64,000 bases of DNA from Candidatus Kaiserbacteria bacterium RIFCSPHIGHO2_01_FULL_58_22. Its GTDB lineage: Bacteria > Patescibacteriota > Minisyncoccia > Phycocordibacterales > UBA2100. Every line of letters begins with the position of its first letter. Position 1 is the first letter of the stretch. The stretch spans positions 17,793-81,792 of the forward strand of contig MFLB01000034.1 of the NCBI GenBank assembly GCA_001781445.1, given 5' to 3'. The notes under the pieces were generated by a model. The model did not search any database, had not been told where the DNA came from, and saw nothing but the letters and a program-made list of their open reading frames with translations. The translations under genes and the position numbers were made by a program. Of the stretch, positions 1 to 64,000 are shown one piece after another.

Positions 1-47
1 TTTCGGCTCTTGACTGGCGGCGCGGATGCGCCATACTTTCCCGCATT

Positions 48-776
48 ATGAAAAGCACCTACGCGTGGGTCGTGGCATTAGCACTAATTCTTATCGGCGG
101 ATACTGGTTTATCAATCAGAGCAAAGCGGAAGACGCCGCGGGCGATCTCGGCTCGTACGTCTACCGGTGCGAAGGCGGCGCAGAGTTCACGATGACGCCG
201 GCTTCCGACGCCTCTTCCATTCGGCTTTCGCCCGGTGCGGGCGCGAGCTTCGCCGAGACGACGCTAGTGAAAACGGAGTCGACCGCAGGAGCGCGCTACG
301 AAGGCGGGGGCGTAGTCTTTATCGGCGCGGGCGAGGGTGTGACGCTCACGACGGACGGCACGACGCTCGTCTGCGAGCCGGCGCCGAGCGCGGACGTGGC
401 GCCCTGGAACTGGGGCGACGCGGGCGAGGGCGGCGGCGAGAAGCAGGACGTCGGGCTCATCGTGAGCGAATCAATAGTCGGTAAATGGCAGAGTGTCGAT
501 GACGAGAAATTCACGCGCGAATTCAAGGCCGACGGCACGGCGGTCGACCGGTATGACAACGAAAGCGCTTCGAGCGGCACGTGGAAGGTGTTCACGAAGG
601 AGGATCCGGCGGAGGTTTTGTTCCCGATAGCAGACGACGCGGTCTACATCCAGATGACGATGCAGGGCACGCAGGCCGACAAGCTGAACTTCAAGCTCGC
701 TAAACTCACGCCCGAGGAGCTTGAGCTCGTCTACATGGATCGCGGCGGCGTTCTTCGTTTCAGGCGCGTACAGTAA
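48..776 (+). CDS. hypothetical membrane-anchored/secreted protein (N-terminal TM helix, Gly/Thr-rich)
   Basis: 242-aa ORF with a hydrophobic N-terminus (MKSTYAWVVALALILIGGYWF). First gene of the metal locus. No confident family assignment. Confidence 0.5.
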   Translation: MKSTYAWVVALALILIGGYWFINQSKAEDAAGDLGSYVYRCEGGAEFTMTPASDASSIRLSPGAGASFAETTLVKTESTAGARYEGGGVVFIGAGEGVTLTTDGTTLVCEPAPSADVAPWNWGDAGEGGGEKQDVGLIVSESIVGKWQSVDDEKFTREFKADGTAVDRYDNESASSGTWKVFTKEDPAEVLFPIADDAVYIQMTMQGTQADKLNFKLAKLTPEELELVYMDRGGVLRFRRVQ

Positions 777-947
777 GGCGCTATGGCGAAACGCAGAAGT
801 CAGGACATCAGGCGGAAGAAGTCGCGCTCGAAGAAGACCAAGAAGCGCCTTGAGGCGAAGCGGCTGATGCTTGTTGCGAAGGCCGCTGGCAGGAGGGGAA
901 TGCGCTAGCCCGCCGCTTGCGCGCTATCCCCGCGGGCGCATTGCGCG

Positions 948-964
948 ATACCCCCTAGGGGTAT
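948..964. promoter_or_regulatory. GC-tract inverted repeat ATACCCC-cta-GGGGTAT (CsoR/RcnR-type operator-like) in the promoter region of the csoR-like gene
   Basis: Imperfect palindrome read directly from the sequence, 12 bp upstream of the ATG at 976. A near-identical perfect copy is present upstream of the P-type ATPase gene at 8147-8165. Confidence 0.5.
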
Positions 965-975
965 ACAATGGCGAT

Positions 976-1245
976 ATGTATGCGGGCATAAAAAAGAATG
1001 TGCTGAATCGCCTGAAGCGCCTCGAGGGGCAGGTGCGGGGATTGCAGGCAATGGTCGCTAAGGGCGCGTACTGCGTCGACGTCATCACGCAATCCTCCGC
1101 CGTGCGGAGCGCGCTCTCCTCGGTCGAGGATCTGATGCTGGAGAACCACCTCAAGGAGCATGTCGTGCATCAGATGCGCCGCCGGCAGGAAAAGCGCGCG
1201 ATCCGCGAGATACTCGGCGTCTTCAAGCGCGCGAAGCGGAAATAA
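976..1245 (+). CDS. CsoR/RcnR/FrmR-family (DUF156) metal-sensing transcriptional repressor
   Basis: NRLKRLEGQVRGLQAMV...YCVDVITQSSAVRSAL...LENHLKEHVVH matches the CsoR-family helix bundle. The sensory residues are Cys-His-His (no second Cys). In-frame ATG at 976 chosen over the upstream extension of ORF 871-1245. Confidence 0.8.
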   Translation: MYAGIKKNVLNRLKRLEGQVRGLQAMVAKGAYCVDVITQSSAVRSALSSVEDLMLENHLKEHVVHQMRRRQEKRAIREILGVFKRAKRK

Positions 1246-1253
1246 TAACGAAT

Positions 1254-1610
1254 ATGAACCCGCAAACCGGCAGAGTGATAAGCGTCGCGCTCCTCGTCGT
1301 TTTCGTCGTTCTCGCCTCGCTAGCGTGCGTGAGCGTCGTCGTGCCCATGGCGGAACCCTGCGGCGGATCGCACGCATCTCCAGTGTTCTGCGCCGCGATA
1401 ACCTTCCACCGGACCATCGTCGGCGCGCTCCCGGCGTTCCCGGCGCTCGCGCTCATTCTCGCGATCGCGGCGCTTTTCGTGCGTTTTGAGTTCGGCCGCG
1501 CCGGCAAACATGAGTACGCGAGTCGCGTGCGCCGGCGCGCGCAGGCGGCGAGCGAGCAGGCAGGCCCGTCGCCGTTCTTGGATTTTCAAGTGATGCCGCG
1601 CGCGCCCTAG
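1254..1610 (+). CDS. possible small membrane protein (uncertain)
   Basis: ORF with two hydrophobic segments. The C-terminal tail is Arg/Ala-rich and could be a frame artefact of high GC. Confidence 0.3.
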   Translation: MNPQTGRVISVALLVVFVVLASLACVSVVVPMAEPCGGSHASPVFCAAITFHRTIVGALPAFPALALILAIAALFVRFEFGRAGKHEYASRVRRRAQAASEQAGPSPFLDFQVMPRAP

Positions 1611-1650
1611 GCGCGAGCGTTCTCGTTTACCATTTTCACCGATTCTACCT

Positions 1651-2079
1651 ATGGAACAGAACAATAATGCGTTCATTATCGGAGCCGTTGCCGTTGTTGC
1701 GGCGCTCGTGATCGGCTACTGGTTCGGCGGCGCCGCGCTCGCATATCGCATGCCTTTCGGCGGCGCGGGATACGGTCCGGGCATGATGGGCGGCGGAGGC
1801 ATGATGGGCGGAGGCATGATGGGCTGGGGCGGCTCGTATGGCATGCCCTACGGCATGCGAGGCATGATGGGCGGCTGGGATGCCCGGGAGGCGGAGTACG
1901 ACCAGTCGTTCCTCGCCGCAATGATAATGCATCATCAGGGCGCGCTCCTCATGGCGCAAGACGCTCTCTCGGAAGCGAAGCACGAGGAGCTGAAACAGCT
2001 CGCGCGGGACATCATCGAGGCACAGACGAAAGAGATAGAGCAGATGCAGGCGTGGCAGAATGCGTGGGCAAGCGAATAG
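1651..2079 (+). CDS. DUF305 family protein with N-terminal TM helix and Gly/Met-rich tract
   Basis: The C-terminus has the DUF305 signature (AMIMHHQGALLMA...EIEQMQAW). The central tract MMGGGGMMGGGMMGWGGSYGMPYGMRGMMGG is Met-rich. Confidence 0.7.
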   Translation: MEQNNNAFIIGAVAVVAALVIGYWFGGAALAYRMPFGGAGYGPGMMGGGGMMGGGMMGWGGSYGMPYGMRGMMGGWDAREAEYDQSFLAAMIMHHQGALLMAQDALSEAKHEELKQLARDIIEAQTKEIEQMQAWQNAWASE

Positions 2080-2083
2080 GCCT

Positions 2084-2551
2084 ATGCGAACCACCCACAT
2101 TGCGGCAGGCATCGTCCTCGCCGCGGCCTTGGCGGGGGTCTTCGTTCTCGCCGGCGGCGATCCGCGCTCCGGCGCGCCGGAGAAAGCGGCGGTCGCGCTC
2201 CATAAATCCGCCGCTTGCGGCTGTTGCGGCGTCTACGGCAGTTACCTGCGGCGGGAGGGGTACGGCGTCGAGGTCCACAACACGAACGACCTTGCAGCGA
2301 AGAAGCGCGAACTCGGCGTGCCGCGCGAATTGGAAAGCTGCCACACGAGCGAGGTCGGCGGCTATGTCGTCGAGGGGCACGTGCCGGAGGAGGCGATCGC
2401 GAAACTCCTTCAAGAGAAGCCGGACATCGTGGGCATCGGGATGGGCGGCATGCCTTCCGGCTCGCCGGGTATGCCGGGGCCGAAGCAGGGGCCGTTCGTC
2501 ATCTACGAGATCGGGCGCGGCTCGCTGGGCGGCGTCTTCATGACGCTCTGA
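2084..2551 (+). CDS. DUF411 / CopG-like metal-binding protein (CxCC motif)
   Basis: SAACGCCGVYGSY and ESCHTSEVGGYVVEGHVP resemble DUF411 (CopG) proteins. Start taken at the ATG at 2084, just after the DUF305 stop. Confidence 0.7.
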   Translation: MRTTHIAAGIVLAAALAGVFVLAGGDPRSGAPEKAAVALHKSAACGCCGVYGSYLRREGYGVEVHNTNDLAAKKRELGVPRELESCHTSEVGGYVVEGHVPEEAIAKLLQEKPDIVGIGMGGMPSGSPGMPGPKQGPFVIYEIGRGSLGGVFMTL

Positions 2552-2559
2552 ACGGCTAT

Positions 2560-3081
2560 ATGAAGAAACTCGCATTCTTCTCGGCGCCGCTCGTCGCGCT
2601 CGCGCCGAAGACGGCGCTCGCGCATTGTCCCCTGTGTACCGTGGGAGCAGGCGCGCTCGCGCTCTTCGCGGCATACCTCGGCGTCTCCACGGTCGTTGTC
2701 GGCGTTCTCGTCGGCGCTTTCGCGCTCGCGCTCGCGCTCTGGCTCGCGCCTATGGTGAAGAAAGAGTACGTGCCGTATCAGAAGCCGCTTATCGCCACGC
2801 TTGTCTTTCTCTCGACAGTTCTGCCCGTCATGCCGCTCATCCGGGAGTACGGCCCTCTCTACGTCTCGCTCGGCGGGGAGTACGGCACGATCTTCCACAA
2901 CACCTACACCGTAAATCTTTTCGTCCTCGGCGCGGCTCTCGGCGCCGCGCTCGTCGCTCTCGCTCCCGTCTTCAGTCGCGCGCTGACGAGAGTGCGCGGC
3001 GGGCAGATGCCCTATCAGGGCATGGCGCTCACGCTCGGGCTCCTCATTGCCGCCTCGGTCATCATTCAGGTATGGCCGTAG
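2560..3081 (+). CDS. integral membrane protein with signal peptide followed by an HCPLC motif
   Basis: MKKLAFFSAPLVALAPKTALAHCPLCTV followed by four or five TM helices. In-frame ATG at 2560 within ORF 2215-3081. Confidence 0.5.
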   Translation: MKKLAFFSAPLVALAPKTALAHCPLCTVGAGALALFAAYLGVSTVVVGVLVGAFALALALWLAPMVKKEYVPYQKPLIATLVFLSTVLPVMPLIREYGPLYVSLGGEYGTIFHNTYTVNLFVLGAALGAALVALAPVFSRALTRVRGGQMPYQGMALTLGLLIAASVIIQVWP

Positions 3082-3512
3082 GACTCGCCGAAGTACTCCT
3101 CGCCGCCTCGGCGCTCTTCTTCGTATTCCTTGCCGCGCGCGCCTTCGGCTTCAAGGCGTGCGCGGCGTGCGCCGCCTTCGCATGCGCGTGGCTCGGGCTC
3201 CTCGCGCTCCGCTACTTCGGAGAAGACATAGACCCGGCGCTCATCGGGGTCCTGATGGGCGGGAGCGTCGTCGGCGTCATGTATCTCTTGCGGGAGAAAC
3301 TGCCGGAGGAGTACCGGCTCTTCACGTTTCCCTTTCTAGCGACCTTCTTCGCGCTCGCGTATCTCCTCCTTGCAGACGTCCCCATCAAGGGAAGCGCGTA
3401 CCTTCTTCTCGCAGCGCTCTGGCTCGGGTTCGGGATAATCTTTCTCGCGCGGAACAATGAGGCGGTGAAAGGCGCGGCACAAAAGCTTATCGAGTGCTGT
3501 AAAAATTGGTAA
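3072..3512 (+). CDS. integral membrane protein (four TM helices; CAACAAFAC and C-terminal CC)
   Basis: In-frame ATG at 3072 within ORF 2625-3512. Hydrophobic throughout and overlaps the previous gene by 10 bp. Confidence 0.45.
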   Translation: MAVGLAEVLLAASALFFVFLAARAFGFKACAACAAFACAWLGLLALRYFGEDIDPALIGVLMGGSVVGVMYLLREKLPEEYRLFTFPFLATFFALAYLLLADVPIKGSAYLLLAALWLGFGIIFLARNNEAVKGAAQKLIECCKNW

Positions 3513-4402
3513 CCATGGAAACACACATGAATTATTGGAAGCTCTCGACCATCGTGCTCGCGCTCGTCGTACTCGCTGGCGTTGAGAACGCGCTTCCCGG
3601 GCGCGCGGCGCCTCCGGACGCCGCGCGCCGAAGCGTCGACATCGAAAAGCTCGCAGAGAATGTCATTCCCGAAGATGGCGTCGCGCTTCCTATCCGTTGG
3701 GGCAACCTTGGGAAGCGCATGGTGGAGGCGGGCGTGATAGATACAGATGCATTCAACCAGCTCTACGCAGGGCGCGGCGGTTTGAGCGCGCAGGGGAGCG
3801 CGATGCTCGGAGGCGACCATGGGGAACCGGTAGTTATTGGCCGGGAGAACGCGGGAGAACTCCTAAATCTATTTTGGGCATTGGGGCTCGGTAATGCGAA
3901 TCCCATTCTTGCCGACGCCGAAGAAATGATGAACCCGGCGTATGGAGGCGCGGGCGGATTCGCCGCAACCGGCGGCTGGACCCTTGCGAACGGAGATCCC
4001 ATGAACCACTACAACGCTCATGCGCTGGTCTCGATCACGCCGGAGGAGCAATCCCTGGTGGAGCGCGTGAGCGAGAACATCCACCGCCCCTGTTGCGGGA
4101 ATTCTGCGCATTTTCCCGACTGCAATCACGGGATGGCGATGCTCGGTCTCCTCGAACTCCTTGCCGCGAACGGCGCGAGCGAGGAGGAGATGTACGAAAC
4201 AGCGCTCGCCGCGAACTCATACTGGTTTCCCGACACCTACCTCGTCATCGGGCAGTACCTCGCCGAGCAAGGAACCGCATGGGAGGACGCCGACCCGAAA
4301 GAAATCCTCGGCGTTGCCTATTCAAGCGCCGAGGGCTACCAGCGCATCATGAGCATGGTCGAGGGGCCCGTGCAGAACGGGGGAGGGAGCTGTGGTGCGT
4401 AG
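3506..4402 (+). CDS. secreted/membrane-anchored hypothetical protein (HRPCCGNSAHFPDCNHG motif); its 3' end is reconstituted by the left copy of a 37-bp direct repeat
   Basis: 298-aa ORF with an N-terminal TM/signal segment. Its last 11 codons lie inside the repeat 4371-4407. Confidence 0.55.
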   Translation: MVTMETHMNYWKLSTIVLALVVLAGVENALPGRAAPPDAARRSVDIEKLAENVIPEDGVALPIRWGNLGKRMVEAGVIDTDAFNQLYAGRGGLSAQGSAMLGGDHGEPVVIGRENAGELLNLFWALGLGNANPILADAEEMMNPAYGGAGGFAATGGWTLANGDPMNHYNAHALVSITPEEQSLVERVSENIHRPCCGNSAHFPDCNHGMAMLGLLELLAANGASEEEMYETALAANSYWFPDTYLVIGQYLAEQGTAWEDADPKEILGVAYSSAEGYQRIMSMVEGPVQNGGGSCGA

Positions 4403-4407
4403 GTATC
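4371..4407 (+). repeat. 37-bp perfect direct repeat, left copy (tgcagaacgggggagggagctgtggtgcgtaggtatc)
   Basis: Identical 37-mer at 7659-7695. A further shared gtcgag hexamer lies 7 bp upstream in copy 1 and 5 bp upstream in copy 2. Confidence 0.9.
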
Positions 4408-4455
4408 CTTACATGGCAAGTCGCCAGAGATGAACAATAAGTAACGAAAACAGTC

Positions 4456-5031
4456 ATGAGCACTAAACAATTACAGATCAGCGTAATAGCGGCGCTCCTC
4501 CTTATAGGAGGCGCGTACTACTTCAGTGCAACGCCTCGAACTCCGCTCCCGCGTATCACCGACGAAATTCTCGCGGCTAAGTTTGATGTCTTGAGCAAGC
4601 GTGGCAACTCGTCGTGTTCTGCCGCGTTCGCCGACTCGATAGACACGATGGCCGATACAGCGCGGTTTCAGGGCTCGTGTTGCAGTCCGATGGATACGCA
4701 TCGCTATGAAGAACAAATCACGGGACTCACAAAATTCAAAGATATTCCAGACATACCGACAGACCCGTATGACATTGATGCCGGCTTGGCAAAAATGTTT
4801 AAAGACTACTACGATGTAGAACTTACTCCCGAAGAACAGACGGCATATGACTACGCGATACGTAATTCAAACGAGAAGGGGCCGTGCTGTTGTAAGTGCT
4901 GGAGATGGTATGTTTACGGGGGCTTGGGAAAGTTACTCATTCAGAAATACGGGTTTACCGGCGAGCAAGTTACGCAGGTCTGGGACCTTTCAGACGGTTG
5001 TGGCGGCGAGGGTGAACACGTCAATCATTAG
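4456..5031 (+). CDS. Cys-rich secreted/membrane-anchored hypothetical protein (SCCSP, GPCCCKCW, DGCGG)
   Basis: 191-aa ORF with an N-terminal TM helix and 11 Cys. Intermediate GC (~50%) compared with the flanks. Confidence 0.5.
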   Translation: MSTKQLQISVIAALLLIGGAYYFSATPRTPLPRITDEILAAKFDVLSKRGNSSCSAAFADSIDTMADTARFQGSCCSPMDTHRYEEQITGLTKFKDIPDIPTDPYDIDAGLAKMFKDYYDVELTPEEQTAYDYAIRNSNEKGPCCCKCWRWYVYGGLGKLLIQKYGFTGEQVTQVWDLSDGCGGEGEHVNH

Positions 5032-5051
5032 CGGTCATCAATGCAAAATGT

Positions 5052-5528
5052 ATGAAATACTTCTTTATCGGCATCGGGGCGCTCGTCGCTCTCGCGCTCG
5101 GGGCGACGCTCTTCACCTCGCCTTCGGATCAGAGCGGCCCGAGTGATCCGAACATCCTCGCGGTCGGCGGCATGCACTGGCATCCGAGCATTCGCATCTT
5201 CGTCAAAGGTGAGGAGGTGGAAATACCCCAGAATGTCGGCATCGGGGCAGTGCATCAACCGATGCATACGCACGACGACCTTCCCATTATTCACCTTGAA
5301 TTCCCGGCAATCGTTCGCAAGGACGACATCCGGCTTGGCCGCTTCTTCGAAATATGGGGGCGCAATATGCGCTCGTTCGGGGAGGATATGCTCCCGAGCG
5401 ACGAGCGAGGCAGTACTGAAGCCAGTGGGCTGAATGTGCGCATGACGGTGAACGGCAAAGAAAACATCGAGCACGAGAACTACGTCATGCGCGACAAGGA
5501 CGTAATAGAATTACACTACGACTACTAA
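5052..5528 (+). CDS. secreted hypothetical protein, His-rich (GMHWHP, HQPMHTHDD)
   Basis: 158-aa ORF with a signal-peptide-like N-terminus and intermediate GC. Confidence 0.5.
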   Translation: MKYFFIGIGALVALALGATLFTSPSDQSGPSDPNILAVGGMHWHPSIRIFVKGEEVEIPQNVGIGAVHQPMHTHDDLPIIHLEFPAIVRKDDIRLGRFFEIWGRNMRSFGEDMLPSDERGSTEASGLNVRMTVNGKENIEHENYVMRDKDVIELHYDY

Positions 5529-5600
5529 TGACTGAAAACCTGCGAATACGAGTCTAAGTGAGCTCCGAGTCTGATGCCGAGGGATTGTGGGCGAGAGAGC

Positions 5601-5628
5601 TATAGCGCGTTACCTATAGCGCGTTACC
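5601..5628 (+). promoter_or_regulatory. tandem 14-bp direct repeat (TATAGCGCGTTACC x2) abutting the -35 of the AbiEi-like gene; putative autoregulatory operator
   Basis: Two perfect tandem copies read from the sequence immediately upstream of TTGACT at 5629. Confidence 0.4.
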
Positions 5629-5657
5629 TTGACTAGATATTTCAGATATGATACATT
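5629..5657 (+). promoter_or_regulatory. sigma70-like promoter TTGACT-17-TACATT for the AbiEi/AbiEii-like cassette
   Basis: -35 TTGACT (5629-5634), 17-nt spacer, -10 TACATT (5652-5657), 12 nt before the ATG at 5670. Confidence 0.5.
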
Positions 5658-5669
5658 ATTGTCATAGTT

Positions 5670-6287
5670 ATGAAAAGTAAGAAAAACCTGCTGGAACAGC
5701 TGAATAATTTGCCCCATTTCACCAAAAGCACAGTGTATCAGCTCGGTAGTCAGTTAGGGTTAAAAAACAGTACGCTGAATACCTACATCAGCCGCTTTGT
5801 GAAGCGCAAGGATATTTTGCCGCTGAAAAACGGCCTGTATATCTCTGCCAAATTTTTCGCAGACAATAGAAGCGATATCTCGTACTCTTTCTACCTCGCA
5901 AACATACTCCGTACGCCATCGTACGTAAGTTCGTGGACCGCACTCCAGTACTACAATTTCACTACCGAGGCGATACGCTCCATCACGTCAATTACGTCGA
6001 AAGTCACACGGGATTACGAGACGAAGGCCGGCGCTTTTTCATATCAGTCAATCAACAGAAAACTTTTTTCGGACTACTCGCTCGTCAAAGGAAAATTTGA
6101 TTTCTACATCGCCTCGCCGTCTAAGGCGTTGTTTGACTTGCTGTACTTTAGGACGCACCAGTTCCGAGGCGTCCGGTTTGAAGACATTATAAAAATGGTA
6201 GAAGAATTGCGGATAGATATTGACGAAATGGACGAGGCGGAACGAAGCAATTTCTATGAAAAAGTAAAAGCATATCTCCATGAGTGA
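5670..6287 (+). CDS. AbiEi-like protein (type IV TA antitoxin / transcriptional regulator family; N-terminal wHTH)
   Basis: 205-aa ORF in a ~38% GC segment. Size, N-terminal HTH-like region and the 8-bp overlap with a downstream DUF1814 nucleotidyltransferase gene match AbiEi-AbiEii organisation. Confidence 0.6.
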   Translation: MKSKKNLLEQLNNLPHFTKSTVYQLGSQLGLKNSTLNTYISRFVKRKDILPLKNGLYISAKFFADNRSDISYSFYLANILRTPSYVSSWTALQYYNFTTEAIRSITSITSKVTRDYETKAGAFSYQSINRKLFSDYSLVKGKFDFYIASPSKALFDLLYFRTHQFRGVRFEDIIKMVEELRIDIDEMDEAERSNFYEKVKAYLHE

Positions 6288-7593
6288 TCGTATTATTGCC
6301 ATCTTAAAGAAAGAACTCGATGAGCTTGCCGTCCATGGCGAGTTGAGAGCTGATGTCCGTCAGAACAAGCTCAAGGAAGCACTACAGTACCTTGTTCTTG
6401 ACTTTATCTATCACCACCCAGAATACAGCAAGTGGGTAATGTATGGTGGATCAGCGTTACGCATTATTCACGGGCTTGACCGTATGTCAGTAGATTTAGA
6501 TTTTGAAGTCGCACATGATGTAGACAAAACGTTCTTGGAAGAATTGAGGAAGGAGACTGAAACGCACTTCGCAAACACATATGGAACTACCGGCGATTTT
6601 TTTACACTAAAGATAATCTCGACCAGAAGCTTGCTTCTAAAATTCAACGTCGGAAATGTTCTAGACTTTGGACATACATCTAAGCAGGTGCATGTCAAAA
6701 TTGACCTCAATCATTTTGTTGCCCCAAAGACCGTAACGGAACGTAGGCCCATTAATCACGGTCAGACATCCTTCGTGATTTTGACCTACAACAAGGGCGC
6801 ACTTATGGCGAGTAAAATTGCTGCCATACTTCTGCGCGAAGAGCGGGGTGTTGGAAATAATACATACAATTACAAAGGTCGGGATATTTATGACCTGCTC
6901 TGGTACATGAAAGAAAAAACAACACCGGATTTCGACTACCTAAATGCGAAACTTACGGAAAGGAAAAAGGCAATACCGGATATACGGACACTATTCGACA
7001 CGCTTACGGTAGACATTCTAAATTACGAAAAAATGGACGATTGTCTGAAAGACGATCTCTCATATCTCTTTGAGAATCCGCATCAGTTTGATACATGGTC
7101 ACGGACTTGGCGGGACAGTTATCTGCGATATCTTAACGACTATAAAATTCGTATCATCACCAAACTTGATAAAATTCGTGTAAACCATTGGGTTCTAATA
7201 GGGAAAGCAGATGAGCATGATTTTGAATATTGGTATAAAACAACTGAGAATAGTCTTGGGCGGATTGTATATAGATTACACGAGGACTGCATTATCTATG
7301 GGGAACATGACGTATCTGTCGAAATCGACGAAGAACTAGAAGGTCTAATTGAATTCTCGAGCAACATCCTCTATTCCAGAACAGAAGCGGAAGAAAAGAA
7401 ACTCAAACGGTACGCAACACTCTTTCACAAGAAAACAGAGAACTATTTTAAGAAAACGAATCGCGTCATGCTCGGAGATGTCATTGCTACAAAAGTCATC
7501 CGAATGACAGCTGATAATCTCAATCCAAAGGAGCAGATTTTGCTCAATCGGTCGGCGCTGGAATCCCGTGAACTAGATGACTTCTTGAAGTAA
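6280..7593 (+). CDS. AbiEii/AbiGii-family nucleotidyltransferase (DUF1814) with an ~140-aa C-terminal extension
   Basis: MYGGSALRIIHGLDRMSVDLDFEV matches the GS...[DE]xD NTase core of AbiEii toxins. At 437 aa it is longer than typical members. AT-rich codon usage. Confidence 0.7.
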   Translation: MSDRIIAILKKELDELAVHGELRADVRQNKLKEALQYLVLDFIYHHPEYSKWVMYGGSALRIIHGLDRMSVDLDFEVAHDVDKTFLEELRKETETHFANTYGTTGDFFTLKIISTRSLLLKFNVGNVLDFGHTSKQVHVKIDLNHFVAPKTVTERRPINHGQTSFVILTYNKGALMASKIAAILLREERGVGNNTYNYKGRDIYDLLWYMKEKTTPDFDYLNAKLTERKKAIPDIRTLFDTLTVDILNYEKMDDCLKDDLSYLFENPHQFDTWSRTWRDSYLRYLNDYKIRIITKLDKIRVNHWVLIGKADEHDFEYWYKTTENSLGRIVYRLHEDCIIYGEHDVSVEIDEELEGLIEFSSNILYSRTEAEEKKLKRYATLFHKKTENYFKKTNRVMLGDVIATKVIRMTADNLNPKEQILLNRSALESRELDDFLK

Positions 7594-7658
7594 AGTGAAG
7601 CGTAAATCCATGAAAAAATCGCTGATTGAAGAACTACCAAAAATTGTCGTCGAGTTCG

Positions 7659-7695
7659 TGCAGAACGGGGGAGGGAGCTGTGGTGCGTAGGTATC
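7659..7695 (+). repeat. 37-bp perfect direct repeat, right copy
   Basis: Identical to 4371-4407. Preceded by an AT-rich 26-codon ORF remnant (7610-7690, MKKSLIEELPKIVVEFVQNGGGSCGA) that ends with the same 11 residues as gene 3506-4402. Confidence 0.9.
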
Positions 7696-7723
7696 AGAAA
7701 AGTGATACATTGGAAGCAATCAT

Positions 7724-8047
7724 ATGAAACTCGGCATAATCTTACAATCCAACAAGCCGGAACACGCGTGGAATACGTTCCGCCTTGGCATCGCCGCGCT
7801 TAAAGCCGATCATCACGCGGAGATTTTCCTGATGAGCGAGGGGTCGGAGCTGGACGACATCCCGGACAGCGAAGACTTTGACGTTTCCGCGAAAGTCGCG
7901 GAATTCAAGGAACTGAAAGGCGCGATATACGCGTGCGGCTCGTGTCTGAAAGTGCGCGGCAGGGAAAGCGGGACGTGTCCGGTCTCCACGATGTCCGACT
8001 TGCTCGCCATGGTCGAAAGTTCGGACAAAGTGCTGGTTTTCGGATAG
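7724..8047 (+). CDS. DsrE/DsrF-like family protein
   Basis: 107-aa ORF (MKLGIILQSNKPEHAWNTFRLGIAAL...IYACGSCLKVRG) resembling the DsrE/YchN-like fold. Confidence 0.6.
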   Translation: MKLGIILQSNKPEHAWNTFRLGIAALKADHHAEIFLMSEGSELDDIPDSEDFDVSAKVAEFKELKGAIYACGSCLKVRGRESGTCPVSTMSDLLAMVESSDKVLVFG

Positions 8048-8139
8048 TCGCACGAGTGATGTTCGACCCGCGAGGCCGAACGCACCCCGTGAAATAGGGA
8101 TAAGCGCGGTCGCATGACCGGATATGCGCGGCACGGCGA

Positions 8140-8167
8140 TTGACAGGATACCCCCTGGGGGTATCAT
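8140..8167 (+). promoter_or_regulatory. promoter TTGACA-16-TATCAT with an embedded perfect 19-bp palindrome GATACCCCC-T-GGGGGTATC (8147-8165; CsoR/RcnR-type operator)
   Basis: Read directly from the sequence. The palindrome fills the spacer. The ATG of the ATPase gene is at 8174, which would give a leaderless or near-leaderless transcript. Confidence 0.6.
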
Positions 8168-8173
8168 GGAAAT

Positions 8174-10345
8174 ATGAATCCGGGCACTCCCCATAGCGGC
8201 GAGCCGATGGACTGTTGTCACTCGGAAGCAGAGTCTGCCGCGTCGCAAAAAACGAGCGGTGGCGTTTCGTACGCGTGCCCCATGCATCCGGAGGTCATTC
8301 GTGAAAAGCCGGGGATGTGCCCGGAGTGCGGGATGGCACTGCTTCCGCAGAAGCACGAAACCCGAAGCACGAGGCCCGAAACCGGGAGAAGCGCTGACGA
8401 CAGGCACGAGGGACATAAAACGTCCTCGTTCCTGAAAAAGTTCTGGGTTGTCTCGGTCCTGACGGTGCCCATCGTCGCGTATTCCGATTTGCCGGAGCTT
8501 TTCTTCGGTTGGACGGCGCCGGCATTCCCGGGTTCCGAATATCTTCAGCTTGTACTCGGGTCCTTTGTTTTCTTTTACGGCGGGCTCGTGTTCCTGCGAG
8601 GCGCTGTGAGCGAACTTCGCGCGCGGCTCCCCGGAATGATGACGCTTATCGGGCTCGCGATAAGCGCCGCATACATATGGAGCGCGTACGCGGTCTTCGC
8701 GGGCGAAGAGCCGTTGTTCTGGGAGCTCGCGACCTTGATCGGCGTGATGCTTCTCGGTCACTGGGTCGAGATGCGCGCGGTGCGAAGCGCGAAGGGCGCA
8801 CTGCGCGAGCTTGCGAAGCTTCTCCCCGACAGCGTGGAAGTAGTGCGCGACGGCACGACGCGAACGGTGTCGCTTGCGGAGCTTCTAGAAGGCGACGTCG
8901 CTCTCGTGCGGCCGGGCGGGAAGATCCCGGCGGACGGCGTTGTGGGTGGGGGGGAGTCAGACGTGGACGAATCGCTCGTGACGGGCGAGTCGCGCCCGGT
9001 CGCAAAGCGCGCGGGTTCGGAAGTCATCGGCGGCTCGGTCAACGGCGACGGCGCGCTCCGCATCCGCATCGCAAAAGTCGGCGAGCGCACCTTTCTCGCG
9101 GGCGTCGTGCGCCTCGTTGCCGAAGCCGAGGCCTCGAAATCGCGCCTCCAGCTTCTCTCCGATCGCGCGGCGTTTTATCTCACCGTTCTCGCCGTCGGCG
9201 CGGGAGCCATCACGTTTGTCGCGTGGCTCGGCGTCGGAGAGAGCGTCGGCTTCTCGGTGGAGCGGCTCGTTGCCGTTCTTATCATCGCGTGTCCTCACGC
9301 GCTCGGCCTCGCGATACCGCTCGTCGCGTCGATTTCAACCACGATGGCCTCGCAACACGGCTTTTTTGTGAAGCGGCGGCTCGCGCTCGAAGCGGCGCGC
9401 AACGTGACAACGGTGCTTTTCGACAAGACGGGCACGCTCACCGAGGGGCGCTTCGGCGTCGTCGAGGTGCTCGGCGGCAATGAAACGCTCGCGCTCGCCG
9501 CCGCGGCCGACGCGAATTCCGAGCACCCCATCGGCCGCGCGATCGTCGCACATGCGAAGGAGAAGGGCGTCGCAATACGGCCCGTGTCGTCGTTCAGAAA
9601 TCTGCGCGGCATGGGCGTGCGGGTCACGCTCGACGCGGCGGAAGTATACGCGGGTTCATCAACGCTACTCGAAGAGCGCGGCGCCTCGGTGCCGCGCGAG
9701 CTCGAGGAAGCGGTGCGGATGCACGAGCGGGAGGGGAAGACCGTCGTTCATGTCATACGGAGAGGGGAGTGGGTGGGCGCTGTGGCGCTCGCAGATATCA
9801 TTCGCAACGGATCGCGCGAGGCCGTCGGCGCGCTCAAAGCGATGGGTCTCAAGGTGGCGATGCTCACGGGTGATGCGGAGGATGTTGCCGCATGGGTCTC
9901 GAAAGAGCTCGGCGTCGAGGAGTATTTCGCGCGCGTGCGCCCGGAGAAGAAAGCAGAGACCGTCAAAAAGCTCCGTCGGCGGGGCGAGCGCGTCGCGATG
10001 GTCGGGGACGGGGTGAACGACGCACCCGCGCTCGCGGAAGCCGATCTCGGCATTGCCGTCGGGGCCGGCACGAACGTCGCCATCGAATCGGCCGGCATCA
10101 TTTTGGTGCGCAACGATCCGCGCGACATCCCGAAGGTCGTCAAGCTCTCCCGGCTCACCTATACGAAGATGCTCCAGAACCTCTTTTGGGCGACGGGCTA
10201 CAATGTGGCGGCGCTCCCTTTGGCCGCGGGCGCGTTATTCGCCTATGGCATCGTCCTTCAGCCCGCCGTCGCCGCCGTCTTTATGTCCGCCTCCACCGTC
10301 ATCGTCGCCGCGAACGCCGCTCTCCTGCGCCACCGCACGCTGTGA
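8174..10345 (+). CDS. heavy-metal (copper) translocating P1B-type ATPase, CPH subtype, with N-terminal CPMHPE...CPECGM heavy-metal-binding domain
   Basis: Contains DKTGTLT, the transmembrane CPH motif (IIACPHALGLAIP), GDGVNDAPAL, and an N-terminal YACPMHPEV...PGMCPECGMAL domain. 723 aa. Confidence 0.9.
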   Translation: MNPGTPHSGEPMDCCHSEAESAASQKTSGGVSYACPMHPEVIREKPGMCPECGMALLPQKHETRSTRPETGRSADDRHEGHKTSSFLKKFWVVSVLTVPIVAYSDLPELFFGWTAPAFPGSEYLQLVLGSFVFFYGGLVFLRGAVSELRARLPGMMTLIGLAISAAYIWSAYAVFAGEEPLFWELATLIGVMLLGHWVEMRAVRSAKGALRELAKLLPDSVEVVRDGTTRTVSLAELLEGDVALVRPGGKIPADGVVGGGESDVDESLVTGESRPVAKRAGSEVIGGSVNGDGALRIRIAKVGERTFLAGVVRLVAEAEASKSRLQLLSDRAAFYLTVLAVGAGAITFVAWLGVGESVGFSVERLVAVLIIACPHALGLAIPLVASISTTMASQHGFFVKRRLALEAARNVTTVLFDKTGTLTEGRFGVVEVLGGNETLALAAAADANSEHPIGRAIVAHAKEKGVAIRPVSSFRNLRGMGVRVTLDAAEVYAGSSTLLEERGASVPRELEEAVRMHEREGKTVVHVIRRGEWVGAVALADIIRNGSREAVGALKAMGLKVAMLTGDAEDVAAWVSKELGVEEYFARVRPEKKAETVKKLRRRGERVAMVGDGVNDAPALAEADLGIAVGAGTNVAIESAGIILVRNDPRDIPKVVKLSRLTYTKMLQNLFWATGYNVAALPLAAGALFAYGIVLQPAVAAVFMSASTVIVAANAALLRHRTL

Positions 10346-10352
10346 AAATCGC

Positions 10353-10394
10353 ATATAACGCCAGCTCACGCGGCCGCGTGAGCTGGCGTTATAT
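10353..10394. terminator. 42-bp perfect palindrome (atataacgccagctcacgcggccgcgtgagctggcgttatat) downstream of the ATPase gene; likely bidirectional terminator hairpin
   Basis: Stem of about 19 bp read from the sequence. Flanking ATAT but no long T-run. Confidence 0.4.
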
Positions 10395-10458
10395 GTTCAT
10401 GGAGGCCCGCAGATATTCGACATGAGCCGATCATTCGTTTTGCGGGTATACTTGCGCT

Positions 10459-11052
10459 GTGGCAAGAACGGAATCACGCATACAGCTGAAGCAGGGAGAT
10501 GCCGCGCCGGCGTTTGCATTGCCCGGCATTGACGGACGCACGCACTCGCTCGCCGACTTCGGCGGAAAAGAAGGGCTCCTCGCGCTTTTTATGTGCAACC
10601 ACTGTCCGTACGTGAAAGCGCGGATGGAAGAGGTCGTCGCGCTTCACGAGGAGTTCGGGGAAACAATCGCGTTCGTCGGCATCAATTCGAGCGATCCCGA
10701 GTATCCGGGCGAGGGGATGGAGAACATGAAAAGATTCGCGAAGGAGTGGGGGATGGCGTTCCCGTATCTTCTGGATGAGGACGGCGCGGCGGCGAAAGCC
10801 TACGGCGCCACCTGCACGCCCGACCCGTTCCTCTTTGCCTCCGCTACTCGCGGCGGTGCCCCGAGCGAGCAAAGCGAGTCGAAAGGCGACTTTCGGCTCG
10901 TCTTCCACGGGCGCATCTCCGACGCGCTCGAGCCGGAAGACGCGCCGCAGGAATTCACGATGCGCGGCAATATGCAAAAGCTCCTCGCCGGAGAGCCTAT
11001 CGCACAGTGGTTCGAGCCCTCGCTCGGCTGTTCCATCAAATTCAAGATATAA
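10459..11052 (+). CDS. thioredoxin-fold redoxin (AhpC/TSA/TlpA-like, CxxC = CNHC)
   Basis: GKEGLLALFMCNHCPYV motif in the typical redoxin position. 197 aa. Confidence 0.65.
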   Translation: MARTESRIQLKQGDAAPAFALPGIDGRTHSLADFGGKEGLLALFMCNHCPYVKARMEEVVALHEEFGETIAFVGINSSDPEYPGEGMENMKRFAKEWGMAFPYLLDEDGAAAKAYGATCTPDPFLFASATRGGAPSEQSESKGDFRLVFHGRISDALEPEDAPQEFTMRGNMQKLLAGEPIAQWFEPSLGCSIKFKI

Positions 11053-11058
11053 AAGAAC

Positions 11059-11448
11059 ATGGCAATGTCTTTGGCGCAAAGGATGAAAGAGGCGGCGCGG
11101 CGCGCGGAGCGGAACATCCTCGTGCTCTATTTGGCGCGGAAGGATCCCCGCATCTCGCTTCTCGCCAAAATTTTTATCGTCATCGTCGTCGGCTACGCGC
11201 TCTCGCCGATAGATCTCATTCCCGATTTTATACCGGTTCTGGGCTACCTCGACGACCTCATCCTCCTGCCTATCGGCATTTATGTCTGCACGTTGCTCAT
11301 CCCGGAAGACATCCTCGAAGAGCTTCGCGCGAAGTCCGAACAGTTGAAGGACCTCGAACAAAGCATCGTCGGCGCGGCGATAGTCGTCGGCCTGTGGGTA
11401 ACCGTGATATTCATCATCGGCCTGTACCTCGTCAATTTCGCCGAATAG
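11059..11448 (+). CDS. DUF1232 (YkvA-like) membrane protein
   Basis: The DLIPDFIPVLGYLDDLILLPIGI signature is typical of DUF1232. Confidence 0.7.
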   Translation: MAMSLAQRMKEAARRAERNILVLYLARKDPRISLLAKIFIVIVVGYALSPIDLIPDFIPVLGYLDDLILLPIGIYVCTLLIPEDILEELRAKSEQLKDLEQSIVGAAIVVGLWVTVIFIIGLYLVNFAE

Positions 11449-11476
11449 CAAGAAGCGCTAAGACAAGGTTGACACT

Positions 11477-11505
11477 TTGACAAAATGTTTCGGAATTGAT
11501 AGGAT
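11477..11505 (+). promoter_or_regulatory. putative promoter TTGACA-17-TAGGAT upstream of the aspartokinase gene
   Basis: -35 at 11477-11482, -10 at 11500-11505, 12 nt before the ATG at 11518. Confidence 0.45.
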
Positions 11506-11517
11506 AGCCCCTTAAAT

Positions 11518-13989
11518 ATGGCTCAAAAAGGCGTCAAAGTCTTGAAATTCGGCGGGACTTCCATGGGAAGCGCCGAGGCGATGAATCAGGTCATCGCCAT
11601 CGTGCGAAAACCCCGGCGCGATGCGCGCATCGCCGCAGTCGTCGTTTCGGCGATGAGCGGCGTTACCGACGAGCTTATCAAGACGGTGCATGCCGCCGCG
11701 CTCGCCGACGGCTCTCACAAGCCGCTCCTGAAACACATCGAGCGGCGCCACCTCGCCGCCGTCGCGCAACTCGTCGGCCGAAAAAACAGGAAGAAGGCGG
11801 TCGCGAGCGTCCGCGCCTTGCTCGAACATCTTAAAGAGGTCGTGACGGGTGTGAGCCTGATACGACAATTCTCTCCCGGCGCTCTCGATTACGTCATGAG
11901 CTACGGCGAGCGCCTCTCGGCGCACGTCCTGTGCGACGCGCTCAATGATCGTGGCGTTTTGTGCGAGTATCTAAACGCGCGGAGCGTGGTCATTACCGAT
12001 GAAAATTTCGGCGAAGCGGCGGTGGATCTCGCGCGCACCAACCGGGCGATACGCGCCCGCTTCAAAGCTCATCCGAAACTGCAGATCGTTACGGGCTTCA
12101 TCGGCGCGTCGGCCGACAAAAAGACGACGACGCTGGGCAGAGGCGGGAGCGACTACACCGCCTCCATTTTCGGCGCGGCGCTCGGCGCGAAGGTGATAGA
12201 AATATGGACGGACGTCTCGGGGGTGATGACCGCCGATCCGCGAAAGGTGGAAGACGCGAAAGCGATTGCGGAAATGACGTACCAGGAAGCCGTCGAAATG
12301 TCCTACTTCGGCGCGAAGGTGATTCATCCGCCGACGATGCGCCCCGCGCAGGAAAAAGGGATTCCCATCGCCATCAAAAACACGTTCGCGCCCGAGGCGC
12401 CGGGCACCATGATCGCGCGCGCGGCGCGCAAGACCGACGACCTCGTGCGGGGCATTTCTTCTTTCGGCGGCATCGCGATGGTCCAAGTGCAGGGCGGCGG
12501 CATGCTCCGCACGCGCGGGGCTTCGGGCCGACTCTTCGGCGCCTTGGCGCGCGCGCGGGTCAACGTGCTCCTAATCACCCAGGCCTCTTCGCAAAACTCG
12601 ATCTCGTTTGCCGTTCGGGAGAAGGACGTGGCGCGCGCGCGCGAGGCGATCGAGGAAGAATTCGCGGCGGAACGCTCGGCCCGCCTCATCGACGATATCG
12701 GCGTTACGCGCGGTCTTTCCATTATCGCGATCGTGGGCGAGGGCATGCGCCACCGCGCCGGCATCTCGGCCCGCCTTTTCGGAACGCTCGGCCGCAACGG
12801 CGTCAACATCGTCGCCATCGCGCAGGGCTCCTCGGAGCTGAACATCTCCGTCGTCGTCGCGGCGAGCGACGAAACGAAAGCCCTGAACGCCGTCCACACC
12901 GGATTTTTCTTCCCGGAAACGAAACCCATCCACCTGTTTTTGCTCGGCACCGGTCTCATCGGCTCGACGCTCCTCTCGCAGGTCTCGCGGCAAAGGGCGG
13001 TCTTGAAGCGCGAGCAGGGCTTCGACATCCGGCTCGCGGGGATCGGCAACAGCGAGCGTATGCTCTTCGATCGCGGCGACATCGCGCCCGAGAAATGGAA
13101 GGAGCGGCTCGAACGCTCGAAGACCCGCATGAACCTCGCCGCGTTCATCGAGACGATGAAGCGCGCGCCGCTTCCCGGCCGCGTCTTCGTCGATTGCACG
13201 GCTTCGGAGGAGGTCGCCCGCGCGTACGCCGAAATACTTGCCGCGCACATTTCCGTCGTCACGCCCAACAAGCGCGCGAACTCGGGCCCGTACTCCTATT
13301 TCAAGAAGCTCGCCGAACTCGCCAAGGAGCCCGGCGTCTCGTTCCTCTACGAAACCAACGCCTGCGCGGCGCTCCCCATCATCAGCATGATCGACGATCT
13401 CATCTTGAGCGGTGATCGCATTACGAAGATCGAAGGTATTCTCTCGGGTACCATGAGCTACATCTTCAATCAGTTCGCGGCCGCGAAAACGTTCAGCGAA
13501 TCCGTCGCGGAGGCCAAGCGCTTGGGATACACCGAACCCGATCCGCGCGACGATCTCGGCGGCATGGACGTGGCGCGCAAGATCCTCATTCTCGCGAGAA
13601 AGGCGGGTTTCCCGCTTGAGTTTTCCGATGTGAAGGTGCAGAGCCTGCTCACGCCGAAGGCCGCGCGCGCCAAAACGGTAGCCGGCTTTTTCCGGGAACT
13701 CGAAATAGAGGACGCCGCGTGGGAGCGCAGGAAGAGGGCGGCGGAGAAGCGGGGGGAGCGCCTGCGCTACATCGCGACCCTGGAGAAGGGGAAGGCGTCC
13801 GTGCGCATCCGCGCCGTGGCGCTCCCGCATCCCTTCTATGAGATGTCGGGGAGCGACAACATCGTGACGATCTCAACCGATCGGTATTCGAAGACCCCGC
13901 TTCTCATACAGGGGCCTGGGGCGGGCGGGGAGGTGACGGCGGCTGGCGTTTTCGCCGACATACTGCGGGCCGCGCGCGACGCCGCCTAA
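11518..13989 (+). CDS. thrA: bifunctional aspartokinase / homoserine dehydrogenase (ThrA-like)
   Basis: N-terminus KVLKFGGTSMGSAEAM (amino-acid kinase), two ACT-like regions, and a C-terminal HSD (LLGTGLIGSTLL Rossmann segment). 823 aa. Confidence 0.9.
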   Translation: MAQKGVKVLKFGGTSMGSAEAMNQVIAIVRKPRRDARIAAVVVSAMSGVTDELIKTVHAAALADGSHKPLLKHIERRHLAAVAQLVGRKNRKKAVASVRALLEHLKEVVTGVSLIRQFSPGALDYVMSYGERLSAHVLCDALNDRGVLCEYLNARSVVITDENFGEAAVDLARTNRAIRARFKAHPKLQIVTGFIGASADKKTTTLGRGGSDYTASIFGAALGAKVIEIWTDVSGVMTADPRKVEDAKAIAEMTYQEAVEMSYFGAKVIHPPTMRPAQEKGIPIAIKNTFAPEAPGTMIARAARKTDDLVRGISSFGGIAMVQVQGGGMLRTRGASGRLFGALARARVNVLLITQASSQNSISFAVREKDVARAREAIEEEFAAERSARLIDDIGVTRGLSIIAIVGEGMRHRAGISARLFGTLGRNGVNIVAIAQGSSELNISVVVAASDETKALNAVHTGFFFPETKPIHLFLLGTGLIGSTLLSQVSRQRAVLKREQGFDIRLAGIGNSERMLFDRGDIAPEKWKERLERSKTRMNLAAFIETMKRAPLPGRVFVDCTASEEVARAYAEILAAHISVVTPNKRANSGPYSYFKKLAELAKEPGVSFLYETNACAALPIISMIDDLILSGDRITKIEGILSGTMSYIFNQFAAAKTFSESVAEAKRLGYTEPDPRDDLGGMDVARKILILARKAGFPLEFSDVKVQSLLTPKAARAKTVAGFFRELEIEDAAWERRKRAAEKRGERLRYIATLEKGKASVRIRAVALPHPFYEMSGSDNIVTISTDRYSKTPLLIQGPGAGGEVTAAGVFADILRAARDAA

Positions 13990-14070
13990 CGAAAAAGCGC
14001 GAAGCACGAAATCCGAAGCACGAAATGAATTCGTTTTCGCGATTTTTGTCCAGAATGATAAGATGATCCC

Positions 14071-15165
14071 ATGAGCAAGAAAATACCAGTCGGGATACTC
14101 GGCGCGACCGGCATGGTCGGCCAGCAGTACATACGGCTTTTGGAAAACCACCCGTGGTTCGAGGTGGCCTACGTCGCCGCTTCGCCGCAGTCCGCCGGTA
14201 AGAAATACAAAGACGCTTTGCGGAGCGGCTGGATCGTCGCGGGAGAGTTGCCCGCGCGCGTCGGCGGGATGACCGTGGAAGACGTGAGCGACGCCGCGAA
14301 AGCCGCCAAAAAATGCGCGTTCGTTTTTTCCGCGTTCGAAATACCGGAAAAAGACCTGATCCGGAAATACGAAGAAGACTACGCCGCCGCCGGCGTACCC
14401 GTCTTTTCCAACGCCTCGGCGCACCGGGCCACCTCCGACGTGCCGATGATCATCGCCGAGATCAATCCACACCATCTGGACATCATCCCCATCCAGCAAA
14501 AACAGCGCGGATGGAAAAAAGGTTTTATCGTCGTAAAGCCGAATTGCTCTCTGCAAAGCTACCTCACGCCGATCTTCGCGCTTCAAAAAGGAGGCTATCC
14601 CGTCGAAAGAATGATAATCACGACGCTTCAGGCGACCTCGGGCGCGGGATATCCGGGCGTGGCTTCGCTCGACATGGTGGACAACGTCGTTCCCTACATC
14701 GGCGGCGAGGAAGAAAAGAGCGAACAAGAGCCGCTGAAAATCCTCGGAGAAGCGAAAGGAGGGAAATTCGTTCCGTACAAAGGCCTCGCGATTTCCGCGC
14801 ACTGCAACCGCGTACCCGTTTCCGACGGGCACCTTGCGTGCGTGAACGTGCTCTTCGGGAAAAAGAAACCGGCGCGCGAAAAAATCCTCGACATTTGGAA
14901 GAAATTTCGCGCGGAGCCGCAACGATTGGACCTCCCTTTTGCGCCCAAACAGCCGATCATCTACCGCGATGAGCAAAACCGGCCCCAGCCGAAGCGGGAT
15001 CGCGACTCCGACAAAGGCATGGCTGTTACGGTGGGGCGACTGCGGCCGGACGCCATCTTCGACTTCAAGTTCGCCGCTCTCTCGCACAACACAATCCGCG
15101 GCGCCGCCGGCGGCGGCATTCTGAACGCGGAGTTGGCCTACAAAAAGGGCTTTCTTAAGGCATAA
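14071..15165 (+). CDS. asd: aspartate-semialdehyde dehydrogenase
   Basis: IPVGILGATGMVGQ NAD(P)-binding N-terminus and the KPNCS active-site region. 364 aa. Confidence 0.9.
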   Translation: MSKKIPVGILGATGMVGQQYIRLLENHPWFEVAYVAASPQSAGKKYKDALRSGWIVAGELPARVGGMTVEDVSDAAKAAKKCAFVFSAFEIPEKDLIRKYEEDYAAAGVPVFSNASAHRATSDVPMIIAEINPHHLDIIPIQQKQRGWKKGFIVVKPNCSLQSYLTPIFALQKGGYPVERMIITTLQATSGAGYPGVASLDMVDNVVPYIGGEEEKSEQEPLKILGEAKGGKFVPYKGLAISAHCNRVPVSDGHLACVNVLFGKKKPAREKILDIWKKFRAEPQRLDLPFAPKQPIIYRDEQNRPQPKRDRDSDKGMAVTVGRLRPDAIFDFKFAALSHNTIRGAAGGGILNAELAYKKGFLKA

Positions 15166-15223
15166 AACGGCTTCTCCCACCTCCTCCCGCACCGACCGGG
15201 AAACGTACGCTACAATACTTATT

Positions 15224-16771
15224 ATGCTTTCAGAGTCCATACGGGAGCTGATAGGGAAGATCGAGGCCACCGAAGAAGCCGAACGTACGGCGGCGCCGGG
15301 CCAGCAGGCGCTCGAGGGCAATACGATCGTCGCGAAGGCCGCCTCGCTCTACGAAAAACTCCGATACCTCGTGGATTATCGCGAGGAGCATACGATACGA
15401 CGCGCCGCGCTCGAGCGGATACTGAAGCGGCGCGTCTTCATCGAGCAGAAGGCCGAAAGCGGCCTCGTGCTCCTTCAGGAGCTCGTCGACGGCAAGTACA
15501 TACCGAAGGAGGCGGCGACCGAGGAGGCGGCGCGCGACATCGACACGATAGTCAATAAGTTCCTCCAGCTTTCACGCCTCGCGAGCGCGAACGGCGCCGT
15601 CGTGCGTCGGCTCATCAGCTTCGCCGCGACCGAGATCGACGCCCGGATCTCGCCGCTCGAGTACGCGACCGACCATGAAAGCGCCGAGGCGCTCTACAAG
15701 ACGCTCCGGGGCCGGGTGAGCGCGTACGGATACTCGGAGGAGGAAACGAACGCCCAGCTCTATTGCGCGTGCTGGAGGTCCCTCCTCGGCGCCGACGACG
15801 ACCGTCTCGCCCATGCGCTCTGGCTCCTCTATGTGCCCGGGTGGCGCGCGGGGAGCGCGGATCTGCAGGAGGTGGCGGGAAAGCTTCCCGCGCTCGTCGC
15901 CAACATCCGCGACACGGTGCGCGGCTCGCTCCAGTGGCAGATCGCGCCGAAGATAAAGAACGAGAGCATCTACTTCCGAATCATCCGCGAGGCGTTCGCC
16001 TCCAAGCGCGGCGCGGCCGGGCGCATTTTGGAAAATCCGACCCAGCTGGACCAGTTCACGAGGGACTTTCTCGAAAAGACGTACGAACAGGAGAAAGAGC
16101 GGATACAAAAAAGCGGCATCCGCGCCGTCGTCTATCTTTTCGTCACGAAGATGGCCGTCGCGCTCGTCGCCGAGCTTCCGTATGAGATCTTCGTCCTCGG
16201 GGGGGTCCACTACGTGCCGCTCACTATCAACATCCTTTTTCATCCGGCCCTGCTCTTCGCCCTCACGCGCAACGCTGGCGCTCTCGGCGAAGCGAACACG
16301 AACGCGATCGTCGAAGGCATCCACGGCGTTCTTTACGAGGGAAAGGCGCGGAGCGTGCGCGTGCGGAGCGGCTATTCGCGCTTCACGCTCGCGTTCGCGC
16401 TCGCATACCTCTTTCTCTTTATCACCGTGTTCGGCAGTGTCATCGGATTTCTCGAGTTGCTTTCCTTCAATCCCGTTTCCATCACGCTCTTCCTCTTTTT
16501 CCTCGCGCTCGTCTCCTACTTCGCGTTCCGCATCCGCTATCGCGCGCGCCGCTGGAAGGTGGTCCGCGAAGAGGGTACGCTCTCCATCATCGCGGGCGTA
16601 CTCGCGGTGCCGATCGTGCGCGCCGGCGAATGGCTCTCGCGCACATTCTCCTCCATCAATGTCTTCGTCATGATAATGGATTTCATCATCGAGACGCCCT
16701 TCAAGCGGCTCCTTAATTTCTCAAATCAATTCCTGCTGTATCTCCGAGAAAAAGGTGAAGAAATCAGGTAA
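15224..16771 (+). CDS. hypothetical protein with C-terminal multi-TM region
   Basis: 515-aa ORF with consistent codon usage. No family recognised. Confidence 0.5.
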   Translation: MLSESIRELIGKIEATEEAERTAAPGQQALEGNTIVAKAASLYEKLRYLVDYREEHTIRRAALERILKRRVFIEQKAESGLVLLQELVDGKYIPKEAATEEAARDIDTIVNKFLQLSRLASANGAVVRRLISFAATEIDARISPLEYATDHESAEALYKTLRGRVSAYGYSEEETNAQLYCACWRSLLGADDDRLAHALWLLYVPGWRAGSADLQEVAGKLPALVANIRDTVRGSLQWQIAPKIKNESIYFRIIREAFASKRGAAGRILENPTQLDQFTRDFLEKTYEQEKERIQKSGIRAVVYLFVTKMAVALVAELPYEIFVLGGVHYVPLTINILFHPALLFALTRNAGALGEANTNAIVEGIHGVLYEGKARSVRVRSGYSRFTLAFALAYLFLFITVFGSVIGFLELLSFNPVSITLFLFFLALVSYFAFRIRYRARRWKVVREEGTLSIIAGVLAVPIVRAGEWLSRTFSSINVFVMIMDFIIETPFKRLLNFSNQFLLYLREKGEEIR

Positions 16772-16814
16772 GAAGACTTGCGCATCCGAGGTAAGACGTT
16801 AGAATCCCAGGATT

Positions 16815-18086
16815 ATGGAAAATAATCCGTGGGAGAGAGCGCGCGCGCAGATGCATGCGGCGGCATCGCATCTTTCGCTCCCGCCGGCGTTCATCGAACG
16901 CATGGAAAAGCCGGATCACGTTATCGAGGTCTCCATGCATGTGCCGATGGACGACGGGCGCACGGAGGTTTTTCACGGCTATCGCGTCCAGCACAACAAC
17001 CTCCGCGGCCCCTACAAAGGCGGTCTTCGATATCATCCGAAAGTAGACATGGACGAGGTAAAGGCGCTCGCGTTCTGGATGACCGTGAAAAACGCCGTCA
17101 TCGATGTCCCGTTTGGCGGCGGGAAGGGAGGCATTACGGTCGACCCGAAGAAGCTCTCGGAGGGCGAGCTTGAGCGCCTGACGCGCGCATTCGCGCGGGA
17201 GCTCGCGCCGTACATCGGCCCGGAGATAGACGTGCCCGCGCCCGACGTGAACACCACGCCGAAGATCATGTCGTGGATCCGCGACGAATACGGCAAGGCG
17301 GTTGGCAAGGATACGCCAGCGGTCGTTACTGGAAAGCCTGTCGGCGCGGGCGGCTCGGAAGGAAGAACGGAAGCGACGGGCCTCGGCGGTTTTTACGCGC
17401 TCATGGAGATCGTGCGGCTTTCGGGGAGAGGACACAGCGGCTTGAAGGCCGCGATACAGGGTTTCGGCAACGTGGGCAGTTTCCTTGCCGGATACATGAA
17501 GGAGGCGGGGTTTCGCGTCGTCGCGCTTTCCGATTCGAAAGGCGGTCTCTATATCCCGAAGGGCATAGACGATCTGAAGGCGGTCGCGGAGTGCAAAGAG
17601 CGAAGCGGCACGCTCGCCGGATGCTACTGCGTCGGGAGCGTGTGCGATCTTTCCAACATGGAGCTTTTGGGAGGCCGCGATATTTCCCCGAAGGAGGTCT
17701 TGACGCTTCCAGTGGACATCGTCGCGCCTTCGGCCCTCGAAAATGCCATCACGAAAGAGAACGCCGCCGCGATCCAAGCTGGCATTGTTCTCGAAATGGC
17801 CAATGGTCCGACAACGCTCGAAGCCGACGAGATCCTGCGGAAGAAGGGTGCGATGGTCATACCGGATATTCTCGCCAATGCCGGCGGCGTTGCGGTTTCC
17901 TACTTCGAGTGGTATCAGAACATGCACGGCGAGACATGGAAAAAGCAAGATGTGTTCGCTAAGCTCAAGGAGAAGATTGATGCCGCGGCACGTGCCGTCT
18001 TTGCCGCCTCGGAGGAATACTCGGTTTCCCTGCGTGAAGCGGCCTACATCGTGGCGCTCAAGCGCCTCTCCGACGCCGCCTACTGA
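16815..18086 (+). CDS. gdhA: glutamate dehydrogenase
   Basis: DVPFGGGKGGITVDPKK and GFGNVGS motifs. 423 aa. Confidence 0.9.
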   Translation: MENNPWERARAQMHAAASHLSLPPAFIERMEKPDHVIEVSMHVPMDDGRTEVFHGYRVQHNNLRGPYKGGLRYHPKVDMDEVKALAFWMTVKNAVIDVPFGGGKGGITVDPKKLSEGELERLTRAFARELAPYIGPEIDVPAPDVNTTPKIMSWIRDEYGKAVGKDTPAVVTGKPVGAGGSEGRTEATGLGGFYALMEIVRLSGRGHSGLKAAIQGFGNVGSFLAGYMKEAGFRVVALSDSKGGLYIPKGIDDLKAVAECKERSGTLAGCYCVGSVCDLSNMELLGGRDISPKEVLTLPVDIVAPSALENAITKENAAAIQAGIVLEMANGPTTLEADEILRKKGAMVIPDILANAGGVAVSYFEWYQNMHGETWKKQDVFAKLKEKIDAAARAVFAASEEYSVSLREAAYIVALKRLSDAAY

Positions 18087-18156
18087 CAAACACACAACTC
18101 CCTAGCGGATTTAATGACAGTTCAGGAACTGGATGTATCGAATGGAGTTCAACTTA

Positions 18157-18170
18157 TGAACATATGTTCA
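18157..18170. promoter_or_regulatory. 14-bp perfect palindrome TGAACATATGTTCA (resembles the Gram-positive LexA/Cheo-box core GAACATATGTTC) upstream of doxX
   Basis: Read from the sequence. It sits between TTCAAC (18148-53) and CATATT (18171-76), i.e. it fills a 17-nt promoter-like spacer. Confidence 0.4.
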
Positions 18171-18231
18171 CATATTGAAACATTGAGCGCCATAGCATAG
18201 AGAGTGCGGATGGGGATAGTGGGCGTTTCGT

Positions 18232-18636
18232 TTGCTATCATGTATCGCCATGACGAGAAATCATCTGGACAAATACGCCGCTCCAGTGCTCCGCTTCGGG
18301 CTCGTCATGCTCTTTTTGTGGTTCGGGCTCTCGCAGATCATAAGCCCGGGAGATTGGGTTGCGTGGGTTCCCGAGTTGGCAAGCGCTCTTATGCCTGCGC
18401 ATACCATCATACTTTTGAACGGCGCATTCGAGACCATTCTAGGCCTTGCGCTTGCGGCGGGTTTCTACACGCGCATCGCGGCGCTCCTTCTCTCACTCCA
18501 CCTCTTTTTCATCGCGTGGGAGATCGGCTACAACGACGTCGGTGTCCGCGATTTCGCGCTCGCTGTTTGCGCGCTCTCGCTCGCTCTTTTTTCACCTGAT
18601 CAGTACACGCTTGATAAACGTCTACGAAAAGAGTAA
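18232..18636 (+). CDS. DoxX family membrane protein
   Basis: Small four-TM protein (LVMLFLWFGLSQIISP...) typical of DoxX. The start could be the internal Met at 18253. Confidence 0.7.
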   Translation: MLSCIAMTRNHLDKYAAPVLRFGLVMLFLWFGLSQIISPGDWVAWVPELASALMPAHTIILLNGAFETILGLALAAGFYTRIAALLLSLHLFFIAWEIGYNDVGVRDFALAVCALSLALFSPDQYTLDKRLRKE

Positions 18637-18645
18637 GGTCTCGCA

Positions 18646-19413
18646 ATGGAGAGATTCATCCAGCGCATCGCCAAAAAAGCCGGCGACGCCGTACTCGAGA
18701 AATTCGGCAAATTTGGCGTTCACTATTTGAAATCGGAACACCGCGGAGATGCAGTGACAAAAGCAGACCTTATCGCTGATAAAATTATAACGAGCGCGAT
18801 CAAGAAGACCTATCCCTCTCATGGGATTATCTCGGAGGAAAGCGGAAGGACGCGCGAAGACGCTGAATATGTATGGATCACCGACCCTATAGACGGAACT
18901 TTCAATTTTGCGACAAGCGTGCCCCTCTTCGGGGTGATGGTCGCGCTAGCACGCAAGGGAATTGTTGAACTTTCCGCGATCTATTTGCCGACGACAAAGG
19001 AATTCTTTTTTGCGAAGCGTGGCAAAGGATCATTCTTGAACGGGAAGAAAATACATTGTTCTCGTGTCACGGACTTCACTGTGTCCGCTGGGATAGGGCC
19101 AACATGGCTTCGACCACGGGCAATAAAATTCATGTCAAGACTCCTGAAACATTCCGAGAATATGAACGTGATGTTCAATGGCTACGGGAGTATCGCGGTC
19201 GACGCTGCGTATATGGCGGCAGGTCGAAGGGATTGGTTTGTCGGTTTTGGTGCTCATGTGCACGACTACGCACCCATATCGCTTCTCATGAAAGAATCAG
19301 GTTGCAGGATATCGAACGCGAAAGGTAGACCGTGGACCATCCTAGACACCGAGATTGTCGCCGCAAATCCCACTCTGCACAAACAGCTTTTGAAGCTCAC
19401 GAAGAACGTATAA
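18646..19413 (+). CDS. inositol monophosphatase family protein (SuhB-like)
   Basis: WITDPIDGTFNF and the other IMPase motifs. 255 aa. Confidence 0.85.
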   Translation: MERFIQRIAKKAGDAVLEKFGKFGVHYLKSEHRGDAVTKADLIADKIITSAIKKTYPSHGIISEESGRTREDAEYVWITDPIDGTFNFATSVPLFGVMVALARKGIVELSAIYLPTTKEFFFAKRGKGSFLNGKKIHCSRVTDFTVSAGIGPTWLRPRAIKFMSRLLKHSENMNVMFNGYGSIAVDAAYMAAGRRDWFVGFGAHVHDYAPISLLMKESGCRISNAKGRPWTILDTEIVAANPTLHKQLLKLTKNV

Positions 19414-19431
19414 GTGGCAGTGCCACTACAC

Positions 19432-19460
19432 TTGACTAAAGCACTGTAGTTTGCTAAAGT
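19432..19460 (+). promoter_or_regulatory. promoter TTGACT-17-TAAAGT immediately upstream of yerC-like gene (transcript would be leaderless)
   Basis: -35 at 19432-37, -10 at 19455-60, ATG at 19467. Confidence 0.5.
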
Positions 19461-19466
19461 ATCAGG

Positions 19467-19748
19467 ATGAACTGGAGTAGTCCGGCAAATACGGCCTTGA
19501 TCAAGGCTTTTCTGGCACTCAAGAGTGCGCGGGAGGCGCGCTCCTTTTTGCGCGACCTTCTCACCGAAACAGAGCTAGAAGAATTTGCAAAACGCCTCAA
19601 GACGGCGTCTCTGCTTGCCAAGAAAGTCCCGTACTCGACGATCGAGGCGGAGACCGGACTTAGTTCGACGACAATCGCGCGCGTCGCTCATTGGCTCCAT
19701 CGCGGCATGGGTGGGTATCGCTTGGTGCTTAAGCGTCTTAAACAGTAA
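19467..19748 (+). CDS. YerC/YecD-family TrpR-like protein
   Basis: 93-aa protein (SFLRDLLTETELEEFAKRL...STIARVAHWL) typical of the Trp-repressor-like YerC family. 55 bp upstream of hisG. Confidence 0.7.
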   Translation: MNWSSPANTALIKAFLALKSAREARSFLRDLLTETELEEFAKRLKTASLLAKKVPYSTIEAETGLSSTTIARVAHWLHRGMGGYRLVLKRLKQ

Positions 19749-19803
19749 AAAATACATAACACCAGCGAACCCGCCTCCAAGGGGTGGTTTTCTCAAAACA
19801 ATT

Positions 19804-20427
19804 ATGATGCATCTCATATACAACCAAGAACGACTGCGCATCGCGGTGCAAAAGAAGGGCAGGCTCCACGAAGCGAGCATGAAATACCTCTCTTCGCGCG
19901 GACTCTCGTTCCCACAAAACGGCAAATCGCTCATTCAGTCATCCGAGGATTCCGATGTCGATGTTCTCTACTTGCGGGACGATGACATCCCGGAATATGT
20001 CATGCGAGGTGTTGCAGATCTCGGTATCGTCGGGGAAAATGTACTCGCCGAACGGGATAAGCAACTCTCCATCGTCGCGAAACTGGGCTTCGGAGAATGC
20101 AAACTCATAATCGCGGTGCCGAAGAATTCGAGGATGAAGGTTCCGGCGGACCTGCGGGGCAAACGCATTGCAACGTCATACCCAAACTTGCTCAGCGCTT
20201 TCCTCAAGAAAGAAGGCGTTGAAGCCGAAATCGTGTCTATTTCCGGTTCGGCGGAAATTACGGTCGAACTCGATCTTGCCGACGCGGTCTGCGACATCAC
20301 GCAGACGGGCGCTACGCTCGCGGCGCACGAGCTTGTGCCAATCGTTACCATAATGGAATCTCAAGCGGTACTCATCGAAAGTGCCGGGAAGAGCATGCGG
20401 AAACAGGATTTTTTAAAAGGGTTATGA
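19804..20427 (+). CDS. hisG: ATP phosphoribosyltransferase, short form (HisGs)
   Basis: LRIAVQKKGRLHE...MRGVADLGIVGEN. 208 aa, the short-form length. In-frame ATG at 19804 within ORF 19585-20427. Confidence 0.85.
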   Translation: MMHLIYNQERLRIAVQKKGRLHEASMKYLSSRGLSFPQNGKSLIQSSEDSDVDVLYLRDDDIPEYVMRGVADLGIVGENVLAERDKQLSIVAKLGFGECKLIIAVPKNSRMKVPADLRGKRIATSYPNLLSAFLKKEGVEAEIVSISGSAEITVELDLADAVCDITQTGATLAAHELVPIVTIMESQAVLIESAGKSMRKQDFLKGL

Positions 20428-21707
20428 AAACACTCTCAACCAAAAAAGAATCCATCACTGCGCTCATAAAGCGCCTCCGGCGCGCGCGAAGCAAACGGAG
20501 CGACGTGGAAGATTCGGTACGGCGAATTGTCGATGACGTGCGGCGAAGAGGCGATCGCGCGCTTATCGATCTTACGAAGAAATTCGATGGCGTCGCTCTG
20601 AAGCGCTTGCGGGTGTCTGAAGCGGAAATACGCACGGCGTACCGCATTGAATCGAGAGACGTTGTCCGAGCGCTCAAGAGCGCCCGCGCCGCCATTGCAA
20701 AATTCCACGCGCAAAACGTGAAAAGGGAGAAAGCGGTCGAAACGCAGAAAGGCGTGCGGGTATGGCGCGAATTCCGGCCCATCGAGAACGTCGGCCTCTA
20801 TGTGCCGGGAGGCAAGGCCGCGTATCCGTCTACCGTTTTGATGCTTGGCGTTCCGGCGAAACTGGCTGGATGCAAAGAGGTGGTGCTCTGCGTCCCGCCG
20901 GATAGGAGTGGCAAAGTCCCGAGTGCGGTGCTCGTGGCGGCAGATCTGTGCGGCATCTCGAAGATTTTCAAAGTGGGCGGCGCGCAGGCAATCGCGGCCC
21001 TTGCATACGGCACGAAGACCATCCCGAAAGTTTCAAAGATATTCGGGCCGGGGAACCAGTACGTGACGACTGCCAAGATGCAAGTCTTCGGAGAAGTCGA
21101 CATCGACATGCCCGCCGGGCCCTCGGAGGTACTCGTGCTCGCGGATGCGAGCGCGAATCCCGCATGGGTCGCCGCAGACCTACTCTCCCAGCTCGAACAC
21201 GGGGAAGATTCGCAAGCCATTCTCGTCACCCCTGATGCGAAGTTTGCCGCAGACGTCGTGAAGAACGTCAATGAGCAGGTCAAAACGCTGAGCCGCGGAG
21301 CGATCATCGGGAAATCCCTCAAGCGGAGCTTTGCCGTTGTCGTGAAATCGATTGACGAAGCGTGCCGCTTTATCAATGAGTATGCGCCGGAGCACTTGGA
21401 AATCGTGCTCAAAAAGAATGAAGCAAAGGTTCTGAAGAAAATCGAGAATGCCGGCTCCATCTTCCTTGGCCCGTACGCGTCCGAACCGTTGGGTGATTAC
21501 GCAACAGGCGCGAACCACACGTTGCCGACATCGGGATTCGCGAAGATGTTTTCAGCCCTCTCGGTCGAATCATTTGGCAAGAAGATGCAAATACAGCGCG
21601 TCTCAAAGCGCGGGATCGCGAATCTCCGCAAAACAGTCGAAACGCTGGCAGATCGGGAGGGCCTTGATGCTCACAAGAGGGCTGTCGGTATCCGCTTCAA
21701 AAAATAA
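20424..21707 (+). CDS. hisD: histidinol dehydrogenase
   Basis: 427 aa with typical HisD sequence. Overlaps hisG by 4 bp. Confidence 0.9.
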   Translation: MKTLSTKKESITALIKRLRRARSKRSDVEDSVRRIVDDVRRRGDRALIDLTKKFDGVALKRLRVSEAEIRTAYRIESRDVVRALKSARAAIAKFHAQNVKREKAVETQKGVRVWREFRPIENVGLYVPGGKAAYPSTVLMLGVPAKLAGCKEVVLCVPPDRSGKVPSAVLVAADLCGISKIFKVGGAQAIAALAYGTKTIPKVSKIFGPGNQYVTTAKMQVFGEVDIDMPAGPSEVLVLADASANPAWVAADLLSQLEHGEDSQAILVTPDAKFAADVVKNVNEQVKTLSRGAIIGKSLKRSFAVVVKSIDEACRFINEYAPEHLEIVLKKNEAKVLKKIENAGSIFLGPYASEPLGDYATGANHTLPTSGFAKMFSALSVESFGKKMQIQRVSKRGIANLRKTVETLADREGLDAHKRAVGIRFKK

Positions 21708-21708
21708 T

Positions 21709-22746
21709 ATGATCGATAACCTCGTCAGGAAAAATGTAAAAAACCTGAAGCCGTATGCCTCGGCGCGCTCTCTTTACCAGGAGGGGGTCTTCTTCGATGC
21801 CAATGAAAACGCGCTCGGAAGCACTGTTACGGTCCCGGATGTTCCGGACCTGAACCGCTATCCCGATCCGAAATCCGCCGATCTGCGGAAAGCCATCGCG
21901 GCATACGTTGGAGTCGATCCGGCGCAGGTGTTCGTGGGGAACGGCTCCGACGAGGCAATCGATCTTCTCATCCGCGTGTTTGTCGAGCCGAATGAAGCCG
22001 TCATAATCGTTGAGCCGACATATGGCATGTACAAGGTAGCGGCCGAGACAGCAGGGGTGGAAATACGTCCGTGGCCTCTCACCGGTTCCTTCCAGCTCGA
22101 CCTCTCATCTCTCGGTACTGTCTCCGCGGGGGCAAAACTCATCTTTTCCTGCTCGCCCAACAATCCGACAGGAAATCTGCTCCCCATCGAGGATGTGCGG
22201 GGGCTCTGCTCGAAATTCAAGGGCATTGTCGTCCTTGATGAAGCATACATAGAATTTGCCTCTCAGCCTTCATTGGCGGAAAAAGTCCGTGAGATTGAAA
22301 ATCTCGTCGTACTTCGGACGTTCTCCAAGGCGTGGGGGCTGGCGGGGATTCGCGTCGGCTATGCGATCGCACATCCGAAGGTAATAGGGTATATGGACAG
22401 AATAAAGGCGCCTTACAACCTCGGCCGCGTGAGCGCCGCGCTTGCGCAGAGGGCGCTCAAGAATAAAGATGATATGCTTCGCATGCGGGAGCGCATCCTC
22501 GCCGAGCGCTTGCGCGTCGCGAGGGAGCTCAAGGAGGTGAATTTCAACGTATTCGAAAGCGAGGCGAATTTTCTCTTGGTGCAGTATCCCGGTATGTCAA
22601 AAATCGCAACAATACTCGCCGAAGAATACGGGCTCATTATCCGGGATTTTAGCGGGAGGGAACGGCTCGAAGATTGCGCGCGCATCACCATCGGGACGCC
22701 GGAGCAAAACGACCGATTAGTAGAGACTCTAAAGAAGATCGTATGA
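21709..22746 (+). CDS. hisC: histidinol-phosphate aminotransferase
   Basis: LKPYASARS N-terminus and the TFSKAWGLAGIRVGY PLP-lysine motif. In-frame ATG at 21709. Confidence 0.85.
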   Translation: MIDNLVRKNVKNLKPYASARSLYQEGVFFDANENALGSTVTVPDVPDLNRYPDPKSADLRKAIAAYVGVDPAQVFVGNGSDEAIDLLIRVFVEPNEAVIIVEPTYGMYKVAAETAGVEIRPWPLTGSFQLDLSSLGTVSAGAKLIFSCSPNNPTGNLLPIEDVRGLCSKFKGIVVLDEAYIEFASQPSLAEKVREIENLVVLRTFSKAWGLAGIRVGYAIAHPKVIGYMDRIKAPYNLGRVSAALAQRALKNKDDMLRMRERILAERLRVARELKEVNFNVFESEANFLLVQYPGMSKIATILAEEYGLIIRDFSGRERLEDCARITIGTPEQNDRLVETLKKIV

Positions 22747-23810
22747 AAAAGCAACAGAAGAAATCTCCGATGAAAGTCGCGTTTCTCGATCGCGATGGCA
22801 CTCTCATTTTCGAGCCGCCGGTGACTGAACAAGTGAACGGACCCGAGCAGTTGCGCATTTTGCCGGGTGTTGTCGAGGGGCTGAAAAAGCTCATCGCCGA
22901 AGGGTTTGCGTTGGTTATGGTTACGAATCAGGACGGACTTGGTAGCCGTTCATATCCCCAGAAGAATTTCGACGCGGTTCAGGGCGCGCTGTTCAAGCGC
23001 TTGAAAAAAGAGGGGGTTCAGTTTTATCGGATTTTCATTTGTCCGCACTTCCCGAAGGAAAAGTGTGCATGCCGCAAGCCGAAAGTCGGCCTCCTGAAGG
23101 GTTTTCTCAAGAAAGCATCCGTTGATCGCGGAGCATCTATAGTCGTGGGAGATCACGATTCGGACGAAGAATTCGCAAAAAATATCGGCATTCGATTCTA
23201 CCGAATGGAAACGAATGGCGCGTTTCCGCGCTTTGCGTCTCTCAAGCGAGAGACGAAAGAAACCGCCATTTTGGCAGAGTGTAATCTCGACGGCACCGGC
23301 GCTTTCAGCATCAGTACGGGGTTACGTTTTTTCGACCACATGCTAGAGCAATTTTCGAAGCACTCCCTCATAGACCTTCGAATCAAGGCGAAGGGGGATT
23401 TGGATATAGACGACCACCACACGATCGAAGACGTCGGTCTCGCTCTCGGGGAAACGCTGAAGAATGCCCTCGGCGAGCGCCGCGGCATCAAGCGGTACGG
23501 CTTTCTCCTGCCCATGGACGACGTGCTCGTGGAGTGCGCCGTCGATCTCGGCGGGCGCCCGTATTTGGCGTTTAATGCGTCGTTCAAGCGCGAGAAGGTC
23601 GGCGATCTTCCGACCGAGATGGTAGAGCACTTCTTCCGGTCGGTAGCCGAAACCTTGAAAGCGAACATCCACATCAATGTGAAATACGGCACGAATGAGC
23701 ACCACAAGATTGAAGCGATCTTCAAGGCGTTCGCTAAGGCAATGAAGGATGCCGTTGCCTTGGATCCTCGCCGGAAGAATGAACTTCCCACGACCAAGGG
23801 GGTTCTATGA
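22743..23810 (+). CDS. hisB: bifunctional histidinol-phosphatase (HAD) / imidazoleglycerol-phosphate dehydratase
   Basis: N-terminal HAD motif FLDRDGTLI plus C-terminal IGPD (DHHTIEDVGLALGE). ATGA overlap with hisC. Confidence 0.85.
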   Translation: MKKQQKKSPMKVAFLDRDGTLIFEPPVTEQVNGPEQLRILPGVVEGLKKLIAEGFALVMVTNQDGLGSRSYPQKNFDAVQGALFKRLKKEGVQFYRIFICPHFPKEKCACRKPKVGLLKGFLKKASVDRGASIVVGDHDSDEEFAKNIGIRFYRMETNGAFPRFASLKRETKETAILAECNLDGTGAFSISTGLRFFDHMLEQFSKHSLIDLRIKAKGDLDIDDHHTIEDVGLALGETLKNALGERRGIKRYGFLLPMDDVLVECAVDLGGRPYLAFNASFKREKVGDLPTEMVEHFFRSVAETLKANIHINVKYGTNEHHKIEAIFKAFAKAMKDAVALDPRRKNELPTTKGVL

Positions 23811-24397
23811 ACATCTCGGTCATAGACTATGGGGCGAGCAATTTGCAGAGCGTCGGCAATGCGCTCGAGAAGTTGGGAGTATCGTTCGACGTCATCACGA
23901 CGCCGGAAGGATTGAAAGGCACCGACAAGGTCATTCTGCCCGGCGTGGGCGCCGCCGGAAGCGCGATGCAAGCGCTCATGGCGCGCGGATTTGCCGCCGC
24001 CTTGCCGAATCTCACGGTCCCCATACTCGGAGTGTGTCTTGGTCTGCAGCTTTTCGCACGCATGAGTGAGGAGGACAATACGACATGCCTCGGCATTCTC
24101 CCGGGCGATGTGAAGCGTCTTCGCACCGAGCTAAAAGTGCCGCACATGGGATGGAATCGCGTTCGCTTGCTCAAGGATTCACCGCTCACAAAAGGAATTC
24201 CAGATGGCAGTTTCTTCTATTTCGTAAACTCCTACTATCTACCTGTCGGCGAATTCACAACGGGAGAAACGATATACGATGTGCCACTTACCGCGATAGC
24301 GCAAAGGGGAAATTTCTACGGCACGCAGTTCCACCCCGAAAAATCGGCGGAGTGGGGCATGAAGATACTCGATAACTTCTGCCGCCTATCCCGGTAG
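23807..24397 (+). CDS. hisH: imidazole glycerol phosphate synthase, glutamine amidotransferase subunit
   Basis: Class-I GATase (GVCLGLQLF, catalytic H/E near the C-terminus). 196 aa. Confidence 0.9.
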   Translation: MNISVIDYGASNLQSVGNALEKLGVSFDVITTPEGLKGTDKVILPGVGAAGSAMQALMARGFAAALPNLTVPILGVCLGLQLFARMSEEDNTTCLGILPGDVKRLRTELKVPHMGWNRVRLLKDSPLTKGIPDGSFFYFVNSYYLPVGEFTTGETIYDVPLTAIAQRGNFYGTQFHPEKSAEWGMKILDNFCRLSR

Positions 24398-24536
24398 TGA
24401 AATGTGCCTTAGGCTTACACAAATCTATGGAAACAAATAACGAATGTATCCAAAGTGCAACACGCGAGAGTTCATGGTTCACGCCGCGCCAAGACGGCGT
24501 GCCGCTTGGCGCAAAGGCACATTCTACCAACCGGGT

Positions 24537-26009
24537 ATGCTGATAATTCCGGCAATAGACATCCTCGACGGGAAATGCGTGCGGCTTACGCGCGGCGAAT
24601 ACGTTACGCAAAAGATATACGGCGATCCGCTGAAGTTCGCGAAACAGCTCGAAAGCGACGGCGCGCGCATGCTCCACGTCGTTGATCTCAACGGCGCGCG
24701 CGACGGCGCGCCCGCGAACCGCGAGCTCATCATGCGGATATGCTCGGCGGTTTCCATTCCCGTCGAGGTCGGGGGAGGCATACGAAAAGCGGAGACGGCG
24801 CGGGCGTATCTCGCCGCGGAAGCGGCGCGCGTCGTAACAGGCACGAGGGCCATGGACGACATGGACTTCGTCGGTGAGCTCATACGCGAGTTCGGCGCTT
24901 CACGCATCGTCGTCGCGCTGGAAATAAAGGGCGGGAAGGTCGCCGTCAAGGGATGGCAGTCCACGGTGCACAAGGACTATCGCGAGCTCGCGCGCGAGCT
25001 CAAGGCCCGCGGCGTTACCGAGCTCCTCTTTACCGACGTCGAGCGGGACGGCACGCTGACGGAGCCCAACTTCGAAGTGGTGCGGGAACTCGCCGCTCTC
25101 GGGTTCAACGTCATCGCCTCGGGGGGCGTTTCGGACGTGCAAGCGATACGAAAACTTCGGGAGCTCGGCGCCGCAAGCGCGATAATCGGCAAAGCGCTCT
25201 ACGAGGAGAAGATGACGCTCGGAGAGGCCGAGGAAGCCGCGCGGCCGCTTTCCGGATTGGCGAAGCGCATCGTTCCGTGTCTCGACGTCAAGGACGGGAA
25301 GGTGGTGAAGGGAATTTCGTTCGAGAATCTTCAAATCGTTGGCGATCCGGCGGCGCTCGGCAAGAAATATTCCGCGGAAGGAGCCGATGAACTCGTTTTT
25401 CTCGATATCTCCGCATCGAAGGAAGGAAGGGAAACGATGTTCAGCGTTGTCGAGCAGGTTGCGAAGGAAGTCTTCATTCCTTTCACCGTCGGCGGCGGCA
25501 TCTCGAGCGTGGAGCAGATGCGGCGGCTTCTCCACCTCGGAGCCGAAAAGGTTTCAATCAATACAGCGGCCGTCAAAGACCCTTCTCTCATCACGGCAGG
25601 TTCGAAGGCTTTCGGCTCACAAGCTATCGTCGTTGCAATAGACGCGAAGCGCGTAGGAACAGGATGGAAAGTGTTTTTGAGAGGCGGCTCTGAAGAAACA
25701 CAGCTCGACGCGATAGCGTGGGCGAAAGAAGCAGAAACACGAGGCGCAGGAGAAATACTGCTTACTTCGATGGACAAAGATGGGCAGAAATCCGGATACG
25801 ATATCGAGCTTTTGCGACGAGTCTCGGAGGCAGTGCGCATTCCCGTCGTCGCTTCCGGCGGGGCCGGTTCGCTCGAAGACCTGAAACGCGCGCTTACCGA
25901 CGGCTCGGCCGATGCGGCGCTCGTCGCGAGCCTTTTCCACTACGGGGAGTATAGTATTACAGACGCCAAGGAATACCTCGCGAAAGAGGGTATTTCGATG
26001 CGCACATAA
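24537..26009 (+). CDS. hisAF: fused HisA (ProFAR isomerase) - HisF (IGP synthase cyclase subunit) in one ORF
   Basis: The N-terminal ~240 aa read [17 protein letters not shown]...[13 protein letters not shown] (HisA). After a short linker, [16 protein letters not shown]...GGGISSV...[12 protein letters not shown] (HisF). No stop codon between them in the six-frame track. A start at 24474 is an alternative. Confidence 0.8.
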
Positions 26010-26012
26010 GAT

Positions 26013-26612
26013 ATGACAAAAAAACTCAACATTGATTGGAAGAAGGGAGGGGGTTTCGTGCCAGCCATTGTGCAAGATGCCGAAACGCGGGCCGTCTTGA
26101 TGCTCGGTTATATGAACAAAGCGGCGCTCACGAAGACACTCAAGACGAAGAAGGTTTGGTTTTGGAGCAGAAGCAAGAAGCGTCTCTGGATGAAAGGGGA
26201 GTTCAGCCGGAACATCCTGCAATTCACGGGTTATGAAATTGATTGCGACGGAGACGCGCTCCTCGTGAAAGCCCGACCCGCGGGGCCCACCTGCCACACG
26301 GGCGACTATTCCTGTTTCGGCGAGAAGAAGGCGAGAGATGTGTTCGCCGAACTTGCCGCCGTCATCGCGGAGCGCAAAAAGAAAATGCCCGTCGGCTCCT
26401 ACACCACCTCGCTTTTCAAGGCAGGAGTGGGGAAAATAACGGCAAAAGTAAAGGAGGAAGCACTCGAGGTCGTTAAAGCCGCCAAAAAGGAAACCAAAAA
26501 ACGCCTGACTGAAGAAACTGTCGACCTCGTCTACCACCTCCTCGTCCTTCTCGCGGAGAAGAACGTCTCGTTTTCCGAGATAGGCAAAGAAATCCGAAAG
26601 CGCCGCGCGTGA
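26013..26612 (+). CDS. hisIE: bifunctional phosphoribosyl-AMP cyclohydrolase / phosphoribosyl-ATP pyrophosphatase
   Basis: HisI core (DCDGDALL...CHTGDYSCF) followed by a HisE-like C-terminus. 199 aa. Confidence 0.85.
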   Translation: MTKKLNIDWKKGGGFVPAIVQDAETRAVLMLGYMNKAALTKTLKTKKVWFWSRSKKRLWMKGEFSRNILQFTGYEIDCDGDALLVKARPAGPTCHTGDYSCFGEKKARDVFAELAAVIAERKKKMPVGSYTTSLFKAGVGKITAKVKEEALEVVKAAKKETKKRLTEETVDLVYHLLVLLAEKNVSFSEIGKEIRKRRA

Positions 26613-26659
26613 TCCGGGAGCCGTTCACGAAAAGCACACGCGCATCGTGGACAATGAGC

Positions 26660-26782
26660 GCGTATGCTCAAACTGCTTCTCGCCCTGTTCGTATTCTTTT
26701 TTCTGGTCGAGCTCGCAACCGCGATCCTCACGCTCCTCTCGCGACCGGACATCGGCGGAAGCCGGGAACAACCCATTGCGGG
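26660..26782 (+). CDS. candidate small hydrophobic peptide (40 aa; MLKLLLALFVFFFLVELATAILTLLSRPDIGGSREQPIAG)
   Basis: Below the ORF-track cutoff. Found by manual translation. GC-rich third positions are consistent with the genome. Confidence 0.2.
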
Positions 26783-26944
26783 ATAGGACCGCGCAAACGT
26801 TGTCCCCACCGTTCGCGATACGCGCTTGACGCGAAGGCGAGGGCGTATAGAATCAGGCGAATGAAATCCCGATCAATGTGTCGCCTCTGCTGTCTGCAGG
26901 CCCCTTTTGAGGTCGGGTGTTAAATTTTCTTTTTTTGAAAATTA

Positions 26945-26980
26945 GCGAACGGCCTCGAAGGGGGCCGTTCGCGCTTTTAT
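26945..26980 (+). terminator. rho-independent terminator-like hairpin (GCGAACGGCC-loop-GGCCGTTCGC followed by TTTT)
   Basis: Perfect 10-bp GC-rich stem, 8-nt loop, T-run at 26975-26978. Confidence 0.55.
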
Positions 26981-27006
26981 CGCTTTCACCGATCCTAACA
27001 CAAAAC

Positions 27007-27129
27007 CATGTACCACCTCGCCACGCTCTTCATCGCCGGACTCGTCATCGCGCTTATCGTTACCGCCCTCATCGCCTTCGCCACCTCGCCGCACGGCCTC
27101 GAGCCGAAAAAAGAAAAGCCGAAACCCTG
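27007..27129 (+). CDS. candidate small membrane peptide (40 aa; MYHLATLFIAGLVIALIVTALIAFATSPHGLEPKKEKPKP), TM helix plus Lys-rich tail
   Basis: Found by manual translation. The architecture resembles type I toxin-like peptides. No SD, but SDs are generally absent here. Confidence 0.25.
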
Positions 27130-27200
27130 ACAGTTCTTGTACATAAGAACGTGTCTGGAAACCTCTCCCACCGGGAGTCCAAACATGCTCCAGTGTCGTC

Positions 27201-27230
27201 ACAGTTCTCGTACATATGTACAAGAACTGT
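27201..27230. promoter_or_regulatory. 30-bp near-perfect palindrome ACAGTTCTcGTACATA|TATGTACAaGAACTGT (core GTACATATGTAC), with a third copy of the half-site at 27130-27145
   Basis: Read from the sequence. Lies 5 bp from the cysS stop and after the small ORF. No T-run. Confidence 0.4.
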
Positions 27231-27235
27231 CATGG

Positions 27236-28723
27236 CTACGTCTTTTTGAAAAGACGCGGGCCCTCGGAAGTGTCTTCGACGATATAGTCCAATTTCCGGA
27301 GTTCGGCGCGCAATGAATCCGCGTGTTGCCAGTTCTTCTCTTTTCGGGCCGCCTCGCGCGCCTCGAGGAGCGTGCGCACGCGCCCGGGGATAGCATTGCT
27401 TTCCACCGGAGCGCCGAAGGTTTTTCGGCAGAGCGCTTCCGCCGCCGCGTCAGGTTTTGCAAGTCCGAGTCCCAATATCCGGTCGGCGTCGAGCACGCCG
27501 GCGCGGATGTTCTCGCGGGAAAGGCCGCGCTCTTTTACCATCTCCCACAAGAGCGCCAGCGCCCCGGGAGTGTCCAGATCGTCGTTGAATCGCTCGTGCA
27601 GTTTCTTCCGCCACGGCTCGGGCGCGGCCCCCGCCTTCTTTTCCGTGTCGACGAGCCGGCGAAGGCGCAAAAAGGCGGTTTGCGCGGCATCGAGCGCGTT
27701 CCACGTGAAGTTGGAATGGGTGCGGTAGTGCGAGCTCAAAAAAAGGTAGCGGAGCGCCATCGGATGGAAGCCTCTCCCGACGACTTCCGAAAGGCGGACG
27801 ACGGCACCTTCGCGCTTGGCGATCTTTTCCCCCTCGATCTGGATGTGCGCGCGATGCATCCAGAAGCGCGCGAGGGGCCTCTTGCCCGTCGCGGCCTCCG
27901 ATTGCGCGATCTCGTTGTTGTGATGTATCGGAATGTGCTCGACGCCTCCCGTGTGTATGTCTATCTGCTTTCCGAGGCAGGCGTTTATCATCGCGGAGCA
28001 TTCGATATGCCAGCCCGGGAAGCCCTTTCCCCAGGGCGAATCCCAGCCTATCGCGTCTTTGCCGGAGGAGAATTTCCAGAGCGCGAAGTCGGTCGGGTTG
28101 CGCTTCGTCGCCTTCGTTTCTATGCGGGCCCGCTCTTTCAGATCCGCGAGGTTAGCGCCGCCGAGTACGCCATAGGCGGTAAGGCGGGACGTATCGAAGT
28201 ACACTCCGTCTTCCGCCCGGTACGCGTACCCTTTTTCTTCGAGCGTTTGCACCATCGCGATCTGCGCGGGGACATAGTCGCTCGCGCGCGGAAAAACGAT
28301 GCGCTCCGTGTCGACGTTGAGCGTCCGCACGTCTTCGAGAAAGCGCCGGGCGTAGCGCTCCGCCATCGTCTTCATGTTCTCAAGTGTAGGCGCAAGGCCC
28401 TCCCGGCGGAGGCCCGTGCTCATCTTGTCCTCTCCCTCGTCGGCGTCGGAAGAGAGGTGGCCGACATCGGTGATGTTGACGACCTGCTTGACGGCGTAGC
28501 CGTTGTATTCGAGGGTGCGCCGCAGTACGTCGGCAAAGACGTAGGCGGAGAGATTCCCGATATGCTGGACGTCGTAGACGGTCGGGCCGCAGTTGTACAT
28601 GCGCACCTCGCGCGCGCGGGAGGGAAGCGTGAATTCCTGTTTCGATTTGCCGAGCGTGTTGAAGAAGAAGAGAGGAGGGCGCTTGGGCTTTCGGAATAGG
28701 AAATCGAACCACATGGCGGTCAT
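27236..28723 (-). CDS. cysS: cysteinyl-tRNA synthetase (degenerate KMSKS: GEKIAKREG)
   Basis: MYNCGPTVYDVQHIGN (HIGH motif), GFPGWHIECSAM, HHNNEIAQSEA and a C-terminal anticodon-binding region. The KMSKS position reads KIAKR. Confidence 0.85.
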   Translation of the reverse strand: MTAMWFDFLFRKPKRPPLFFFNTLGKSKQEFTLPSRAREVRMYNCGPTVYDVQHIGNLSAYVFADVLRRTLEYNGYAVKQVVNITDVGHLSSDADEGEDKMSTGLRREGLAPTLENMKTMAERYARRFLEDVRTLNVDTERIVFPRASDYVPAQIAMVQTLEEKGYAYRAEDGVYFDTSRLTAYGVLGGANLADLKERARIETKATKRNPTDFALWKFSSGKDAIGWDSPWGKGFPGWHIECSAMINACLGKQIDIHTGGVEHIPIHHNNEIAQSEAATGKRPLARFWMHRAHIQIEGEKIAKREGAVVRLSEVVGRGFHPMALRYLFLSSHYRTHSNFTWNALDAAQTAFLRLRRLVDTEKKAGAAPEPWRKKLHERFNDDLDTPGALALLWEMVKERGLSRENIRAGVLDADRILGLGLAKPDAAAEALCRKTFGAPVESNAIPGRVRTLLEAREAARKEKNWQHADSLRAELRKLDYIVEDTSEGPRLFKKT

Positions 28724-28752
28724 GATATCATGGTGGTTCGAACACGCGCCGC

Positions 28753-30462
28753 ATGGAATTATTCACCGAACTTAGCCTCATCATAGGGATCGCGACCGGC
28801 GTTGCCGCCTTGATGCGCCTCTTGCGGCAGCCGCTCATCATCGGGCACATTCTGACGGGCCTCATCGCCGGCCCCCTGCTTCTCGACCTCATCGGTTCCA
28901 CGGAGACGCTCGCCCTGATGGGAGAGATCGGCGTCGCCATCCTCCTCTTTACCGTCGGACTGCATTTGAGTCCCGACATCATCCGCACGTTCGGGAAAGT
29001 CTCCTTCATCACGGGGGTCGGGCAGGTTCTCTTTACCTCGATCGTCGGATACTTCATCGCGGCCATGCTCGGCTTTTCCCCCGCCGAGGCGTTCTATATT
29101 TCCGTCGCGCTCGCGTTCTCGAGCACCATCATCATCATGAAGCTCATCGCTGACAAGCGGGAGCTCGACGTGCTGTACGCGAAGATCGCCATCGGATTCC
29201 TCCTCGTGCAGGACCTTATCGCGGTGCTTCTTCTCCTCGGCATACCCCTGTTTTCCGCTAGCTCTTTCTCTTTTGCGGAAGTCGCGCGGTTCATTACGAC
29301 CGGGGCCGTTCTCATCGGCTTCGTCGCGCTTACGTCGCGTTTCTTCGTCTCGAAAGCAAACCGCTTTTTGGCGCAGTCGCAGGAATTCCTTTTTCTTTTC
29401 GCGATCGCGTGGGGAATAGGGATCGCGGCGCTTTTCAAGGGGCTGGGGTTCTCGCTCGAAAGCGGCGCTCTCATAGCGGGCGTGACGCTCGCGGCGCTTC
29501 CGGTGCGCCACGAGATCAGCGCGCGCCTCTCGCCCCTGCGGGATTTTTTCATCGTGATGTTCTTCGTCCTCCTCGGCTCGCAAATGCAGTTTGCCGATAT
29601 CGGCGGGAGTTTGCCAGCCGCGATCACGCTCTCGCTCCTCGTCCTCGTCGGCAATCCGCTGATACTGATGATGCTCATGGGCATTCTGGGCTACCGCAAA
29701 AAGACGAGTTTCCAAACGGGTCTCATCGTCGCGCAGATAAGCGAATTCTCCCTCATCCTCGTCGCGCTCGGAGTCTCCCTCGGGCATCTCGACCGCTCGA
29801 TCCTTTCGCTCGTAACACTCGTCGGCCTTATTACCATCTTCGGCTGTACGTACCTCGTGCTGTATTCCGATCGGCTCTTTCACGCGCTCGCCCCGTTCTT
29901 GGGCATGTTCGAGCGCGCGAACGCGTTCGAACCTCGCGCGCGCCGGAGCGGCCATGCCGTCGTTCTCTTCGGATGCAATCGCATCGGGCAGGATTTTCTC
30001 GAATCGCTGAAGGAGCTCGACCGGCGTTTTCTCGTCGTCGATCACGACCCCGATACCATAGCGTCGCTCGAGCGAAAGGGGATAGCGGCGGAATACGGCG
30101 ATGCGGGGGATATCGATTTTCTCGAGTCGATCGACGTGTCCAGGCTCGAGCTCGCTATCTCGACAGTCCCGGATCCCGAGACGAACCTTCTCATCACCCG
30201 GAGCATACGCTCGCGCAACCCGGATGCCGTCGTCATCGTCATCGCGCACCGCGTGGGTGACGCCCTTTCGCATTACGAGGAGGGGGTCGACTACGTCATC
30301 CTTCCGCACTTTCTCGGAGGCAAGTACGCCTCGGAGATCGTCGTGAAGTTCGGGACCGACAAGTCGAAGTACTCAACCCTGCGCTCGCGGCATATCGAGC
30401 ATCTCAAGGTCCGCATCGCCGCGGGGCACGAGCATCCGTATCCTTCCGCCGTCAAGCTGTAG
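28753..30462 (+). CDS. Kef-type (CPA2) cation:proton antiporter with C-terminal RCK/TrkA-N domain
   Basis: About 12 TM helices, then a GCNRIGQDFLESL Rossmann motif. 569 aa. Confidence 0.85.
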   Translation: MELFTELSLIIGIATGVAALMRLLRQPLIIGHILTGLIAGPLLLDLIGSTETLALMGEIGVAILLFTVGLHLSPDIIRTFGKVSFITGVGQVLFTSIVGYFIAAMLGFSPAEAFYISVALAFSSTIIIMKLIADKRELDVLYAKIAIGFLLVQDLIAVLLLLGIPLFSASSFSFAEVARFITTGAVLIGFVALTSRFFVSKANRFLAQSQEFLFLFAIAWGIGIAALFKGLGFSLESGALIAGVTLAALPVRHEISARLSPLRDFFIVMFFVLLGSQMQFADIGGSLPAAITLSLLVLVGNPLILMMLMGILGYRKKTSFQTGLIVAQISEFSLILVALGVSLGHLDRSILSLVTLVGLITIFGCTYLVLYSDRLFHALAPFLGMFERANAFEPRARRSGHAVVLFGCNRIGQDFLESLKELDRRFLVVDHDPDTIASLERKGIAAEYGDAGDIDFLESIDVSRLELAISTVPDPETNLLITRSIRSRNPDAVVIVIAHRVGDALSHYEEGVDYVILPHFLGGKYASEIVVKFGTDKSKYSTLRSRHIEHLKVRIAAGHEHPYPSAVKL

Positions 30463-30499
30463 TTTCGCGTGTTCCGCTACGCTATAATGGCCCCTCGAT

Positions 30500-31789
30500 A
30501 TGCCGGAAGAAGATAAAGAAGGCCGCCCCGTCCATCCTCGCCCAACAGGGGCATTGCCGTTCAGGGATGAGTGGCGCATCCCGGCGCGCCTTGCGATCGC
30601 AGGGGGATGCATCGCGCTCGCCGTCGGTTTTGTTCTTGGAGTGGCGCTCGTTTCAGGCAAGGGAGCGGCGGCGCAACTTTCGGGCCCGCCCGAGGGCGTG
30701 GATTTCGATCCCGTGTGGAAGGCGTGGCGCATCATAGACGAGAAGTTCGTGCCGGCCGCTGTCGCGACCTCGACGCGGGTCGCTTCCTCGACCGAGGAGA
30801 GGAACGAAGCGCGCGTCTGGGGAATGATACAGGGGCTCGCGGAGTCGCTCGGCGACCCGTACACCTTCTTCCTTCCGCCCAAGGAGAACGAGATATTCGC
30901 GGAGGACATCAGCGGCGCCTTCGAGGGCGTCGGGATGGAAATCGCGGTGCGCGATCAGGTCCTCACCGTTGTTTCGCCGCTTAAGGGGACGCCCGCGGAG
31001 CGTGCGGGCATCAGGAGCGGCGATAGGATCCTCGAGATCGACGGCGTCGAGACGCGCGGCATGGACATCTCGACCGCGGTCTCGCGCATCCGCGGGCCGC
31101 GGGGGACGCAGGTCAGGCTTCTTGTCATGCGCGAAGGGTTCCCGGAGCCGCGCGAATTCGAAGTAACCCGCGAGGTCATCAACGTGCCTATCGTCGCGAC
31201 GGAAGCGCGTTCCGGCGTATTCGTCATAGAACTCCAGAGCTTCACGGCGAATTCGCCGGAGCTCTTCAGGCGCGCGCTCCGGGAGTTCGTCGAGTCGGGC
31301 AGTCGCAATCTCGTTCTCGACCTTCGCGGAAATCCGGGCGGCTATCTGGAGGCGGCGGTCGACATGGCGAGCTGGTTCCTGCCCTCGGGTAGGGTCGTCG
31401 TCACAGAGGATTACGCCGGGAACGCCGAAAGCGTCGTGCATCGCTCGCGCGGTTACGATGTGTTCAACGAGAACCTGCGCATGGTCATTCTCGTCGACCG
31501 CGGCAGCGCCTCGGCTTCCGAGATTCTTGCCGGCGCGCTTCAGCACTACGGTATCGCTACAATGGTGGGGGACAGGACCTTCGGGAAGGGCTCGGTGCAG
31601 GAACTTGTGGAGATAACCGACGATACGTCGCTCAAGCTCACCGTCGCGCGCTGGGTGGGGCCGGGAGGCGAGCCGATACCGCTGGAAGGACTCGTCCCGG
31701 ATGTGCAGGTGAACATGACCGAAGAGGACCGGGAGGCGGGGAGAGACCCGCAGATGGAAAAAGCCGTTGAGGTAGTCAGTAGTCAGTAG
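30500..31789 (+). CDS. ctpA: carboxyl-terminal processing protease (S41 family, PDZ domain)
   Basis: LDLRGNPGGYLEAAVDMASWF and the S41 catalytic region. 429 aa. Confidence 0.85.
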   Translation: MPEEDKEGRPVHPRPTGALPFRDEWRIPARLAIAGGCIALAVGFVLGVALVSGKGAAAQLSGPPEGVDFDPVWKAWRIIDEKFVPAAVATSTRVASSTEERNEARVWGMIQGLAESLGDPYTFFLPPKENEIFAEDISGAFEGVGMEIAVRDQVLTVVSPLKGTPAERAGIRSGDRILEIDGVETRGMDISTAVSRIRGPRGTQVRLLVMREGFPEPREFEVTREVINVPIVATEARSGVFVIELQSFTANSPELFRRALREFVESGSRNLVLDLRGNPGGYLEAAVDMASWFLPSGRVVVTEDYAGNAESVVHRSRGYDVFNENLRMVILVDRGSASASEILAGALQHYGIATMVGDRTFGKGSVQELVEITDDTSLKLTVARWVGPGGEPIPLEGLVPDVQVNMTEEDREAGRDPQMEKAVEVVSSQ

Positions 31790-31803
31790 TCTGTAGTTAG
31801 TAG
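31772..31803 (+). repeat. heptamer tandem repeat (GTAGTCA x3, GTAGTCT, GTAGTTA...) overlapping ctpA stop; inverted counterpart CTAACGA/CTAACTA... at 31838-31869 running into rplI start
   Basis: 7-bp periodicity read directly from the sequence. The 14-mer TCTGTAGTTAGTAG recurs at 32595-32608. Confidence 0.7.
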
Positions 31804-31872
31804 AAAATAGTGACGAGAAAAAGAATTCAGGACCACTAACGACTAACTACTTTCTACCAACTATCTACTGTT

Positions 31873-32316
31873 ATGAAAGTGATTTTCTTGAAAGATGTGG
31901 GTGGGGTCGGCAGGGCGGGGGAGGTGAAGGATATCGCCGACGGGTACGCGCTTAATTTTTTGATACCGCGGGGGCTTGCAAAACAGGCGACCACGGAGGC
32001 GCTTGCCGAGCATGCAAAGGTCCAGGCGGCGTTGGCGGCAGAAAAAGAAAGGCGCGAAGCAGATCTCAAGGAGGCGATCCAACGGCTCCGCGGCGCGCGG
32101 ATCGAGCTCAAAGTCAGGGCGACTGAAAAAGGAGGATTATTCAAAGCGATCGGCCCGAAGGAAATAGCGGATGCGCTTCATCAGCAAAAGAGCGTTTCCA
32201 TCCCGGAGGAGGGGATCGCGCCGCTGGAGCCCGTCAAAACGACGGGCGATCACATAATAAAAATTTCCGCCTTGGGAGCGGAAACGGAGATACTGCTGAA
32301 GATCGTCGCTGTTTAG
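31873..32316 (+). CDS. rplI: 50S ribosomal protein L9
   Basis: [36 protein letters not shown] is the L9 N-domain. Confidence 0.85.
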
Positions 32317-32585
32317 AGGACGTCGACGATGGGGCGGCGGGCGGAGCGGCCGTCGAAGTCGGTCTTTCTTTTGTTGCGGAAGCGCACCGTGCCCGCAACG
32401 CGCGCGAAGAGCGTGTAGTCGCTTCCGACGCCGATGTTCCGGCCCGGCAATATCTTCGTGCCGCGCTGGCGCACGACTATCTCGCCAATGGCCACTTTTT
32501 GCCCGTCGGCGCGCTTGACCCCCAAATACTTGGGATTCGAATCGCGGAGATTTTTCGCTGTTCCGCCCGCTTTGGTCGTTGCCAT
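32313..32585 (-). CDS. rpmA: 50S ribosomal protein L27
   Basis: [24 protein letters not shown]...[14 protein letters not shown]. 90 aa. Confidence 0.9.
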
Positions 32586-32597
32586 AGAAAATAGTCT

Positions 32598-32625
32598 GTA
32601 GTTAGTAGCACGTAGTTAGTAGTTG
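32598..32625 (+). repeat. heptamer tandem repeat (GTAGTTA GTAGCAC GTAGTTA GTAGTTG)
   Basis: Four 7-bp units in the divergent rpmA / 32657 intergenic region. Confidence 0.7.
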
Positions 32626-32656
32626 AAAACAATACCAAGCCCCGTATCATGGAGCG

Positions 32657-33040
32657 GTGGTAAAGATACAGGAAAGTTGGCAGAAAATCAAGAATGCCTT
32701 GGAGGACGGGGTCGGGGAGTGGGGGGTTATCGCCATCGTGGTTTTGGTCGGATTTTCCTCGTTCGGTCTCGGGCGCCTTTCCGCGCTCGAGGGCGCAAAA
32801 CCGGCTGTTTCGATACGGGAAGCGCAGACGGGAGCCGCCGCGCGCGCGCTTCCTCTCGGCGGCCTTGTCGTCGCTTCTCGGAAGGGGAGCGCGTACCACT
32901 ATCCGTGGTGCTCGGGCGCTGAAAGTATCGCCGAGCAGAACAAGATCTGGTTCAAAAGCGAAGAAGCGGCTCGCAAAGCGGGATACACACCTGCCAAGAA
33001 TTGTAAAGGACTCGGACAGCCGGCAGCTAGTAGCCAGTAG
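32657..33040 (+). CDS. membrane-anchored hypothetical protein with C-terminal Cys-containing domain (YHYPWCSG...NCKG)
   Basis: 127-aa ORF with one TM helix. Family uncertain. Confidence 0.5.
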   Translation: MVKIQESWQKIKNALEDGVGEWGVIAIVVLVGFSSFGLGRLSALEGAKPAVSIREAQTGAAARALPLGGLVVASRKGSAYHYPWCSGAESIAEQNKIWFKSEEAARKAGYTPAKNCKGLGQPAASSQ

Positions 33041-33076
33041 CCTGCGGCCATGAGAAAATGCGCGCTATGCATCCGT

Positions 33077-33110
33077 GCTACAGGCTACCAGCTATAAGCT
33101 ACAGGCTATG
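33077..33110 (+). repeat. heptamer tandem repeat (GCTACAG GCTACCA GCTATAA GCTACAG GCTATG) ending in the ATG of the exonuclease gene
   Basis: 7-bp periodicity. A related GCTAGTA GCCAGTA GCCTGCG run at 33026-33046 overlaps the stop of the upstream gene. Confidence 0.6.
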
Positions 33111-33713
33111 CTAATCGTTGACGTTGAAGCCTCCGGAGTGGAGTATCGCACGCACTCCATCGTTTCGGTGGGAGCGCTCGATTTTGCCAACCCGCGGAAC
33201 CGTTTTTACGAAGAGTGCCGCGTGTGGGACGGAGCGCACGTCATGGACGAAGCGCTCGCGGTCAACGGCTTCACGAAAGAGCAGGTGATAGATCCGAAGA
33301 AGCAGAGCGAGGCCGATCTCATCCACGCGTTCCTAGACTGGAGCGACGGGGTCGCGGAGCGGACGCTCGCCGCGCAGAACGTTTCCTTCGACCGGGACTT
33401 TCTCAAGGCCGCGGCGGAGAGGGCGGGACACACGGAGTGGCCGTTCTCGTACCGCACCATAGACACGCACACGCTCGCCTACATGCACATGGTAACGAGG
33501 GGGCTTCAGCCGCCAGTGGACTCCGTCAAAAAACATTCCGCGCTCGATCTCGACGCGACGCTCGAATACTGCGGAATCCCGAGCGAGCCGGCGCCGCACA
33601 ACGCGCTCACGGGCGCGCTTTCGCACGCCGAGGTGATATCGCGTCTTCTGTACGGAAGAAAGCTCCTGCCGGAGTTCGACGAGTTTGAAATACCCTGGCG
33701 AAATGTTTTTTGA
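33108..33713 (+). CDS. DEDD-family 3'-5' exonuclease (DnaQ-like)
   Basis: MLIVDVEASGVEY (Exo I), HNALTGALSHAEV (Exo III-like). 201 aa. Confidence 0.7.
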   Translation: MLIVDVEASGVEYRTHSIVSVGALDFANPRNRFYEECRVWDGAHVMDEALAVNGFTKEQVIDPKKQSEADLIHAFLDWSDGVAERTLAAQNVSFDRDFLKAAAERAGHTEWPFSYRTIDTHTLAYMHMVTRGLQPPVDSVKKHSALDLDATLEYCGIPSEPAPHNALTGALSHAEVISRLLYGRKLLPEFDEFEIPWRNVF

Positions 33714-33729
33714 AGGTCGTTGGAACGAT

Positions 33730-34230
33730 ATGCGATACATTCGACGCCTTCTTACGTGGCTCTCGCTTTCTCTTATCGGGGTCGTGCATGTAATTCGGTA
33801 TTGGCTCTCACGCTTTGCGGGAGCAGGGGAAGTGCAGGGAGTACGCATTATCCTCGTTCAGGAGCGCAGAGTGGTCCTAGTATCACACTGGTACGCGCCA
33901 TGGGCGTGGACATTGCCGGGCGGCGGCGTCGAGCGCGGAGAAACACCGGAGCAAGCGGCGATACGCGAGGCACGCGAAGAAACCGGATTTGAGGTAAAGA
34001 CTATTGCCGGCGAGATTGGCACCTACACCGGCTCGATGGGGAAGAGAGACAAGATAACGGTCTTCTACACGGGAGACTTCGAAGGCTCTCTCGCCCTCCG
34101 TCCTACCATCGAGATAATGGCGCGGAGCTGGTTCGACATAGACGCTCTTCCTGCCGAAGTGTCGCCCGCGAACCGCCGGCGCATCGAAGCCTACCGGGCG
34201 GGCGGGCGGGGAGAGCAGGGGCGGTGGTAG
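33730..34230 (+). CDS. NUDIX hydrolase
   Basis: Nudix box GGGVERGETPEQAAIREAREETG. Start chosen at 33730 to avoid overlap. Confidence 0.75.
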   Translation: MRYIRRLLTWLSLSLIGVVHVIRYWLSRFAGAGEVQGVRIILVQERRVVLVSHWYAPWAWTLPGGGVERGETPEQAAIREAREETGFEVKTIAGEIGTYTGSMGKRDKITVFYTGDFEGSLALRPTIEIMARSWFDIDALPAEVSPANRRRIEAYRAGGRGEQGRW

Positions 34231-34239
34231 TTGCGGTAG

Positions 34240-35259
34240 TTATCGGTCGTCCATCTCTTTTCCGCCGTGGAACTTTTCATGTATGTCGCGCAGGCGTTTA
34301 TTGGTGACATGCGTATAGATTTGCGTGGTCGCGACGTTCTTGTGGCCGAGAAGCTCCTGCACGCTCCGCAGGTCCGCTCCGTGAGAGAGAAGATCCGTCG
34401 CGTAGGTATGCCGGAGCGTGTGGGGCGTTACCTTTTTCGCGAGGCCGGCGAGAACCGCGCATTTCGAGATCATCATTTGTATGTAGCGGGGCGAGAGGCG
34501 CCTGTTTTCGGTTTTTTTCGACCGGTGGTTGATGAAGAGCGGATCGTGGACGTCGCGGCGGGTCGCGAGGTATGCACGCAGCCACTTGGCCGCGCGGGGG
34601 GAGATGAACACCGTTCTGACATATTTTCCTTTGCCCACGATGGAAAGCTCGAACGTCCGCGCGCCGTCCTCCTGCTTGAGGAAAGAGACGCGATCGGCGT
34701 CGAGCGCGGTGAGTTCCGAAATGCGCATTCCCGAAGAGAAAAAAAGTTCCATGATCGCGCGGTCGCGCAATCCGTTCTGCGTCGAGACGTCCGGTATCTT
34801 CAGCATGCGCTCCATATCCCGCGTGTCCAAGAAGGAGATTGTCTCGTCGGACTTCTGTTTGGCAAGCTTGATCTTCGACGAAGGAAGAGACTCGATGTCG
34901 CGGTCGGCGAAATAAGCAAGAAGGGCCCGCAGGGCGATGAGGTAGTAGTTCTGGGACTTTTTGCTCAAGGAGGCGCCCACGGGCGTTTTGTGCCCGCGGG
35001 CGAGGTAGAGGCGGTAGTCCCAAATATGCCGGGCGGTAAGCTCGCGGGGAAGCAGAGACTCTTGTCCGGTTTTGCGGAGCCACGTCGTGAACAGCTTCAG
35101 ATACTGTCCGTAATTTTTCTGTGTATTGTTCGAAAGCCCTTTCTCGATCTCGCAGTAATCAAGGAACGGCGTTACGTACGATGAGATTTTCTTTTGCGTC
35201 GCGGGGGAGGTGGGGGACATGAGGTATGACTGTGACGTTACTATTATTTTATACGGCAA
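34240..35259 (-). CDS. tyrosine site-specific recombinase (XerC/XerD-like)
   Basis: C-terminal HTLRHTYATDLLSHGADLRSVQELLGHKNVATTQIYTHV (R-H-R-Y catalytic region) and an N-terminal SAM-like domain. 339 aa. Confidence 0.85.
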   Translation of the reverse strand: MPYKIIVTSQSYLMSPTSPATQKKISSYVTPFLDYCEIEKGLSNNTQKNYGQYLKLFTTWLRKTGQESLLPRELTARHIWDYRLYLARGHKTPVGASLSKKSQNYYLIALRALLAYFADRDIESLPSSKIKLAKQKSDETISFLDTRDMERMLKIPDVSTQNGLRDRAIMELFFSSGMRISELTALDADRVSFLKQEDGARTFELSIVGKGKYVRTVFISPRAAKWLRAYLATRRDVHDPLFINHRSKKTENRRLSPRYIQMMISKCAVLAGLAKKVTPHTLRHTYATDLLSHGADLRSVQELLGHKNVATTQIYTHVTNKRLRDIHEKFHGGKEMDDR

Positions 35260-35261
35260 GT

Positions 35262-36053
35262 ATGGCAGATACCATTATTCGCACAATATATGTAAAGCGA
35301 AATACGGGGATAAAGCCGCGCTCCAACTATTCTGACGCCTCTGACACCCAAACACTCTCCGCGTTGTTCAGGTACACTGCAGAGATGTCAACGTCATATC
35401 GCGATCGAATAAAACGGCTTTTGACTCCCCCCGAGCGCCGCATGTTCCAAACTCTCGCGACGCCGCAGAAGGTCCAAGACTATCTGGATACCCTTCCCAT
35501 CAATTTCGAGGCTTCGGGGGAGACCTACATGGCTCCGAGACGCGTTTTGCGGGCCAAAACGGCCCATTGCTTCGAAGGGGCGCTTTTGGCCGCCGCCGCG
35601 CTCGCGTACCACGGGCAAAAGCCCCTATTGCTCGATTTCAGGACGATTCCCGACGATGAAGACCATGTGGTGGCGCTTTTCCGGCAAAACGGCTACTGGG
35701 GCGCGATAAGCAAGACCAATCACGCCATCCTGCGCTATCGCGAACCGGCATACCGAAGCCCGCGCGAGCTCGCCATATCATTCTTCCACGAGTACCTGAT
35801 GTGGGATGGCCGTAAATCACTGCGGGCGTATTCAAGGCCGTTTGACCTCTCGAAATTCGCGCCAGAGCGGTGGGTCACGGCCGATAAGGAGTTGTTCTGG
35901 CTTGTAGAAGCGCTTGATAAGACCCGCCACTTCCCTACCGTTCCGAAAAAAAATCTCCGCACGCTCCGCAAGGCATACAAAATCGAATTGCGCGCGATGA
36001 AGCTCGTCGAATGGAAGCGCAAAAAACGCCTACCCCGCAGTCGTCAGAGATAG
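35262..36053 (+). CDS. hypothetical protein with transglutaminase-like Cys-His-Asp motif (tentative)
   Basis: KTAHCFEGALLAAAALAYHG...DEDHVVALF resembles the transglutaminase-like cysteine peptidase core. Weak assignment. Confidence 0.45.
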   Translation: MADTIIRTIYVKRNTGIKPRSNYSDASDTQTLSALFRYTAEMSTSYRDRIKRLLTPPERRMFQTLATPQKVQDYLDTLPINFEASGETYMAPRRVLRAKTAHCFEGALLAAAALAYHGQKPLLLDFRTIPDDEDHVVALFRQNGYWGAISKTNHAILRYREPAYRSPRELAISFFHEYLMWDGRKSLRAYSRPFDLSKFAPERWVTADKELFWLVEALDKTRHFPTVPKKNLRTLRKAYKIELRAMKLVEWKRKKRLPRSRQR

Positions 36054-37330
36054 TCGGCAGGATTGAGGTATCCGGATAAGGGGGCGACCGGCATCACGGC
36101 GTTCGCGCACGCCGTCTTTTTGTTGGTCGCGTCGCCGAGCCTGATTATCTGGACGGCAGAGGCGACGTACACGCCGAAGTGGAGGTGCGGGCCGGTCGCA
36201 TAGCCGGTCGAACCGCTGTAGCCGATGAGCTGTCCCGTCCGCACGGAGTCGCCCGTACTCACGCCGGATTGCGAGAGGTGCGCGTACAGGGTGGAGAGGC
36301 CGTTGCCGTGCTTGACCATCACCCACCGGCCGTAGGAATAGCATCCGCGGACGGCGTCGGTGTTCCCTGTTCCGATGACGGTGCCCGAGAGCGCCGCCTT
36401 TATCGGCGTGCCGATGGAGGCCCGAAAGTCGATGCCGTTGTGGCCATTGCCCGCATAAGCGCCCGAGCGCGCGAATGCGGTGTTGCCGAAGTATTGCGTT
36501 ACCTTCACGTTGTCCACCGGGTAACGCAAAATCCCCTTCCCTGCAGGGGGAATGGAAGAAGGATCGATGGTGTATTGGAGCCTGCTCTGCAGATCGGCGA
36601 GGGCGGCCTCGAAGCTCGCTTTCGCCGCCTGTTTTTCGGCGAGGATAGCCTGGAAGGTCGATTCCTGCGATTTCGTCTGCGCCAGGAGGTCGTTTTGCGC
36701 CCTGCGAGTGGCGTCGAGCGAGCCCTGCTCGGCGAGGAGGTTGTTCCGCTGTTTGACGAGTTCCGCGCGCTTCTGCTCTGTCGCCGCCTTCGTCTCGGAG
36801 AGCGACTGCTTCTGGACGGAAAGCTCCGCGATGTCTTCCCGCATCGCTGATTGGAGCGAAAAGCTCGCATCCATGTCGCTCCACAGGCTCGTGAGATCTC
36901 CCGAGGAGAGCACTGCGGCGGCGAAGGTCATCCGCTCCGTCTCGTTGAGGCGCCGGAGCGTTTCCGCGAGCCCCGCTTCCTGGACGCGGATGGAGCCCTG
37001 TTTGCCTTCGATGTTCCGGGAAAGAGACTGTATCTCGAGCTGGAGCGCGCCTATCCGGTTTTTGGTCACGCTGATGGAGGCGGCGAGCTTCTTGCGCTGG
37101 ATGTCGAGCTGGGCAAGCGTGTTTTGGAGCGTCTGCTTCTTCGCGCCGACCTCCGAGAGCTGTTTCTCGTACGCCGCTATTTCCTTGTTCAGGGCCTCTA
37201 TCTGGGCGTTGTGCTCGCCGATCTCCGAGCGTATCTCGTCGGCCGTCTGGCTTTGCGCGGCAAGCGGGACGGCGGCAAGAACGAGCGCCGCAAGCGTGAG
37301 CGTGAGCGATGTCCTCAATGCAGGCGTCAT
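36044..37330 (-). CDS. M23-family metallopeptidase with N-terminal coiled-coil (EnvC-like)
   Basis: Signal peptide, long coiled-coil, and a C-terminal GNGHNGIDFRASIGTPIKA...HLHFGVY M23 motif. The ATG at 37330 overlaps the gltX stop. Confidence 0.8.
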   Translation of the reverse strand: MTPALRTSLTLTLAALVLAAVPLAAQSQTADEIRSEIGEHNAQIEALNKEIAAYEKQLSEVGAKKQTLQNTLAQLDIQRKKLAASISVTKNRIGALQLEIQSLSRNIEGKQGSIRVQEAGLAETLRRLNETERMTFAAAVLSSGDLTSLWSDMDASFSLQSAMREDIAELSVQKQSLSETKAATEQKRAELVKQRNNLLAEQGSLDATRRAQNDLLAQTKSQESTFQAILAEKQAAKASFEAALADLQSRLQYTIDPSSIPPAGKGILRYPVDNVKVTQYFGNTAFARSGAYAGNGHNGIDFRASIGTPIKAALSGTVIGTGNTDAVRGCYSYGRWVMVKHGNGLSTLYAHLSQSGVSTGDSVRTGQLIGYSGSTGYATGPHLHFGVYVASAVQIIRLGDATNKKTACANAVMPVAPLSGYLNPADYL

Positions 37331-38634
37331 GAGGCCTTCAGGAGGGCGAGCGCCGTCTGGACGCGCGAGAGCGTCTTTTCTTTTCCCAGACTGCTCGCGA
37401 TGAGAAAAGGATCGGGGCTTTTTTCCCTGCCCGAGAGGGCGTATCGGAGCGGCCACAGCACCGCTCCCCTGCCCTCCGCCGTCGCGTACCCCCATACGAT
37501 GTTCTTTATTGTATCGGGATCCGAAAAATCATCCACGGCGGCCTTCATGAACATCTCATGGAGCGTTTGCAAATGGCGCGAGGCGGATGTGGCGTCGCTT
37601 CCCTTTCCAGACACCTTGGCCGGATCGAGCTTCGGTTCGGCGGAAAAGTAGTCGAACTCCTCCGCAAGCGCGCCGAGATCGCGCCATACGCCGACGCGCT
37701 CCCGCAGGAGCGGGGCGAGTTTCGCGGCCGTGCGCTCGTCCCAGACGGGCGCGCGGCGCGTTACTTCCTTTACGAAGATGTCGTCGGGCATCTCGCGCAG
37801 GTATTCCTTATTGAGCCACTCCAGTTTCCGGGCGTCGAAGATCGCGCCGCTCTTGTGGACGGCGCCGATGTCGAATGCGGCGATCATCTCGCCGAGGGAA
37901 AATTTCTCTTTTTCCGGCGGCGTCCAGCCGAGGAGCGCGAGATAATTGACGAGCGCCTCCGGAAGATATCCCTCCCGCTTGTACTCGTTGACCGAGACGG
38001 CCCCGTGGCGTTTCGAGAGCTTGTTGCGGTCGGGCGCGAGAATGAGTGGCATGTGGGCGTAGCGCGGCCGCTCGAAGCCGAGCGCTTCCATGATGAGTAT
38101 CTGCCGCTGGGTGTTAGAGAGGTGGTCCTCGCCGCGTATGACGTGCGTTATTCCCATGTCGTGGTCGTCGGCGACGACGGCGAGGTGGTAGAGCGGGTCG
38201 TCGGCGTTGCGCGCGATGATGAAATCCTTGAGCTCTGCGGTATCGAATCCCATCTCGCCGCGGATCAGATCGGAGAACGTGACGCGCGTATTCGGATTTC
38301 TGAAGCGGATGACCTTCCCGCCCGCCAGTCCCTCCTCCGCTTCGTACGCGGCCCCCGTTTTGATGAGCGCGTGGAGGTAGACGCGGTAGTTCTCCACGCG
38401 TTCCGACTGCCGTAGCGGCGCGGCCGGTGTGAAGGGAATCCCGAGCCACGCAAGGCCCGCGAGAATGTCATCCTCATACTCTTTCTTGCTCCGTTCCTTG
38501 TCGGTGTCCTCGAACCGCAGATACATCACGCCTCCCTCTTTGGCGGCGAACACGTAGTTGAAGAGCGCCGTGCGCGCGCTCCCGATATGGAAGTAGCCGG
38601 TCGGCGACGGCGGGAATCGAGTAACAACGTGCAT
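37327..38634 (-). CDS. gltX: glutamyl-tRNA synthetase (short form)
   Basis: RFPPSPTGYFHIGSARTALFNY (HIGH motif) and the class I catalytic core. 435 aa. Confidence 0.9.
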   Translation of the reverse strand: MHVVTRFPPSPTGYFHIGSARTALFNYVFAAKEGGVMYLRFEDTDKERSKKEYEDDILAGLAWLGIPFTPAAPLRQSERVENYRVYLHALIKTGAAYEAEEGLAGGKVIRFRNPNTRVTFSDLIRGEMGFDTAELKDFIIARNADDPLYHLAVVADDHDMGITHVIRGEDHLSNTQRQILIMEALGFERPRYAHMPLILAPDRNKLSKRHGAVSVNEYKREGYLPEALVNYLALLGWTPPEKEKFSLGEMIAAFDIGAVHKSGAIFDARKLEWLNKEYLREMPDDIFVKEVTRRAPVWDERTAAKLAPLLRERVGVWRDLGALAEEFDYFSAEPKLDPAKVSGKGSDATSASRHLQTLHEMFMKAAVDDFSDPDTIKNIVWGYATAEGRGAVLWPLRYALSGREKSPDPFLIASSLGKEKTLSRVQTALALLKAS

Positions 38635-38669
38635 AGTTTGCAGTTTACAGATGACAGTTGACGGTTAAA
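38635..38669 (+). repeat. heptamer tandem repeat (AGTTTGC AGTTTAC AGATGAC AGTTGAC GGTTAAA) abutting the gltX start codon
   Basis: 7-bp periodicity. About 21/24 identical to the repeat at 55993-56020. Confidence 0.6.
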
Positions 38670-38703
38670 AGAAAGGATTCAGTTGACTGTACACTTTTTA
38701 CTG

Positions 38704-39846
38704 TCAACTACTTGCATGCTCGAGCGCTGTTTCCACGATGATACTTGCTATCTTTTGCGCCGCTTGCGGGCGGGCGAAGGCCTTCGCCGCCGCGGCCATC
38801 GAGGCGCGCAGGCTCTCGTCGCCCATGATGCGGTCTATCTCGGCGGCGAGCAGGTGCGGCGTGAGGTTTTTTTGCTCGAGGACCGCGGCGGCGCCCGCGC
38901 GCGCGTAGGAGAAGGCGTTCTCCGTCTGGTCGTGCGATATCTCGGTGGGTATCGGAATGAGTATGGACGGTATTCCCCACGAGGCGATCTCGAAAATGGT
39001 GCCGCTCCCAGCGCGGGAGACGACGAGCGAGGAGATGCCCGCCGTCATGCGGAGCGCGAGCGTGTTCAGGAGCCCGAAGCTCCGATAGCGGTCGCCGAAC
39101 CGGGAATTTTTGAGAATGACGCCCGAGATGCCGCTCACTTCCTCGAGGTTCGCGCTTCCGGTCTGATGCACGACGTTGTAGCGCTCGACGAGCGCCGGGA
39201 GCGCGTCGAGGACGACCTCGTTCATCGCGGATGCTCCCGACGAGCCTCCCATGACGAAGACGGTCGGCACGGCCGCATCGAGCGTGAGGAATTCATGCCC
39301 GCCCTCTTTCGCGGGAGCCTCTATTTCCTTGCGGATCGGGTGTCCCGTGCGCGCTATCTTTTCCAGGTACGCTTCTGGGAACTGCGTGGCGGCGTCGGGG
39401 TGCGCGAGGGCGATCCAGCGCGCGAAGCGCGCCGACCACAGCGACACGCGGCCGGGTTTCGCGTCGGCGTCGTAGATGACGACGGGAAGAGCGAGGAGGC
39501 GCGCGGCGTAAAGCGTGGGGAACGCGGCGTAGCCGCCCGTTGAGAATATGACGTCGGGATAGAGGCTGAAGAGCTGGAATATCGAACGCGCGACGCCGAG
39601 CGCGGTCTTGAAGAGGTCGAACACGTTCAGCAGGCTCGGGTATCGCCGCAGTTTTCCGGCCGGGCTCGGCCGGTATTCTATCTCGTGCTCGAGGAGCGCC
39701 GCGGGGTCGAACGGCTCGGGGCCGATGTAAAAGAGTTCCGGCTCGATCAGTTTTTTTTCTTTGGAGATATCTTCGAGCGCCTCTGCAACGGCAATGAGGG
39801 GATAAAAGTGTCCCCCGCTCCCCCCGCCTGCCAGCACGATCTTCAT
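38704..39846 (-). CDS. murG: UDP-N-acetylglucosamine--N-acetylmuramyl-(pentapeptide) pyrophosphoryl-undecaprenol N-acetylglucosamine transferase
   Basis: MKIVLAGGGSGGHFYPLIAVAEAL and the GT28 C-terminal domain. Confidence 0.9.
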   Translation of the reverse strand: MKIVLAGGGSGGHFYPLIAVAEALEDISKEKKLIEPELFYIGPEPFDPAALLEHEIEYRPSPAGKLRRYPSLLNVFDLFKTALGVARSIFQLFSLYPDVIFSTGGYAAFPTLYAARLLALPVVIYDADAKPGRVSLWSARFARWIALAHPDAATQFPEAYLEKIARTGHPIRKEIEAPAKEGGHEFLTLDAAVPTVFVMGGSSGASAMNEVVLDALPALVERYNVVHQTGSANLEEVSGISGVILKNSRFGDRYRSFGLLNTLALRMTAGISSLVVSRAGSGTIFEIASWGIPSILIPIPTEISHDQTENAFSYARAGAAAVLEQKNLTPHLLAAEIDRIMGDESLRASMAAAAKAFARPQAAQKIASIIVETALEHASS

Positions 39847-39872
39847 AATGAGAGTTTTATTTTACCATTTTG

Positions 39873-40979
39873 TCACCGCTTCGCCGCGCGGCGCGAGACC
39901 GAAAGAAGGATGCCCGCGCTCCCGAGCGCGGCGAGCATCGCGCTTCCGCCCTGGCTTATAAACGTGAGCGGGATGCCGGTGAGAGGCGCGACCCCGAGCA
40001 TCGCGCCGATATTGATGAACGCTTCGGCGGCGAGGTAGGTCGAGATGCCGATGGCAAGGAGCGCGCCGAAGTGATCCGGCGCGCGCGCGCCGATGCCAAA
40101 GCCCCGCAGGGCGAGCGCGAGGAAGAGCCCGATGAGAACCACGCCGCCGATAAAGCCGAACTCTTCGCCGAGGACGGCGAAGATGGAATCCCCCATCGGC
40201 TCCGGGAGGTACGTGAATTTCTGCACGCTCTGTCCGAAGCCCCGCCCGGCGAGCCCGCCGGAGCCGATGGCGATCAGGGATTGGCGTATCTGGTAGCCTT
40301 CCGCCTGCGGCGCGCGTGAGGGATCGAAGAAGACCTCGATGCGCTCGAGCACGTATGGGCGCGCGTAGGCGAGAACCGCGATCGCGGCGACGCTGATGCA
40401 AAGCATAACGAGAAGATCGCGGAGGCGCGCGCCCGCCGCGAAAAATATCGCGACGACCGACGCAAGTATCACGCCGAGCGTCCCGAGATCGGGCTGGGCG
40501 AGCAGTATGAGGACGGGACCGGCGAGGATAAGGAAGAGGCCGCCGAGGCCCCAGCGCAGAGTCTGCACGCGCGCGCGGATCGCCGAAAAGTAGGCGGCGG
40601 CCATGACGATCGAGGCGATCTTCAGGAATTCGGCGGGCTGTATCGAAAATCCGCTTATGGAGAGCCATCGCCGCCCTCCGCCGTGCTCGAAGCCGATCTG
40701 CGGGATGAAGACCGCCGCGGTGAGTGCGAGCGCGGAAACGAAGAGGTGCGGCGCGAAGCGCCGCCAGTAGGAATACGGTATCCTGCTCGCGACGAAGAGC
40801 GCGACGAGCCCTGCGCCGATGCCGAGTACCGCGTGGTTGAAGACGACGGACGACATGTTCGGCGCGCCGCGCGCGAGGAGTCCGAATACCGCCGAGGCGA
40901 AAATAAATCCGCCGCCTACGACGAGAATGGCGATCAAGAATGCGAGCGGTTTGTCTATGCGGGCGGAGCTTCTCGACAT
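39873..40979 (-). CDS. ftsW: FtsW/RodA/SpoVE-family peptidoglycan glycosyltransferase (cell division)
   Basis: Ten-TM SEDS protein. 368 aa. Confidence 0.85.
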   Translation of the reverse strand: MSRSSARIDKPLAFLIAILVVGGGFIFASAVFGLLARGAPNMSSVVFNHAVLGIGAGLVALFVASRIPYSYWRRFAPHLFVSALALTAAVFIPQIGFEHGGGRRWLSISGFSIQPAEFLKIASIVMAAAYFSAIRARVQTLRWGLGGLFLILAGPVLILLAQPDLGTLGVILASVVAIFFAAGARLRDLLVMLCISVAAIAVLAYARPYVLERIEVFFDPSRAPQAEGYQIRQSLIAIGSGGLAGRGFGQSVQKFTYLPEPMGDSIFAVLGEEFGFIGGVVLIGLFLALALRGFGIGARAPDHFGALLAIGISTYLAAEAFINIGAMLGVAPLTGIPLTFISQGGSAMLAALGSAGILLSVSRRAAKR

Positions 40980-40983
40980 GCGT

Positions 40984-42054
40984 TTATGCGGCCGCGAGCG
41001 CGATGATAACGCCGAGGAACGCGAAGACGACAGAAAGCACCCAGTAGCGCATCACGACCTTGTAGCCCGGCCAGCCTATCGCCTCAAGGTGGTGATGCAG
41101 GGGCGCGATGCGCAGGAGCTTCATGCCGAAATATTTTTTCGAGACGACTTGCGCGATATTGGAAGCGACGGTTGCGGCGAGGAGCGCTCCGATGACGGGC
41201 AAAACCGCTATTCCCACTCCCCCGCCGAGATCGTCTGTCATGAACGCGATGGTCGCGATGGTGAGCGTGAGCGCCATGGTGCCGGTGTCGCTCATATAGA
41301 AGCGCGCGGGCGGGATGTTGTACCAGAGGAAGGCGAGAAGGCCTCCGACGATCGCCGCGGAAAAAGCGGCGAGGTCGATCTGGTTCTGCGCGAAGGCGAT
41401 GATCGAGTATGAGGCGAACACGGAGCCGAAGATGCCGCCGGAGAGCCCGTCGATCCCGTCTATCACGCCGGAAGCGTAGAGCGCGAGCGAAACGAGGACG
41501 AAGAGCGGCGCGATGAGCCAGCCGATCTCGAGCGGCGGGCCGAACGGGATGCCGATCGCCGTTACGTCCAGTTTCGCCCAAAACCACATGCCGATGAACG
41601 ACGAGAGGAGGACGACGATGAGGAGGCGGTACGAGAGGCGCAAGCCCTCTCCGCCGGGGCGGATGACGTAGAGGTCGTCCACGAGGCCGACGAACGCGCC
41701 CACGAGCAGGGTCGCGAGAGGTATCCAAGTCTGGTTGCGGCTCAAAAAGTCGAGTTTCAGTATCGCCGCATCGGGGACGAAACGCGCGACGAGCGCGATG
41801 CCGAGTATGGTGATAAGCACGCTCCCCCAAATGACGATGCCTCCCATGCGGGGGGCCCGCACTTCGTGGCCGTTGTGCAACTGGTTGAAGCCGTGCGCCG
41901 GCGCGCCGTCGAGTGCCGTTTTCCCCGGGGTTTTTTTCCACGCCTTGTATTTATACAGATAATGCGTAAGGGCCGGCGTCAAAGCCATTCCGACGACGAA
42001 CGAAGCGAATGCCGGGGCGAGAACCCGGACGATATCGGATAAATCCTCGACCAT
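40984..42054 (-). CDS. mraY: phospho-N-acetylmuramoyl-pentapeptide transferase
   Basis: PRMGG, DD...D, VIDGIDGL and HHH motifs. Start at the internal Met (MVEDL) of ORF 40984-42123. Confidence 0.9.
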   Translation of the reverse strand: MVEDLSDIVRVLAPAFASFVVGMALTPALTHYLYKYKAWKKTPGKTALDGAPAHGFNQLHNGHEVRAPRMGGIVIWGSVLITILGIALVARFVPDAAILKLDFLSRNQTWIPLATLLVGAFVGLVDDLYVIRPGGEGLRLSYRLLIVVLLSSFIGMWFWAKLDVTAIGIPFGPPLEIGWLIAPLFVLVSLALYASGVIDGIDGLSGGIFGSVFASYSIIAFAQNQIDLAAFSAAIVGGLLAFLWYNIPPARFYMSDTGTMALTLTIATIAFMTDDLGGGVGIAVLPVIGALLAATVASNIAQVVSKKYFGMKLLRIAPLHHHLEAIGWPGYKVVMRYWVLSVVFAFLGVIIALAAA

Positions 42055-42224
42055 GGCGCCATTGTACCCGGTCAGTACAATTTGGCATAATTTAGGCCGC
42101 AGAATGGTCGCATGTATATACATAAAAAGATTTGTCCGACAGACTTATGAACAGAACGGAAGCCACAGTCAAGGCGATGCCAAATTGTCCTACCGGGTGT
42201 ACCCTACTCCCCTCCCCCTGATGC

Positions 42225-43136
42225 CTATTGGGTAAGCGCCTTTCGGGCGGCGGCGATCAGCTTCTCCATGTCCTCGAACCTGCCGTTTTCCGTCGAGCCC
42301 AAGACGACCGCGACGACGGGGTGCGCGAGACCGAGGTCGAAGACGACCCCGAGATTGCCTCCGGCAAGGTCGGTGAGCCCGGTTTTGCCCATGATAAGGC
42401 CCGGAATGCTTCCCTGCGCGCTGTTCGTATTGGAGGCGGTCGTATTCCTGTTCCCGTCGAGATCGCTCAAAAGGACGCCGCCGCGCGCCGTACCGGCGAA
42501 AAGCGAAGGCTCGGCAGAGACCGCATAGGCGAAGAGTGCGGCCATGTCGCGCGCGGAGCCGTAACTTCCGGCCTGCGTCGCAGAAAGATCGAGCCCGCTC
42601 ACATTAAGAAAATACGTGCTTGTGAGCCCGAGCTCCCGCGCGAGATCGTTCATGCGGAAGAGCGCGGCGGCGCCCGCCGGAGATTCCGGATAGCGCTCGC
42701 GGAGCGCCGGCTCCGCGGCTGACGCGAGTATGCCGGCGCCGTTGTTGGAGGACGTTATGAGTGTGAAATCGACGACGTCTTGCACGCGCCACCGCTCGCC
42801 CTTCCCGAGGTGCTCCTCCCCGGCCGAGCCTCCCGCGTAGTATGGAATGACGATTATCGAATCGGGCGGGAGCGCTTCGGCGACGACGAGGGCGAGCATG
42901 ACTTTCGTCAGCGACGCGAGCGGAAGCGCCGCATCCGGATTCTTTTCATACAGCGTCTTTCCGCTCGGTATGTCGATGACGACGGCGGCTTTTCCGGCTA
43001 TCTCGATGCCGGCGAAGGGATCGGCCGCCGGAGCCGCGGCTGTCTGGCTTTCCGAGGGGACCCTTCCCGCGAGGGCGAGTGCGCCGGAGACGATAAGGGC
43101 AAGCGCGATAAGCGCGAGTACGGAGGCTCCCGCCAT
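42225..43136 (-). CDS. D-alanyl-D-alanine carboxypeptidase (S11, PBP5/6-like)
   Basis: Signal peptide MAGASVLALIALAL and SxxK motif ASLTKVM. Start chosen at 43136 to clear the scpB stop. Confidence 0.75.
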   Translation of the reverse strand: MAGASVLALIALALIVSGALALAGRVPSESQTAAAPAADPFAGIEIAGKAAVVIDIPSGKTLYEKNPDAALPLASLTKVMLALVVAEALPPDSIIVIPYYAGGSAGEEHLGKGERWRVQDVVDFTLITSSNNGAGILASAAEPALRERYPESPAGAAALFRMNDLARELGLTSTYFLNVSGLDLSATQAGSYGSARDMAALFAYAVSAEPSLFAGTARGGVLLSDLDGNRNTTASNTNSAQGSIPGLIMGKTGLTDLAGGNLGVVFDLGLAHPVVAVVLGSTENGRFEDMEKLIAAARKALTQ

Positions 43137-43149
43137 GCGCGCTCGTTCG

Positions 43150-43725
43150 TTATGTATCGGTGCTGACTCCATTTTCAGGGCGTGGTCCGTTCGCCTGTTC
43201 GAACGCGGCGAGTTCGGCGGCGATTGTAGCATACTCGGGCAGTTCTTTCCCGTTCTTGATGCCGAGGTGCGCGAGAAGCTCGATCGCGGGGCGGTAGAGG
43301 TATTCGCGCGCGTCTTCCGGATTCTCCGTGCGTTCGAGGAGGCCGCGCGAGAGCAGGGTGCGCAGGGTCGAGGAAGTGTTGACGCCGCGGATGTAGTCTA
43401 TGCGCGCGCGCGTCGAGGGGCCCAGGTAGAGTACGATGGCGAGGACTTCGAGCCCGGCGTCGCCGATGTCGCGCTCAAGTTCGCGTTTTTGGGCCAGCCG
43501 CACGGCTTCGCTCGTCTCCTTCGAGATCGCGAGGCTTGCGGCCGTATCCGTCCGCACGAGCGCGACGCCGCTCCCCTCCAGGCGCTCCGAGAGCGCGTCG
43601 AGCGCCGCCCCGAGCTCTTCTTCTTTGCATTCGAGGAGCAAAGCGAGTTTTTTATGCGTCAGTTCCCCTCCCTCGCTGAAGAGGAAGGCATGCGCGCGCG
43701 CGGCGATGTCGTTTCGTGCCGGCAT
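43150..43725 (-). CDS. scpB: segregation and condensation protein B
   Basis: LEVLAIVLYLGPSTRARIDYIRGVNTSSTLRTLLSRGLL tandem wHTH. Start at the internal Met (43725) adjacent to the scpA stop. Confidence 0.8.
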   Translation of the reverse strand: MPARNDIAARAHAFLFSEGGELTHKKLALLLECKEEELGAALDALSERLEGSGVALVRTDTAASLAISKETSEAVRLAQKRELERDIGDAGLEVLAIVLYLGPSTRARIDYIRGVNTSSTLRTLLSRGLLERTENPEDAREYLYRPAIELLAHLGIKNGKELPEYATIAAELAAFEQANGPRPENGVSTDT

Positions 43726-43726
43726 A

Positions 43727-44446
43727 TTATCCGAATCGCGGAACGCCCGCATGCTCTGCTTCGAGGAAGATATCGGCAAAGAGCTTGTCCTGCGTCGCCG
43801 AAAGCGAGCCGGAGCGCACGAGTTCGAGCGTCGCAAGGAAGTAGACGATGGTTTCGTGCTTGTCGCGCGCGCGCGTGAGTTCCGAGAACCGGGCCTTGAA
43901 GGCGGAAGAAAGGCGGGCTTTCAGGCTCCGTATCACGTCTTCGAGCGCGAGGACCGGCGCGACGGCCGCTTTCGCGAGCGCCTCGGGCTTCGGCAGGATG
44001 CTCGCGAGCCGCCGGATTACGGCCGATAGCGCGTCTGCAGAAACCTCCGCGGGCGCAAAGACGGGCGCCCGCTCCGGCACGCGTTTCGCGAGAATGAGCG
44101 GCTCTCTCCCCCACTCCCGCCGCAGAGCGCGCGCGGCTTTGCGGATGAGAGCGTAGCGCGCAAGCCGCCGCTCGAGCTCTTGCACGCTCTCGCGCTCGTC
44201 GTCGGAAAGAGTGAGCGTGGGAAGCAGAGTGCGCGATTTTATGAGGAGGAGCGTCGAGGCGACGAGAATGAACTGCGCCGTCTCGCCGAGCGGAAGCCCC
44301 GGTAATTTTTCAACGTATGCAAGATATGCATCCGTCACCTCTGCGAGACTGACCTCCGATATCGCGAGCTTTCTATCCTCGATCAGATTCAAAAGCGCCT
44401 CCAAAGGCCCCGAAAACGCTTCAGTCTCAACCGAAAATCGCTCCAT
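43727..44446 (-). CDS. scpA: segregation and condensation protein A
   Basis: FSGPLEALLNLIEDRKLAISEVSLAEVTDAYLAY is the kleisin N-domain. 239 aa. Confidence 0.85.
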   Translation of the reverse strand: MERFSVETEAFSGPLEALLNLIEDRKLAISEVSLAEVTDAYLAYVEKLPGLPLGETAQFILVASTLLLIKSRTLLPTLTLSDDERESVQELERRLARYALIRKAARALRREWGREPLILAKRVPERAPVFAPAEVSADALSAVIRRLASILPKPEALAKAAVAPVLALEDVIRSLKARLSSAFKARFSELTRARDKHETIVYFLATLELVRSGSLSATQDKLFADIFLEAEHAGVPRFG

Positions 44447-45240
44447 AATTAGTTAATGGGGATACGTTAATGGGGTTAATGGGGATACGTCCGTTATTTT
44501 GCACAACTTTGTTGCATAATATCATTGCTGTTTCGGTCTTCCGGGCCCTCTCATGGTACCTTCCATATCATACTCCTCAATCATCCATGTGGTCCATGCG
44601 GTCGACCCATACGGCGCTCCTTTTTTAACGGAGGTGCGAATAGATTCCAGCGCTTCCTTGTTGACGGTGTTCACCAGCGAGAGGTAATCGCGGGGTAACG
44701 CAATGGGAAGCGGCGCGAGCAGTTTCTTGTCCTCGTTGTTCCCTCTCCTGCGTCGATACAGACTCGAGTAAGGCCAACGCTCCGCGCGAGTGACGAGGCG
44801 CGCGCGGAGAGGATTCTGCTCCACGTAGTGTATCACGGTGACGAGATGCTGATCTTCTTGTATCGGAAAAGACTTGTACGACCCCTGGTAGAGGTGGCCG
44901 CCGCCGACGGTTTTGGTGCGCACGCGGCGCTGTCGCACGTGCGTCGTCGTGACCCAGCGCATGAATTCGCTCATGTCTCGGTCGCGCTTTGGATGCAGAA
45001 CGAGGTGCCAATGGTTAGGCATGATGCAGTACGCAAGGATGCGCATGTCGATCAGTTCGACACCTTCTTTGAGTAGCGCCTCGAAGTGCCGATAGTCTTT
45101 TTCATCGTGGAAAATCCTTGCGCGCCCGTTCGCGCGGTTGAGCACATGATACGGCATGTTACCGACGGCAACGCGCGCTAGTCGCGGCATGAACAATACT
45201 ATGCCATGAAAAGAGGCGATATATCGGACTTATCCCCATT
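44447..45240 (-). mobile_element. IS200-like element (Y1/HUH transposase) with terminal inverted AATGGGGATA(c/a)GT motifs; left end carries three tandem TTAATGGGG(ATACG) units
   Basis: Left end 44453-44492 (ttaatggggatacg ttaatgggg ttaatggggatacgtcc). Right end ACTTATCCCCATT at 45228-45240. A second, internally deleted copy with the same ends is at 47896-48335. Confidence 0.7.
44522..45190 (-). CDS. Y1 (HUH) transposase, IS200/RAYT-like long form
   Basis: [15 protein letters not shown]...[17 protein letters not shown] (HuH) and a C-terminal WPYSSLY motif. ATG at 45190 (the track uses a TTG two codons upstream). Confidence 0.8.
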
Positions 45241-45977
45241 CTCTCGCCTGTGTGCGTATGCCCGCCAATCTTTTTCACAAAGACCGAGTCGCCCGTTTTC
45301 AAGATGCCGCCGTAGGCACGCACTATTGCCAAGCGGCCGAGGAAATTATCATAGCCGAGATTAAAGGGCTGTAATTGTGCAGGCTTGGTAAGAGCCTCCG
45401 GGCTCGATGCGGCTGGGACATGTTTTAGTATCGTTTCCAAAAGCGGTGTGAGGTCGGTGGACTCATCGGCCAATTGAATCTTGGCGATTCCCTGCCGGCC
45501 GATAGAATAGACGACTGGAAAATCTGCTTGTTCGTCGGAGGCGCCGAGCTCGAGAAAGAGTTCGAGTACCTGCTCTTCCGTGCGCGCAGGGTCGGCCGCC
45601 GGCTTATCTATCTTGTTGATGACAACGATTGGCTTGATGCCGAGCTCGAGCGACTTCTTCAAGACGAAACGCGTCTGTGGCATGGGGCCTTCCTGCGCGT
45701 CCACCACGAGCAGAACTGAATCGATGGAGCGGAGCACGCGTTCGACCTCGCTTCCGAAATCGGCGTGGCCGGGGGTGTCCACGATATTTATCTTCGTATT
45801 CTTATAGTAGACCGCCGCGTTCTTGGAATAGATGGTGATGCCGCGCTCGCGTTCGAGCGCGTTGGAATCCATCGAGACCCCCTCTTCGGCCACACCCATC
45901 TGCCGCAACAGCGCATCGGTCAAAGTAGTCTTGCCGTGGTCCACATGCGCGATAATTGCGATATTACGGATTTCCAT
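45159..45977 (-). pseudogene. typA: truncated translational GTPase TypA/BipA (N-terminal G domain + part of domain II only); 3' part replaced by the IS element
   Basis: [24 protein letters not shown]...NKIDKP is the TypA G domain. The ORF is 272 aa, against ~600 for an intact TypA. Its last ~25 codons run into the IS right end and the transposase start. Confidence 0.7.
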
Positions 45978-46173
45978 ACTGTTTAAAGCAAAGTGCCTCG
46001 TTGCCGAGGCACCGTGGCTCCATTGTGCCTTATTTCGAGGTTTGCGTCAAGAAAAATACTGTGTAGATTGCGGAGGTCAATTAGTTAGTCAGTTGGTGAA
46101 TAACGGCTCAGCGTAACAAGTTCAAGTCTTTCTCCGCGGCAGTACATTGGTGCTGCACGAGGCGCGCTCGAAA

Positions 46174-46842
46174 CTACTTTGTGAATTTTAAAGTAGTGAG
46201 AATGGTCTCAAAGTCTTTCACGCAGTTGCTGCTTATCGTCGGACGATTTGCCGAAGTGCTTTTATAGGTAGAATAGGTAGACTTGACTAGCTCGTTGGAA
46301 AGTGAGAGTAAATTGAGCGGGACATCATAAATTCCGTCGGAAAGAATGATGTTGGGGAGACCTAGAAAAACTCCACCGTCACTGTAATTAACATATCTGA
46401 TTGTTTGTGATTTGCCACTCGTCATCACGACCGATTTGTTGCTTTGAGTAAAATGACCGCCCAGACCCACTCCCAGCACAGGTCCTATGTAGCAACCGTT
46501 CTGGGTATCGATCAGTTCAAAGAAATCGTAGCCATCTCGATAAGGACTTTGCGTTACCCATAATTCATTTGACGCCGTGTTCAGAAAAAAATTCGACGGA
46601 TATTTAAACTCTATGCCCCACTTATCACTTCGGTACGTTTTCCAATTTGCCGTTCCTGCCGTTGGAGATGGCGAGGTCGGTTGCGTCGGCAAGGGCTGGA
46701 GAATATCTAAATTATCTTCTGACGAGCTTTGTGAAGGCGGTTGCTGCTGCAGAACAAAGTACGCCCCACCCCCAACTACAATGACGCCCAGTATGATCGC
46801 CAGTAAGATGCCCATTGAGACAACGCCCCTTTGAGTGTTCAT
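46174..46842 (-). CDS. hypothetical secreted/membrane-anchored protein (lower GC, Ser/Thr/Pro-rich linker)
   Basis: 222-aa ORF with an N-terminal TM helix and AT-richer composition than the flanks. Confidence 0.45.
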   Translation of the reverse strand: MNTQRGVVSMGILLAIILGVIVVGGGAYFVLQQQPPSQSSSEDNLDILQPLPTQPTSPSPTAGTANWKTYRSDKWGIEFKYPSNFFLNTASNELWVTQSPYRDGYDFFELIDTQNGCYIGPVLGVGLGGHFTQSNKSVVMTSGKSQTIRYVNYSDGGVFLGLPNIILSDGIYDVPLNLLSLSNELVKSTYSTYKSTSANRPTISSNCVKDFETILTTLKFTK

Positions 46843-46877
46843 GCAACAAACAATACCACATCTATAAAGACGAGTAA

Positions 46878-47624
46878 TTAAAGCTGCGGGTCGATGGCGG
46901 CTTTGAAACTCGCGAGTTCGGCGGCGCCGGGGATGAGGACCTTGCCTGTGATAAAGCCTGGAGTGCCGTTGATGCCGAAGCTCGTGCCTTCCGCACGATC
47001 GGCGTTGAGCTTCTTTTGATACCCCGCTTTGTTCGCCGCGACGTCCGCTTTTACTTTGTCCGCATCCATGCCAGAAATTTTCTTGATGAGGACAAGGATG
47101 CTCGCCTCATCACCGAATCCGCCATGCTCTTCGTCTTGCGACTTATACATAGCCTCGCGCCATTCGAAGTATTTTGCAGGATAGAGAGCCCACACGGCGC
47201 GACCGTAGAGTCCTGCCGTGGTGGAATCGTCGCTGAGGAACTGGTAATCCTTGAACACGATCTTGAGCTTGCCCGTATCTACGTAATCGCGTATCAAGAC
47301 CGGAAGCGCCGGCTGTATGGGGATCTGCGGGTGACCCATCTCTACCGCCTTGCAGTACGGACACTGGTAGTCGGACCAGTACGCGAGCACGACCTTGGCG
47401 TCGGCTTTCCCGATGTAGGGGTCTCCTTCCGTCTTCACATCTTTGATGTCCACGGCGACCGGCTGCGCACTGTCCGCCACTCCCAAGCCGCCGCTCTGCG
47501 AGAGGCCGAGATACAATCCTGCGGCAACGATGAGCGCCGCGATAACGATGGAAGCCGGAATGAAAAGCGTGGAATAATCGCGGGGCGTTTGTGCGGTCGG
47601 TGGCATAGTTGGTCTATTGTACAC
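46878..47624 (-). CDS. DsbA-like thiol:disulfide oxidoreductase (CPYC)
   Basis: WSDYQCPYCKAVE thioredoxin active site and an N-terminal TM anchor. 248 aa. Confidence 0.75.
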   Translation of the reverse strand: MYNRPTMPPTAQTPRDYSTLFIPASIVIAALIVAAGLYLGLSQSGGLGVADSAQPVAVDIKDVKTEGDPYIGKADAKVVLAYWSDYQCPYCKAVEMGHPQIPIQPALPVLIRDYVDTGKLKIVFKDYQFLSDDSTTAGLYGRAVWALYPAKYFEWREAMYKSQDEEHGGFGDEASILVLIKKISGMDADKVKADVAANKAGYQKKLNADRAEGTSFGINGTPGFITGKVLIPGAAELASFKAAIDPQL

Positions 47625-47733
47625 GAATCCGCTGATTGCATCTAATGGAATCAGTGGATTCGCGGGCGAACGAGTACATTCGGGTCTCGGGCCATGCTTT
47701 TTCCAAAACGCTCCCTGTAACCAAAGACTTGTT

Positions 47734-47895
47734 TCACTTCTTCACCCCCTGAAGCACGTTCCAGATATTCGGGTCCTGCCCGCCATCGAGCTTGAAGATC
47801 GAGATACCGCGCACGCCCAGCTTTTTCGCGAGGTCTATCTTCTGCTGTACTGAGACCGCATCCGGCCAATCAATGAGACGGAAATCGAGATGTAG
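47734..47895 (-). pseudogene. C-terminal fragment of a GH18-like (chitinase-family) gene lacking its 5' portion
   Basis: Manual translation gives ...RLIDWPDAVSVQQKIDLAKKLGVRGISIFKLDGGQDPNIWNVLQGVKK*, which resembles GH18 C-termini. It is bounded upstream by the degenerate IS copy. Assignment tentative. Confidence 0.3.
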
Positions 47896-48335
47896 GGATA
47901 TTGGGGTCAGTCCCCATATTATTAATATTCTCGTGGTCTAATATTCCTTCGGCCTTCGGGCTCGCGGAGCGTGTGCGCAAGGTTGTGCCGCCCGACCATC
48001 CGGCTTCGCCACGACTCCCTGCCATATGGTATCCCCTTCCGGATAGATTCGCGAATGTCCGCAAGCTCTTCGGGAGAATCTGGTGTATTGATCCATGTGC
48101 GGTAATTGCGCGGCAAATCGAGTGGTAATTCGGCGAGAAGTTTCTTCTCTTTGAGCGTTCCGTTGATTCTTTGGTATGCGCTACCCCATCGCCATACTTC
48201 AGCCTGCTTCGCGAGTCGGGATAATGGGGATACGTCCAATATTCTTAATAATTATGTGTCATGATGTTTTTCACGGTCATGGAAATACTATGCCATGAAA
48301 AGCGCTGATAAATCAGACTTATCCCCATTTCCCCC
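47896..48335 (-). mobile_element. internally deleted second copy of the IS200-like element (transposase C-terminal 105-aa remnant 47922-48239; conserved 5' flank and ACTTATCCCCATT end at 48318-48330)
   Basis: The remnant ORF is homologous to the C-terminus of the 44522-45190 transposase (WRWGSAY / LPLDLPRNY / IRKGIPYGRESW). The 48283-48330 flank is ~85% identical to 45196-45240. The junction carries AATGGGGATACGTCC. A hairpin ATATTGGGG-tcagt-CCCCATAT lies at 47898-47919. Confidence 0.55.
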
Positions 48336-48341
48336 ATTTCT

Positions 48342-49658
48342 TTATTGCGACAATCGGGTGTCGATGCGGGTCATGTCGCGCGGGAAGGCGCTTGCCTCTT
48401 TCACGTTGGGGAGCTCCAGCATCCGCGCGGTGAAGCGCTCGAGGCCGGTGGAGCAACCGCCGTGCGGCGGGAGGCCGTACTTGAAGGCCTGCAGGTAGAA
48501 GGAGAATTTCTCCGGGTCCAATCCCCTCTCCTTCATGCGCGTGATGAGTGCGTCGTAGTCGTGTATGCGCTGACTGCCGCTGTTTATCTCGAGCCCTCGG
48601 AAGAGGAGGTCGAAACCGCGCGAGTACGGCGCTTCAGAAGGATCCTCGTACGTATAGAAAGCGCGCTTCTTGGTCGGAAACTTTGTGATGAAAACAAAAT
48701 CACTCCCCTTCTCTTTTTTCGCCCACTCACAGATCTCACGCTCATCCTCCGGTTCCATGTCGGGTGCCTCCTTTTTGCCGAGCTGTTGCAACGCTTCCTT
48801 TAGTGTAAGTATCGGGATTTCTGCGGACAGTAAGGGCGCAGTGGTGTTAAAGTGGGCGAACATATCGCTGTGTTCACGCGAGACGTACTCCACGACGTAA
48901 CGGATCGTGGTTTCAAGTTCGCGCATCGGTTCACGCTCGTCTGCTATAAATCCCATCTCGAAGTCCATTTGCGTGAGCTCGGAGAGATGGCGTGTCGTTG
49001 CGCTCTTTTCGGCGCGGAATATTTTGGCGATAGTAAAGACCCGCTCAAAAGGCCCGACCATTATCTGTTTATAAAATTGTGGCGAGGTAGCGAGAAAGGC
49101 TGTGGTGTCGTTGTAGTATTCCACCTTGAACGCCGCGGCGCCGCCTTCGGCGTCGCCGCCGACGAGTGCTGGGGCGATGAACTCGGTAAATCCCTGCTTG
49201 CGCAATGAAGATCGATATGCGCCGAGGATAGACGCCTGCATGGTAAAGATGTCGCGGCTTCGCTTGTTCCTCAAAGTAAGTGGCAGGTGGTCGAAGTGCG
49301 TGTCTATGTTCACTTCCGTGCCGAGCTCGAAGGGCAGTTCCGCCGCTTCCGCAAGCACACGTATCTTTTGCGCGGCGAGCTCGACGCCTCCAAGGGGTCC
49401 TTCGCCCTTCATGCTCTCCGGCCGCGCTTTCACTTCGCCTTCGATCTCCACCACCCATTGCGCCCGCAATCTTTTCGCGGTATCGAGCGCTTCGGCCGCT
49501 TTCGGGGTTACGACCGCCTGCACGATGCCGCTCCTGTCGCGCACATCGAGAAAAATCAACTTGCCGTGATCGCGACGCGTATCCACCCAGCCGGCGATTC
49601 GCACGGTCTTTCCCACGGCCTCCGGCAATTTTTTGTTCAGTGTTCGTTCCATATGCAT
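48342..49658 (-). CDS. aspS: class IIb aminoacyl-tRNA synthetase, archaeal/eukaryal-type AspRS (or AsnRS)
   Basis: N-terminal OB fold, FRAEKSATTRHLSELTQMDFE (motif 2) and GGCSTGLERF (motif 3). 438 aa, the short-type length. Confidence 0.8.
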   Translation of the reverse strand: MHMERTLNKKLPEAVGKTVRIAGWVDTRRDHGKLIFLDVRDRSGIVQAVVTPKAAEALDTAKRLRAQWVVEIEGEVKARPESMKGEGPLGGVELAAQKIRVLAEAAELPFELGTEVNIDTHFDHLPLTLRNKRSRDIFTMQASILGAYRSSLRKQGFTEFIAPALVGGDAEGGAAAFKVEYYNDTTAFLATSPQFYKQIMVGPFERVFTIAKIFRAEKSATTRHLSELTQMDFEMGFIADEREPMRELETTIRYVVEYVSREHSDMFAHFNTTAPLLSAEIPILTLKEALQQLGKKEAPDMEPEDEREICEWAKKEKGSDFVFITKFPTKKRAFYTYEDPSEAPYSRGFDLLFRGLEINSGSQRIHDYDALITRMKERGLDPEKFSFYLQAFKYGLPPHGGCSTGLERFTARMLELPNVKEASAFPRDMTRIDTRLSQ

Positions 49659-49675
49659 AACGACATCGTAAGTCG

Positions 49676-50611
49676 TTATAGGCTCACGCCAATTTTTTTC
49701 CTCACGTCGGCCATCTTCGAGGAGGCGCGCGCGCGGGCTTTCTCGCTCCCCTCTTTCAAGACGGCCTTCGCGTCCGCATCTGAAATGGAATCACGTAGCG
49801 AGCGCATTGGCGCAACGAGCGCTTCGATGTCTTCTATAAGCGCTTCCTTGAGGACTTTGTACTTCCCTTTGTTGTCCTTGTAGAGTTCGGAGAGATCATC
49901 TCTCTCTTTCAGAAGCGCGTGAATGGCGTACACGTTCTCGGGGCTTTCGGCTTTCGAATCCGTTATAATGCTCATCACCGCTTTCGCGATCTCGTCTTTT
50001 GTGCCGAAGAGCGGGATAGTATTGCCGTAGCTCTTGCTCATTTTTTTACCGTCAATCCCCGGCACAACGGCGACGCCTTTCAGTACGTGTTCTTTTGGTG
50101 GCTTGAACGTCTCGCCGTACGCGTTGTTGAATTTCGCCGCGATGTCGCGCGCGTACTCTACGTGCTGGCGCTGATCCTCGCCCACCGGCACGACGTCGGT
50201 GTCGTAGAGCAGAATGTCGGCCGCCATGAGCATCGGATATGCGAAGAGCCCCGCGTTGGCCTCAAGTCCCTTCGCCACCTTGTCTTTGTACGCGTGTGAA
50301 CGTTCGAGGAACGGCACTGTCACAAGACACTGAAAAATCCATGCGAGTTCCGTGTGTTCGGGCACATCGGATTGCTTGAAAATAATGGACTTCTGCGGGT
50401 CAATGCCAGCGGCAATGTAATCCTTGGCGACGCTCACGATGTTCTGCCGCAACTCCCTCGGATTCCGGAGCGACGTAAGCGCATGGTAGTCGGCTATCAT
50501 AAGCGTACTTTCATACTCATACGCAAGCTCGACGAAAGGCTTGAGCGCCCCGAAGTAGTTGCCGATATGGAGGGCGCCGGATGGCTGGAGGCCGGTCAGA
50601 AGCTTCTGCAT
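49676..50611 (-). CDS. trpS: tryptophanyl-tRNA synthetase
   Basis: LTGLQPSGALHIGNY (HIGH) and KMSKSYGN. Confidence 0.9.
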   Translation of the reverse strand: MQKLLTGLQPSGALHIGNYFGALKPFVELAYEYESTLMIADYHALTSLRNPRELRQNIVSVAKDYIAAGIDPQKSIIFKQSDVPEHTELAWIFQCLVTVPFLERSHAYKDKVAKGLEANAGLFAYPMLMAADILLYDTDVVPVGEDQRQHVEYARDIAAKFNNAYGETFKPPKEHVLKGVAVVPGIDGKKMSKSYGNTIPLFGTKDEIAKAVMSIITDSKAESPENVYAIHALLKERDDLSELYKDNKGKYKVLKEALIEDIEALVAPMRSLRDSISDADAKAVLKEGSEKARARASSKMADVRKKIGVSL

Positions 50612-50632
50612 AGCGGTAAATATAGCGGGCGC

Positions 50633-51049
50633 CTACTTCGACTTGAAAACGGCAAGAAGCTCCTCAATATCTCCCAAGTGCTTCACGAGGTATTCCGCGA
50701 CCTTCGCGTCATCGAGCGTACCGTAGGCGTGCACGAGACGGTTGCGGAACCCATACATGCGCATGAATCTGTCCGCGAGATCGTCCGAAATAATCTTTTC
50801 CCGCGCAAGTAGCGCCGCGATGTTGTCTTGCCCAGTTGCGCGTTTCCCTTTGCTCGCGAGCACGATCTGGCTCGCGTCAAAAATAGACTCGATAGCCGTT
50901 ATAAATCGGTAACATGCCGCGTAATACTCGCGGGGATTCGCGCGCAGATACTCGAGTCCGCCGCTCGCGCGAATGCCTTTCAGATCGGCGAGAGAGAGCT
51001 CGCATTGGGATATCTTCTCTTCGAGCACCGATTTTGCAAATTCGTTCAT
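50633..51049 (-). CDS. hepT: HepT-like (DUF86) RNase toxin
   Basis: Rx4HxY motif RNRLVHAY. 138 aa. 4-bp overlap with the upstream nucleotidyltransferase gene. Confidence 0.75.
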   Translation of the reverse strand: MNEFAKSVLEEKISQCELSLADLKGIRASGGLEYLRANPREYYAACYRFITAIESIFDASQIVLASKGKRATGQDNIAALLAREKIISDDLADRFMRMYGFRNRLVHAYGTLDDAKVAEYLVKHLGDIEELLAVFKSK

Positions 51050-51492
51050 GCAGAAAGATGTTCGTGCAACGCTTCGCGCCCGAGCCGTACGAAATGTTTC
51101 GCATATTCGTATTCGTGCATGGTGCGCAGTTCGAATCTCAATCTGTCGTCGTGTGAGCGCTCATACAGGAGCATACCTGTCGAAGCGACGATCTGCTTTA
51201 GGAGAGGGCTTGCCTCATTCAAGATGGCAACATCCAGCTCTCGACTAGGCACAAGCCCGTGCAAGGTTTCGATGATGTCGGCGGTCGCCCCTATCGGGTC
51301 TTTTGGAGCACGTTCGAAAAGAACGGCAACATCGGCATCGCTGTTTTTGTGTGCGGTGCCGAGCGCAACGGAACCATGCAGGTAGCAAAGGACTACCCCG
51401 GCGTCCCGAAGCGCCGTAGTTTGGTGATCATCGAGCTTAAGCACTGACCTTTCCATTCTGTCAGGATAGCACGGCGGAATGTTCTTTTCCAC
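51046..51492 (-). CDS. mntA: MntA-like minimal nucleotidyltransferase antitoxin
   Basis: GSVALGTAHKNSDADVAVL (GSx9-10DxD). The start may be the internal Met at 51456. Confidence 0.7.
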   Translation of the reverse strand: MEKNIPPCYPDRMERSVLKLDDHQTTALRDAGVVLCYLHGSVALGTAHKNSDADVAVLFERAPKDPIGATADIIETLHGLVPSRELDVAILNEASPLLKQIVASTGMLLYERSHDDRLRFELRTMHEYEYAKHFVRLGREALHEHLSA

Positions 51493-51514
51493 GATCGATC
51501 GCGGGGTTGGCGTC

Positions 51515-53146
51515 TTATCGCGCAGTGAACTCGACGATGAAGATGGAACCTTTTCCTTCTCCCTTCGATTCCGCCCAGATACGCCCGCCGTGGGCTTCGA
51601 CGACCTGTTTGGCGATAAAGAGGCCGTAGCCGGTGGAGTGGACGTTGACCTTTATCGAATCCTTGCCGTGGCCACCCGCGGTGAAGAGCTTCGGCATGTC
51701 GTCCGTCGCGATGCCGACGCCGCTGTCCTCCACGGAAAACCGGATGACCGCGCCGTCGGAGAGTCCGACCTTGACGCTACCGGAGGGCGTATACCGTATC
51801 GCGTTGTCGATGAGGTTGCGCAAGACATGCCGCCGGATCTTGTCTTCGTCGCCCTCGAACAAAAACGCTCCCTCGCCGATCCGGAGTTCGATTGCAAGGC
51901 GCTTTTCGTCCGCGGTCGGCTTCAGCTCTCGCACGATCTCCCGTATCGCCGTGCGAAAATCGAACTTCTTCTTCGCGTACGCAACCGTTCCCTTCTTAAG
52001 ATTCGAGGCGTCGAGAATGTCCATGACGGTGGCGACGCCTCGGCGCACGCTCGAAAGCGCCTTTGCCGACATCGTTCTCACAGCTTCCGGCACGGCGCCG
52101 AAATCTCCCTCGACGATGGAGGCGAAGCCGGCCTGACTCTCCGTGAGGTAGCCCTTGATCTCGTGGCTGATGAAGTGCAGGAGGCTTTCCTGCTGTTGGT
52201 TGACTATCTCGAGTTCTTTCTCCTGTTTCTCGATAAGCTGGCGTTGCTGTATTTCTTTTTTGACGTTTTTTATCAGCACGTAGCCCATTACACAGACAAG
52301 TAGGAACGTTATCGCCGCGACGATACGAACGTTTTGAATTTCCTGCAGTGCAACGAGCGACACGACTGCTATCGCAAGCGCGACAACGAGGAGTTCGGTG
52401 GTGAGTACCTTTGCATTGAAGGCATTAAATCGCGCGATGCTGTACGCGATGAATGTGGCAAATACCGGCATGCCGAAGAGTCCGTATTGGCTCGGGATCC
52501 AATCTTCAGTCAGACTTCCGATGATCGTTCCGGAAGAGAACGCGAGCAGAAATGTGATAAGCCCGAAGGCGAAGAAAAATGTAATAAAACGTTCGCGACG
52601 AGTCGCGCGCTTTGGCATCTCTCTCGCCGCCATAATAGCGACGGTGAGTATGAGCGTGCCATTAACAATGTGCGTATAGTACGCCGCCAGGAACCCTTCG
52701 GCGGCTTCGCACGAGGAGAGATAGAGTTCCTGAAGGTTCACTTCTGTATGGAGGAAGGAGACAATAGGAAGGAGAAGCAGTGCAACGAGGACGTTGGTTC
52801 GGAAGCTCGGCCACGCATTGTGAAGAAAGTAATAGAACATGTAGAAAGCCACGCCATAGGTCAGGGGTTCAAAGAGGATTTGCAGTGACCACGAGAACAT
52901 GACTACATCAGGACGATTGGTCGCCCACAAGATAACGTCCAATATGGTCCATGTACTGAAGAAGCCGACCATCAAAAGGAAGAGTCGCGAGACGACTGCC
53001 TTCGGATCGCCAAAAAACACGTACAGACCTATCGTCACCGCGGCAACAATAGCGATGAGGTGTGAGTAATGCACGAGCGGCGGCACATTCTCCGAGAAAA
53101 ATACGTATACGGACGGTTCCCACGGGCACAAAATCATTTGTTCCAT
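51515..53146 (-). CDS. sensor histidine kinase with multi-TM N-terminal sensor domain (no cognate response regulator adjacent)
   Basis: HisKA (FISHEIKGYL) and HATPase_c (GYGLFIAKQVVEAHGGRIWAES) after about 7 TM helices. 543 aa. Confidence 0.8.
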   Translation of the reverse strand: MEQMILCPWEPSVYVFFSENVPPLVHYSHLIAIVAAVTIGLYVFFGDPKAVVSRLFLLMVGFFSTWTILDVILWATNRPDVVMFSWSLQILFEPLTYGVAFYMFYYFLHNAWPSFRTNVLVALLLLPIVSFLHTEVNLQELYLSSCEAAEGFLAAYYTHIVNGTLILTVAIMAAREMPKRATRRERFITFFFAFGLITFLLAFSSGTIIGSLTEDWIPSQYGLFGMPVFATFIAYSIARFNAFNAKVLTTELLVVALAIAVVSLVALQEIQNVRIVAAITFLLVCVMGYVLIKNVKKEIQQRQLIEKQEKELEIVNQQQESLLHFISHEIKGYLTESQAGFASIVEGDFGAVPEAVRTMSAKALSSVRRGVATVMDILDASNLKKGTVAYAKKKFDFRTAIREIVRELKPTADEKRLAIELRIGEGAFLFEGDEDKIRRHVLRNLIDNAIRYTPSGSVKVGLSDGAVIRFSVEDSGVGIATDDMPKLFTAGGHGKDSIKVNVHSTGYGLFIAKQVVEAHGGRIWAESKGEGKGSIFIVEFTAR

Positions 53147-53387
53147 AAATATTTAGAGCGATTCTTCCCCGATATCCTCCTCTTCAAGGTCATTAACGAT
53201 CGTAAAGTCATGCACAACCATCGTTCTCCAGTATGTGAACATAACGGCAAGAACCGCGAGGGCTACGAAAAGGGAAAGGAGATAACGAGAAGGATTGTTC
53301 ATACGCAATGCATCCGTTGACGGCCCTACAGAGTCCACGGTATTATCTCCAGCATACAGCAATATAGCCCTCCTGTAAGCGCTATCT

Positions 53388-54521
53388 GTGGATTTTTATT
53401 ATGAGACTCTCCCTGTTCGCATGAGCCCTAAGGTTGCTGGGCATAAAACTGCCACTAGGCAGATCGTCTGCTCGTACAACGAGTGGGACCCGCTTGAGGA
53501 AGTCGTTGTGGGTGTTGTCGAAGGAGCCACAGTACCGCCATGGGACTGGATAGCCAAAGCGACGATGCCGGACCATGCCGCGTGGTTTTTCAAGAAGCAC
53601 GGGGGAAAACCGTTCCCGAAAAAGATGATAGAGAAAGCAGCAGAGGAGCTGAACGGTCTTGCCGCTCTCATGAAAAAACTCGGCATCACCGTCCGTCGCC
53701 CCGAGAAAATGGATTTTTCGAAAGAGTACCGGACCCCATGGTGGAAAAGCCGCGGCCTCTACGCGGCGATGCCCCGCGATGTATTCATGGTCGTCGGCGA
53801 GACTATTGTCGAGGCCCCGATGGCATGGCGCACCCGTTACTTTGAGGGACAGGCGTATCGCGAACTGATGGTCGAGTATTTCAGAGATGGCGCGAAGTGG
53901 TTGCCTGCACCGAAGCCCTCGATGGACAAACACTTCTACAGCAAGACGTATGACACCGATACACCGTACGTGAAGGGCAAGAAGCAGTTTCCAATCACGA
54001 ATCACGAGATCGCATTCGATGCAGCCGACTTTGTGCGCTTCGGCCGCGACATTTTAGTGCAAAAAAGCCATGTGACGAACGAGCTTGGCATCGAGTGGGT
54101 ACGCCGCCACATCGGGCCGGATTATCGAGTGCACGAGGTCGAATTCGACGACCCTCACCCTATGCATATAGATACGACTATCGTCCCGCTAGCGCCCGGA
54201 AAAATACTCATCAATCCGTCGTGGGTGAAAAAGCTCCCCGGCATGTTCAAGTCGTGGGACGTCCTTCCCGCGCCGGAACCCGCGAATTCTTTCGATTCGG
54301 CGCTGTACTTTTCAAGCGACTGGCTTTCCATCAATATTTTGAGTCTTGACGAAAAGCGTGTCATTGTTGAAGAGAAGGAAGAACCGTTGATACGGGCCCT
54401 CAAGCAGTGGGGATTTGAACCCATTCCGATCGCATTTAGGAATTTCTACCCATTCGGTGGCTCCGTCCACTGTGCGACGCTCGACGTTCGCCGCCGGGGA
54501 GAACTTGCGTCCTACTTTTAA
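53388..54521 (+). CDS. amidinotransferase-family protein (glycine/inosamine amidinotransferase-like)
   Basis: The C-terminal FGGSVHCATLDV matches the catalytic Cys region of PF02274 amidinotransferases. 377 aa. Confidence 0.75.
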   Translation: MDFYYETLPVRMSPKVAGHKTATRQIVCSYNEWDPLEEVVVGVVEGATVPPWDWIAKATMPDHAAWFFKKHGGKPFPKKMIEKAAEELNGLAALMKKLGITVRRPEKMDFSKEYRTPWWKSRGLYAAMPRDVFMVVGETIVEAPMAWRTRYFEGQAYRELMVEYFRDGAKWLPAPKPSMDKHFYSKTYDTDTPYVKGKKQFPITNHEIAFDAADFVRFGRDILVQKSHVTNELGIEWVRRHIGPDYRVHEVEFDDPHPMHIDTTIVPLAPGKILINPSWVKKLPGMFKSWDVLPAPEPANSFDSALYFSSDWLSINILSLDEKRVIVEEKEEPLIRALKQWGFEPIPIAFRNFYPFGGSVHCATLDVRRRGELASYF

Positions 54522-54557
54522 CATGCACTCGCTCGACCGATCCTAGTCGAGTCTCCT

Positions 54558-55481
54558 ATGTCCTGGTTATTCGTTGCACTCCTCGCACCGGCGCTATCAG
54601 CGCTCGGCAGTTACACCGACAAGTATCTCCTTGTCCACCACGAAAAGACCGGCGGTATCGGGAGTGTAATGATCTTTTCCTCTCTCTTTGGGGCGCTTGT
54701 TATTCCGCTCGCCCTTTTTCTCAAAGCGGATATATGGAGCGTGCCGTCGTTTGAGGCGGTCATTCTTATCCTCAATGGATGCATAACGGTCGGCACGCTT
54801 GCGGCGTATCTCTACGCCATCAAAGAATCCGACATCGTATCCGTAGTCCCCGTTCTGCAGACAATCCCCGTTTTCGGTTTCGTGTTTGGCTATATCCTCC
54901 TCGGCGAAACACTGGAACTGCATGAAATAGGCGGCTCCGTAATCATCATTTTGAGCGCCATGCTTCTCTCGCTTGAGATCGAGGAAGATGCGAAGGTGCG
55001 GTTCAGAAAAAAAAGTTTCTTCTTAGCCGTTCTTTCGTCGTTCCTTTTTGCACTTTCGGGCATCATATTCAAGCTCATCGCGATTGAGCGCGGTTACTGG
55101 GAGACGCAATTCTGGGAGTACATCGGTATCAGCGCGCTCGGTGTCATCTTATTTTTTCTCGTCGCGCCGTATCGTCGAAGTTTCCTTGAAGTTGTGCGTC
55201 ACCGACGCATCGGGGTCGCCGGACTGAACCTTGTGACCGAGGTGCTTACTGTCTCCGCAGACCTGCTTTTGAATTTCGCGACATTGCTCGCCCCGATAGC
55301 GCTCGTCTATACCATCAACGGATTTCAGCCTGCGTTCCTTCTGACGTTCGCTCTCGTCGGTTCGTTCTTCGTGCCACAACTCATGCATCGGCTTGCCTTT
55401 TTACGTAAACACGTTGTCTTGAAGGCGCTCGCTATCGCGATAATGATAGTCGGTACCGTCGTCATCAATACGCCACAGTGA
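54558..55481 (+). CDS. EamA/DMT-family transporter
   Basis: Ten-TM protein with duplicated EamA-like halves. 307 aa. Confidence 0.7.
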   Translation: MSWLFVALLAPALSALGSYTDKYLLVHHEKTGGIGSVMIFSSLFGALVIPLALFLKADIWSVPSFEAVILILNGCITVGTLAAYLYAIKESDIVSVVPVLQTIPVFGFVFGYILLGETLELHEIGGSVIIILSAMLLSLEIEEDAKVRFRKKSFFLAVLSSFLFALSGIIFKLIAIERGYWETQFWEYIGISALGVILFFLVAPYRRSFLEVVRHRRIGVAGLNLVTEVLTVSADLLLNFATLLAPIALVYTINGFQPAFLLTFALVGSFFVPQLMHRLAFLRKHVVLKALAIAIMIVGTVVINTPQ

Positions 55482-55496
55482 TGCCGCTACGTGTCA

Positions 55497-55991
55497 TCAT
55501 CCGTTGCGTACGAACGCCAAAACCGCGTAGGAGCCGAGGAGCCACCAGAAGCGGTAGGCTTCTCCGAAGACCGCTTGCGCGTCGGGGCCGAAGCGCCAGA
55601 GCGCGTCGAGGGCGGGCGTCGCGAGCCAGAAGGTCGTGAGGATGGCCGTGAGCGCGACGCCGCCGAGCGCCGCCTGTATCGTCTGCCCCGACTCCCCGCC
55701 CCACGAAAGCCCGATGCGCCCTATGAGAACGTACGAGACTACGACGAGAATGCCGAGAAGGACGGCTTCCAGGATGGGCGTCGAGAACTGCTCGGTGATG
55801 CCGCCGAGGAACGCCGCTTTTTTCGACGCGGAGAAGAGCAGGAGCGCGATGGGTAGCGCGAGCGCGAGCGTGCACGCGCGGCGCGCGCCGGAGCGCAGGC
55901 AGTCGAATGCCGCGAATATCGCGAAAGCCCCCAAGATCATCCAGTCGGTCGGAACCGCGTTATAGAGAGAAGCCACCGGGTCAAAATTCAT
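55497..55991 (-). CDS. CvpA-like small membrane protein (tentative)
   Basis: 164 aa with four TM helices. Architecture is similar to CvpA. Confidence 0.4.
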   Translation of the reverse strand: MNFDPVASLYNAVPTDWMILGAFAIFAAFDCLRSGARRACTLALALPIALLLFSASKKAAFLGGITEQFSTPILEAVLLGILVVVSYVLIGRIGLSWGGESGQTIQAALGGVALTAILTTFWLATPALDALWRFGPDAQAVFGEAYRFWWLLGSYAVLAFVRNG

Positions 55992-55992
55992 A

Positions 55993-56070
55993 GCTGACAG
56001 TTTACAGATTACAGTTTACGGCAAAATACGGCGATATTGACTGTTCACTGTTAACTGTTCACTGTTAACT
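55993..56070 (+). repeat. two heptamer tandem-repeat runs (AGCTGAC AGTTTAC AGATTAC AGTTTAC ...; TGACTGT TCACTGT TAACTGT TCACTGT TAACT)
   Basis: 7-bp periodicity in the dnaJ-cvpA spacer, immediately upstream of the CvpA-like start codon (minus strand). Confidence 0.6.
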
Positions 56071-56074
56071 TTCT

Positions 56075-57178
56075 CTACAGCCCTTCTTCGCTCCGGAGCT
56101 TTTCGACGAGATCGCGGGCGCCTTTTGAAAGTTTCTTCGGGAATTCTATCTCGATCCGCACGAGAAAGTCTCCCCGCGCTCCCCTGCCGTAGGGCACGCC
56201 CTTGCTCCGGATGCGCAGGGTCTCTCCGTGCGAGACGCCCGCCGGCACCTTCAGCATCTCTTCGCCGTCGAGCGTGTGGAGGCGGTATTCGCCGCCGAGG
56301 AGCGCGTCGGTGAGCTTAATGGGAAGAATGGTCAGGATATTATTTCCCTCGCGCGAAAAATTCACGTCGGGCTTCACGTGGAGCTTCACGTACAGATCGC
56401 CCGGATTGCCGCCGGGCGCCGCTTCGCCACGTCCGGGCATGCGGATCATTTCTCCGTCGGAGACGCCCGCCGGTATGGAAATGCGTATCTCTTCTTCGCG
56501 CTTCGCGACGCCTTCGCCGCGGCATGCTTCGCACGGCGTTTCCGGCGTCTCGCCCTTGCCGCGGCAGTGCGGGCAGACGCGTGTCGAAGTGAAGGTGCCG
56601 AAGAAGGAATTGCGCGTCTCGCGGATGTCACCCTTGCCGTTGCAGGCCATGCAGGCAACGATCTTCGAGCCTTTCTGCGCGCCCGTGCCGCCACAGACCG
56701 TACATGCGGCAACCTTCGCGATGAGAACGCGGCGTTCGGAACCGAAAATAGCCTCGCGGAACGGCAATTCGATGTCTATCGAAATGTCGCGCCCTCTCGC
56801 GCGGCCCCGTGGCGAGCCGCCGAAAAACTCGCCGAACACGTCTCCGAGATCGAACTCGAACGCCTGTCCGCCGCCGAAGCCGAAACCTTGCCCTCCGAAG
56901 GAGGGTCCGCCTCCGGCGGAGAAATTGGAAAAGTCGAAACCGCCGAAGCCGGGGCCCTGCGCCCCGCCGCCCGCGAAGGTGCGGCCGTAGGTGTCGTATT
57001 CGGCGCGTCGCTTCTTGTCGGAGAGCACGGCGTACGCCTCGCTCACCTCCTTGAACTTCTTCTCGTCGCCTCCCTTCTTGTCGGGATGGTACTTGTGCGC
57101 GAGCTTCCTGAACGCGCTCTTGATGTCTTCCTCGCTTGCTCCTTTCTGAACGCCGAGGACCTGGTAGTAGTCTTTCAT
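56075..57178 (-). CDS. dnaJ: molecular chaperone DnaJ
   Basis: J-domain (HPD), G/F-rich region and four CxxCxGxG repeats. Confidence 0.9.
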
Positions 57179-57267
57179 ACGCTACATTATATGGGTACTG
57201 CATGATTACGCAAATCATTCTTTCTCGCGCTGTATGAAGATGTGCACAGCTGAACAAATATTCATAC

Positions 57268-57294
57268 AGGCAAAATGCCTGCCTTATATGGCAG
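57268..57294 (-). terminator. overlapping alternative hairpins CAGGCAaaaTGCCTG / CCTGCCttatatGGCAGG plus direct repeat AGGTTAAACCTACT x2 (57293-57325) in the dnaK-dnaJ spacer
   Basis: Read from the sequence. The function (attenuator, processing site or partial terminator) is not determinable here. Confidence 0.35.
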
Positions 57295-57320
57295 GTTAAA
57301 CCTACTAGGAGAGGTTAAAC

Positions 57321-59198
57321 CTACTGGGATTTAGGCGGTTCCTCGGGAGGTGTTTGCTTGTTTCCCGGTTGGTCGCTGGGAGGCGGAGTCTGTTGCTGGT
57401 TTTGTGACATCGCCTGCCCTATCGCGCTCATCGCGGTTGAAAGCGCTTCGGAAGCGGATTTAATCGCGGCGGCGTCCGTGCCGTTTCTTGAAGATTTGAG
57501 AGCGTCTATTTTTTCCTGCACGTTCTTCTTTATGTCCTCGCTCACTTTGTCGCCATGTTCTTTGAGCGCCTTTTCTGCGGCATAGGCAAGCTGGTCGGCG
57601 GCGTTCTGCGCTTCCACGAGCTCTTTCTTCCGCTTGTCGGATTCCGCGTTCGCCTCCGCGTCCTTTTTCATCTTCTCCACTTCCGCCTCCGAAAGGCCGG
57701 AGCGCGCCTCGATGCGGATGGATTGCTCCTTGCCGCTCGTTTTGTCTTTGGCTTTCACGCTCAAAATGCCGTTGGCATCGATGTCGAAGGAGACCTCGAC
57801 TTGCGGCACGCCGCGCGGCGCGGGCGGGATGCCGTCGAGGTTGAAGCGGCCGAGCGATTTGTTGTCGGATGCCATGGGCCGCTCGCCCTGCACGACGTGT
57901 ATCTCGACGGACGGCTGGTTGTCGGAGGCTGTCGAGAAGAGCTGGGAGCGGGAGGTCGGTATCGTCGTGTTGCGCTCGATGAGATGCGTCGCGACGCCGC
58001 CGAGGGTCTCGATGCCCAAGCTCAACGGGATGACATCGAGAAGAAGTACGTCCTTCACGTCGCCACGCAGGATGCCGCCCTGTATCGCCGCGCCGATCGC
58101 TACGACCTCGTCGGGGTTCACGCCCATGTGCGGCTTCTTGCCGAAGAGTTTTTCGACCGCCTGCTGGATGGCTGGCATGCGGGTCTGGCCGCCGACGAGC
58201 ACGACCTCGTTGATGTCGCCCGTCTTGAAGGGAGAGGCTTCCATCGCGCGCTTCGCGATCGCCATCGCGCGCTCGATGAACTCGGAAGAGAGCTCCTCGA
58301 GCTTCGCGCGGCTCATCTTGAGGAGCAGGTGGCGCGGGCCAGAAGAGTCGGAAGTGATGAACGGGACGTTTATCTCGGTGTCGACGGCCGTCGAGAGCTC
58401 TATCTTCGCTTTTTCGGCCGCTTCGTCGAGGCGCTGGCGCGCGAGAGGGTCGTTGAGGACGTCGATGCCGGATTCTTTTTTGAACTCTCCGGCTATCCAC
58501 GCCATGATCTTCTGATCGAGATCCTTGCCGCCGAGGTGCGCGTCGCCGTCGGTCGAGCGGACCTCAATGACGTCGTCGCCGACCTCCAATACCGATATGT
58601 CGAACGTGCCGCCGCCGAAGTCGAAAACGGCTATCTTTTCGTTCTTCTTTTTGTTGAACCCGTACGCGAGCGCCGCCGCCGTCGGCTCGTTGATGATGCG
58701 CTTCACGTCGAGGCCCGCGATCTTTCCCGCGTCTTTCGTTGCCTGCCGCTGGGAGTCGTTGAAGTAGGCCGGGACGGTGATGACCGCCTCCGTGATAGTC
58801 TCGCCGAGGCGCGCTTCCGCGTCGGCTTTTAATTTCTGCAGTATCATCGCGGAGATCTCCTCCGGGCGGTGCCATGTTTCGCCCATCTTCACCTCGATGC
58901 CGCCGTTCGCGCTTTTTTGCGTTTCGAAAGGCACCGCCGCGCGGTCTTTCGCGACGGCGGGTTCGTCGAAGGTATGGCCGATGAACCGCTTTATCTGGTA
59001 GACCGTGTTCTTCGGGTTCGTGACGGCCTGCCGCTTCGCGAGGAGTCCCACAAGGCGCTCCCCCGTTTTCGAGACGGCGACGACGGAAGGCGTCGTACGC
59101 GCGCCTTCGGCGTTCTCTATGATCTCCGGCTCTCCGGCCATAACGGCCGCCATCGCGGAGTTGGTCGTTCCGAGGTCTATTCCGAGGATTTTTGACAT
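57321..59198 (-). CDS. dnaK: molecular chaperone DnaK (Hsp70)
   Basis: [25 protein letters not shown] and other Hsp70 signatures. 625 aa. Confidence 0.95.
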
Positions 59199-59220
59199 AC
59201 CATTTAGAGAAAATTAGCGG

Positions 59221-59769
59221 TTAATGCGGGGAAGATTTTAATACAACCTGCGCGGGACGCAAGACCCGCGCCTTTGTGCGGTATCCGTAGCGCAATATAC
59301 GCACGACGGAGTTCGGCTCTCCTGGAACGTCATCGACGCCTTGAACCGCCTCGTGAATTTTGGCGTCGAACATCTCTCCTACCTTTCCGTAGCGTTCTAT
59401 CCCGTGCTGGCGGAGAGCCTCGATGAGCTGGTCGCGCACATGCTCCATGCCGCTCTTCCAGCCGTCGGAGACCTCCGCCCACACCTCGCTTCCAGCCGCC
59501 ATGTCGAAGCCATCGAGCGCGGGGATGATGTCGTGCACCAGCGCCTCGCGTAAAAGTTCCGCGCTCCGCGCTGCCCGCGTTTCCGCATCCTTCTTCGCGT
59601 TTATCGCGTCGGCCTTGCACCTCTGCCAGCCGTCGAGGTATTCCTGCCGTTCTTTCTTCACTTTCTCAAGCTCGTCGCGAAGTTTCTTTAGCTTCGCCTG
59701 CGCGGCGCCGAGGTCGCCAAGCTCCTCCTCGGGCTCAAACTGCACGTCGTCTTCTTGAGCATCGTTCAT
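59221..59769 (-). CDS. grpE: nucleotide exchange factor GrpE
   Basis: Coiled-coil N-terminus and GrpE C-domain. 182 aa. Confidence 0.85.
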   Translation of the reverse strand: MNDAQEDDVQFEPEEELGDLGAAQAKLKKLRDELEKVKKERQEYLDGWQRCKADAINAKKDAETRAARSAELLREALVHDIIPALDGFDMAAGSEVWAEVSDGWKSGMEHVRDQLIEALRQHGIERYGKVGEMFDAKIHEAVQGVDDVPGEPNSVVRILRYGYRTKARVLRPAQVVLKSSPH

Positions 59770-59833
59770 GACGAGAGCGAGTGTATCACACTCGCGACAT
59801 CAAAAAAAGAATCGGAAATCAGAATCGGAAATC

Positions 59834-60154
59834 CTATTTCGCGTCCGTGTCGGGAACCAGAGTATCGAGTAATTTCAGATCTTCGTCAGTAAGATATTCT
59901 CCAGTCACGTATTTATTGAGCAGATCGAGTTCTTCGATAGTTAACATCCTTCCTTTCGGGTCGCCGATATTGTAGAGCGCACGCGTCACGTAGAGGTGTC
60001 GAATCCTCGGATTCTCGATCTTCAGCGACTCTTCTCGTATGAGAGCGTAAGGATTTTCAACTTCTTTATCCAAAAAATTGTATTCAAGCCTGTCTGCGCT
60101 GACTGACAATCCTTTCTGGGATCGTACTGGTCCTTCGTTGGGCTTTTCTTTCAT
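59834..60154 (-). CDS. hypothetical protein (lower GC)
   Basis: 106-aa ORF upstream of grpE. No family recognised. Confidence 0.4.
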   Translation of the reverse strand: MKEKPNEGPVRSQKGLSVSADRLEYNFLDKEVENPYALIREESLKIENPRIRHLYVTRALYNIGDPKGRMLTIEELDLLNKYVTGEYLTDEDLKLLDTLVPDTDAK

Positions 60155-60190
60155 ATGCGGATATCGGGACGCATTATTTTTAACGGAGGG

Positions 60191-60589
60191 CTAGCGTTTG
60201 CTCCACTGCGGAGCGCGACGCGCCGCTTTGAGGCCGAACTTCTTGCGCTCTTTCCCGCGCGGGTCGCGCTTGAGGAAACCGCGCACTTTGAGGTCTTTTC
60301 GCTGTTCGGGAACGACTTCCGCCATCGCGCGGGAAAGCCCCATGCGTATCGCCTCGGCCTGTGCCTTGAGGCCGCCGCCGCGGACTTTCGCCGAAACGGC
60401 GTAGTGTGCGCCTAGCGCCGAGAGAGGCGCGTAGGCGGTCTGTACCATATCCTGAAGCGGAAAATACGCGTCGGCGGACTTGCCGTTGACTATCATGGAC
60501 GCGCTTTTGGCCGCCTCGATGCGCACGCGCGCGGTCGCGGTTTTCCTCCGTCCAATTGCTTCCGTATATCGCTCTGGTTTTGTTACCAT
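60191..60589 (-). CDS. rpsI: 30S ribosomal protein S9
   Basis: GRRKTATARV...GGGLKAQAEAIRMGLSRAM...FLKRDPRGKERKK. Confidence 0.9.
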   Translation of the reverse strand: MVTKPERYTEAIGRRKTATARVRIEAAKSASMIVNGKSADAYFPLQDMVQTAYAPLSALGAHYAVSAKVRGGGLKAQAEAIRMGLSRAMAEVVPEQRKDLKVRGFLKRDPRGKERKKFGLKAARRAPQWSKR

Positions 60590-60612
60590 GATTCTTTTTT
60601 AGAAGCCGGCGG

Positions 60613-60960
60613 TCAGTCGCTGATTATAAGATTTTTCATACGAGAAGTACGGAATGTATTGCGAGGAAGCATACGTTCTACCGCTCGGCGAAGCGGCATT
60701 CCAGGCCCCCGGCGCTTCGAGAGCATCGTGAAGCTCTCTTTGCGCTGGCCGCTCGGGTAGCCCGAGTATGTCTTATATATTTTTTGCGTACGCTTTTTTT
60801 CAGGCATGGAGAGCTTGGCGGCGTTGGTTATTCTCACCTGCACGTCTGAGCGTATGTGCGGCGTGTAGTCGGGAGAAGTCTTGCCCATGAGCGCTTTGGC
60901 CGCTTCCGAGGCGACTCTGCCGAGGCTTTTCCCCGATGCGTCAATGGTGTATTCAGACAT
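60613..60960 (-). CDS. rplM: 50S ribosomal protein L13 (short)
   Basis: IDASGKSLGRVASEAAKALMGK...YTPH...YSGYPSG. Confidence 0.85.
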   Translation of the reverse strand: MSEYTIDASGKSLGRVASEAAKALMGKTSPDYTPHIRSDVQVRITNAAKLSMPEKKRTQKIYKTYSGYPSGQRKESFTMLSKRRGPGMPLRRAVERMLPRNTFRTSRMKNLIISD

Positions 60961-60978
60961 AAAACTATTGACCGTAGG

Positions 60979-61332
60979 CTATTTGATGAATTCGATTCGA
61001 GCCATTTCCCCCACGCGCTTCCCTACTCGGCCTAGTCGGACGATGCGCGTATACCCTCCCGCGCGTTTGGTGTAGCGGGTCGCGAGCTCTCGTAGCTTTC
61101 GCTCTGTGTCCAGGGCTCCACCGAGCCGCTCGACTACAATGTGACTTGCGGCGAGGGTTCCCTTTTTGCTTGTCGTAATCAGGCGCTCCACATACGGACG
61201 AAGCGCTTTCGCCTTGGCGGTCGTCGTCGTGATGCCTTCGGAGAGAACGAGCGAGCGGGCGAGAGAGCGCAAGAGCGCGGTCCGTTGGCCCTTTTCGCGT
61301 CCGAGTTTTCTGTTGCGATCGTGATGCCGCAT
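60979..61332 (-). CDS. rplQ: 50S ribosomal protein L17
   Basis: MRHHDRNRKLGREKGQRTALLRSLARSL...TTTAKAKALRPYVERLIT. Confidence 0.9.
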   Translation of the reverse strand: MRHHDRNRKLGREKGQRTALLRSLARSLVLSEGITTTTAKAKALRPYVERLITTSKKGTLAASHIVVERLGGALDTERKLRELATRYTKRAGGYTRIVRLGRVGKRVGEMARIEFIK

Positions 61333-61333
61333 G

Positions 61334-62305
61334 TTATTGCCTGAGCGTCAGTCCGAGATTCGAGAGCGCGCGCTTGATGTCCTGCAGGCCCTTCTGGCCG
61401 AGGCCTTCGATGGAGAGAAGATCATCCTCGCGTTTGCGAACGAGGCCGCCGACGGTGCGGATGGACGCGTTGTCGAGCGCGGCTTCGACGCGCTGGGGAA
61501 GCGCGAGTTCCGTGATGCGCGTCTTCAGCATCTCGGCGTCGACGGCGGCTCCCTTCTCGTGGCGGGCGCTCGCGAGCGAGGGCTCCGTGGCGTCTCCCGC
61601 CTCGGCGCTCTCTTCTTCCTTGAAGCCGACGATCGCCTTGAGCTGGTGGATCATCGTTTCTATCGCCCGTTCGAGCGCTTCGCGGGGCTCCATGGTGCCG
61701 TCGGTCTCGATGAGGATGCGGAGGCGGTTGAAATCGGTCCGGTCGCCGACGCGCATGTTCTCCACTTCGTAGTTGACGCGGCGTATCGGACTGAATATCG
61801 CGTCGAGCGCGATGGTGCCGACCTCGACGCGGTCTTTCTGGTGCGATTCCTTCGGGATGTAGCCGAGGCCCTTCTCGGCCCGCATCTCAAGTTCGAGCGA
61901 CGCTTTTCCTGTCATCTCCGCGATGTGGCTCTCCGGATTCAGTATCTCCACTTGCCCCGGCGCCTTGAGATCGGCGGCGGTAACGGCGCGCGGGCCTTTC
62001 GCGGAGAGAGTGATGGTCTGGGCCTCGTCGGTCGCGATCTTGAGTCGGATCTTGCGGATGTTCAGCAAAATGGTCACGACGTCTTCCTTCACGCCCTCGA
62101 TGGTCGAGAATTCGTGCGAAACGCCGGGGATCTTCACGTGCGTTATCGCGGCGCCGGGAAGCGAGGAGAGGATAATGCGCCGCAGGGAGTTGCCCAGCGT
62201 GTAGCCGTAGCCGGGATAGAGGCCGTCTATCTCGTACGTGCCGCTGTGTCCCGACTCCGAGACGACGCGCGGCTTGGAGGGAAGGGCTATGTGATAATCG
62301 GACAT
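61334..62305 (-). CDS. rpoA: DNA-directed RNA polymerase subunit alpha
   Basis: GYGYTLGNSLRRIILSSLPG N-terminal domain and alpha-CTD. Start at the internal Met (62305). Confidence 0.9.
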   Translation of the reverse strand: MSDYHIALPSKPRVVSESGHSGTYEIDGLYPGYGYTLGNSLRRIILSSLPGAAITHVKIPGVSHEFSTIEGVKEDVVTILLNIRKIRLKIATDEAQTITLSAKGPRAVTAADLKAPGQVEILNPESHIAEMTGKASLELEMRAEKGLGYIPKESHQKDRVEVGTIALDAIFSPIRRVNYEVENMRVGDRTDFNRLRILIETDGTMEPREALERAIETMIHQLKAIVGFKEEESAEAGDATEPSLASARHEKGAAVDAEMLKTRITELALPQRVEAALDNASIRTVGGLVRKREDDLLSIEGLGQKGLQDIKRALSNLGLTLRQ

Positions 62306-62378
62306 ATGTTCATGTGCGGACCTATTGGTAATTGAACACAAAAAACGCGTAAAAACGCTCGCGAGTATACACCAGATC

Positions 62379-62990
62379 TTATCTGCTGTAAAACTCGAAC
62401 AGCGTCGGGTAATCCAGCGCGGTCTCGGCCGGAACGTACGACGGCTCTCCTCCGACTTCGATCGTCAGGGCTCCGGGGTCGTACGAAAGCCACTGCGGCG
62501 CGGCGCGCGAAGCCTCCTGCCCTTCCTCCGTGAGCCGCGCGAAGAGCGGGCTCCGCTTGCTTCCCTCGCGGATAGAGATCGTGTCGCCTTTCTTCGCTCG
62601 GTGCGAGGGCGTCGTTGTGCGCTTTCCGTTGATGAGCACGTGGCCGTGGGAGACGAGCTGGCGCGCCGCCCGCCGCGTGGGTGCGATGCCGGCGCGGTAT
62701 ATCACGCTGTCGAGGCGCATTTCGAGCATCCGATGGAGGCTCCCGGAAGGGTCCGCCGCCCGGTACGCCTCCTTGGCGTAGTTTCCGAGCTGGCGCTCGG
62801 AGATGCCGTACGTGTAGCGCACGCGCTGTTTTTCGAGAAGCTGGCGGCCGTAGTCGCCCCCGCCGCGTCCGCCGCGCCTGACCTTCTTGACGCGCGCTTC
62901 CGAAAGCGCGAACTTTTGGGTCTGCGTCTGCTCGAAGATGCCGGCGCCGAGGCGCTTCGCTATTTTGTATTTGGATTTTACGGGCAACAT
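62379..62990 (-). CDS. rpsD: 30S ribosomal protein S4
   Basis: KRLGAGIFEQ..., the S4 domain LEMRLDSVIYRAGIAPTRRAARQLVSHGHVLINGKR. Confidence 0.9.
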   Translation of the reverse strand: MLPVKSKYKIAKRLGAGIFEQTQTQKFALSEARVKKVRRGGRGGGDYGRQLLEKQRVRYTYGISERQLGNYAKEAYRAADPSGSLHRMLEMRLDSVIYRAGIAPTRRAARQLVSHGHVLINGKRTTTPSHRAKKGDTISIREGSKRSPLFARLTEEGQEASRAAPQWLSYDPGALTIEVGGEPSYVPAETALDYPTLFEFYSR

Positions 62991-62999
62991 ATCAGACAG

Positions 63000-63028
63000 G
63001 CGAATAGCGAACAGCGAATAGCGAATAG
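63000..63028 (+). repeat. heptamer tandem repeat (GCGAATA GCGAACA GCGAATA GCGAATA), ending 9 nt upstream of the rpsD start codon
   Basis: 7-bp periodicity read from the sequence. Confidence 0.6.
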
Positions 63029-63092
63029 ATCTCCTGAATTGACCACTTAATTTTAGTTTTCATACTATTCACTTTTCGCTTTTCTCTATTAA

Positions 63093-63527
63093 CTAGACCC
63101 GACGTGGTTTAGGCGGACGCGGGCCGTTGTGCGGCACCGGGGTTTCGTCCGCGATGCGGGTTACCTCGATGCCCTTTCCCGCGAATCCGCGGAGCGCTGA
63201 TTCGCGGCCCGCGCCGACTCCGCGGATGACGACGTCGACTTCCTTGACGCCGATGATCGCCGCCTTGTCGCCCACGAGCTCCCCCACTTTGGCGGCCGCG
63301 AACGGCGTGCCCTTCTTCGCTCCCGAAAATCCGAGCGCGCCGGAGGAAGACCATGCGACGGCGTTCCCCTCCTTGTCCGCGAGCAGGACCTTGGTGTTGT
63401 TGTAGGTCGCATGGATGTGGAGGGTTCCCGACAGGATGTTTTTTTTCGCGACGCGGGCCAACGACCTCGACTTGAGCCCTTGGTCGACCGTACCGCCCGA
63501 TTTGCGTATTATGCGCTTTTTTCCCAT
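63093..63527 (-). CDS. rpsK: 30S ribosomal protein S11
   Basis: GTLHIHATYNNTKVLLADKEGNAVAWSSSG...VDVVIRGVGAGRESALRGFA. Start at the internal Met. Confidence 0.9.
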   Translation of the reverse strand: MGKKRIIRKSGGTVDQGLKSRSLARVAKKNILSGTLHIHATYNNTKVLLADKEGNAVAWSSSGALGFSGAKKGTPFAAAKVGELVGDKAAIIGVKEVDVVIRGVGAGRESALRGFAGKGIEVTRIADETPVPHNGPRPPKPRRV

Positions 63528-63571
63528 GTTAGTTTTTCTTAACGAATGAAATGAGTTTAGAAACAACTTGC

Positions 63572-63622
63572 ACCCAGCCCCAGTTTTGGGTAAGTTTCAA
63601 TTCATCAAAACTGGGGCTGGGT
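63572..63622. promoter_or_regulatory. hairpin with perfect 16-bp arms (ACCCAGCCCCAGTTTT ... AAAACTGGGGCTGGGT, 19-nt loop) in the rpsM-rpsK spacer
   Basis: Read from the sequence. Sits within an r-protein operon. Confidence 0.4.
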
Positions 63623-63659
63623 TAAGAATATGTAATTCGCTTCGCTCATAACATCTTTT

Positions 63660-64000
63660 TTATGTTTTCTCCAACTTCCTGCGACCCGATGTCATCGTTT
63701 TTCGCACATTGCCGCGCACCGTGCGCGAGTTGGTCTTGGTGCGCTGGCCGCGAGCCGGCAATTTCTTCGCGTGCCGGACGCCGCGATGAGACTTGATGTC
63801 CTTGAGGCGCCGTATGTTGCCGCTCACCTCGCGGCGCAATTCCCCTTCTATCTTGTGCTTCTCGATCGCCTCCCGGAGCGCGGTCTCTTCCGATGCGGAA
63901 AGCTCGTTCGGACGCTTGCCGGGCTCTATGCCGAGCGTCGAGAGTACGGCGAGCGCGCGCGGCCTCCCCACGCCGTAGATCGAAGTAAGCGCTATCTCAA
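63660..64000 (-). CDS. rpsM: 30S ribosomal protein S13 (5' end beyond window)
   Basis: ...EIALTSIYGVGRPRALAVL...HRGVRHAKKLPARGQRTKTNSRT. The ORF runs off the window edge. Confidence 0.85.
   Translation of the reverse strand, partial: EIALTSIYGVGRPRALAVLSTLGIEPGKRPNELSASEETALREAIEKHKIEGELRREVSGNIRRLKDIKSHRGVRHAKKLPARGQRTKTNSRTVRGNVRKTMTSGRRKLEKT

What the first reader, a model, noticed from the sequence alone, without database searches (positions are those of the whole stretch)
4371..7695. 3.25-kb insertion bounded by perfect 37-bp direct repeats that duplicate the 3' end of a metal-locus gene
The 37-mer tgcagaacgggggagggagctgtggtgcgtaggtatc occurs twice, at 4371-4407 and 7659-7695. A further shared gtcgag hexamer lies 7 bp upstream in copy 1 and 5 bp upstream in copy 2.

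- Copy 1 supplies the last 11 codons (VQNGGGSCGA*) of gene 3506-4402. Copy 2 is preceded by an AT-rich 26-codon remnant ending in the same residues.
- The intervening 3.25 kb carries four genes of clearly lower GC: two at ~50% and two at ~38%, against ~65% flanks.

This is the architecture of an integrative element that targets the 3' end of a protein-coding gene and reconstitutes it (attL/attR with a 37-bp core). No integrase lies inside the insert, so it is either a decayed islet, or it was mobilised in trans (a XerC/D-like recombinase sits at 34240).
Basis: seen in the sequence. Interest (0 to 1): 0.65.

Follow-up and report, generated by a model that had tools for sequence, protein, structure and literature searches.

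The report
Integrase-less islet behind a copper-locus gene
A 3.25-kb block of two copper-locus genes and an AbiE toxin-antitoxin pair sits right after a copper-locus gene of a groundwater Kaiserbacterium, bracketed by a 39-bp duplication of that gene's end. It is a real and fixed insertion, but of an ordinary kind, and nothing shows that it still moves.

Summary
The exact direct repeat is 39 bp (4369-4407 and 7657-7695), it occurs only twice in the window, and its edges are sharp. It brackets 3,249 bp carrying c191, c158, AbiEi and AbiEii. Independent assemblies show the same structure, so it is not an artefact.

- **Insertion reading supported.** The closest relatives with context (65% identity) go from the target gene G298 to one or two other genes, and in L011 on to CopA. 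L011 has the window's right-flank motif directly after its G298 stop.
- **Mosaic insert.** Only AbiE is clearly foreign (41-44% GC; about 81% identical to modules in other aquifer CPR genomes). c191 and c158 are ordinary copper-locus genes elsewhere.
- **No mobility evidence.**
  - No integrase, terminal inverted repeats, empty site, circular junction or second occurrence was found.
  - The recombinase at 34240 is a Xer-type enzyme 27 kb away, and the site is not dif-like.
- **Repeat perfection may be secondary.** Three assemblies carry a right copy with three clustered substitutions that destroy conserved residues. This implies gene conversion, so perfect identity is not proof of recency.

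Best reading (0.45): a decayed, non-autonomous, CIME-like islet from site-specific integration, probably held in place by AbiE. Main rival: a leftover of illegitimate recombination.

The parts
3506..4402 (+). Target gene 'G298'. Gene callers start it at 3515 or 3527. It is an uncharacterised protein of a Patescibacteria copper locus, and its last 31 nt plus stop lie in the left repeat.
   Evidence: ORF. More than 4,600 homologues share a conserved C-terminal GGGxCG[AV]* tail. The gene belongs to a conserved DUF411-TM173-TM146-G298 cassette.
4369..4407 (+). Left copy of the 39-bp direct repeat (attL-like). It covers the last 10 codons of G298, the stop codon and 5 nt beyond.
   Evidence: It is invariant in all contigs that cover it.
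4408..7656 (+). The inserted segment of 3,249 bp. It is a mosaic of two copper-locus genes and an AbiE module, with no mobility gene and no terminal inverted repeats.
4456..5031 (+). c191: a membrane-anchored, Cys-rich protein (CC, CCCKC motifs) with no family assignment. Its homologues sit in copper loci of other Patescibacteria.
   Evidence: No Pfam or NCBIfam hit. Homologues are 70-80% identical. Contexts are shown in L042 and L122. GC3 is 0.56, against 0.73-0.85 for the neighbouring host genes.
5052..5528 (+). c158: a small exported protein with a His-rich motif (HQPMHTHDD). Its homologues frequently lie next to G298 homologues.
   Evidence: tblastn places it next to G298 in L016, L028, L042, L051, L069 and L085. 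GC3 is 0.73, within the host range.
5600..5627 (+). Tandem duplication 2 x CTATAGCGCGTTAC. It abuts the left edge of the AbiE module and has no copy at the right edge.
   Evidence: Read from the sequence. It is absent upstream of the related AbiE modules.
5626..7593 (+). AbiE type IV toxin-antitoxin / abortive-infection module. It comprises a promoter (TTGACT-17-TACATT at 5629-5657), AbiEi (5670-6287) and AbiEii (6280-7593, a long 437-aa form).
   Evidence: PADLOC gives AbiEi 3e-36 and AbiEii 2e-30; Pfam gives AbiEii 7e-22. It is 80.5-81.7% identical in nucleotides to modules in other genomes of the same aquifer over exactly 5626/5639-7592/7593. The promoter is conserved.
7610..7690 (+). A fortuitous 26-codon ORF. 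Only its last 13 codons come from G298, so it is a non-functional remnant.
   Evidence: The variant allele changes the conserved Gly and the invariant Cys, giving VQNGEGSYGA.
7657..7695 (+). Right copy of the 39-bp repeat (attR-like). It is the displaced original end of G298, and it is polymorphic in the population (G7671A, G7680A, T7684C in three assemblies).
7694..7711 (+). Ancestral intergenic, promoter-like motif TCAGAAAAGTGATACATT, 12 nt upstream of the DsrE start. The insertion point cuts it after TC.
   Evidence: L011 has TCAGAATAGTGCATAAT directly after its G298 stop.
7724..8047 (+). DsrE-like gene, the host gene that would follow G298 in the reconstructed empty site.
   Evidence: Pfam DsrE 2.7e-9.
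34240..35259 (-). Xer-type tyrosine recombinase. It is the only candidate trans-acting recombinase in the window, and no link to the islet has been shown.
   Evidence: Pfam Phage_integrase 3.5e-39. NCBIfam XerC 227.6 bits and XerD 221.2 bits over the full length, below the equivalog cut-offs. It is flanked by a NUDIX gene.

Best explanation
The segment 4408-7656 is a small, non-autonomous genomic islet. It entered the copper locus of this Kaiserbacterium directly behind gene G298 by recombination at a 39-bp site that overlaps the gene's 3' end. The gene end now exists twice: a functional copy at the left junction and a displaced, useless copy at the right junction.

**Likely origin (inferred).** The most likely origin is integration by a tyrosine-type site-specific recombinase that is not, or is no longer, encoded in the islet. 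That makes it a decayed, CIME-like element.

**Mosaic build (shown).** The islet combines two copper-locus accessory genes (c191, c158) with an AT-rich AbiE toxin-antitoxin module of the kind circulating among Patescibacteria of the same aquifer.

**Present state.**
- It is fixed in the population (shown).
- Its two repeat copies have exchanged sequence by gene conversion (inferred from the variant allele).
- It is probably held in place by AbiE addiction, because loss through recombination between the repeats would remove the antitoxin (inferred from published AbiE behaviour).
- c191 and c158 follow G298 with no promoter- or terminator-like signal in the intergenic spacer, and DsrE keeps its own promoter-like motif downstream of the right repeat. 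The insertion therefore leaves the operon logic intact.
For: - **Repeat.** The 39-bp repeat is exact, present only twice, and not expected by chance. Its boundaries are sharp.
- **Gene integrity.** The left copy completes G298 with the family's conserved C-terminal tail. The right copy is followed by the motif that follows the G298 stop in relative L011.
- **Relatives lack the insert.** L011 has G298-DUF302-CopA, with synteny on both sides. L119 and L117 have other genes at that position.
- **Composition.** GC3 is 0.44 for AbiEii, 0.58 for AbiEi and 0.56 for c191, against 0.73-0.85 for the neighbouring host genes. c191 is not low in GC3 relative to its neighbours in L042 or L122.
- **AbiE moves between genomes.** The AbiE module is about 81% identical to modules in Lloydbacteria-type contigs from the same samples. 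Those sit in defence islands, one beside a large serine recombinase.
- **Not an artefact.** The structure is identical in 17 distinct contigs from independent assemblies.
- **Precedents in the literature.**
  - CIMEs keep attL and attR but have lost their integration genes (PMC5704250).
  - An integrase-less island bounded by short repeats has been described (PMC5426353).
  - AbiE stabilises an integrated element (PMC11062541).
Against: - There is no integrase or integrase remnant. The non-coding pieces are only 48, 20, 141 and 63 nt long.
- I saw no pair of inverted recombinase-binding arms around a spacer inside the repeat. The only palindrome, TAGGTATC-N8-GATACATT, straddles the right edge and is absent from attL (read from the sequence).
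- No empty site, circular junction or partial state was found in any contig read.
- None of 80 other genomes repeats the end of its G298 homologue. No second copy of the element or its core was found.
- The cargo is what the slot behind G298 normally holds in other genomes. This fits chromosomal recombination as well as it fits an element.
- The variant right copy shows that the site is not conserved as a recombination site would be.
Confidence: 0.45

Rival explanations
1. The duplication is a leftover of illegitimate recombination and no dedicated recombinase was involved. DNA from a closely related strain carried G298-c191-c158-AbiE. It recombined through homology on the left (G298 and upstream genes). 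On the right it was joined illegitimately to the recipient chromosome 39 bp before the end of the recipient's own G298. This is homology-facilitated illegitimate recombination after DNA uptake. The right repeat is then the stump of the recipient's original gene, and the repeat ends where the two copper-locus variants stop being homologous.
For: - There is no integrase, no recognisable site architecture and no recurrence (sequence).
- c191 and c158 are the natural downstream neighbours of G298 homologues in other genomes.
- The right edge of the repeat lies just past the stop codon, where variant loci would diverge.
- The slot behind G298 differs in every relative examined.
- Strains of this population exchange tracts by recombination, shown by the SNP cluster 9859-10087 in L005 and L003.
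- The mechanism itself is taken from established knowledge of natural transformation, not tested here.
Against: - It needs a donor whose G298 tail is almost identical but whose downstream content differs, and no such genome was found.
- There is no significant microhomology at the 7656/7657 joint.
- c191 is compositionally foreign next to G298, so a further transfer is still required.
- Duplications from this process are rarely documented in natural genomes (background knowledge).
Confidence: 0.28
2. Campbell-type integration of a circularised DNA fragment. A single crossover, RecA-dependent or RecA-independent, occurred through a short stretch (39 bp or a little more) identical to the end of G298, and it duplicated that stretch.
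For: - A direct repeat of the homology segment flanking the insert is exactly what a single crossover gives.
- RecA-independent recombination between short direct repeats of an integrase-less island is documented (PMC5426353).
- Later gene conversion shows that the two copies do interact.
Against: - Homology does not extend beyond the 39 bp, which is near the lower limit for efficient homologous recombination.
- It does not explain why an AT-rich foreign circle would carry a host-like GC-rich copy of this lineage's gene end, because G298 tails of relatives differ strongly.
Confidence: 0.12
3. A target-site duplication. It would have arisen from transposition or from fill-in repair of a staggered break 39 bp wide.
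For: The duplication has sharp edges on both sides and no extended homology.
Against: - There are no terminal inverted repeats and no transposase in the insert.
- 39 bp is far longer than the duplications known for bacterial transposons (background knowledge).
- The IS200-type transposase at 44522-45196 belongs to a family that makes no duplication.
Confidence: 0.05
4. An assembly artefact. A chimeric join at a shared k-mer would have placed foreign DNA between two copies of a repeat.
For: The source is a metagenome-assembled genome, and the repeat length is in the range of assembler k-mers.
Against: The structure is the same in 17 distinct contigs from different samples, years and assemblers, including k=141 contigs that span both repeats.
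Confidence: 0.01

Closest known systems
[quoted passage not shown]
   Same: - It is bounded by direct repeats that include the 3' end of a protein-coding gene, and the gene is kept intact.
- It has no integrase and no transfer genes.
- It carries adaptive and defence cargo.
- It is stably integrated.
   Different: - No parent ICE or IME with the same att core is known.
- No conjugation machinery is known in this lineage.
- It is only 3.25 kb long, and part of its cargo is typical of the target locus itself.
- Its right repeat is decaying in part of the population.
Integrase-less small genomic islands bounded by short direct repeats, such as the E. coli microcin H47 island (PMC5426353)
   Same: It is a small island that encodes no site-specific recombinase and is bounded by short direct repeats. 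Host functions are presumed to do the recombination.
   Different: The H47 island has been shown to excise. No excision product or empty site was found here.
IMEX elements, which are integrated by the host XerC/D recombinases at dif (for example CTX phage and the gonococcal genetic island; from background knowledge)
   Same: The element has no integrase of its own, and a Xer-type recombinase is present in the host.
   Different: The site is the end of a copper-locus gene and not a dif site. I saw no 11-6-11 dif-like arms: 7/11 matches to the XerC arm of E. coli dif and 2/11 to the XerD arm, compared by eye on the sequence.
AbiE type IV toxin-antitoxin / abortive-infection modules on integrated elements (PMC3985639, PMC11062541)
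   Same: It is a bicistronic, overlapping AbiEi-AbiEii operon with its own promoter. It lies on horizontally acquired DNA and plausibly stabilises it.
   Different: AbiEii is a long form of 437 aa with a C-terminal extension of about 160 aa, typical of Patescibacteria. Its function has not been tested.

Membership tests
Integrative element / genomic island (tyrosine-recombinase type) | Flanking direct repeats (attL/attR) that share a core with the target | tested here: met
   The 39-bp repeat is exact, has sharp edges and is present only twice.
Integrative element / genomic island (tyrosine-recombinase type) | Integration into the 3' end of a gene, with the gene reconstituted | tested here: met
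   The left copy supplies VQNGGGSCGA*, which matches the family's conserved tail.
Integrative element / genomic island (tyrosine-recombinase type) | An integrase encoded by the element | tested here: not met
   The four ORFs are c191, c158, AbiEi and AbiEii. The spacers of 48, 20, 141 and 63 nt leave no room for a remnant.
Integrative element / genomic island (tyrosine-recombinase type) | Presence/absence polymorphism, or excision products (attB, attP) | tested here: not met
   - All 17 to 24 contigs read per marker are occupied.
- Collection scans for attB and for the core returned nothing.
- The metagenome collection also missed the known occupied JGI contigs, so those scans carry little weight.
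- Raw reads could not be searched.
Integrative element / genomic island (tyrosine-recombinase type) | Composition that differs from the host | tested here: met
   AbiE is at 41-44% GC and c191 has GC3 0.56, against host genes at 0.73-0.85. c158 is not distinguishable from the host.
CIME (cis-mobilizable element) | Retains attL and attR but lacks integration and transfer genes | tested here: met
   The definition is taken from PMC5704250.
CIME (cis-mobilizable element) | Derived from, or mobilisable by, an ICE or IME that uses the same att site | tested here: inconclusive
   No related element with an integrase was found, and no other genome has a repeat at the end of its G298 homologue among 80 loci. 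The rest of the host genome could not be searched.
IMEX (Xer-dependent integrated element) | Integration at a dif-like 28-bp site with XerC and XerD arms | tested here: not met
   The junction GGTGCGTAGGTATCAGAAAAGTGATACA matches 7/11 of the XerC arm of E. coli dif and 2/11 of the XerD arm. This was compared by eye on the sequence. The site is inside a copper operon.
IMEX (Xer-dependent integrated element) | Host Xer recombinase present | tested here: met
   The protein at 34240-35259(-) scores 227.6 bits on the XerC model and 221.2 bits on the XerD model.
Transposon / insertion sequence | Transposase, terminal inverted repeats and a short target duplication | tested here: not met
   There is no transposase in the insert and no terminal inverted repeats. 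The duplication is 39 bp.
AbiE type IV toxin-antitoxin system | An AbiEi antitoxin gene followed by an overlapping AbiEii (DUF1814 nucleotidyltransferase) gene in one operon | tested here: met
   PADLOC gives AbiEi 3.2e-36 and AbiEii 1.8e-30; Pfam PF08843 gives 7.4e-22. The genes overlap by 8 nt and share a promoter at 5629-5657. Toxicity and defence were not tested.

The most novel reading that the evidence does not exclude
The 39-bp core is a live recombination site. The cell's Xer-type tyrosine recombinase, or another enzyme acting in trans, would use it to insert and exchange gene cassettes in the variable slot behind G298 in Patescibacteria copper loci. This would be an integrase-less system, IMEX-like or integron-like, that acts at the end of a protein-coding gene in ultra-small bacteria, with AbiE addiction fixing the acquired cassette.
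Probability: 0.06. Interest if true: 0.65.

Novelty: new member of a known kind. Interest (0 to 1): 0.3.

Why it matters
Mobile elements of Patescibacteria (the Candidate Phyla Radiation) are poorly catalogued, and these cells have tiny genomes with few recombination genes.

This locus is a clean, population-fixed example of how such a genome gained a defence module and metal-handling genes at a precise point without damaging an operon. It also shows that a perfect flanking repeat can result from later gene conversion and need not signal recency.

It is useful as an annotated case, and as a caution for island-calling from perfect repeats. It does not change current understanding unless the site proves to be active.

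Tried and rejected
- **Empty site or excised circle.**
  - Exact-protein look-ups of G298, DsrE, AbiEii and c191 found only occupied contigs.
  - Scans of metagenome contigs for the attB junction and for the core gave 0 hits. That collection also missed the JGI contigs known to carry the core, so the negatives are weak.
  - Viral contigs gave nothing for the core or for AbiEii.
- **Recurrent hotspot.** None of the 80 genome loci with G298 homologues repeats its gene end.
- **General repeat-making mechanism for AbiE modules.** The close AbiE modules in L107 and L112 have no flanking repeats.
- **A longer decayed G298 fragment at the right end.** Rejected by an HMM with shuffle test and by anchored alignment.
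- **Relatives of the three spacer pieces and of the remnant's N-terminal peptide.** Nothing significant was found.
- **Terminal inverted repeats.** None.
- **tRNA, tmRNA or Rfam targets at the site.** None.
- **Third source for the variant right copy in the window.** None.
- **Function of G298 and c191 from structure.** AlphaFold models had pLDDT 83 and 74, but Foldseek against the PDB gave no match with E below 1.
- **Contig breaks at 3612-3628.** I first read these as a strain recombination point. They coincide with a GC-rich palindromic run, which I take to be a coverage problem (sequence).
- **An apparent split of CopA in L004.** It is a scaffold gap of Ns.

Full report
**1. The observation**

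There is no other copy at up to three mismatches, and none is expected by chance.
- Reading the sequence shows that identity begins two bases earlier. The exact direct repeat is therefore 39 bp: 4369-4407 and 7657-7695, 3,288 bp apart, enclosing 3,249 bp.
An alignment anchored at the repeat edge and extended outward is matched by 42 of 500 shuffles upstream and by all 500 downstream. The duplication has sharp edges.
- The left copy encodes the last ten residues and the stop codon of gene 3506-4402, here called G298.
- The right copy closes a 26-codon ORF, 7610-7690. The first 16 residues of that ORF carry no trace of the G298 family (211 of 500 shuffles score as well against a family HMM).
- Per-gene GC is 50.5% (c191), 56.4% (c158), 44.0% (AbiEi) and 41.5% (AbiEii). 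The flanks are 61.5% (G298), 55.9% (DsrE) and 65.0% (CopA).

**2. Where the window comes from, and whether the structure is real**

- Exact-protein look-ups place the window in a Candidatus Kaiserbacteria genome from the Rifle aquifer (GCA_001783445.1, MFMF01000018; also GCA_001004985.1).
- The same arrangement, with both repeat copies, is found in 17 distinct contigs. They come from NCBI, ENA and JGI assemblies of different samples, and several were built with k=141. A chimeric join at a 39-bp repeat is excluded.

**3. What the genes are**

- The surrounding locus is a copper locus: CsoR, DUF305, DUF411, two small membrane proteins, G298, then (after the insert) DsrE-like, a CopA-type P-type ATPase and a peroxiredoxin.
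- G298 belongs to a large Patescibacteria family with more than 4,600 hits and no Pfam or NCBIfam model. The family has an invariant PCC...FPDCNHG block within the motif RPCCGNSxHFPDCNHGMAMLGL and a conserved Gly-rich C-terminal tail ending in Cys-Gly/Ser-Ala/Val/Ile.
- Inside the insert, 5670-6287 and 6280-7593 are an AbiEi/AbiEii type IV toxin-antitoxin pair (PADLOC 3e-36 and 2e-30; Pfam PF08843 7e-22). They have their own promoter at 5629-5657.
- c191 and c158 have no family assignment.
- Homologues of c191 and c158 lie in copper loci of other Patescibacteria.
  - In Kaiserbacteria L042 the order is G298-DUF305-c191-c158-multicopper oxidase.
  - c158 lies beside G298 in five further genomes.
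  - The closest c191 (80% identity) sits between a DsbA-like gene and CsoR.

**4. Is it an insertion?**

- No genome close enough to give a true empty site could be found.
- The nearest relatives with context carry G298 homologues of 65% identity. L011 keeps the synteny CsoR...DUF411-TM-TM-G298 | CopA...aspartokinase-homoserine dehydrogenase and has a single DUF302 gene in the slot. L119, from the same aquifer, has rhodanese/DUF1573 genes there. The 71% relative L117 has yet another small gene.
- The slot behind G298 is therefore variable, and none of these relatives has c191, c158 or AbiE there.
- The most informative point concerns the flanks. The bases that follow the G298 stop in L011 (TTCAGAATAGTGCATAATGG) resemble the bases to the right of the window's right repeat (ATCAGAAAAGTGATACATTGG). 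They do not resemble those to the right of the left repeat (CTTACATGGCAAG).
- The right repeat and its flank are thus the ancestral end of G298 with its original downstream promoter-like region. Everything from 4408 to 7656 came in between.

**5. The insert is a mosaic**

- Nucleotide similarity (80.5-81.7%) to AbiE modules in other aquifer genomes runs from 5626 or 5639 to 7592 or 7593. One of those genomes is named Lloydbacteria. The similarity thus spans the -35 box to the AbiEii stop codon and nothing more.
- Those modules sit in defence islands next to methylase fragments, one beside a large serine recombinase. They have no flanking repeats.
- AbiE modules stay at about 40-44% GC in hosts whose surrounding DNA is 46% and 50% GC (the related loci) and 58% (this window).
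- c191 has GC3 0.56 here. That is lower than its neighbours, although its homologues match their neighbours in L042 and L122. c158 has GC3 0.73 and cannot be told apart from host genes.
- The spacers of 48, 20, 141 and 63 nt have no relatives in any fetched locus.

**6. Evidence on mobility**

- There is no integrase, transposase or remnant of either in the insert, and no terminal inverted repeats.
- The site holds no tRNA, tmRNA or Rfam family.
- Every contig that carries exactly the same G298, DsrE, AbiEii or c191 has the complete four-gene block. No empty site and no partial state was seen.
- None of 80 other genomes repeats the end of its G298 homologue.
- Scans for the attB junction and for the core found nothing. 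The metagenome collection also failed to return JGI contigs that do contain the core, so these negatives carry little weight.
- The recombinase at 34240-35259 is a full-length Xer-type enzyme next to a NUDIX gene, 27 kb away.
- By my reading of the sequence, the junction has no dif-like arms. The only palindrome, TAGGTATC-N8-GATACATT, straddles the right edge of the repeat and is missing at the left junction (sequence).

**7. The variant right copy**

- Three independent assemblies (L010, L103, L106) carry CGTGCAGAACGGGGaAGGGAGCTaTGGcGCGTAGGTATC at the right junction. Their left copy is unchanged.
- In L010 these three changes are half of all six differences from the window over 8.8 kb. The chance that three of six differences fall in one given 39-bp stretch is about 2e-6 (my calculation).
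- The variant turns the conserved Gly and the invariant Cys of the tail into Glu and Tyr. It cannot be the end of a working gene, so it is a decayed remnant.
- The clustering means the two alleles differ by a recombination event and not by point mutation after the strains split.
- The simplest account is that the decayed copy is older, and that the left copy overwrote it by gene conversion in the majority lineage. Import of a decayed copy from an unsampled lineage is the alternative.
- Either way, the insertion is older than the perfect repeat suggests, and the right copy is not conserved as an active recombination site would be.

**8. Mechanism**

- *Best reading (0.45).* A repeat of this length at the end of a gene, with the gene kept intact, is the standard signature of integration by a tyrosine recombinase. 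Elements that keep both junctions but have lost their recombination genes are known as CIMEs (PMC5704250). At least one integrase-less island bounded by short repeats has been studied (PMC5426353). My best reading is therefore a decayed, non-autonomous islet.
- *Main rival (0.28).* No element was involved. DNA from a closely related strain with a different copper-locus variant recombined through homology on the left and was joined illegitimately 39 bp before the end of the recipient's G298.
  - This accounts naturally for the missing integrase, the uniqueness of the event, cargo that is typical of this slot, and a repeat edge lying just past the stop codon.
  - It needs an unobserved donor, and the joint shows no significant microhomology.
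- *Minor rivals.* These are a single crossover with a circularised fragment (0.12), a very long target duplication (0.05) and an assembly artefact (0.01).
- *Persistence.* AbiE modules act as toxin-antitoxin pairs and stabilise integrated elements (PMC3985639; PMC11062541). Loss by recombination between the repeats would remove the antitoxin. That would explain why no empty site is seen. This step is inferred, not shown.

**9. Comparison with known systems, and verdict**

- The islet works like a CIME or a decayed genomic islet. It meets the structural criteria: both junctions present, the gene end rebuilt, no integration genes. It fails or cannot be tested on the historical ones: no parent element and no excision.
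- It is not an IMEX, not a transposon and not an assembly artefact.
- AbiE is common in groundwater genomes, and CPR defence systems are already under study (PMC12259885).
- The finding is a new member of a known kind, of modest interest. Its main lessons are the mosaic build of the insert and the evidence that the perfect repeat has been maintained or restored by gene conversion.

Noticed in passing
window 3506-4402 (and loci L011-L090): G298 defines a very large Patescibacteria-specific family with more than 4,600 hits and no Pfam or NCBIfam model. It has an invariant PCC...FPDCNHG block within the motif RPCCGNSxHFPDCNHGMAMLGL and a flexible Gly-rich C-terminal tail ending in an invariant Cys, sometimes duplicated in tandem. 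It sits in a conserved DUF411-TM-TM-G298 cassette of copper loci. The AlphaFold model has pLDDT 83, and Foldseek against the PDB gave no match with E below 1. Only a non-significant local resemblance to the CcmH periplasmic domain appeared.
   Followed up: partly
window 4456-5031: c191 is unusually conserved: 70-80% identity across many CPR lineages and 79% mean column identity. It has an N-terminal membrane anchor and invariant Cys clusters (SCCSP, GPCCCKCWRWY, DGCGG). No family is assigned and no PDB fold match was found.
   Followed up: partly
window 5600-5627: A perfect tandem duplication of a 14-mer (CTATAGCGCGTTAC x2) ends one base before the -35 box of the AbiE promoter and overlaps the left edge of the AbiE nucleotide homology by two bases. 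It is absent from the related AbiE modules in L107 and L112.
   Followed up: no
window 6280-7593; proteins P0121-P0240: AbiEii here is a long form of 437 aa. The Pfam domain covers residues 45-236 and the best PADLOC model 24-277, which leaves a C-terminal extension of about 160 aa. That extension is conserved in length (about 424-439 aa overall) across nearly all of the full-length Patescibacteria homologues listed.
   Followed up: no
window 44473-45240 and 48218-48329: An IS200-type Y1 transposase gene (44522-45196, minus strand) has end sequences that recur 3.1-3.7 kb away (75% and 89% identity) beside a short ORF at 47922-48239. The two copies bracket the low-GC gene 46174-46842 (GC3 0.49).
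   Followed up: no
window 8139-8173: A GC-rich palindrome, GATACCCCCTGGGGGTATC, overlaps the strongest promoter-like site of the region (TTGACA-16-TATCAT, 8140-8167) just upstream of CopA. From background knowledge I suggest it is a CsoR operator. L117 has a similar TATACCCCCGGGGGGTAT downstream of its G298.
   Followed up: no
window 10352-10395: A perfect 22+22-nt palindrome (CATATAACGCCAGCTCACGCGG / CCGCGTGAGCTGGCGTTATATG) lies immediately after the CopA stop codon.
   Followed up: no
window 9859-10087 (contigs L005, L003): A dense cluster of 8-13 SNPs inside CopA occurs in two assemblies that are otherwise 99.8-99.9% identical. This indicates a recombination tract imported from a related strain.
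   Followed up: no
window 31780-31811, 32585-32630, 33031-33062: A family of TAGT-rich intergenic repeats (TAGTCAGTAGTCTGTAGTTAGTAG...) recurs between genes around 31.8-33.1 kb.
   Followed up: no
window 3597-3628: Four independent contigs start at 3612-3628, inside a GC-rich palindromic run at the 5' end of G298. I read this as a sequencing-coverage gap and not as a strain breakpoint.
   Followed up: partly
loci L112/L115 (3497-4780) and L122 (5768-7090): Large serine recombinases lie beside the closest AbiE module (with a methylase and a MutH-like gene) and beside the copper locus that holds the closest c191 homologue. In those genomes these blocks may be mobile islands.
   Followed up: no

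Follow-up and report, generated by a model that had tools for sequence, protein, structure and literature searches.

AbiE is one of the most abundant defence/TA families and has been described as ranking fourth in abundance among defence systems. In groundwater bacteria it is a 'first-line' family, found in more than 10% of the MAGs (PMC12259885). The AbiE systems of Streptococcus agalactiae and Lactococcus lactis (COG5340-COG2253, DUF1814/PF08843) are bicistronic, with the antitoxin gene first and overlapping the toxin gene, and comprise an antitoxin of about 200 aa with an HTH and a toxin of the pol-beta-type nucleotidyltransferases, in which the motifs I-IV are present and a Ser/Thr precedes the first catalytic Asp by two residues. 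The DUF1814 motifs are defined as hG[G/S] (I), R..DhD (II), K..A...R (III) and +DxxD (IV), and inverted repeats in the promoter serve as the operator of canonical AbiEi (PMC3985639). In S. agalactiae, AbiEi touches both the N- and the C-terminal domain of AbiEii. The mechanism of AbiE, tRNA nucleotidylation under antitoxin-induced autophosphorylation, is only now emerging. The label 'type IV TA' is under revision to type VII (bioRxiv 10.64898/2026.01.19.700257). MenAT of Mycobacterium tuberculosis (MenT1/MenT3) is a type VII TA system of the DUF1814 nucleotidyltransferase superfamily.

The region 5629-7593 of the window, i.e. of the whole stretch of 64,000 nucleotides analysed, is most likely a cassette of the AbiE type (toxin-antitoxin / abortive infection), self-contained, acquired by horizontal transfer and belonging to a conserved 'long AbiEii' subfamily, in the chromosome of a Candidatus Kaiserbacteria (Patescibacteria) bacterium (Table 1). 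Two intact open reading frames were found on the forward strand, 5670-6287 (205 aa) and 6280-7593 (437 aa), and the succession of an extended -10 promoter, abiEi and abiEii with an 8-bp overlap is conserved in the cassette. This overlap, which an earlier note on this DNA had pointed out, reads ATGAGTGA and is a candidate for translational coupling; 59 of 79 related loci showed an 8-bp overlap of the form ATGAnTRA and 11 of the 79 an overlap of 4 bp. The gene order, the overlap, the type of the toxin with its motifs and Ser/Thr position, the size of the antitoxin with its predicted HTH and the inverted repeats flanking or overlapping the promoter are all shared with the AbiE systems of S. agalactiae and L. 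lactis. Unlike in canonical AbiE, the toxin comprises 437 aa, compared to about 295-298 aa in the closest plasmid-borne relatives, and carries an extension of about 150 residues, the AbiEi is too divergent for the Pfam AbiEi families, the mRNA is predicted to be of the leaderless type, and the start codon lies within the right arm of the candidate operator.

Table 1. Coordinates of the features of the cassette and of its left junction in the window.
Feature	Coordinates	Strand	Remarks
Perfect tandem 14-bp direct repeat, TATAGCGCGTTACC x2	5601..5628		abuts left edge of the cassette, outside the cassette
Sigma-70-type promoter	5629..5657	+	-35 TTGACT 5629-5634, 17-nt spacer, extended -10 TGATACATT 5649-5657
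Imperfect palindrome, about 38 bp	5639..5676		candidate AbiEi operator; dyad axis 5657/5658
abiEi, 205 aa	5670..6287	+	antitoxin/autorepressor candidate; predicted N-terminal wHTH and C-terminal antitoxicity domain
8-bp overlap, ATGAGTGA	6280..6287	+	abiEi stop joined to abiEii start
abiEii residues 1-287	6280..7140	+	DUF1814 pol-beta-type nucleotidyltransferase core and helical C-terminal subdomain
abiEii residues 288-437 and stop codon	7141..7593	+	clade-specific C-terminal extension

The proposed identity of the pair as AbiEi and AbiEii was supported by Pfam for AbiEii and by PADLOC for both proteins. For the toxin, PF08843 matched aa 45-236 with 78.9 bits (cut-off 22.5, E 7.4e-22) and the PADLOC AbiEii model aa 24-277 (1.8e-30). 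All four DUF1814 motifs are intact, namely G56-G57-S58 (motif I), R68-x-S70-x-D72-x-D74 (motif II, 6481-6501), K179...R186 (motif III) and R201-D202-I-Y-D205 (motif IV, R201-D202-x-x-D205), and the nucleotidyltransferase core read earlier from the sequence is present as GGSAL...RMSVDLDF. In 53 sequences down to 29% identity, K32, R68, S70, D72, D74, K179, D202 and D205 were invariant. S70 aligns with the phosphoacceptor T65 of S. agalactiae, where the spacing R63/T65/D67/D69 corresponds to R68-M-S70-V-D72-L-D74; S70, which precedes the first catalytic Asp in motif II by two residues, is accordingly a candidate phosphoacceptor. With respect to AbiGii, the PADLOC scan gave AbiEii families only, and a tblastn search of plasmids gave no match on a lactococcal plasmid.

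The antitoxin candidate was matched nearly over its full length by the PADLOC AbiEi model (3.2e-36, aa 7-189). NCBIfam TAA_AbiEi gave a weak match of 20 bits (cut-off 150), the Pfam AbiEi families gave none for the 205-aa protein of the window and weak AbiEi_4/wHTH matches in a few homologues, and a sequence-level search of the solved AbiEi structures in the PDB gave no match. The predicted assignment to AbiEi is based on the PADLOC HMMs. In all related loci whose upstream DNA was long enough, an AbiEi homologue was located directly upstream of the toxin.

Among annotated replicons, the closest relatives are the short AbiEii proteins of Campylobacterota plasmids, such as the 298-aa protein WP_191342132.1 of Sulfurospirillum diekertiae (pSDCE1), which showed 30% identity over residues 29-230 and shares YGG[ST]ALRI..GL.R.S.DLDF. 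As in the window, the toxin gene overlaps that of an upstream partner, which comprises about 212 aa in the plasmid-borne pair. The short Campylobacterota proteins differ in that they stop at the equivalent of about residue 298, without the extension, and the 199-aa gene downstream is not homologous to it. The only solved structure reached by the sequence profile was the DUF1814 nucleotidyltransferase JHP933 of Helicobacter pylori (PDB 4O8S/4OK0, E 3e-5, catalytic motifs I-II); it differs in its size of 232-260 aa, in that only the catalytic motif of about 40 residues aligns, and in having no counterpart of residues 288-437. For the MenT structures in the PDB no sequence match was detectable by profile. 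The phosphoacceptor position is kept (S70), and the mechanism predicted here, tRNA 3'-end nucleotidylation neutralised by antitoxin-induced autophosphorylation, would be the same; the additional C-terminal domain and the AbiEi-type antitoxin are differences to MenAT.

The promoter with the -10 hexamer TACATT, as proposed before, is present and shows 9 of 12 consensus matches together with the TG of an extended -10. The consensus match taken alone is no better than chance, since a consensus-only search found 5 sites compared to 4.7 expected. The site was kept in register in about 70 related loci, and it is this conservation in more than 70 loci, not the consensus match, that supports the promoter call. 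The ATG of abiEi follows 12 nt downstream of the -10 without a Shine-Dalgarno sequence, so that the cassette mRNA is predicted to possess either no leader or a very short one. Host genes share the same geometry of promoter and start.

The palindrome, which is kept family-wide, takes in the start codon and the predicted transcription start as well as the -10 element. Its outer arms are TTTCA (5640-5644) and TGAAA (5671-5675), the latter overlapping the start codon, and its inner arms are ACA (5653-5655) and TGT (5660-5662). In 69 loci, 69.3% of the cells were complementary, compared to 33-57% with a slid partner, and the covariation score was 0.124, compared to at most 0.066 in the slide control; neither of the two observed values was reached in any of 500 shuffles. 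Compensated palindromes were observed in three loci (L072, L067 and L078). Part of the conservation is accounted for by the -10 hexamer and the ATG-AAA start. At the level of a sequence feature, the inverted-repeat promoter of AbiE is found here, and the palindrome is a candidate for a conserved AbiEi operator as in canonical AbiE.

The earlier suggestion of a horizontal acquisition was strengthened by several observations. The pair showed a GC content of 42% (44.0% for gene 1 and 41.5% for gene 2), whereas the window as a whole has 58.0% and its parts flanking the pair have 56-61%; the figures of about 38% and 65% given in the earlier note were wrong, and its description as AT-rich relative to the window holds. 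The edges of the homology are sharp (5626 and 7594), and a cassette from Lloydbacteria showed 82% nucleotide identity, confined to 5626-7594. Furthermore, related cassettes have a GC content of about 38% across hosts, compared to host flanks ranging from 29% to 60%. The unit of promoter and two genes was found in at least 77 species genomes, mostly of Patescibacteria. An empty insertion site was not found, as all contigs with the exact flanking proteins also contained the cassette. Searches of 50,697 phage records and of PHROGs gave no match, and plasmids carry short forms only, which match residues of about 20-275 at 22-31% identity.

The earlier claim that the 437-aa toxin carries about 140 extra C-terminal residues proved correct, with about 150 residues lying beyond any AbiEii model (Pfam ends at aa 236, PADLOC at aa 277). 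The extension consists of an acidic beta-sheet (about 290-361), followed by a long, conserved helix of basic character (369-392) and a beta-hairpin/helical tail (396-437), which is highly conserved in T404, K405, I407, R408 and T410 (a T-K-x-I-R-x-T strand) and altogether about as conserved as the nucleotidyltransferase core. No annotated domain matched the extension, 39 C-terminal segments scanned with Pfam yielded single-member noise only and no shared known domain, and the predicted structure matched none of the solved folds; for an NTF2-like fold, no significant structural or profile match was obtained. The domain-only model, based on a deeper alignment, was confident and ordered, and in the full-length model on a shallow alignment the tail was disordered (pLDDT about 30). 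As modelled, the extension apparently represents a new fold, and a related fold may occur among predicted structures. A derivation from AbiEi was rejected (hhalign probability 0.6%), as was a fusion with the downstream gene of the short-form loci, the 199-aa neighbour in Sulfurospirillum being unrelated. The extension occurs only in the long AbiEii architecture; two apparent stand-alone copies were discarded, one (P0192) being cut by the contig end and the other (P0191 in L104) containing stop codons and unrelated upstream sequence like a remnant. Since residues of about 288-437 lie outside the AbiEii models and the closest short relatives lack them, the toxin belongs to a variant subfamily and is not a canonical member. 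Of the two markers that had been suggested for a distinct subfamily, the extension without annotated-domain match was retained and the direct-repeat operator was not. The long AbiEii family is well populated, and public databases list it as 'AbiEii/AbiGii toxin family protein', a generic name. The AbiE system and a family under such a name are therefore known, and what is new is a conserved, undescribed long subfamily with an unmatched C-terminal domain, not a new kind of system.

Based on its charge and conservation, the extension is most likely an added module for substrate (tRNA/RNA) binding or specificity, an assignment that is made with low confidence. In defence proteins, accessory C-terminal domains are often sensors, and the extension, clade-specific and without a known fold match, could in principle be a trigger sensor. 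On binding of a phage protein or nucleic acid, it would set the nucleotidyltransferase free or activate it, and infection would be sensed directly and not via antitoxin decay. The lactococcal AbiG system, which is reportedly activated by a phage tail protein (PMC13064643), would be in keeping with such a sensor. However, sensor domains usually evolve fast, which is at odds with a tail that, in sequences down to 29% identity, is about as constrained as the catalytic core, and neither a similarity to viral proteins nor, with the patterns used, relatives in the viral contigs of IMG/VR were found, so a sensor appears unlikely. The contacts of the S. agalactiae AbiEi with both domains of its toxin, together with a tail that is ordered in the domain-only model and disordered in the full-length one, would fit a protein-protein interface, i.e. 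an extra AbiEi dock or an oligomerisation domain, altering the toxin-antitoxin complex in its stoichiometry or stability. This is improbable as well, since the AbiEi of the subfamily is of ordinary length and fits the ordinary AbiEi HMMs almost end to end, which indicates that there is no extra partner domain.

Compared to these two, the view that the cassette is mainly a selfish addiction module acting via post-segregational killing, without a role in phage defence in its Patescibacteria hosts, concerns the whole unit and is doubtful, albeit somewhat less so. It is in line with the minimal mobile unit with its sharp edges, with the uniform cassette GC in hosts of differing GC, with one contig that contains two cassette copies, and with the location in the window, where the cassette lies within a copper-homeostasis cluster and not in a defence island; AbiE also stabilises plasmids (PMC3985639). 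On the other hand, AbiE homologues confer phage resistance (PMC3985639), and some related loci are situated among other TA and restriction-type genes. Addiction and defence are, moreover, not mutually exclusive. Returning to the extension as a functional module of the toxin, we tentatively consider that the long-AbiEii clade might be a mechanistically distinct AbiE subtype, in which the C-terminal domain, with its conserved sequence and an apparently new fold, would confer a new function on the toxin, either in recognising the substrate or in sensing infection, and which would spread as a minimal promoter-plus-two-gene cassette, mainly in ultra-small Patescibacteria and occasionally in other phyla.

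Judged by the homologous systems, AbiE of S. agalactiae and MenAT of M. tuberculosis, the wHTH of AbiEi would bind the palindrome and repress the promoter. Free AbiEii would add nucleotides to tRNA 3' ends and thereby halt translation, and binding of AbiEi would lead to autophosphorylation of AbiEii on S70 and to an inactive toxin, which would be released once a phage infection, for instance, disturbs the balance. For the long subfamily, toxicity and its neutralisation, the binding of DNA and a defence role are predictions from sequence. An extension as constrained as the active site suggests an added layer of substrate choice or control, beyond the work on the short forms. Furthermore, the long subfamily is centred on the Patescibacteria, a group in which defence has hardly been explored. 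The cassette itself is small, self-contained and easily synthesised.

The left junction of the cassette comprises the tandem 14-bp repeat, which had been noticed before and is indeed perfect. Its position immediately 5' of the -35 element would be suitable for an autoregulatory operator marking a distinct subfamily, as proposed in the earlier note. This is very improbable, because the homology to other cassettes begins at 5626-5629 and leaves the repeat just outside the shared DNA, and because the repeat was absent from all 73 of the related upstream regions compared; the claim of a direct- rather than an inverted-repeat operator was consequently abandoned, as the conserved element is the inverted repeat centred on the -10. 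No copy of the 14-mer that would indicate a target-site duplication was found at the right junction within 3 mismatches. Judged by these comparisons, the repeat is not an operator but a duplication specific to the lineage, located in host DNA at the left junction of the cassette. A sister Kaiserbacteria strain (L100) showed a single copy, TATAGCGCGCTACC, with one mismatch, and similar two-copy tandem repeats are present in other intergenic regions of the window.

The two reading frames of the cassette are intact and, as the earlier note had claimed, overlap by 8 bp (ATGAGTGA). The AT-rich contrast to the surroundings, which had been put at about 38% against about 65% GC, is genuine, yet weaker than these figures, since the values determined for the two genes (see table) compare to 58.0% for the whole window and 56-61% for the cassette flanks. 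The two genes that precede the cassette (4456-5031 and 5052-5528) gave no Pfam match, and the GC content there is already lowered to 50-57% (4250-5528); the cassette may sit on the margin of a wider stretch with unusual base composition. The 130-bp spacer behind abiEii (7594-7723) is still AT-rich (44% GC) and essentially private to the window, with only one related locus (L020) aligning further, to 7617. It contains a promoter-like element of the following DsrE-like gene, and no intrinsic terminator was detected downstream of abiEii.

Features of the AbiE cassette and its immediate borders (window positions; motifs in residues of AbiEii)
Feature	Location	Strand	Description
Tandem repeat	5601-5628		perfect, TATAGCGCGTTACC x2
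Promoter	5629-5657		TTGACT-17-TACATT, TG extended -10
abiEi	5670-6287	+	intact ORF, 205 aa, GC 44.0%
abiEii	6280-7593	+	intact ORF, 437 aa, GC 41.5%
Small ORF	7611-7691		26 aa, within the spacer after abiEii
DUF1814 motif I	G56-G57-S58		
DUF1814 motif II	R68-x-S70-x-D72-x-D74		
DUF1814 motif III	K179...R186		
DUF1814 motif IV	R201-D202-x-x-D205		

The second protein was matched by Pfam PF08843 (AbiEii) with 78.9 bits over residues 45-236 (cut-off 22.5 bits) and by a PADLOC AbiEii model over residues 24-277 (1.8e-30), and a profile of 53 sequences matched the solved DUF1814 nucleotidyltransferase JHP933 (4O8S/4OK0) with an E-value of 3e-5. All four DUF1814 motifs, as defined by Dy et al. 2014 (PMC3985639), were found, and their key residues are invariant among homologues with identities as low as 29%. 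S70 shows the same spacing as T65 within R63/T65/D67/D69 of AbiEii from the characterised system of S. agalactiae, where T65 is auto-phosphorylated upon binding of AbiEi (bioRxiv 10.64898/2026.01.19.700257). The first protein was matched over nearly its full length by PADLOC AbiEi models (best 3.2e-36), while the NCBIfam AbiEi model gave 20 bits compared to a cut-off of 150, and the Pfam AbiEi families and solved AbiEi structures gave no match, as the protein is too divergent. Its identity as AbiEi is the weakest link of the assignment. In the sequence-level tests the module comes out as AbiE, except for the toxin architecture, which is not canonical, and Pfam-level AbiEi membership.

The AbiEii models stop at about residue 277 of the toxin, and the nearest short relatives, proteins of 295-298 aa from Campylobacterota plasmids, align with residues 29-230 only. 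That the C-terminal part matches nothing recognised was borne out: searches of residues ~288-437 against Pfam, NCBIfam, PADLOC and PHROGs gave no match, neither for the window protein nor for 39 family members taken individually. A profile of this extension found 76 matches in 1.84 billion representative proteins. All full-length matches carry the domain at the C-terminus of proteins of 418-437 aa, plus one of 487 aa, and the remaining ones are fragments. One 149-aa ORF, in locus L104 (195-644), is made up solely of the extension and is the single candidate for a free-standing copy; since it is preceded by stop codons and unrelated sequence, it probably represents what a deletion left behind.

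The first full-length AF2 model of the toxin was mediocre (pLDDT 74, tail about 30). Remodelling of residues 229-437 with a deeper alignment reached a pLDDT of 93.4 and a pTM of 0.85. The new model contains three helices attributable to the standard helical subdomain, and beyond them three long strands in antiparallel arrangement with a fourth strand, one long helix, and a beta-hairpin with two short helices. The tail (396-437) is as conserved as the nucleotidyltransferase core, with 2.89 compared to 2.85 bits per column, and Y378, L381, F382, K385, T404, K405, I407, R408 and T410 are conserved to at least 90% at identities down to 29%. Helix 366-395 is basic (mean +3.7, window protein +6) and the sheet of the extension is acidic. 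Tentatively, the extension could be regarded as an added RNA/substrate-binding or specificity module; a function as a sensor or as a protein interface would be a rival reading.

Of the best 120 database relatives of the toxin (all 384-439 aa, 59-84% identity), nearly all span the full query, and their named sources are Patescibacteria almost throughout. Scanning a single genome for each GTDB species revealed 77 loci, all matching essentially the whole toxin except L053, which is cut by a contig end, and L084, with a match limited to residues 1-278. Most belong to Patescibacteria, the others to Omnitrophota, Gammaproteobacteria, Spirochaetales, Planctomycetales and more, including one on a complete 3.2-Mb Aminicenantes chromosome. 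An AbiEi homologue lies directly 5' of the toxin in every locus with sufficient upstream DNA, and the genes overlap by 8 bp in 59 and by 4 bp in 11 of 79 loci. Relatives were not found in the phage records and viral contigs searched, and plasmid matches were short forms only. Contig JBAXTU010000009.1 carries two long-form cassettes (L027, L032) a few kb apart, and in L073 (6639-8010) and L082 (5521-6881) a second, short AbiE-like pair lies beside the long one.

DNA homology between the window and related loci begins at 5626-5629 and stops at 7592-7594, with 82% identity to a Lloydbacteria cassette. The cassettes have a mean GC of 38% (sd 4%) in host flanks ranging from 29% to 60%. From these edges and this composition, the mobile unit consists of exactly the promoter and the two genes and has repeatedly entered high-GC hosts. 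The cassette seems to be fixed in the Kaiserbacteria population studied here, since all contigs bearing the same flanking proteins also bear it.

The promoter described in the earlier note was found again, together with the extended -10 element, as part of a conserved upstream consensus, TTGACA-N5-TTTCAC-ATATGATACACT-ATTGTCATA-NTT-ATGAAA. This comprises a palindrome centred on the end of the -10 hexamer (5657/5658). Over 69 loci, 69.3% of the cells were complementary compared to 33-57% with the partner slid by 1-3 columns, and the covariation score was 0.124 compared to at most 0.066 for the slid versions; none of 500 shuffles attained either value. Distant loci contain compensated perfect palindromes, as can be seen for L072 (GCATTTCGGAATT...AATTCCGAAATGC). 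The invariant left arm TTTCA falls within the spacer of the promoter, a stretch that serves no promoter function and precedes the predicted transcription start, so the palindrome is read as a DNA site and not as an RNA hairpin. Its two half-sites, about 31 bp apart on either side of the -10 element, resemble the IR1/IR2 operator of S. agalactiae abiE.

The tandem repeat proposed as operator is present, just beyond the DNA common to other cassettes. It occurs in 0 of 73 other upstream regions, and a role as operator is very unlikely, the conserved element being the palindrome. A single copy with one mismatch in the sister Kaiserbacteria strain (L100) points to a recent local duplication. Comparable two-copy repeats of 13-19 bp (94-100% matches) are found elsewhere in the intergenic DNA of the window, at 14000-14026, 56040-56070, 57293-57329 and 59808-59833.

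Surveys count such loci simply as AbiE, and exact look-ups found the window's proteins in the Candidatus Kaiserbacteria MAGs GW2011_GWA2_58_9 and RIFCSPHIGHO2_02_FULL_59_21, with the two genes annotated as 'Protein containing DUF1814' and 'Transcriptional regulator'. Since the long form is counted in this way and no paper on it or its C-terminal domain was found in the literature, it is best described as a conserved subfamily that is already in public data, generically named, and contains a single domain which is truly uncharacterised. The designation as 'top candidate for an undescribed variant system' was justified as to the domain, mistaken as to the operator and overstated in the uniqueness it implied. 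The anatomy of the cassette, its horizontal spread, the conservation of the palindrome and the integrity of the catalytic and phosphoacceptor residues are shown by the sequence data. A mechanism can be proposed from the characterised homologues: AbiEi would repress the operon at the palindrome, AbiEii would nucleotidylate tRNA 3' ends and arrest translation, and binding of AbiEi would lead to autophosphorylation at S70, silencing the toxin. The cassette may act in phage defence or may chiefly be an addiction module.

The abiEi ATG lies 12 nt 3' of the -10 element without a Shine-Dalgarno sequence. Since several operon-first host genes share this layout, we infer a leaderless or short-leader mRNA. 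The DsrE-like gene at 7724 has a geometry identical to the cassette promoter (TGATACATT-12 nt-ATG). Many operon-first genes (starts 976, 7724, 8174, 10459, 11518, 15224, 30500) show a -10-like hexamer only 6-12 nt 5' of the start codon and lack a Shine-Dalgarno sequence, which suggests that leaderless or short-leader transcripts are frequent in this Kaiserbacteria genome.

The cassette is surrounded by a copper-homeostasis cluster (CsoR-like, DUF411, DsrE-like, CopA-like). Near-identical palindromes, gATACCCCCTAGGGGTAT (~945-968) and gATACCCCCTGGGGGTAT (~8146-8168), lie just 5' of the genes for the CsoR-like repressor (ATG 976) and an HMBD P-type ATPase (ATG 8174), and look like candidate CsoR operators. 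The window also encodes a bifunctional aspartokinase/homoserine dehydrogenase, a histidinol dehydrogenase and a multifunctional histidine-biosynthesis fusion protein (11518-13989, 20424-21707, 24444-26009), an extent of amino-acid biosynthesis that is unusual for a Patescibacteria genome.

Follow-up and report, generated by a model that had tools for sequence, protein, structure and literature searches.

The textbook case of enzyme evolution by duplication is that of HisA and HisF, in which a half-barrel gave rise to a barrel and then to two paralogous barrels acting at successive steps, and the engineered 'HisAF' chimeras are half-barrel swaps, that is, single eight-stranded barrels made from one half of each protein. 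The published catalogue of fusions between genes of histidine biosynthesis comprises hisIE, hisNB, hisHF (HIS7) and hisIED (HIS4) (Fani et al., 2007, PMC1963479; Del Duca et al., 2020, PMC7284861; 2023 review, PMC10138114). These reviews give seven fused genes and hisA is not among them; where they refer to a 'hisA/hisF fusion', what is meant is the ancient half-barrel elongation within each gene and not a two-barrel protein. More recently, 'HisA/F fusions with HisIE' were reported from four DPANN or unclassified archaeal assemblies (PMC11237513, 2024). Full-text phrase searches of the literature returned no description of a HisA-HisF fusion. Here, we describe such a protein from an uncultivated bacterium and conclude that hisAF very probably encodes a genuine bifunctional enzyme which arose by in-frame fusion of adjacent hisA and hisF genes.

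The fused gene occupies positions 24537..26009 on the forward strand of the window, by which we mean the whole 64 kb stretch of Candidatus Kaiserbacteria DNA that was analysed, and forms one ORF of 490 codons and a stop. The list of ORFs gives the open frame as 24444..26009 (+), with 521 amino acids counted from the first ATG. All 37 fused homologues in our protein alignment (A1) start at the motif MLIIPAIDI or lack just its first 2-9 residues, and we therefore take the ATG at 24537 to be the true start, giving 490 amino acids; the 31 residues upstream of it (from the ATG at 24444) have a counterpart in none of the relatives in A1. Pfam finds two His_biosynth domains in the product (E 1.7e-158). 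The protein is already on record for Candidatus Kaiseribacteriota (GenBank KKW47456.1; UniRef A0A0G1YW04), where the latter entry carries the automatic label "Multifunctional fusion protein".

The N-terminal half, residues 1-236 (24537..25244, +), is a HisA barrel (ProFAR isomerase, EC 5.3.1.16) according to family model, alignments and an AF2 model. NCBIfam TIGR00007 (HisA) matches residues 3-230 with 381 bits (cut-off 229), covering model positions 1-230 of 231; this half also aligns end to end with solved HisA/PriA chains and displays the complete (beta/alpha)8 pattern in the AF2 model. We take HisA to have its catalytic carboxylates where beta-1 and beta-6 end (S. enterica D7 and D176) and on beta-5 (S. 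enterica D129, T. maritima D127). Residue alignment to the solved HisA/PriA chains pairs D8 and D171 of the HisA half with D7 and D176 of S. enterica. At position 129 stands Glu, where the S. enterica (D129) and T. maritima (D127) enzymes have Asp, a change which appears conservative. Among the fused proteins of A1, D171 is invariant, D8 is nearly so and position 129 alternates between Glu and Asp.

The C-terminal half, residues L241-T490 (25257..26006, +), is a HisF barrel from HisF residue 2 on, by the same three lines of evidence. NCBIfam TIGR00735 (HisF) matches residues 240-489 with 454 bits (cut-off 294.6) over all 254 model positions (1-254), and this bears out the earlier note, which had read the locus as a single 490-residue frame holding complete HisA and HisF barrels. 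Over about 250 aligned columns, the HisF half and solved T. maritima HisF share 50-57% identity, and the C-terminal barrel of the AF2 model superposes on solved HisF at a TM-score, relative to the target, of about 0.9. The initiator Met of HisF is absent from the fusion protein. In an alignment to 1thf, 1gpw and 2wjz, residues R244, E285, K338 and E406 correspond to T. maritima R5, E46, K99 and E167, which we take to be the ammonia gate. The same alignment equates D250 and D369 with T. maritima D11 and D130, which act as catalytic acid and base (PMC11350729), and none of the six varies among the 38 fused proteins of A1. Both barrels are complete and, judged by these residues, look catalytically competent.

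Between the halves stands a very short joint, P237-L238-S239-G240 (25245..25256, +), delimited by alignment to the solved HisA/PriA chains and to T. maritima HisF. On its N-terminal side, E230-R236 still align with the C-terminal helix of the solved HisA/PriA chains (which ends at about residue 235-236), and on its C-terminal side L241-A242-K243-R244 align with residues 2-5 of T. maritima HisF. A linker of roughly 10 residues, as first proposed for this ORF, is thus too long, the joint comprising just four, and its four codons take the place of the stop codon of hisA, the start codon of hisF and whatever spacer may have lain between them. Of 137 fused proteins, 85 have a spacing of exactly 19 residues from GKALYE to KRIIPCLD. 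Two complete barrels are seen in the AF2 model, at an overall pLDDT of 92 that falls to about 79 in the joint block; confidence between the domains is modest (pTM 0.67 against a pLDDT of 92) and the orientation of the barrels is not confidently predicted. The joint leads from where helix alpha-8 of HisA ends to where strand beta-1 of HisF starts, on the faces opposite both active sites, which in (beta/alpha)8 barrels lie on the C-terminal faces (PMC9032424). It enters the HisF barrel at the N-terminal (HisH) face, and some interference is conceivable. The steric fit of HisA against docked HisH was judged from the AF2 model of a different protein, a natural HisH-HisA-HisF triple fusion, which aligns with yeast HisH-HisF (1ox5, 1jvn) at a TM-score of 0.73-0.76 normalised to the 530-residue target; these values suggest that in the modelled relative both domains are canonically arranged. 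The architecture of HIS7 indicates that the N-terminus of HisF tolerates a fused domain with HisH on that face.

hisAF lies within a complete his operon, and the neighbours attributed to it in the earlier note (a separate hisH just upstream, a short-form HisG with no hisZ in the window, and a bifunctional HisB) were all recovered by our annotation, for which gene calls were taken from identical contigs and mapped onto the window by an offset of 14443. All genes are on the forward strand. The cluster is headed by a YerC/TrpR-family regulator gene (19467..19748; Pfam Trp_repressor; TIGR02531 63 bits, cut-off 42), which is probably an orthologue of HisR, the TrpR-family product of B. subtilis yerC (PMC9413887), and a gene of the same family is found at the same position in three related loci (L085, L086 and L087). 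The Firmicutes consensus core of the HisR operator, TTTAN6TAAA, matches the window once, a frequency no higher than chance, at a site distant from the operon. There follows hisG (19804..20427; 207 amino acids; Pfam HisG only, TIGR00070, gene call), whose short-form product, of 207-210 residues, is devoid of the C-terminal regulatory domain HisG_C (Pfam); neither Pfam on large ORFs nor tblastn (best E 0.79) found a HisZ/HisRS homologue in the 64 kb. Next come hisD, for histidinol dehydrogenase (20424..21707; Pfam Histidinol_dh, E 5.9e-171), hisC, for histidinol-phosphate aminotransferase (21667..22746; Pfam Aminotran_1_2, gene call), and hisB, for a bifunctional histidinol-phosphatase/IGP dehydratase (22770..23810; NF003937 451 bits, cut-off 443). 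The separate glutaminase partner, hisH (23807..24397; TIGR01855 205 bits, cut-off 105), has its nucleophile Cys in GVCLGLQ and its His and Glu in FHPEKS, as aligned to the solved HisH chains 4gud and 1ka9. Four nucleotides downstream of hisAF starts hisIE, for bifunctional PRA-CH/PRA-PH (26013..26612; NF002747 254 bits; Pfam PRA-CH and PRA-PH). The order hisR-hisG-D-C-B-H-AF-IE is kept in L085 and L087, and L086 has the same order of his genes but a different phosphatase fusion (hisC-phosphatase). In these relatives, nearly all neighbouring his genes share 1-10 nt, and the hisH stop overlaps the hisAF start. In the window, this translational overlap is interrupted by a structured non-coding spacer of 139 nt (24398..24536, +), absent in the relatives, which is closed by an inverted repeat (AAATGTGCCT ... 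AGGCACATT) and whose RNA fold is calculated at -47.3 kcal/mol (z = -2.6). The spacer was considered as a repeated mobile element and rejected as such, being present in a single copy in the window, and Rfam reports zero families at gathering score across the whole window. GC content was uninformative regarding recent transfer of the operon (0.54-0.58, against a range of 0.44-0.64 in the window).

The same architecture is widespread among relatives. Databases hold at least 120 clusters (90% identity) of HisA-HisF proteins, down to about 50% identity, and at least 80 clusters of HisH-HisA-HisF proteins, as well as longer chains, HisA-HisF-HisIE and a HisH-HisA-HisF-HisIE of 933 residues. There are no unfused members among the 120 closest relatives listed. 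Cluster members are named as Kaiseribacteriota, Peregrinibacteria, Gracilibacteria and one Acidobacteria MAG, those from the HisH-HisA-HisF search as Kerfeldbacteria, Woesebacteria and "Patescibacteria group", and relatives named Peregrinibacteria, Kerfeldbacteria or "Patescibacteria group" have either HisA-HisF or HisH-HisA-HisF; the contigs hosting fused genes range from 37 to 58% GC. Conversely, a single ORF over hisA and hisF was found in none of 80 loci from ordinary bacteria, a control set drawn from among the genome-scan matches listed and lying entirely outside the candidate phyla radiation (CPR). The patterns used for that scan, L[TA]KRI[IV]PCL and [VI][FSN]IPFTVGG (back-translated), match ordinary HisF genes everywhere, and tblastn merges adjacent hisA and hisF into '1-489' matches. 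The one candidate flagged in that set, at locus L049, was rejected as an open stretch that is out of frame and rich in Arg, Gly and Pro, from a genome of high GC. Among the best 150 cluster representatives at 50% identity, about 21 have the fusion. The fusion is therefore rare across bacteria generally and common and conserved within the Patescibacteria/CPR, so that the earlier description of it as 'unusual' stands for bacteria at large and fails for its own lineage. That note would have counted its observation as refuted were the fusion both common and already described for this lineage: common it is, but we found no paper describing it, and HisA-HisF is a lineage-wide variant which is public in databases yet undescribed in the literature searched. 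Trees of the HisF halves were built by neighbour-joining from BLOSUM distances, without support values, and are crude. In these, the window's protein and all its close relatives form a pure fused clade (22/22); once HisH-HisA-HisF proteins are included, the tree has three large pure clades of fused sequences and not one, and the HisA-HisF and HisH-HisA-HisF forms are intermixed in one clade. Other HisA-HisF fusions are scattered sporadically among unfused HisF in the distance tree, which suggests repeated independent events.

Since metagenome-assembled CPR genomes are prone to errors, and since UGA is recoded in some CPR lineages such that gene callers can mis-join genes, it might be argued that hisA and hisF are really separate here and that the open junction reflects an error of assembly, frameshift or gene calling, or read-through of a recoded stop; the spurious out-of-frame stretch at L049 shows that apparent fusions do turn up in a genome scan. 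Positions 25230-25290, however, contain zero stops under table 11 on inspection of the sequence, and the six fused ORFs that were fetched independently (L001 and L085-L089) have no internal stops under the same code. The 521-residue call is identical on 23 contigs, which were assembled independently, with different assemblers, from several ENA and JGI samples, and the same in-frame joint, of conserved length, recurs in more than 120 diverged clusters. With 23 concordant assemblies and this many clusters of the same architecture, the fusion is genuine and the idea of an artefact is effectively refuted. It is also very improbable that one of the barrels has been repurposed, for example the C-terminal one as a HisF paralogue of the WbuZ/AglZ type (sugar amidation) or the N-terminal one as a HisA/TrpF isomerase of the PriA type. 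The WbuZ model does score above its own cut-off on the HisF half (380 bits, cut-off 299.7), but the HisF model scores higher (454) and matches end to end over residues 240-489, the AglZ model is marginal (326 bits, cut-off 310) and the PriA (dual HisA/TrpF isomerase) model TIGR01919, at 241 bits, falls under its cut-off of 306. Moreover, hisAF sits in a complete his operon beside hisH, hisB and hisIE and not in a glycan cluster.

In the explanation we favour, that of a bifunctional HisA-HisF enzyme, four sense codons would have replaced the stop of hisA, the start of hisF and any spacer between them, and each (beta/alpha)8 barrel most likely works like its stand-alone counterpart. The N-terminal barrel would isomerise ProFAR to PRFAR and the C-terminal barrel would convert PRFAR and ammonia, delivered through the barrel from the separate glutaminase HisH, to IGP and AICAR. 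Both activities are presumably kept, and we infer that fusion is of benefit in that it fixes the stoichiometry at 1:1, lets the barrels co-fold and keeps consecutive steps close together within very compact operons. A possible, if less probable, account dispenses with benefit altogether: in small CPR genomes, extreme operon compaction would lead to loss of a stop between abutting or overlapping genes, and the fused product would persist at no cost. The overlaps of 1-10 nt that run almost throughout the his genes of relatives agree with this, as do the variety of fusions from lineage to lineage (hisC-phosphatase in L086, HisH-HisA-HisF, HisA-HisF-HisIE, HisH-HisA-HisF-HisIE), the mixing of HisA-HisF with HisH-HisA-HisF in one clade and the sporadic, apparently repeated fusions among unfused HisF. 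Against it, the fusion persists among proteins that have diverged deeply (to about 50% identity, on contigs of 37-58% GC), the joint has kept its length, and none of the 120 closest relatives listed is unfused; these points together suggest at least some constraint. A third reading is a covalent metabolon of fixed geometry, in which labile PRFAR would pass directly from the HisA to the HisF site and HisA turnover would be coupled to the allosteric activation of HisH. HisA and HisF do catalyse consecutive steps, the 19-residue spacing (85/137) fits a fixed inter-domain arrangement better than a floppy tether, the same lineages append HisH and HisIE to the one chain, and HisH is stimulated by binding of PRFAR or ProFAR to HisF (PMC11350729). 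The joint, however, runs between the N-terminal ('bottom') faces of the barrels and the active sites are on the C-terminal ones (PMC9032424), inter-domain confidence is modest (pTM 0.67), and diffusion of metabolites is rarely rate-limiting, an argument quoted in PMC10138114. We consider a metabolon of this kind unlikely. The wider proposition, that the HisA-HisF, HisH-HisA-HisF and HisH-HisA-HisF-HisIE proteins of Patescibacteria are a natural covalent form of the long-postulated hisBHAF 'metabolon', with defined geometry, hand-over of PRFAR to the cyclase and coupling of HisA to HisH, strikes us as equally doubtful. The assertion in the earlier note that fusion would channel PRFAR finds no support here: the joint is placed on the faces opposite the active sites, the pTM is 0.67, and neither a tunnel nor facing active sites could be demonstrated.

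Mechanistically, the HisA-HisF fusion is unexotic: the event is of an ordinary kind, and its setting is under-described. Its significance lies partly in the history of the two enzymes, since a natural rejoining of the paralogues adds a further step to the half-barrel and barrel series, and it provides a ready two-barrel scaffold for work on protein evolution and for engineering. The wide occurrence in uncultivated small-genome bacteria of hisA-hisF, and of longer chains with hisH and hisIE, also means that the catalogue of his fusions is incomplete. Gene fusions are classic evidence for physical association, and the unconfirmed hypothesis of a hisBHAF metabolon thereby becomes directly testable by comparison of fused and split forms; were the metabolon reading to prove true, the fusion would serve as a 'Rosetta stone' implying that free HisA and HisF associate in ordinary bacteria too. 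At NCBI, HisA-HisF proteins are named plain 'HisF' or 'HisA'. Such single-enzyme names may cause reconstructions of CPR pathways to score one step wrongly as missing.

The fusion resembles the published his fusions in that neighbouring genes of the same pathway are joined in frame and in a lineage-specific manner, and two of those fusions, hisIE and hisNB, also occur in the operon of the window. Each half is a full-length member of the family of its stand-alone counterpart (HisA: TIGR00007, as in S. enterica 5ahe and T. maritima; HisF: TIGR00735, as in T. maritima 1thf/1gpw), with which the fused protein shares the catalytic Asp pair and ammonia gate of HisF, a hisH partner gene and its operon neighbours, and from which it differs in being one polypeptide with a four-residue joint, no HisF Met and Glu in place of Asp129. 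In contrast to the engineered HisAF chimeras, it occurs naturally and carries two whole barrels in tandem. The archaeal HisA/F-HisIE proteins (PMC11237513) are alike in joining a barrel of the HisA/HisF type to further his enzymes, in lineages that are uncultivated and have small genomes, but theirs is a single unresolved barrel with HisIE and is reported as scarce, whereas the fusion described here is bacterial and widespread and its two barrels can be told apart. The recognised HisHF fusion HIS7 of fungi, plants and a few prokaryotes (1jvn, 1ox4-6; PMC1963479) likewise has a partner attached covalently to the N-terminus of HisF. In HIS7, however, that partner is HisH, an obligate subunit, whereas in the window's protein it is HisA, the preceding enzyme, with hisH as a separate ORF, and in the related CPR proteins, again unlike HIS7, HisA is inserted between HisH and HisF.

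The gene at window positions 24537-26009 (+), hisAF, is a real HisA-HisF fusion and its identity is secure. A single open frame runs from 24444 to 26009 (+), giving 521 aa when counted from the first ATG in the ORF list, and the raw sequence contains no stop codon across 25230-25290, the junction that the earlier note had singled out for checking. Pfam finds the His_biosynth domain twice in the product (E 1.7e-158). The NCBI curated models (NCBIfam) match it in cleanly separated stretches: the HisA model TIGR00007 over residues 3-230 (381 bits; cut-off, 229) and the HisF model TIGR00735 over residues 240-489 (454 bits; cut-off, 294.6). Open frame and models together confirm the claim in that note that hisA and hisF lie in a single 490-aa ORF. 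In our alignment of fused homologues, 37 proteins begin at MLIIPAIDI or lack only the first 2-9 residues, and the true start is therefore ATG 24537, as was first proposed; the 31-residue extension from ATG 24444 preferred by automatic gene callers is almost certainly spurious. The callers start 93 nt early because of a 139-nt non-coding spacer (24398-24536) between hisH and hisAF, where the stop and start codons of the relatives overlap. This spacer, unique within the window, is closed by an inverted repeat (AAATGTGCCT/AGGCACATT), holds a second GC-rich hairpin and folds better than shuffled sequences (z = -2.6). At the joint itself, E230-R236 align to the C-terminal helix of solved HisA/PriA chains and L241-A242-K243-R244 are the exact counterpart of T. 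maritima HisF residues 2-5. Only the four residues between them, P237-L238-S239-G240 (nt 25245-25256), are new, fewer than the linker of roughly ten originally described. In effect, four sense codons would occupy the place once taken by the stop codon of hisA, the ATG of hisF and any spacer.

Assembly error as the source of the fusion is ruled out by independent contigs, diverged clusters and the absence of internal stops. The identical 521-aa product is encoded by 23 independently assembled contigs (2-200 kb), with the same neighbours in all. The contigs come from several ENA assemblies, from JGI 3300025317 and from a Rifle groundwater scaffold. In a search across 5.8 billion proteins, at least 120 clusters (90% identity) with a length of approximately 490 residues were recovered, ranging from 71% down to 49% identity and covering 97-100% of the query in nearly all cases (90-93% in a few truncated ones). 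Read-through of a recoded stop is likewise ruled out, because the six fused ORFs fetched as DNA contain no internal stops under the standard bacterial code. The protein is already public (GenBank KKW47456.1 = UniRef100_A0A0G1YW04), automatically named 'Multifunctional fusion protein' in UniProt and assigned to Candidatus Kaiseribacteriota, within the Parcubacteria group of the Patescibacteria/CPR. Named relatives of the same architecture come from Candidatus Peregrinibacteria, Gracilibacteria and 'Patescibacteria group bacterium', and NCBI calls them merely 'HisF' or 'HisA'. The fusion is not restricted to the source genome but is shared by a large set of CPR bacteria, and its members are present in public databases under uninformative names. 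None of the 80 listed genome-scan loci from ordinary bacteria (Bacillota, Pseudomonadota, Bacteroidota and others) carries hisA and hisF as one ORF; the two are separate adjacent ORFs, or hisF stands alone. The lone apparent fusion among them, locus L049, was an out-of-frame artefact. With these loci unfused and many CPR clusters fused, the fusion is therefore rare among bacteria at large and common in CPR. The word 'unusual' in the earlier note thus holds for the former (0/80) and fails for the latter (at least 120 clusters).

Among the best 150 matches when 1.84 billion 50%-identity representatives were searched in full with HMMER, HisA precedes HisF in approximately 21 clusters and follows it in one; a representative of the reverse order is P0169 (626 aa). 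Longer matches, scanned with NCBIfam, include HisA-HisF-HisIE (P0085, 689 aa; P0147, 773 aa), HisH-HisA-HisF (P0134, 707 aa; P0145, 784 aa) and HisH-HisA-HisF-HisIE (P0144, 933 aa). The last of these architectures unites four gene products and five catalytic activities in one ORF (L088 6466-9267; L089 2460-5261), within an aro-hisZ-hisG-hisD-hisC-hisB-[HAFIE]-trpEGDCF cluster. It is real, being found on two independent contigs from a 70% GC host without internal stops. A HisH-HisA-HisF query yielded at least 80 further 90% clusters of the triple fusion, some bearing the names Peregrinibacteria or Kerfeldbacteria. Our domain census of 401 fetched proteins (402 sequences with the window's own) counted 181 HisA-HisF, 76 HisH-HisA-HisF and 8 that run on by >150 residues at the C-terminus; in the examples scanned, the added part is HisIE. 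A HIS7-type HisH-HisF fusion was also seen in Candidatus Woesebacteria (P0388, 478 aa). In a neighbour-joining tree of HisF halves, the window's protein and all sampled close relatives form one exclusively fused clade (22/22), and the remaining fused representatives adjoin unfused HisF or HisH-HisF sequences. With triple fusions included, the fused proteins fall into three large pure clades, in one of which HisA-HisF and HisH-HisA-HisF are intermixed. This crude analysis tentatively suggests that a few old fusions may have been joined by sporadic independent ones, and that hisH may have been gained or lost from the fusion more than once.

R244, E285, K338 and E406 of the HisF half are invariant in the fused family and align to T. 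maritima R5/E46/K99/E167, which we take to be the four ammonia-gate residues. Equally invariant are D250 and D369, the counterparts of the T. maritima catalytic acid and base D11 and D130 (PMC11350729). In the HisA half, no variation is seen at D171 and almost none at D8 (D176 and D7 in S. enterica HisA), and position 129 is Glu versus Asp in S. enterica, with D and E alternating across the family. Two other identities were rejected: the PriA (HisA/TrpF) model scores below its own cut-off, and the WbuZ/AglZ models score under the HisF model. The upstream hisH (23807-24397, +) has the nucleophile Cys and the His-Glu pair. AlphaFold2, given the homologue alignment, predicts two complete barrels (pLDDT 92) whose relative orientation is uncertain (pTM 0.67); we found no solved structure spanning both. 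The product is most likely a bifunctional enzyme, acting as ProFAR isomerase and as IGP-synthase cyclase subunit and working with a separately encoded HisH.

Ammonia crosses the HisF barrel to the active site on its C-terminal face (PMC9032424), and the titles of 1gpw and 1jvn agree with passage through the barrel. The joint enters HisF at the N-terminal face, on which HisH docks, and interference with HisH is therefore the chief mechanistic worry. For a natural HisH-HisA-HisF relative, the best PDB matches of the AlphaFold2 model (pLDDT 90.8, pTM 0.75) are the yeast HisH-HisF enzyme, at a TM of 0.73-0.76. Normalised to a target of approximately 530 residues, this value is beyond the reach of HisF superposed alone, which argues that the relative's predicted structure retains HisH and HisF in their canonical arrangement, HisA being looped out between the two. 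The channelling of PRFAR proposed in the earlier note gained no computed support; the joint connects the faces opposite both active sites. A serious rival reading is a largely neutral origin, by loss of stop codons in compact operons: in the relatives' operons nearly every gene overlaps the next, and other fusions arise there, such as hisC-phosphatase in the CPR relative L086. A fixed inter-barrel geometry does find favour in the conserved length of the joint, the GKALYE-to-KRIIPCLD spacing being exactly 19 residues in 85/137 fused proteins.

The remainder of the cluster is as first described. HisG is short-form (207 aa, without the regulatory domain), HisB is of the bifunctional type by its curated model, and no HisZ or HisRS homologue was found within the 64-kb window. 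In the relative L085 the beginning of hisG is overlapped by a HisS-like gene (4120-5412), placed where hisZ is normally found; this gene passes the hisS cut-off and falls short of that for hisZ. None adjoins hisG in L086, L087 or the window. Downstream of hisIE, L085 also carries a histidine ammonia-lyase-type gene and two further HisS paralogues (12267-13913, 14226-16887). In L086, the aminotransferase HisC carries a HAD histidinol-phosphatase domain at its C-terminus (7328-8824, 498 aa), beside a separate IGP dehydratase (8821-9423); this pairing, too, is missing from the published lists of his fusions. A YerC/TrpR-family regulator (TIGR02531) heads the his cluster in each of the four CPR loci (window 19467-19748 (+); L085 3762-4061; L086 5037-5327; L087 5089-5376). 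Its immediate downstream neighbour is hisG in three of them, and in L085 the HisS-like gene lies between the two. The regulator is a probable orthologue of HisR, the histidine repressor of Firmicutes, for which the listed phyla do not include CPR (PMC9413887). The Firmicutes consensus operator core, TTTAN6TAAA, was not found near the regulator or the his cluster. Directly upstream of the regulator lies an inositol-monophosphatase-family gene (18646-19413). Such enzymes act as histidinol-phosphate phosphatase (HisN) in some bacteria, and a HisN here would duplicate what the HAD phosphatase domain in HisB does. Genes for an E. coli-type, ThrA-like aspartokinase/homoserine dehydrogenase fusion (11518-13989, 823 aa), aspartate-semialdehyde dehydrogenase (14071-15165) and glutamate dehydrogenase (16815-18086) lie just upstream of the operon, a neighbourhood unusually rich in amino-acid biosynthesis for CPR, whose genomes are generally described as biosynthesis-poor. 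An AbiEii-type nucleotidyltransferase toxin gene (6280-7593) occupies a 44% GC patch (approximately 60% around); the ORF upstream of it (5670-6287) has no Pfam match, and the locus is probably an acquired module of the toxin-antitoxin or abortive-infection kind. Approximately 8 kb downstream of the operon, a tyrosine recombinase (34240-35259, -; Phage_integrase and SAM-like N-domain) could be XerC/D or a mobile-element integrase, and L086 has a similar gene near its his operon.

The HisA-HisF fusion appears to be previously undescribed: full texts, a scope outside which most subscription journals fall, held nothing relevant on it or on histidine biosynthesis in Patescibacteria/CPR. The possibility that it was common and already described for the lineage is therefore borne out for its frequency, in clusters across CPR, and not for its description. 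Its main value is as a natural test-bed for barrel evolution and for the metabolon idea, in which the his-core enzymes (hisBHAF) associate physically. Five his 'fusions' were listed by Fani et al., 2007 (PMC1963479), where 'hisA/hisF' differs in denoting ancient half-barrel elongation within each gene, and a 2024 survey recorded, for four archaeal assemblies that were DPANN or unclassified, 'HisA/F fusions with HisIE' (PMC11237513); the fusion found here extends this published catalogue.
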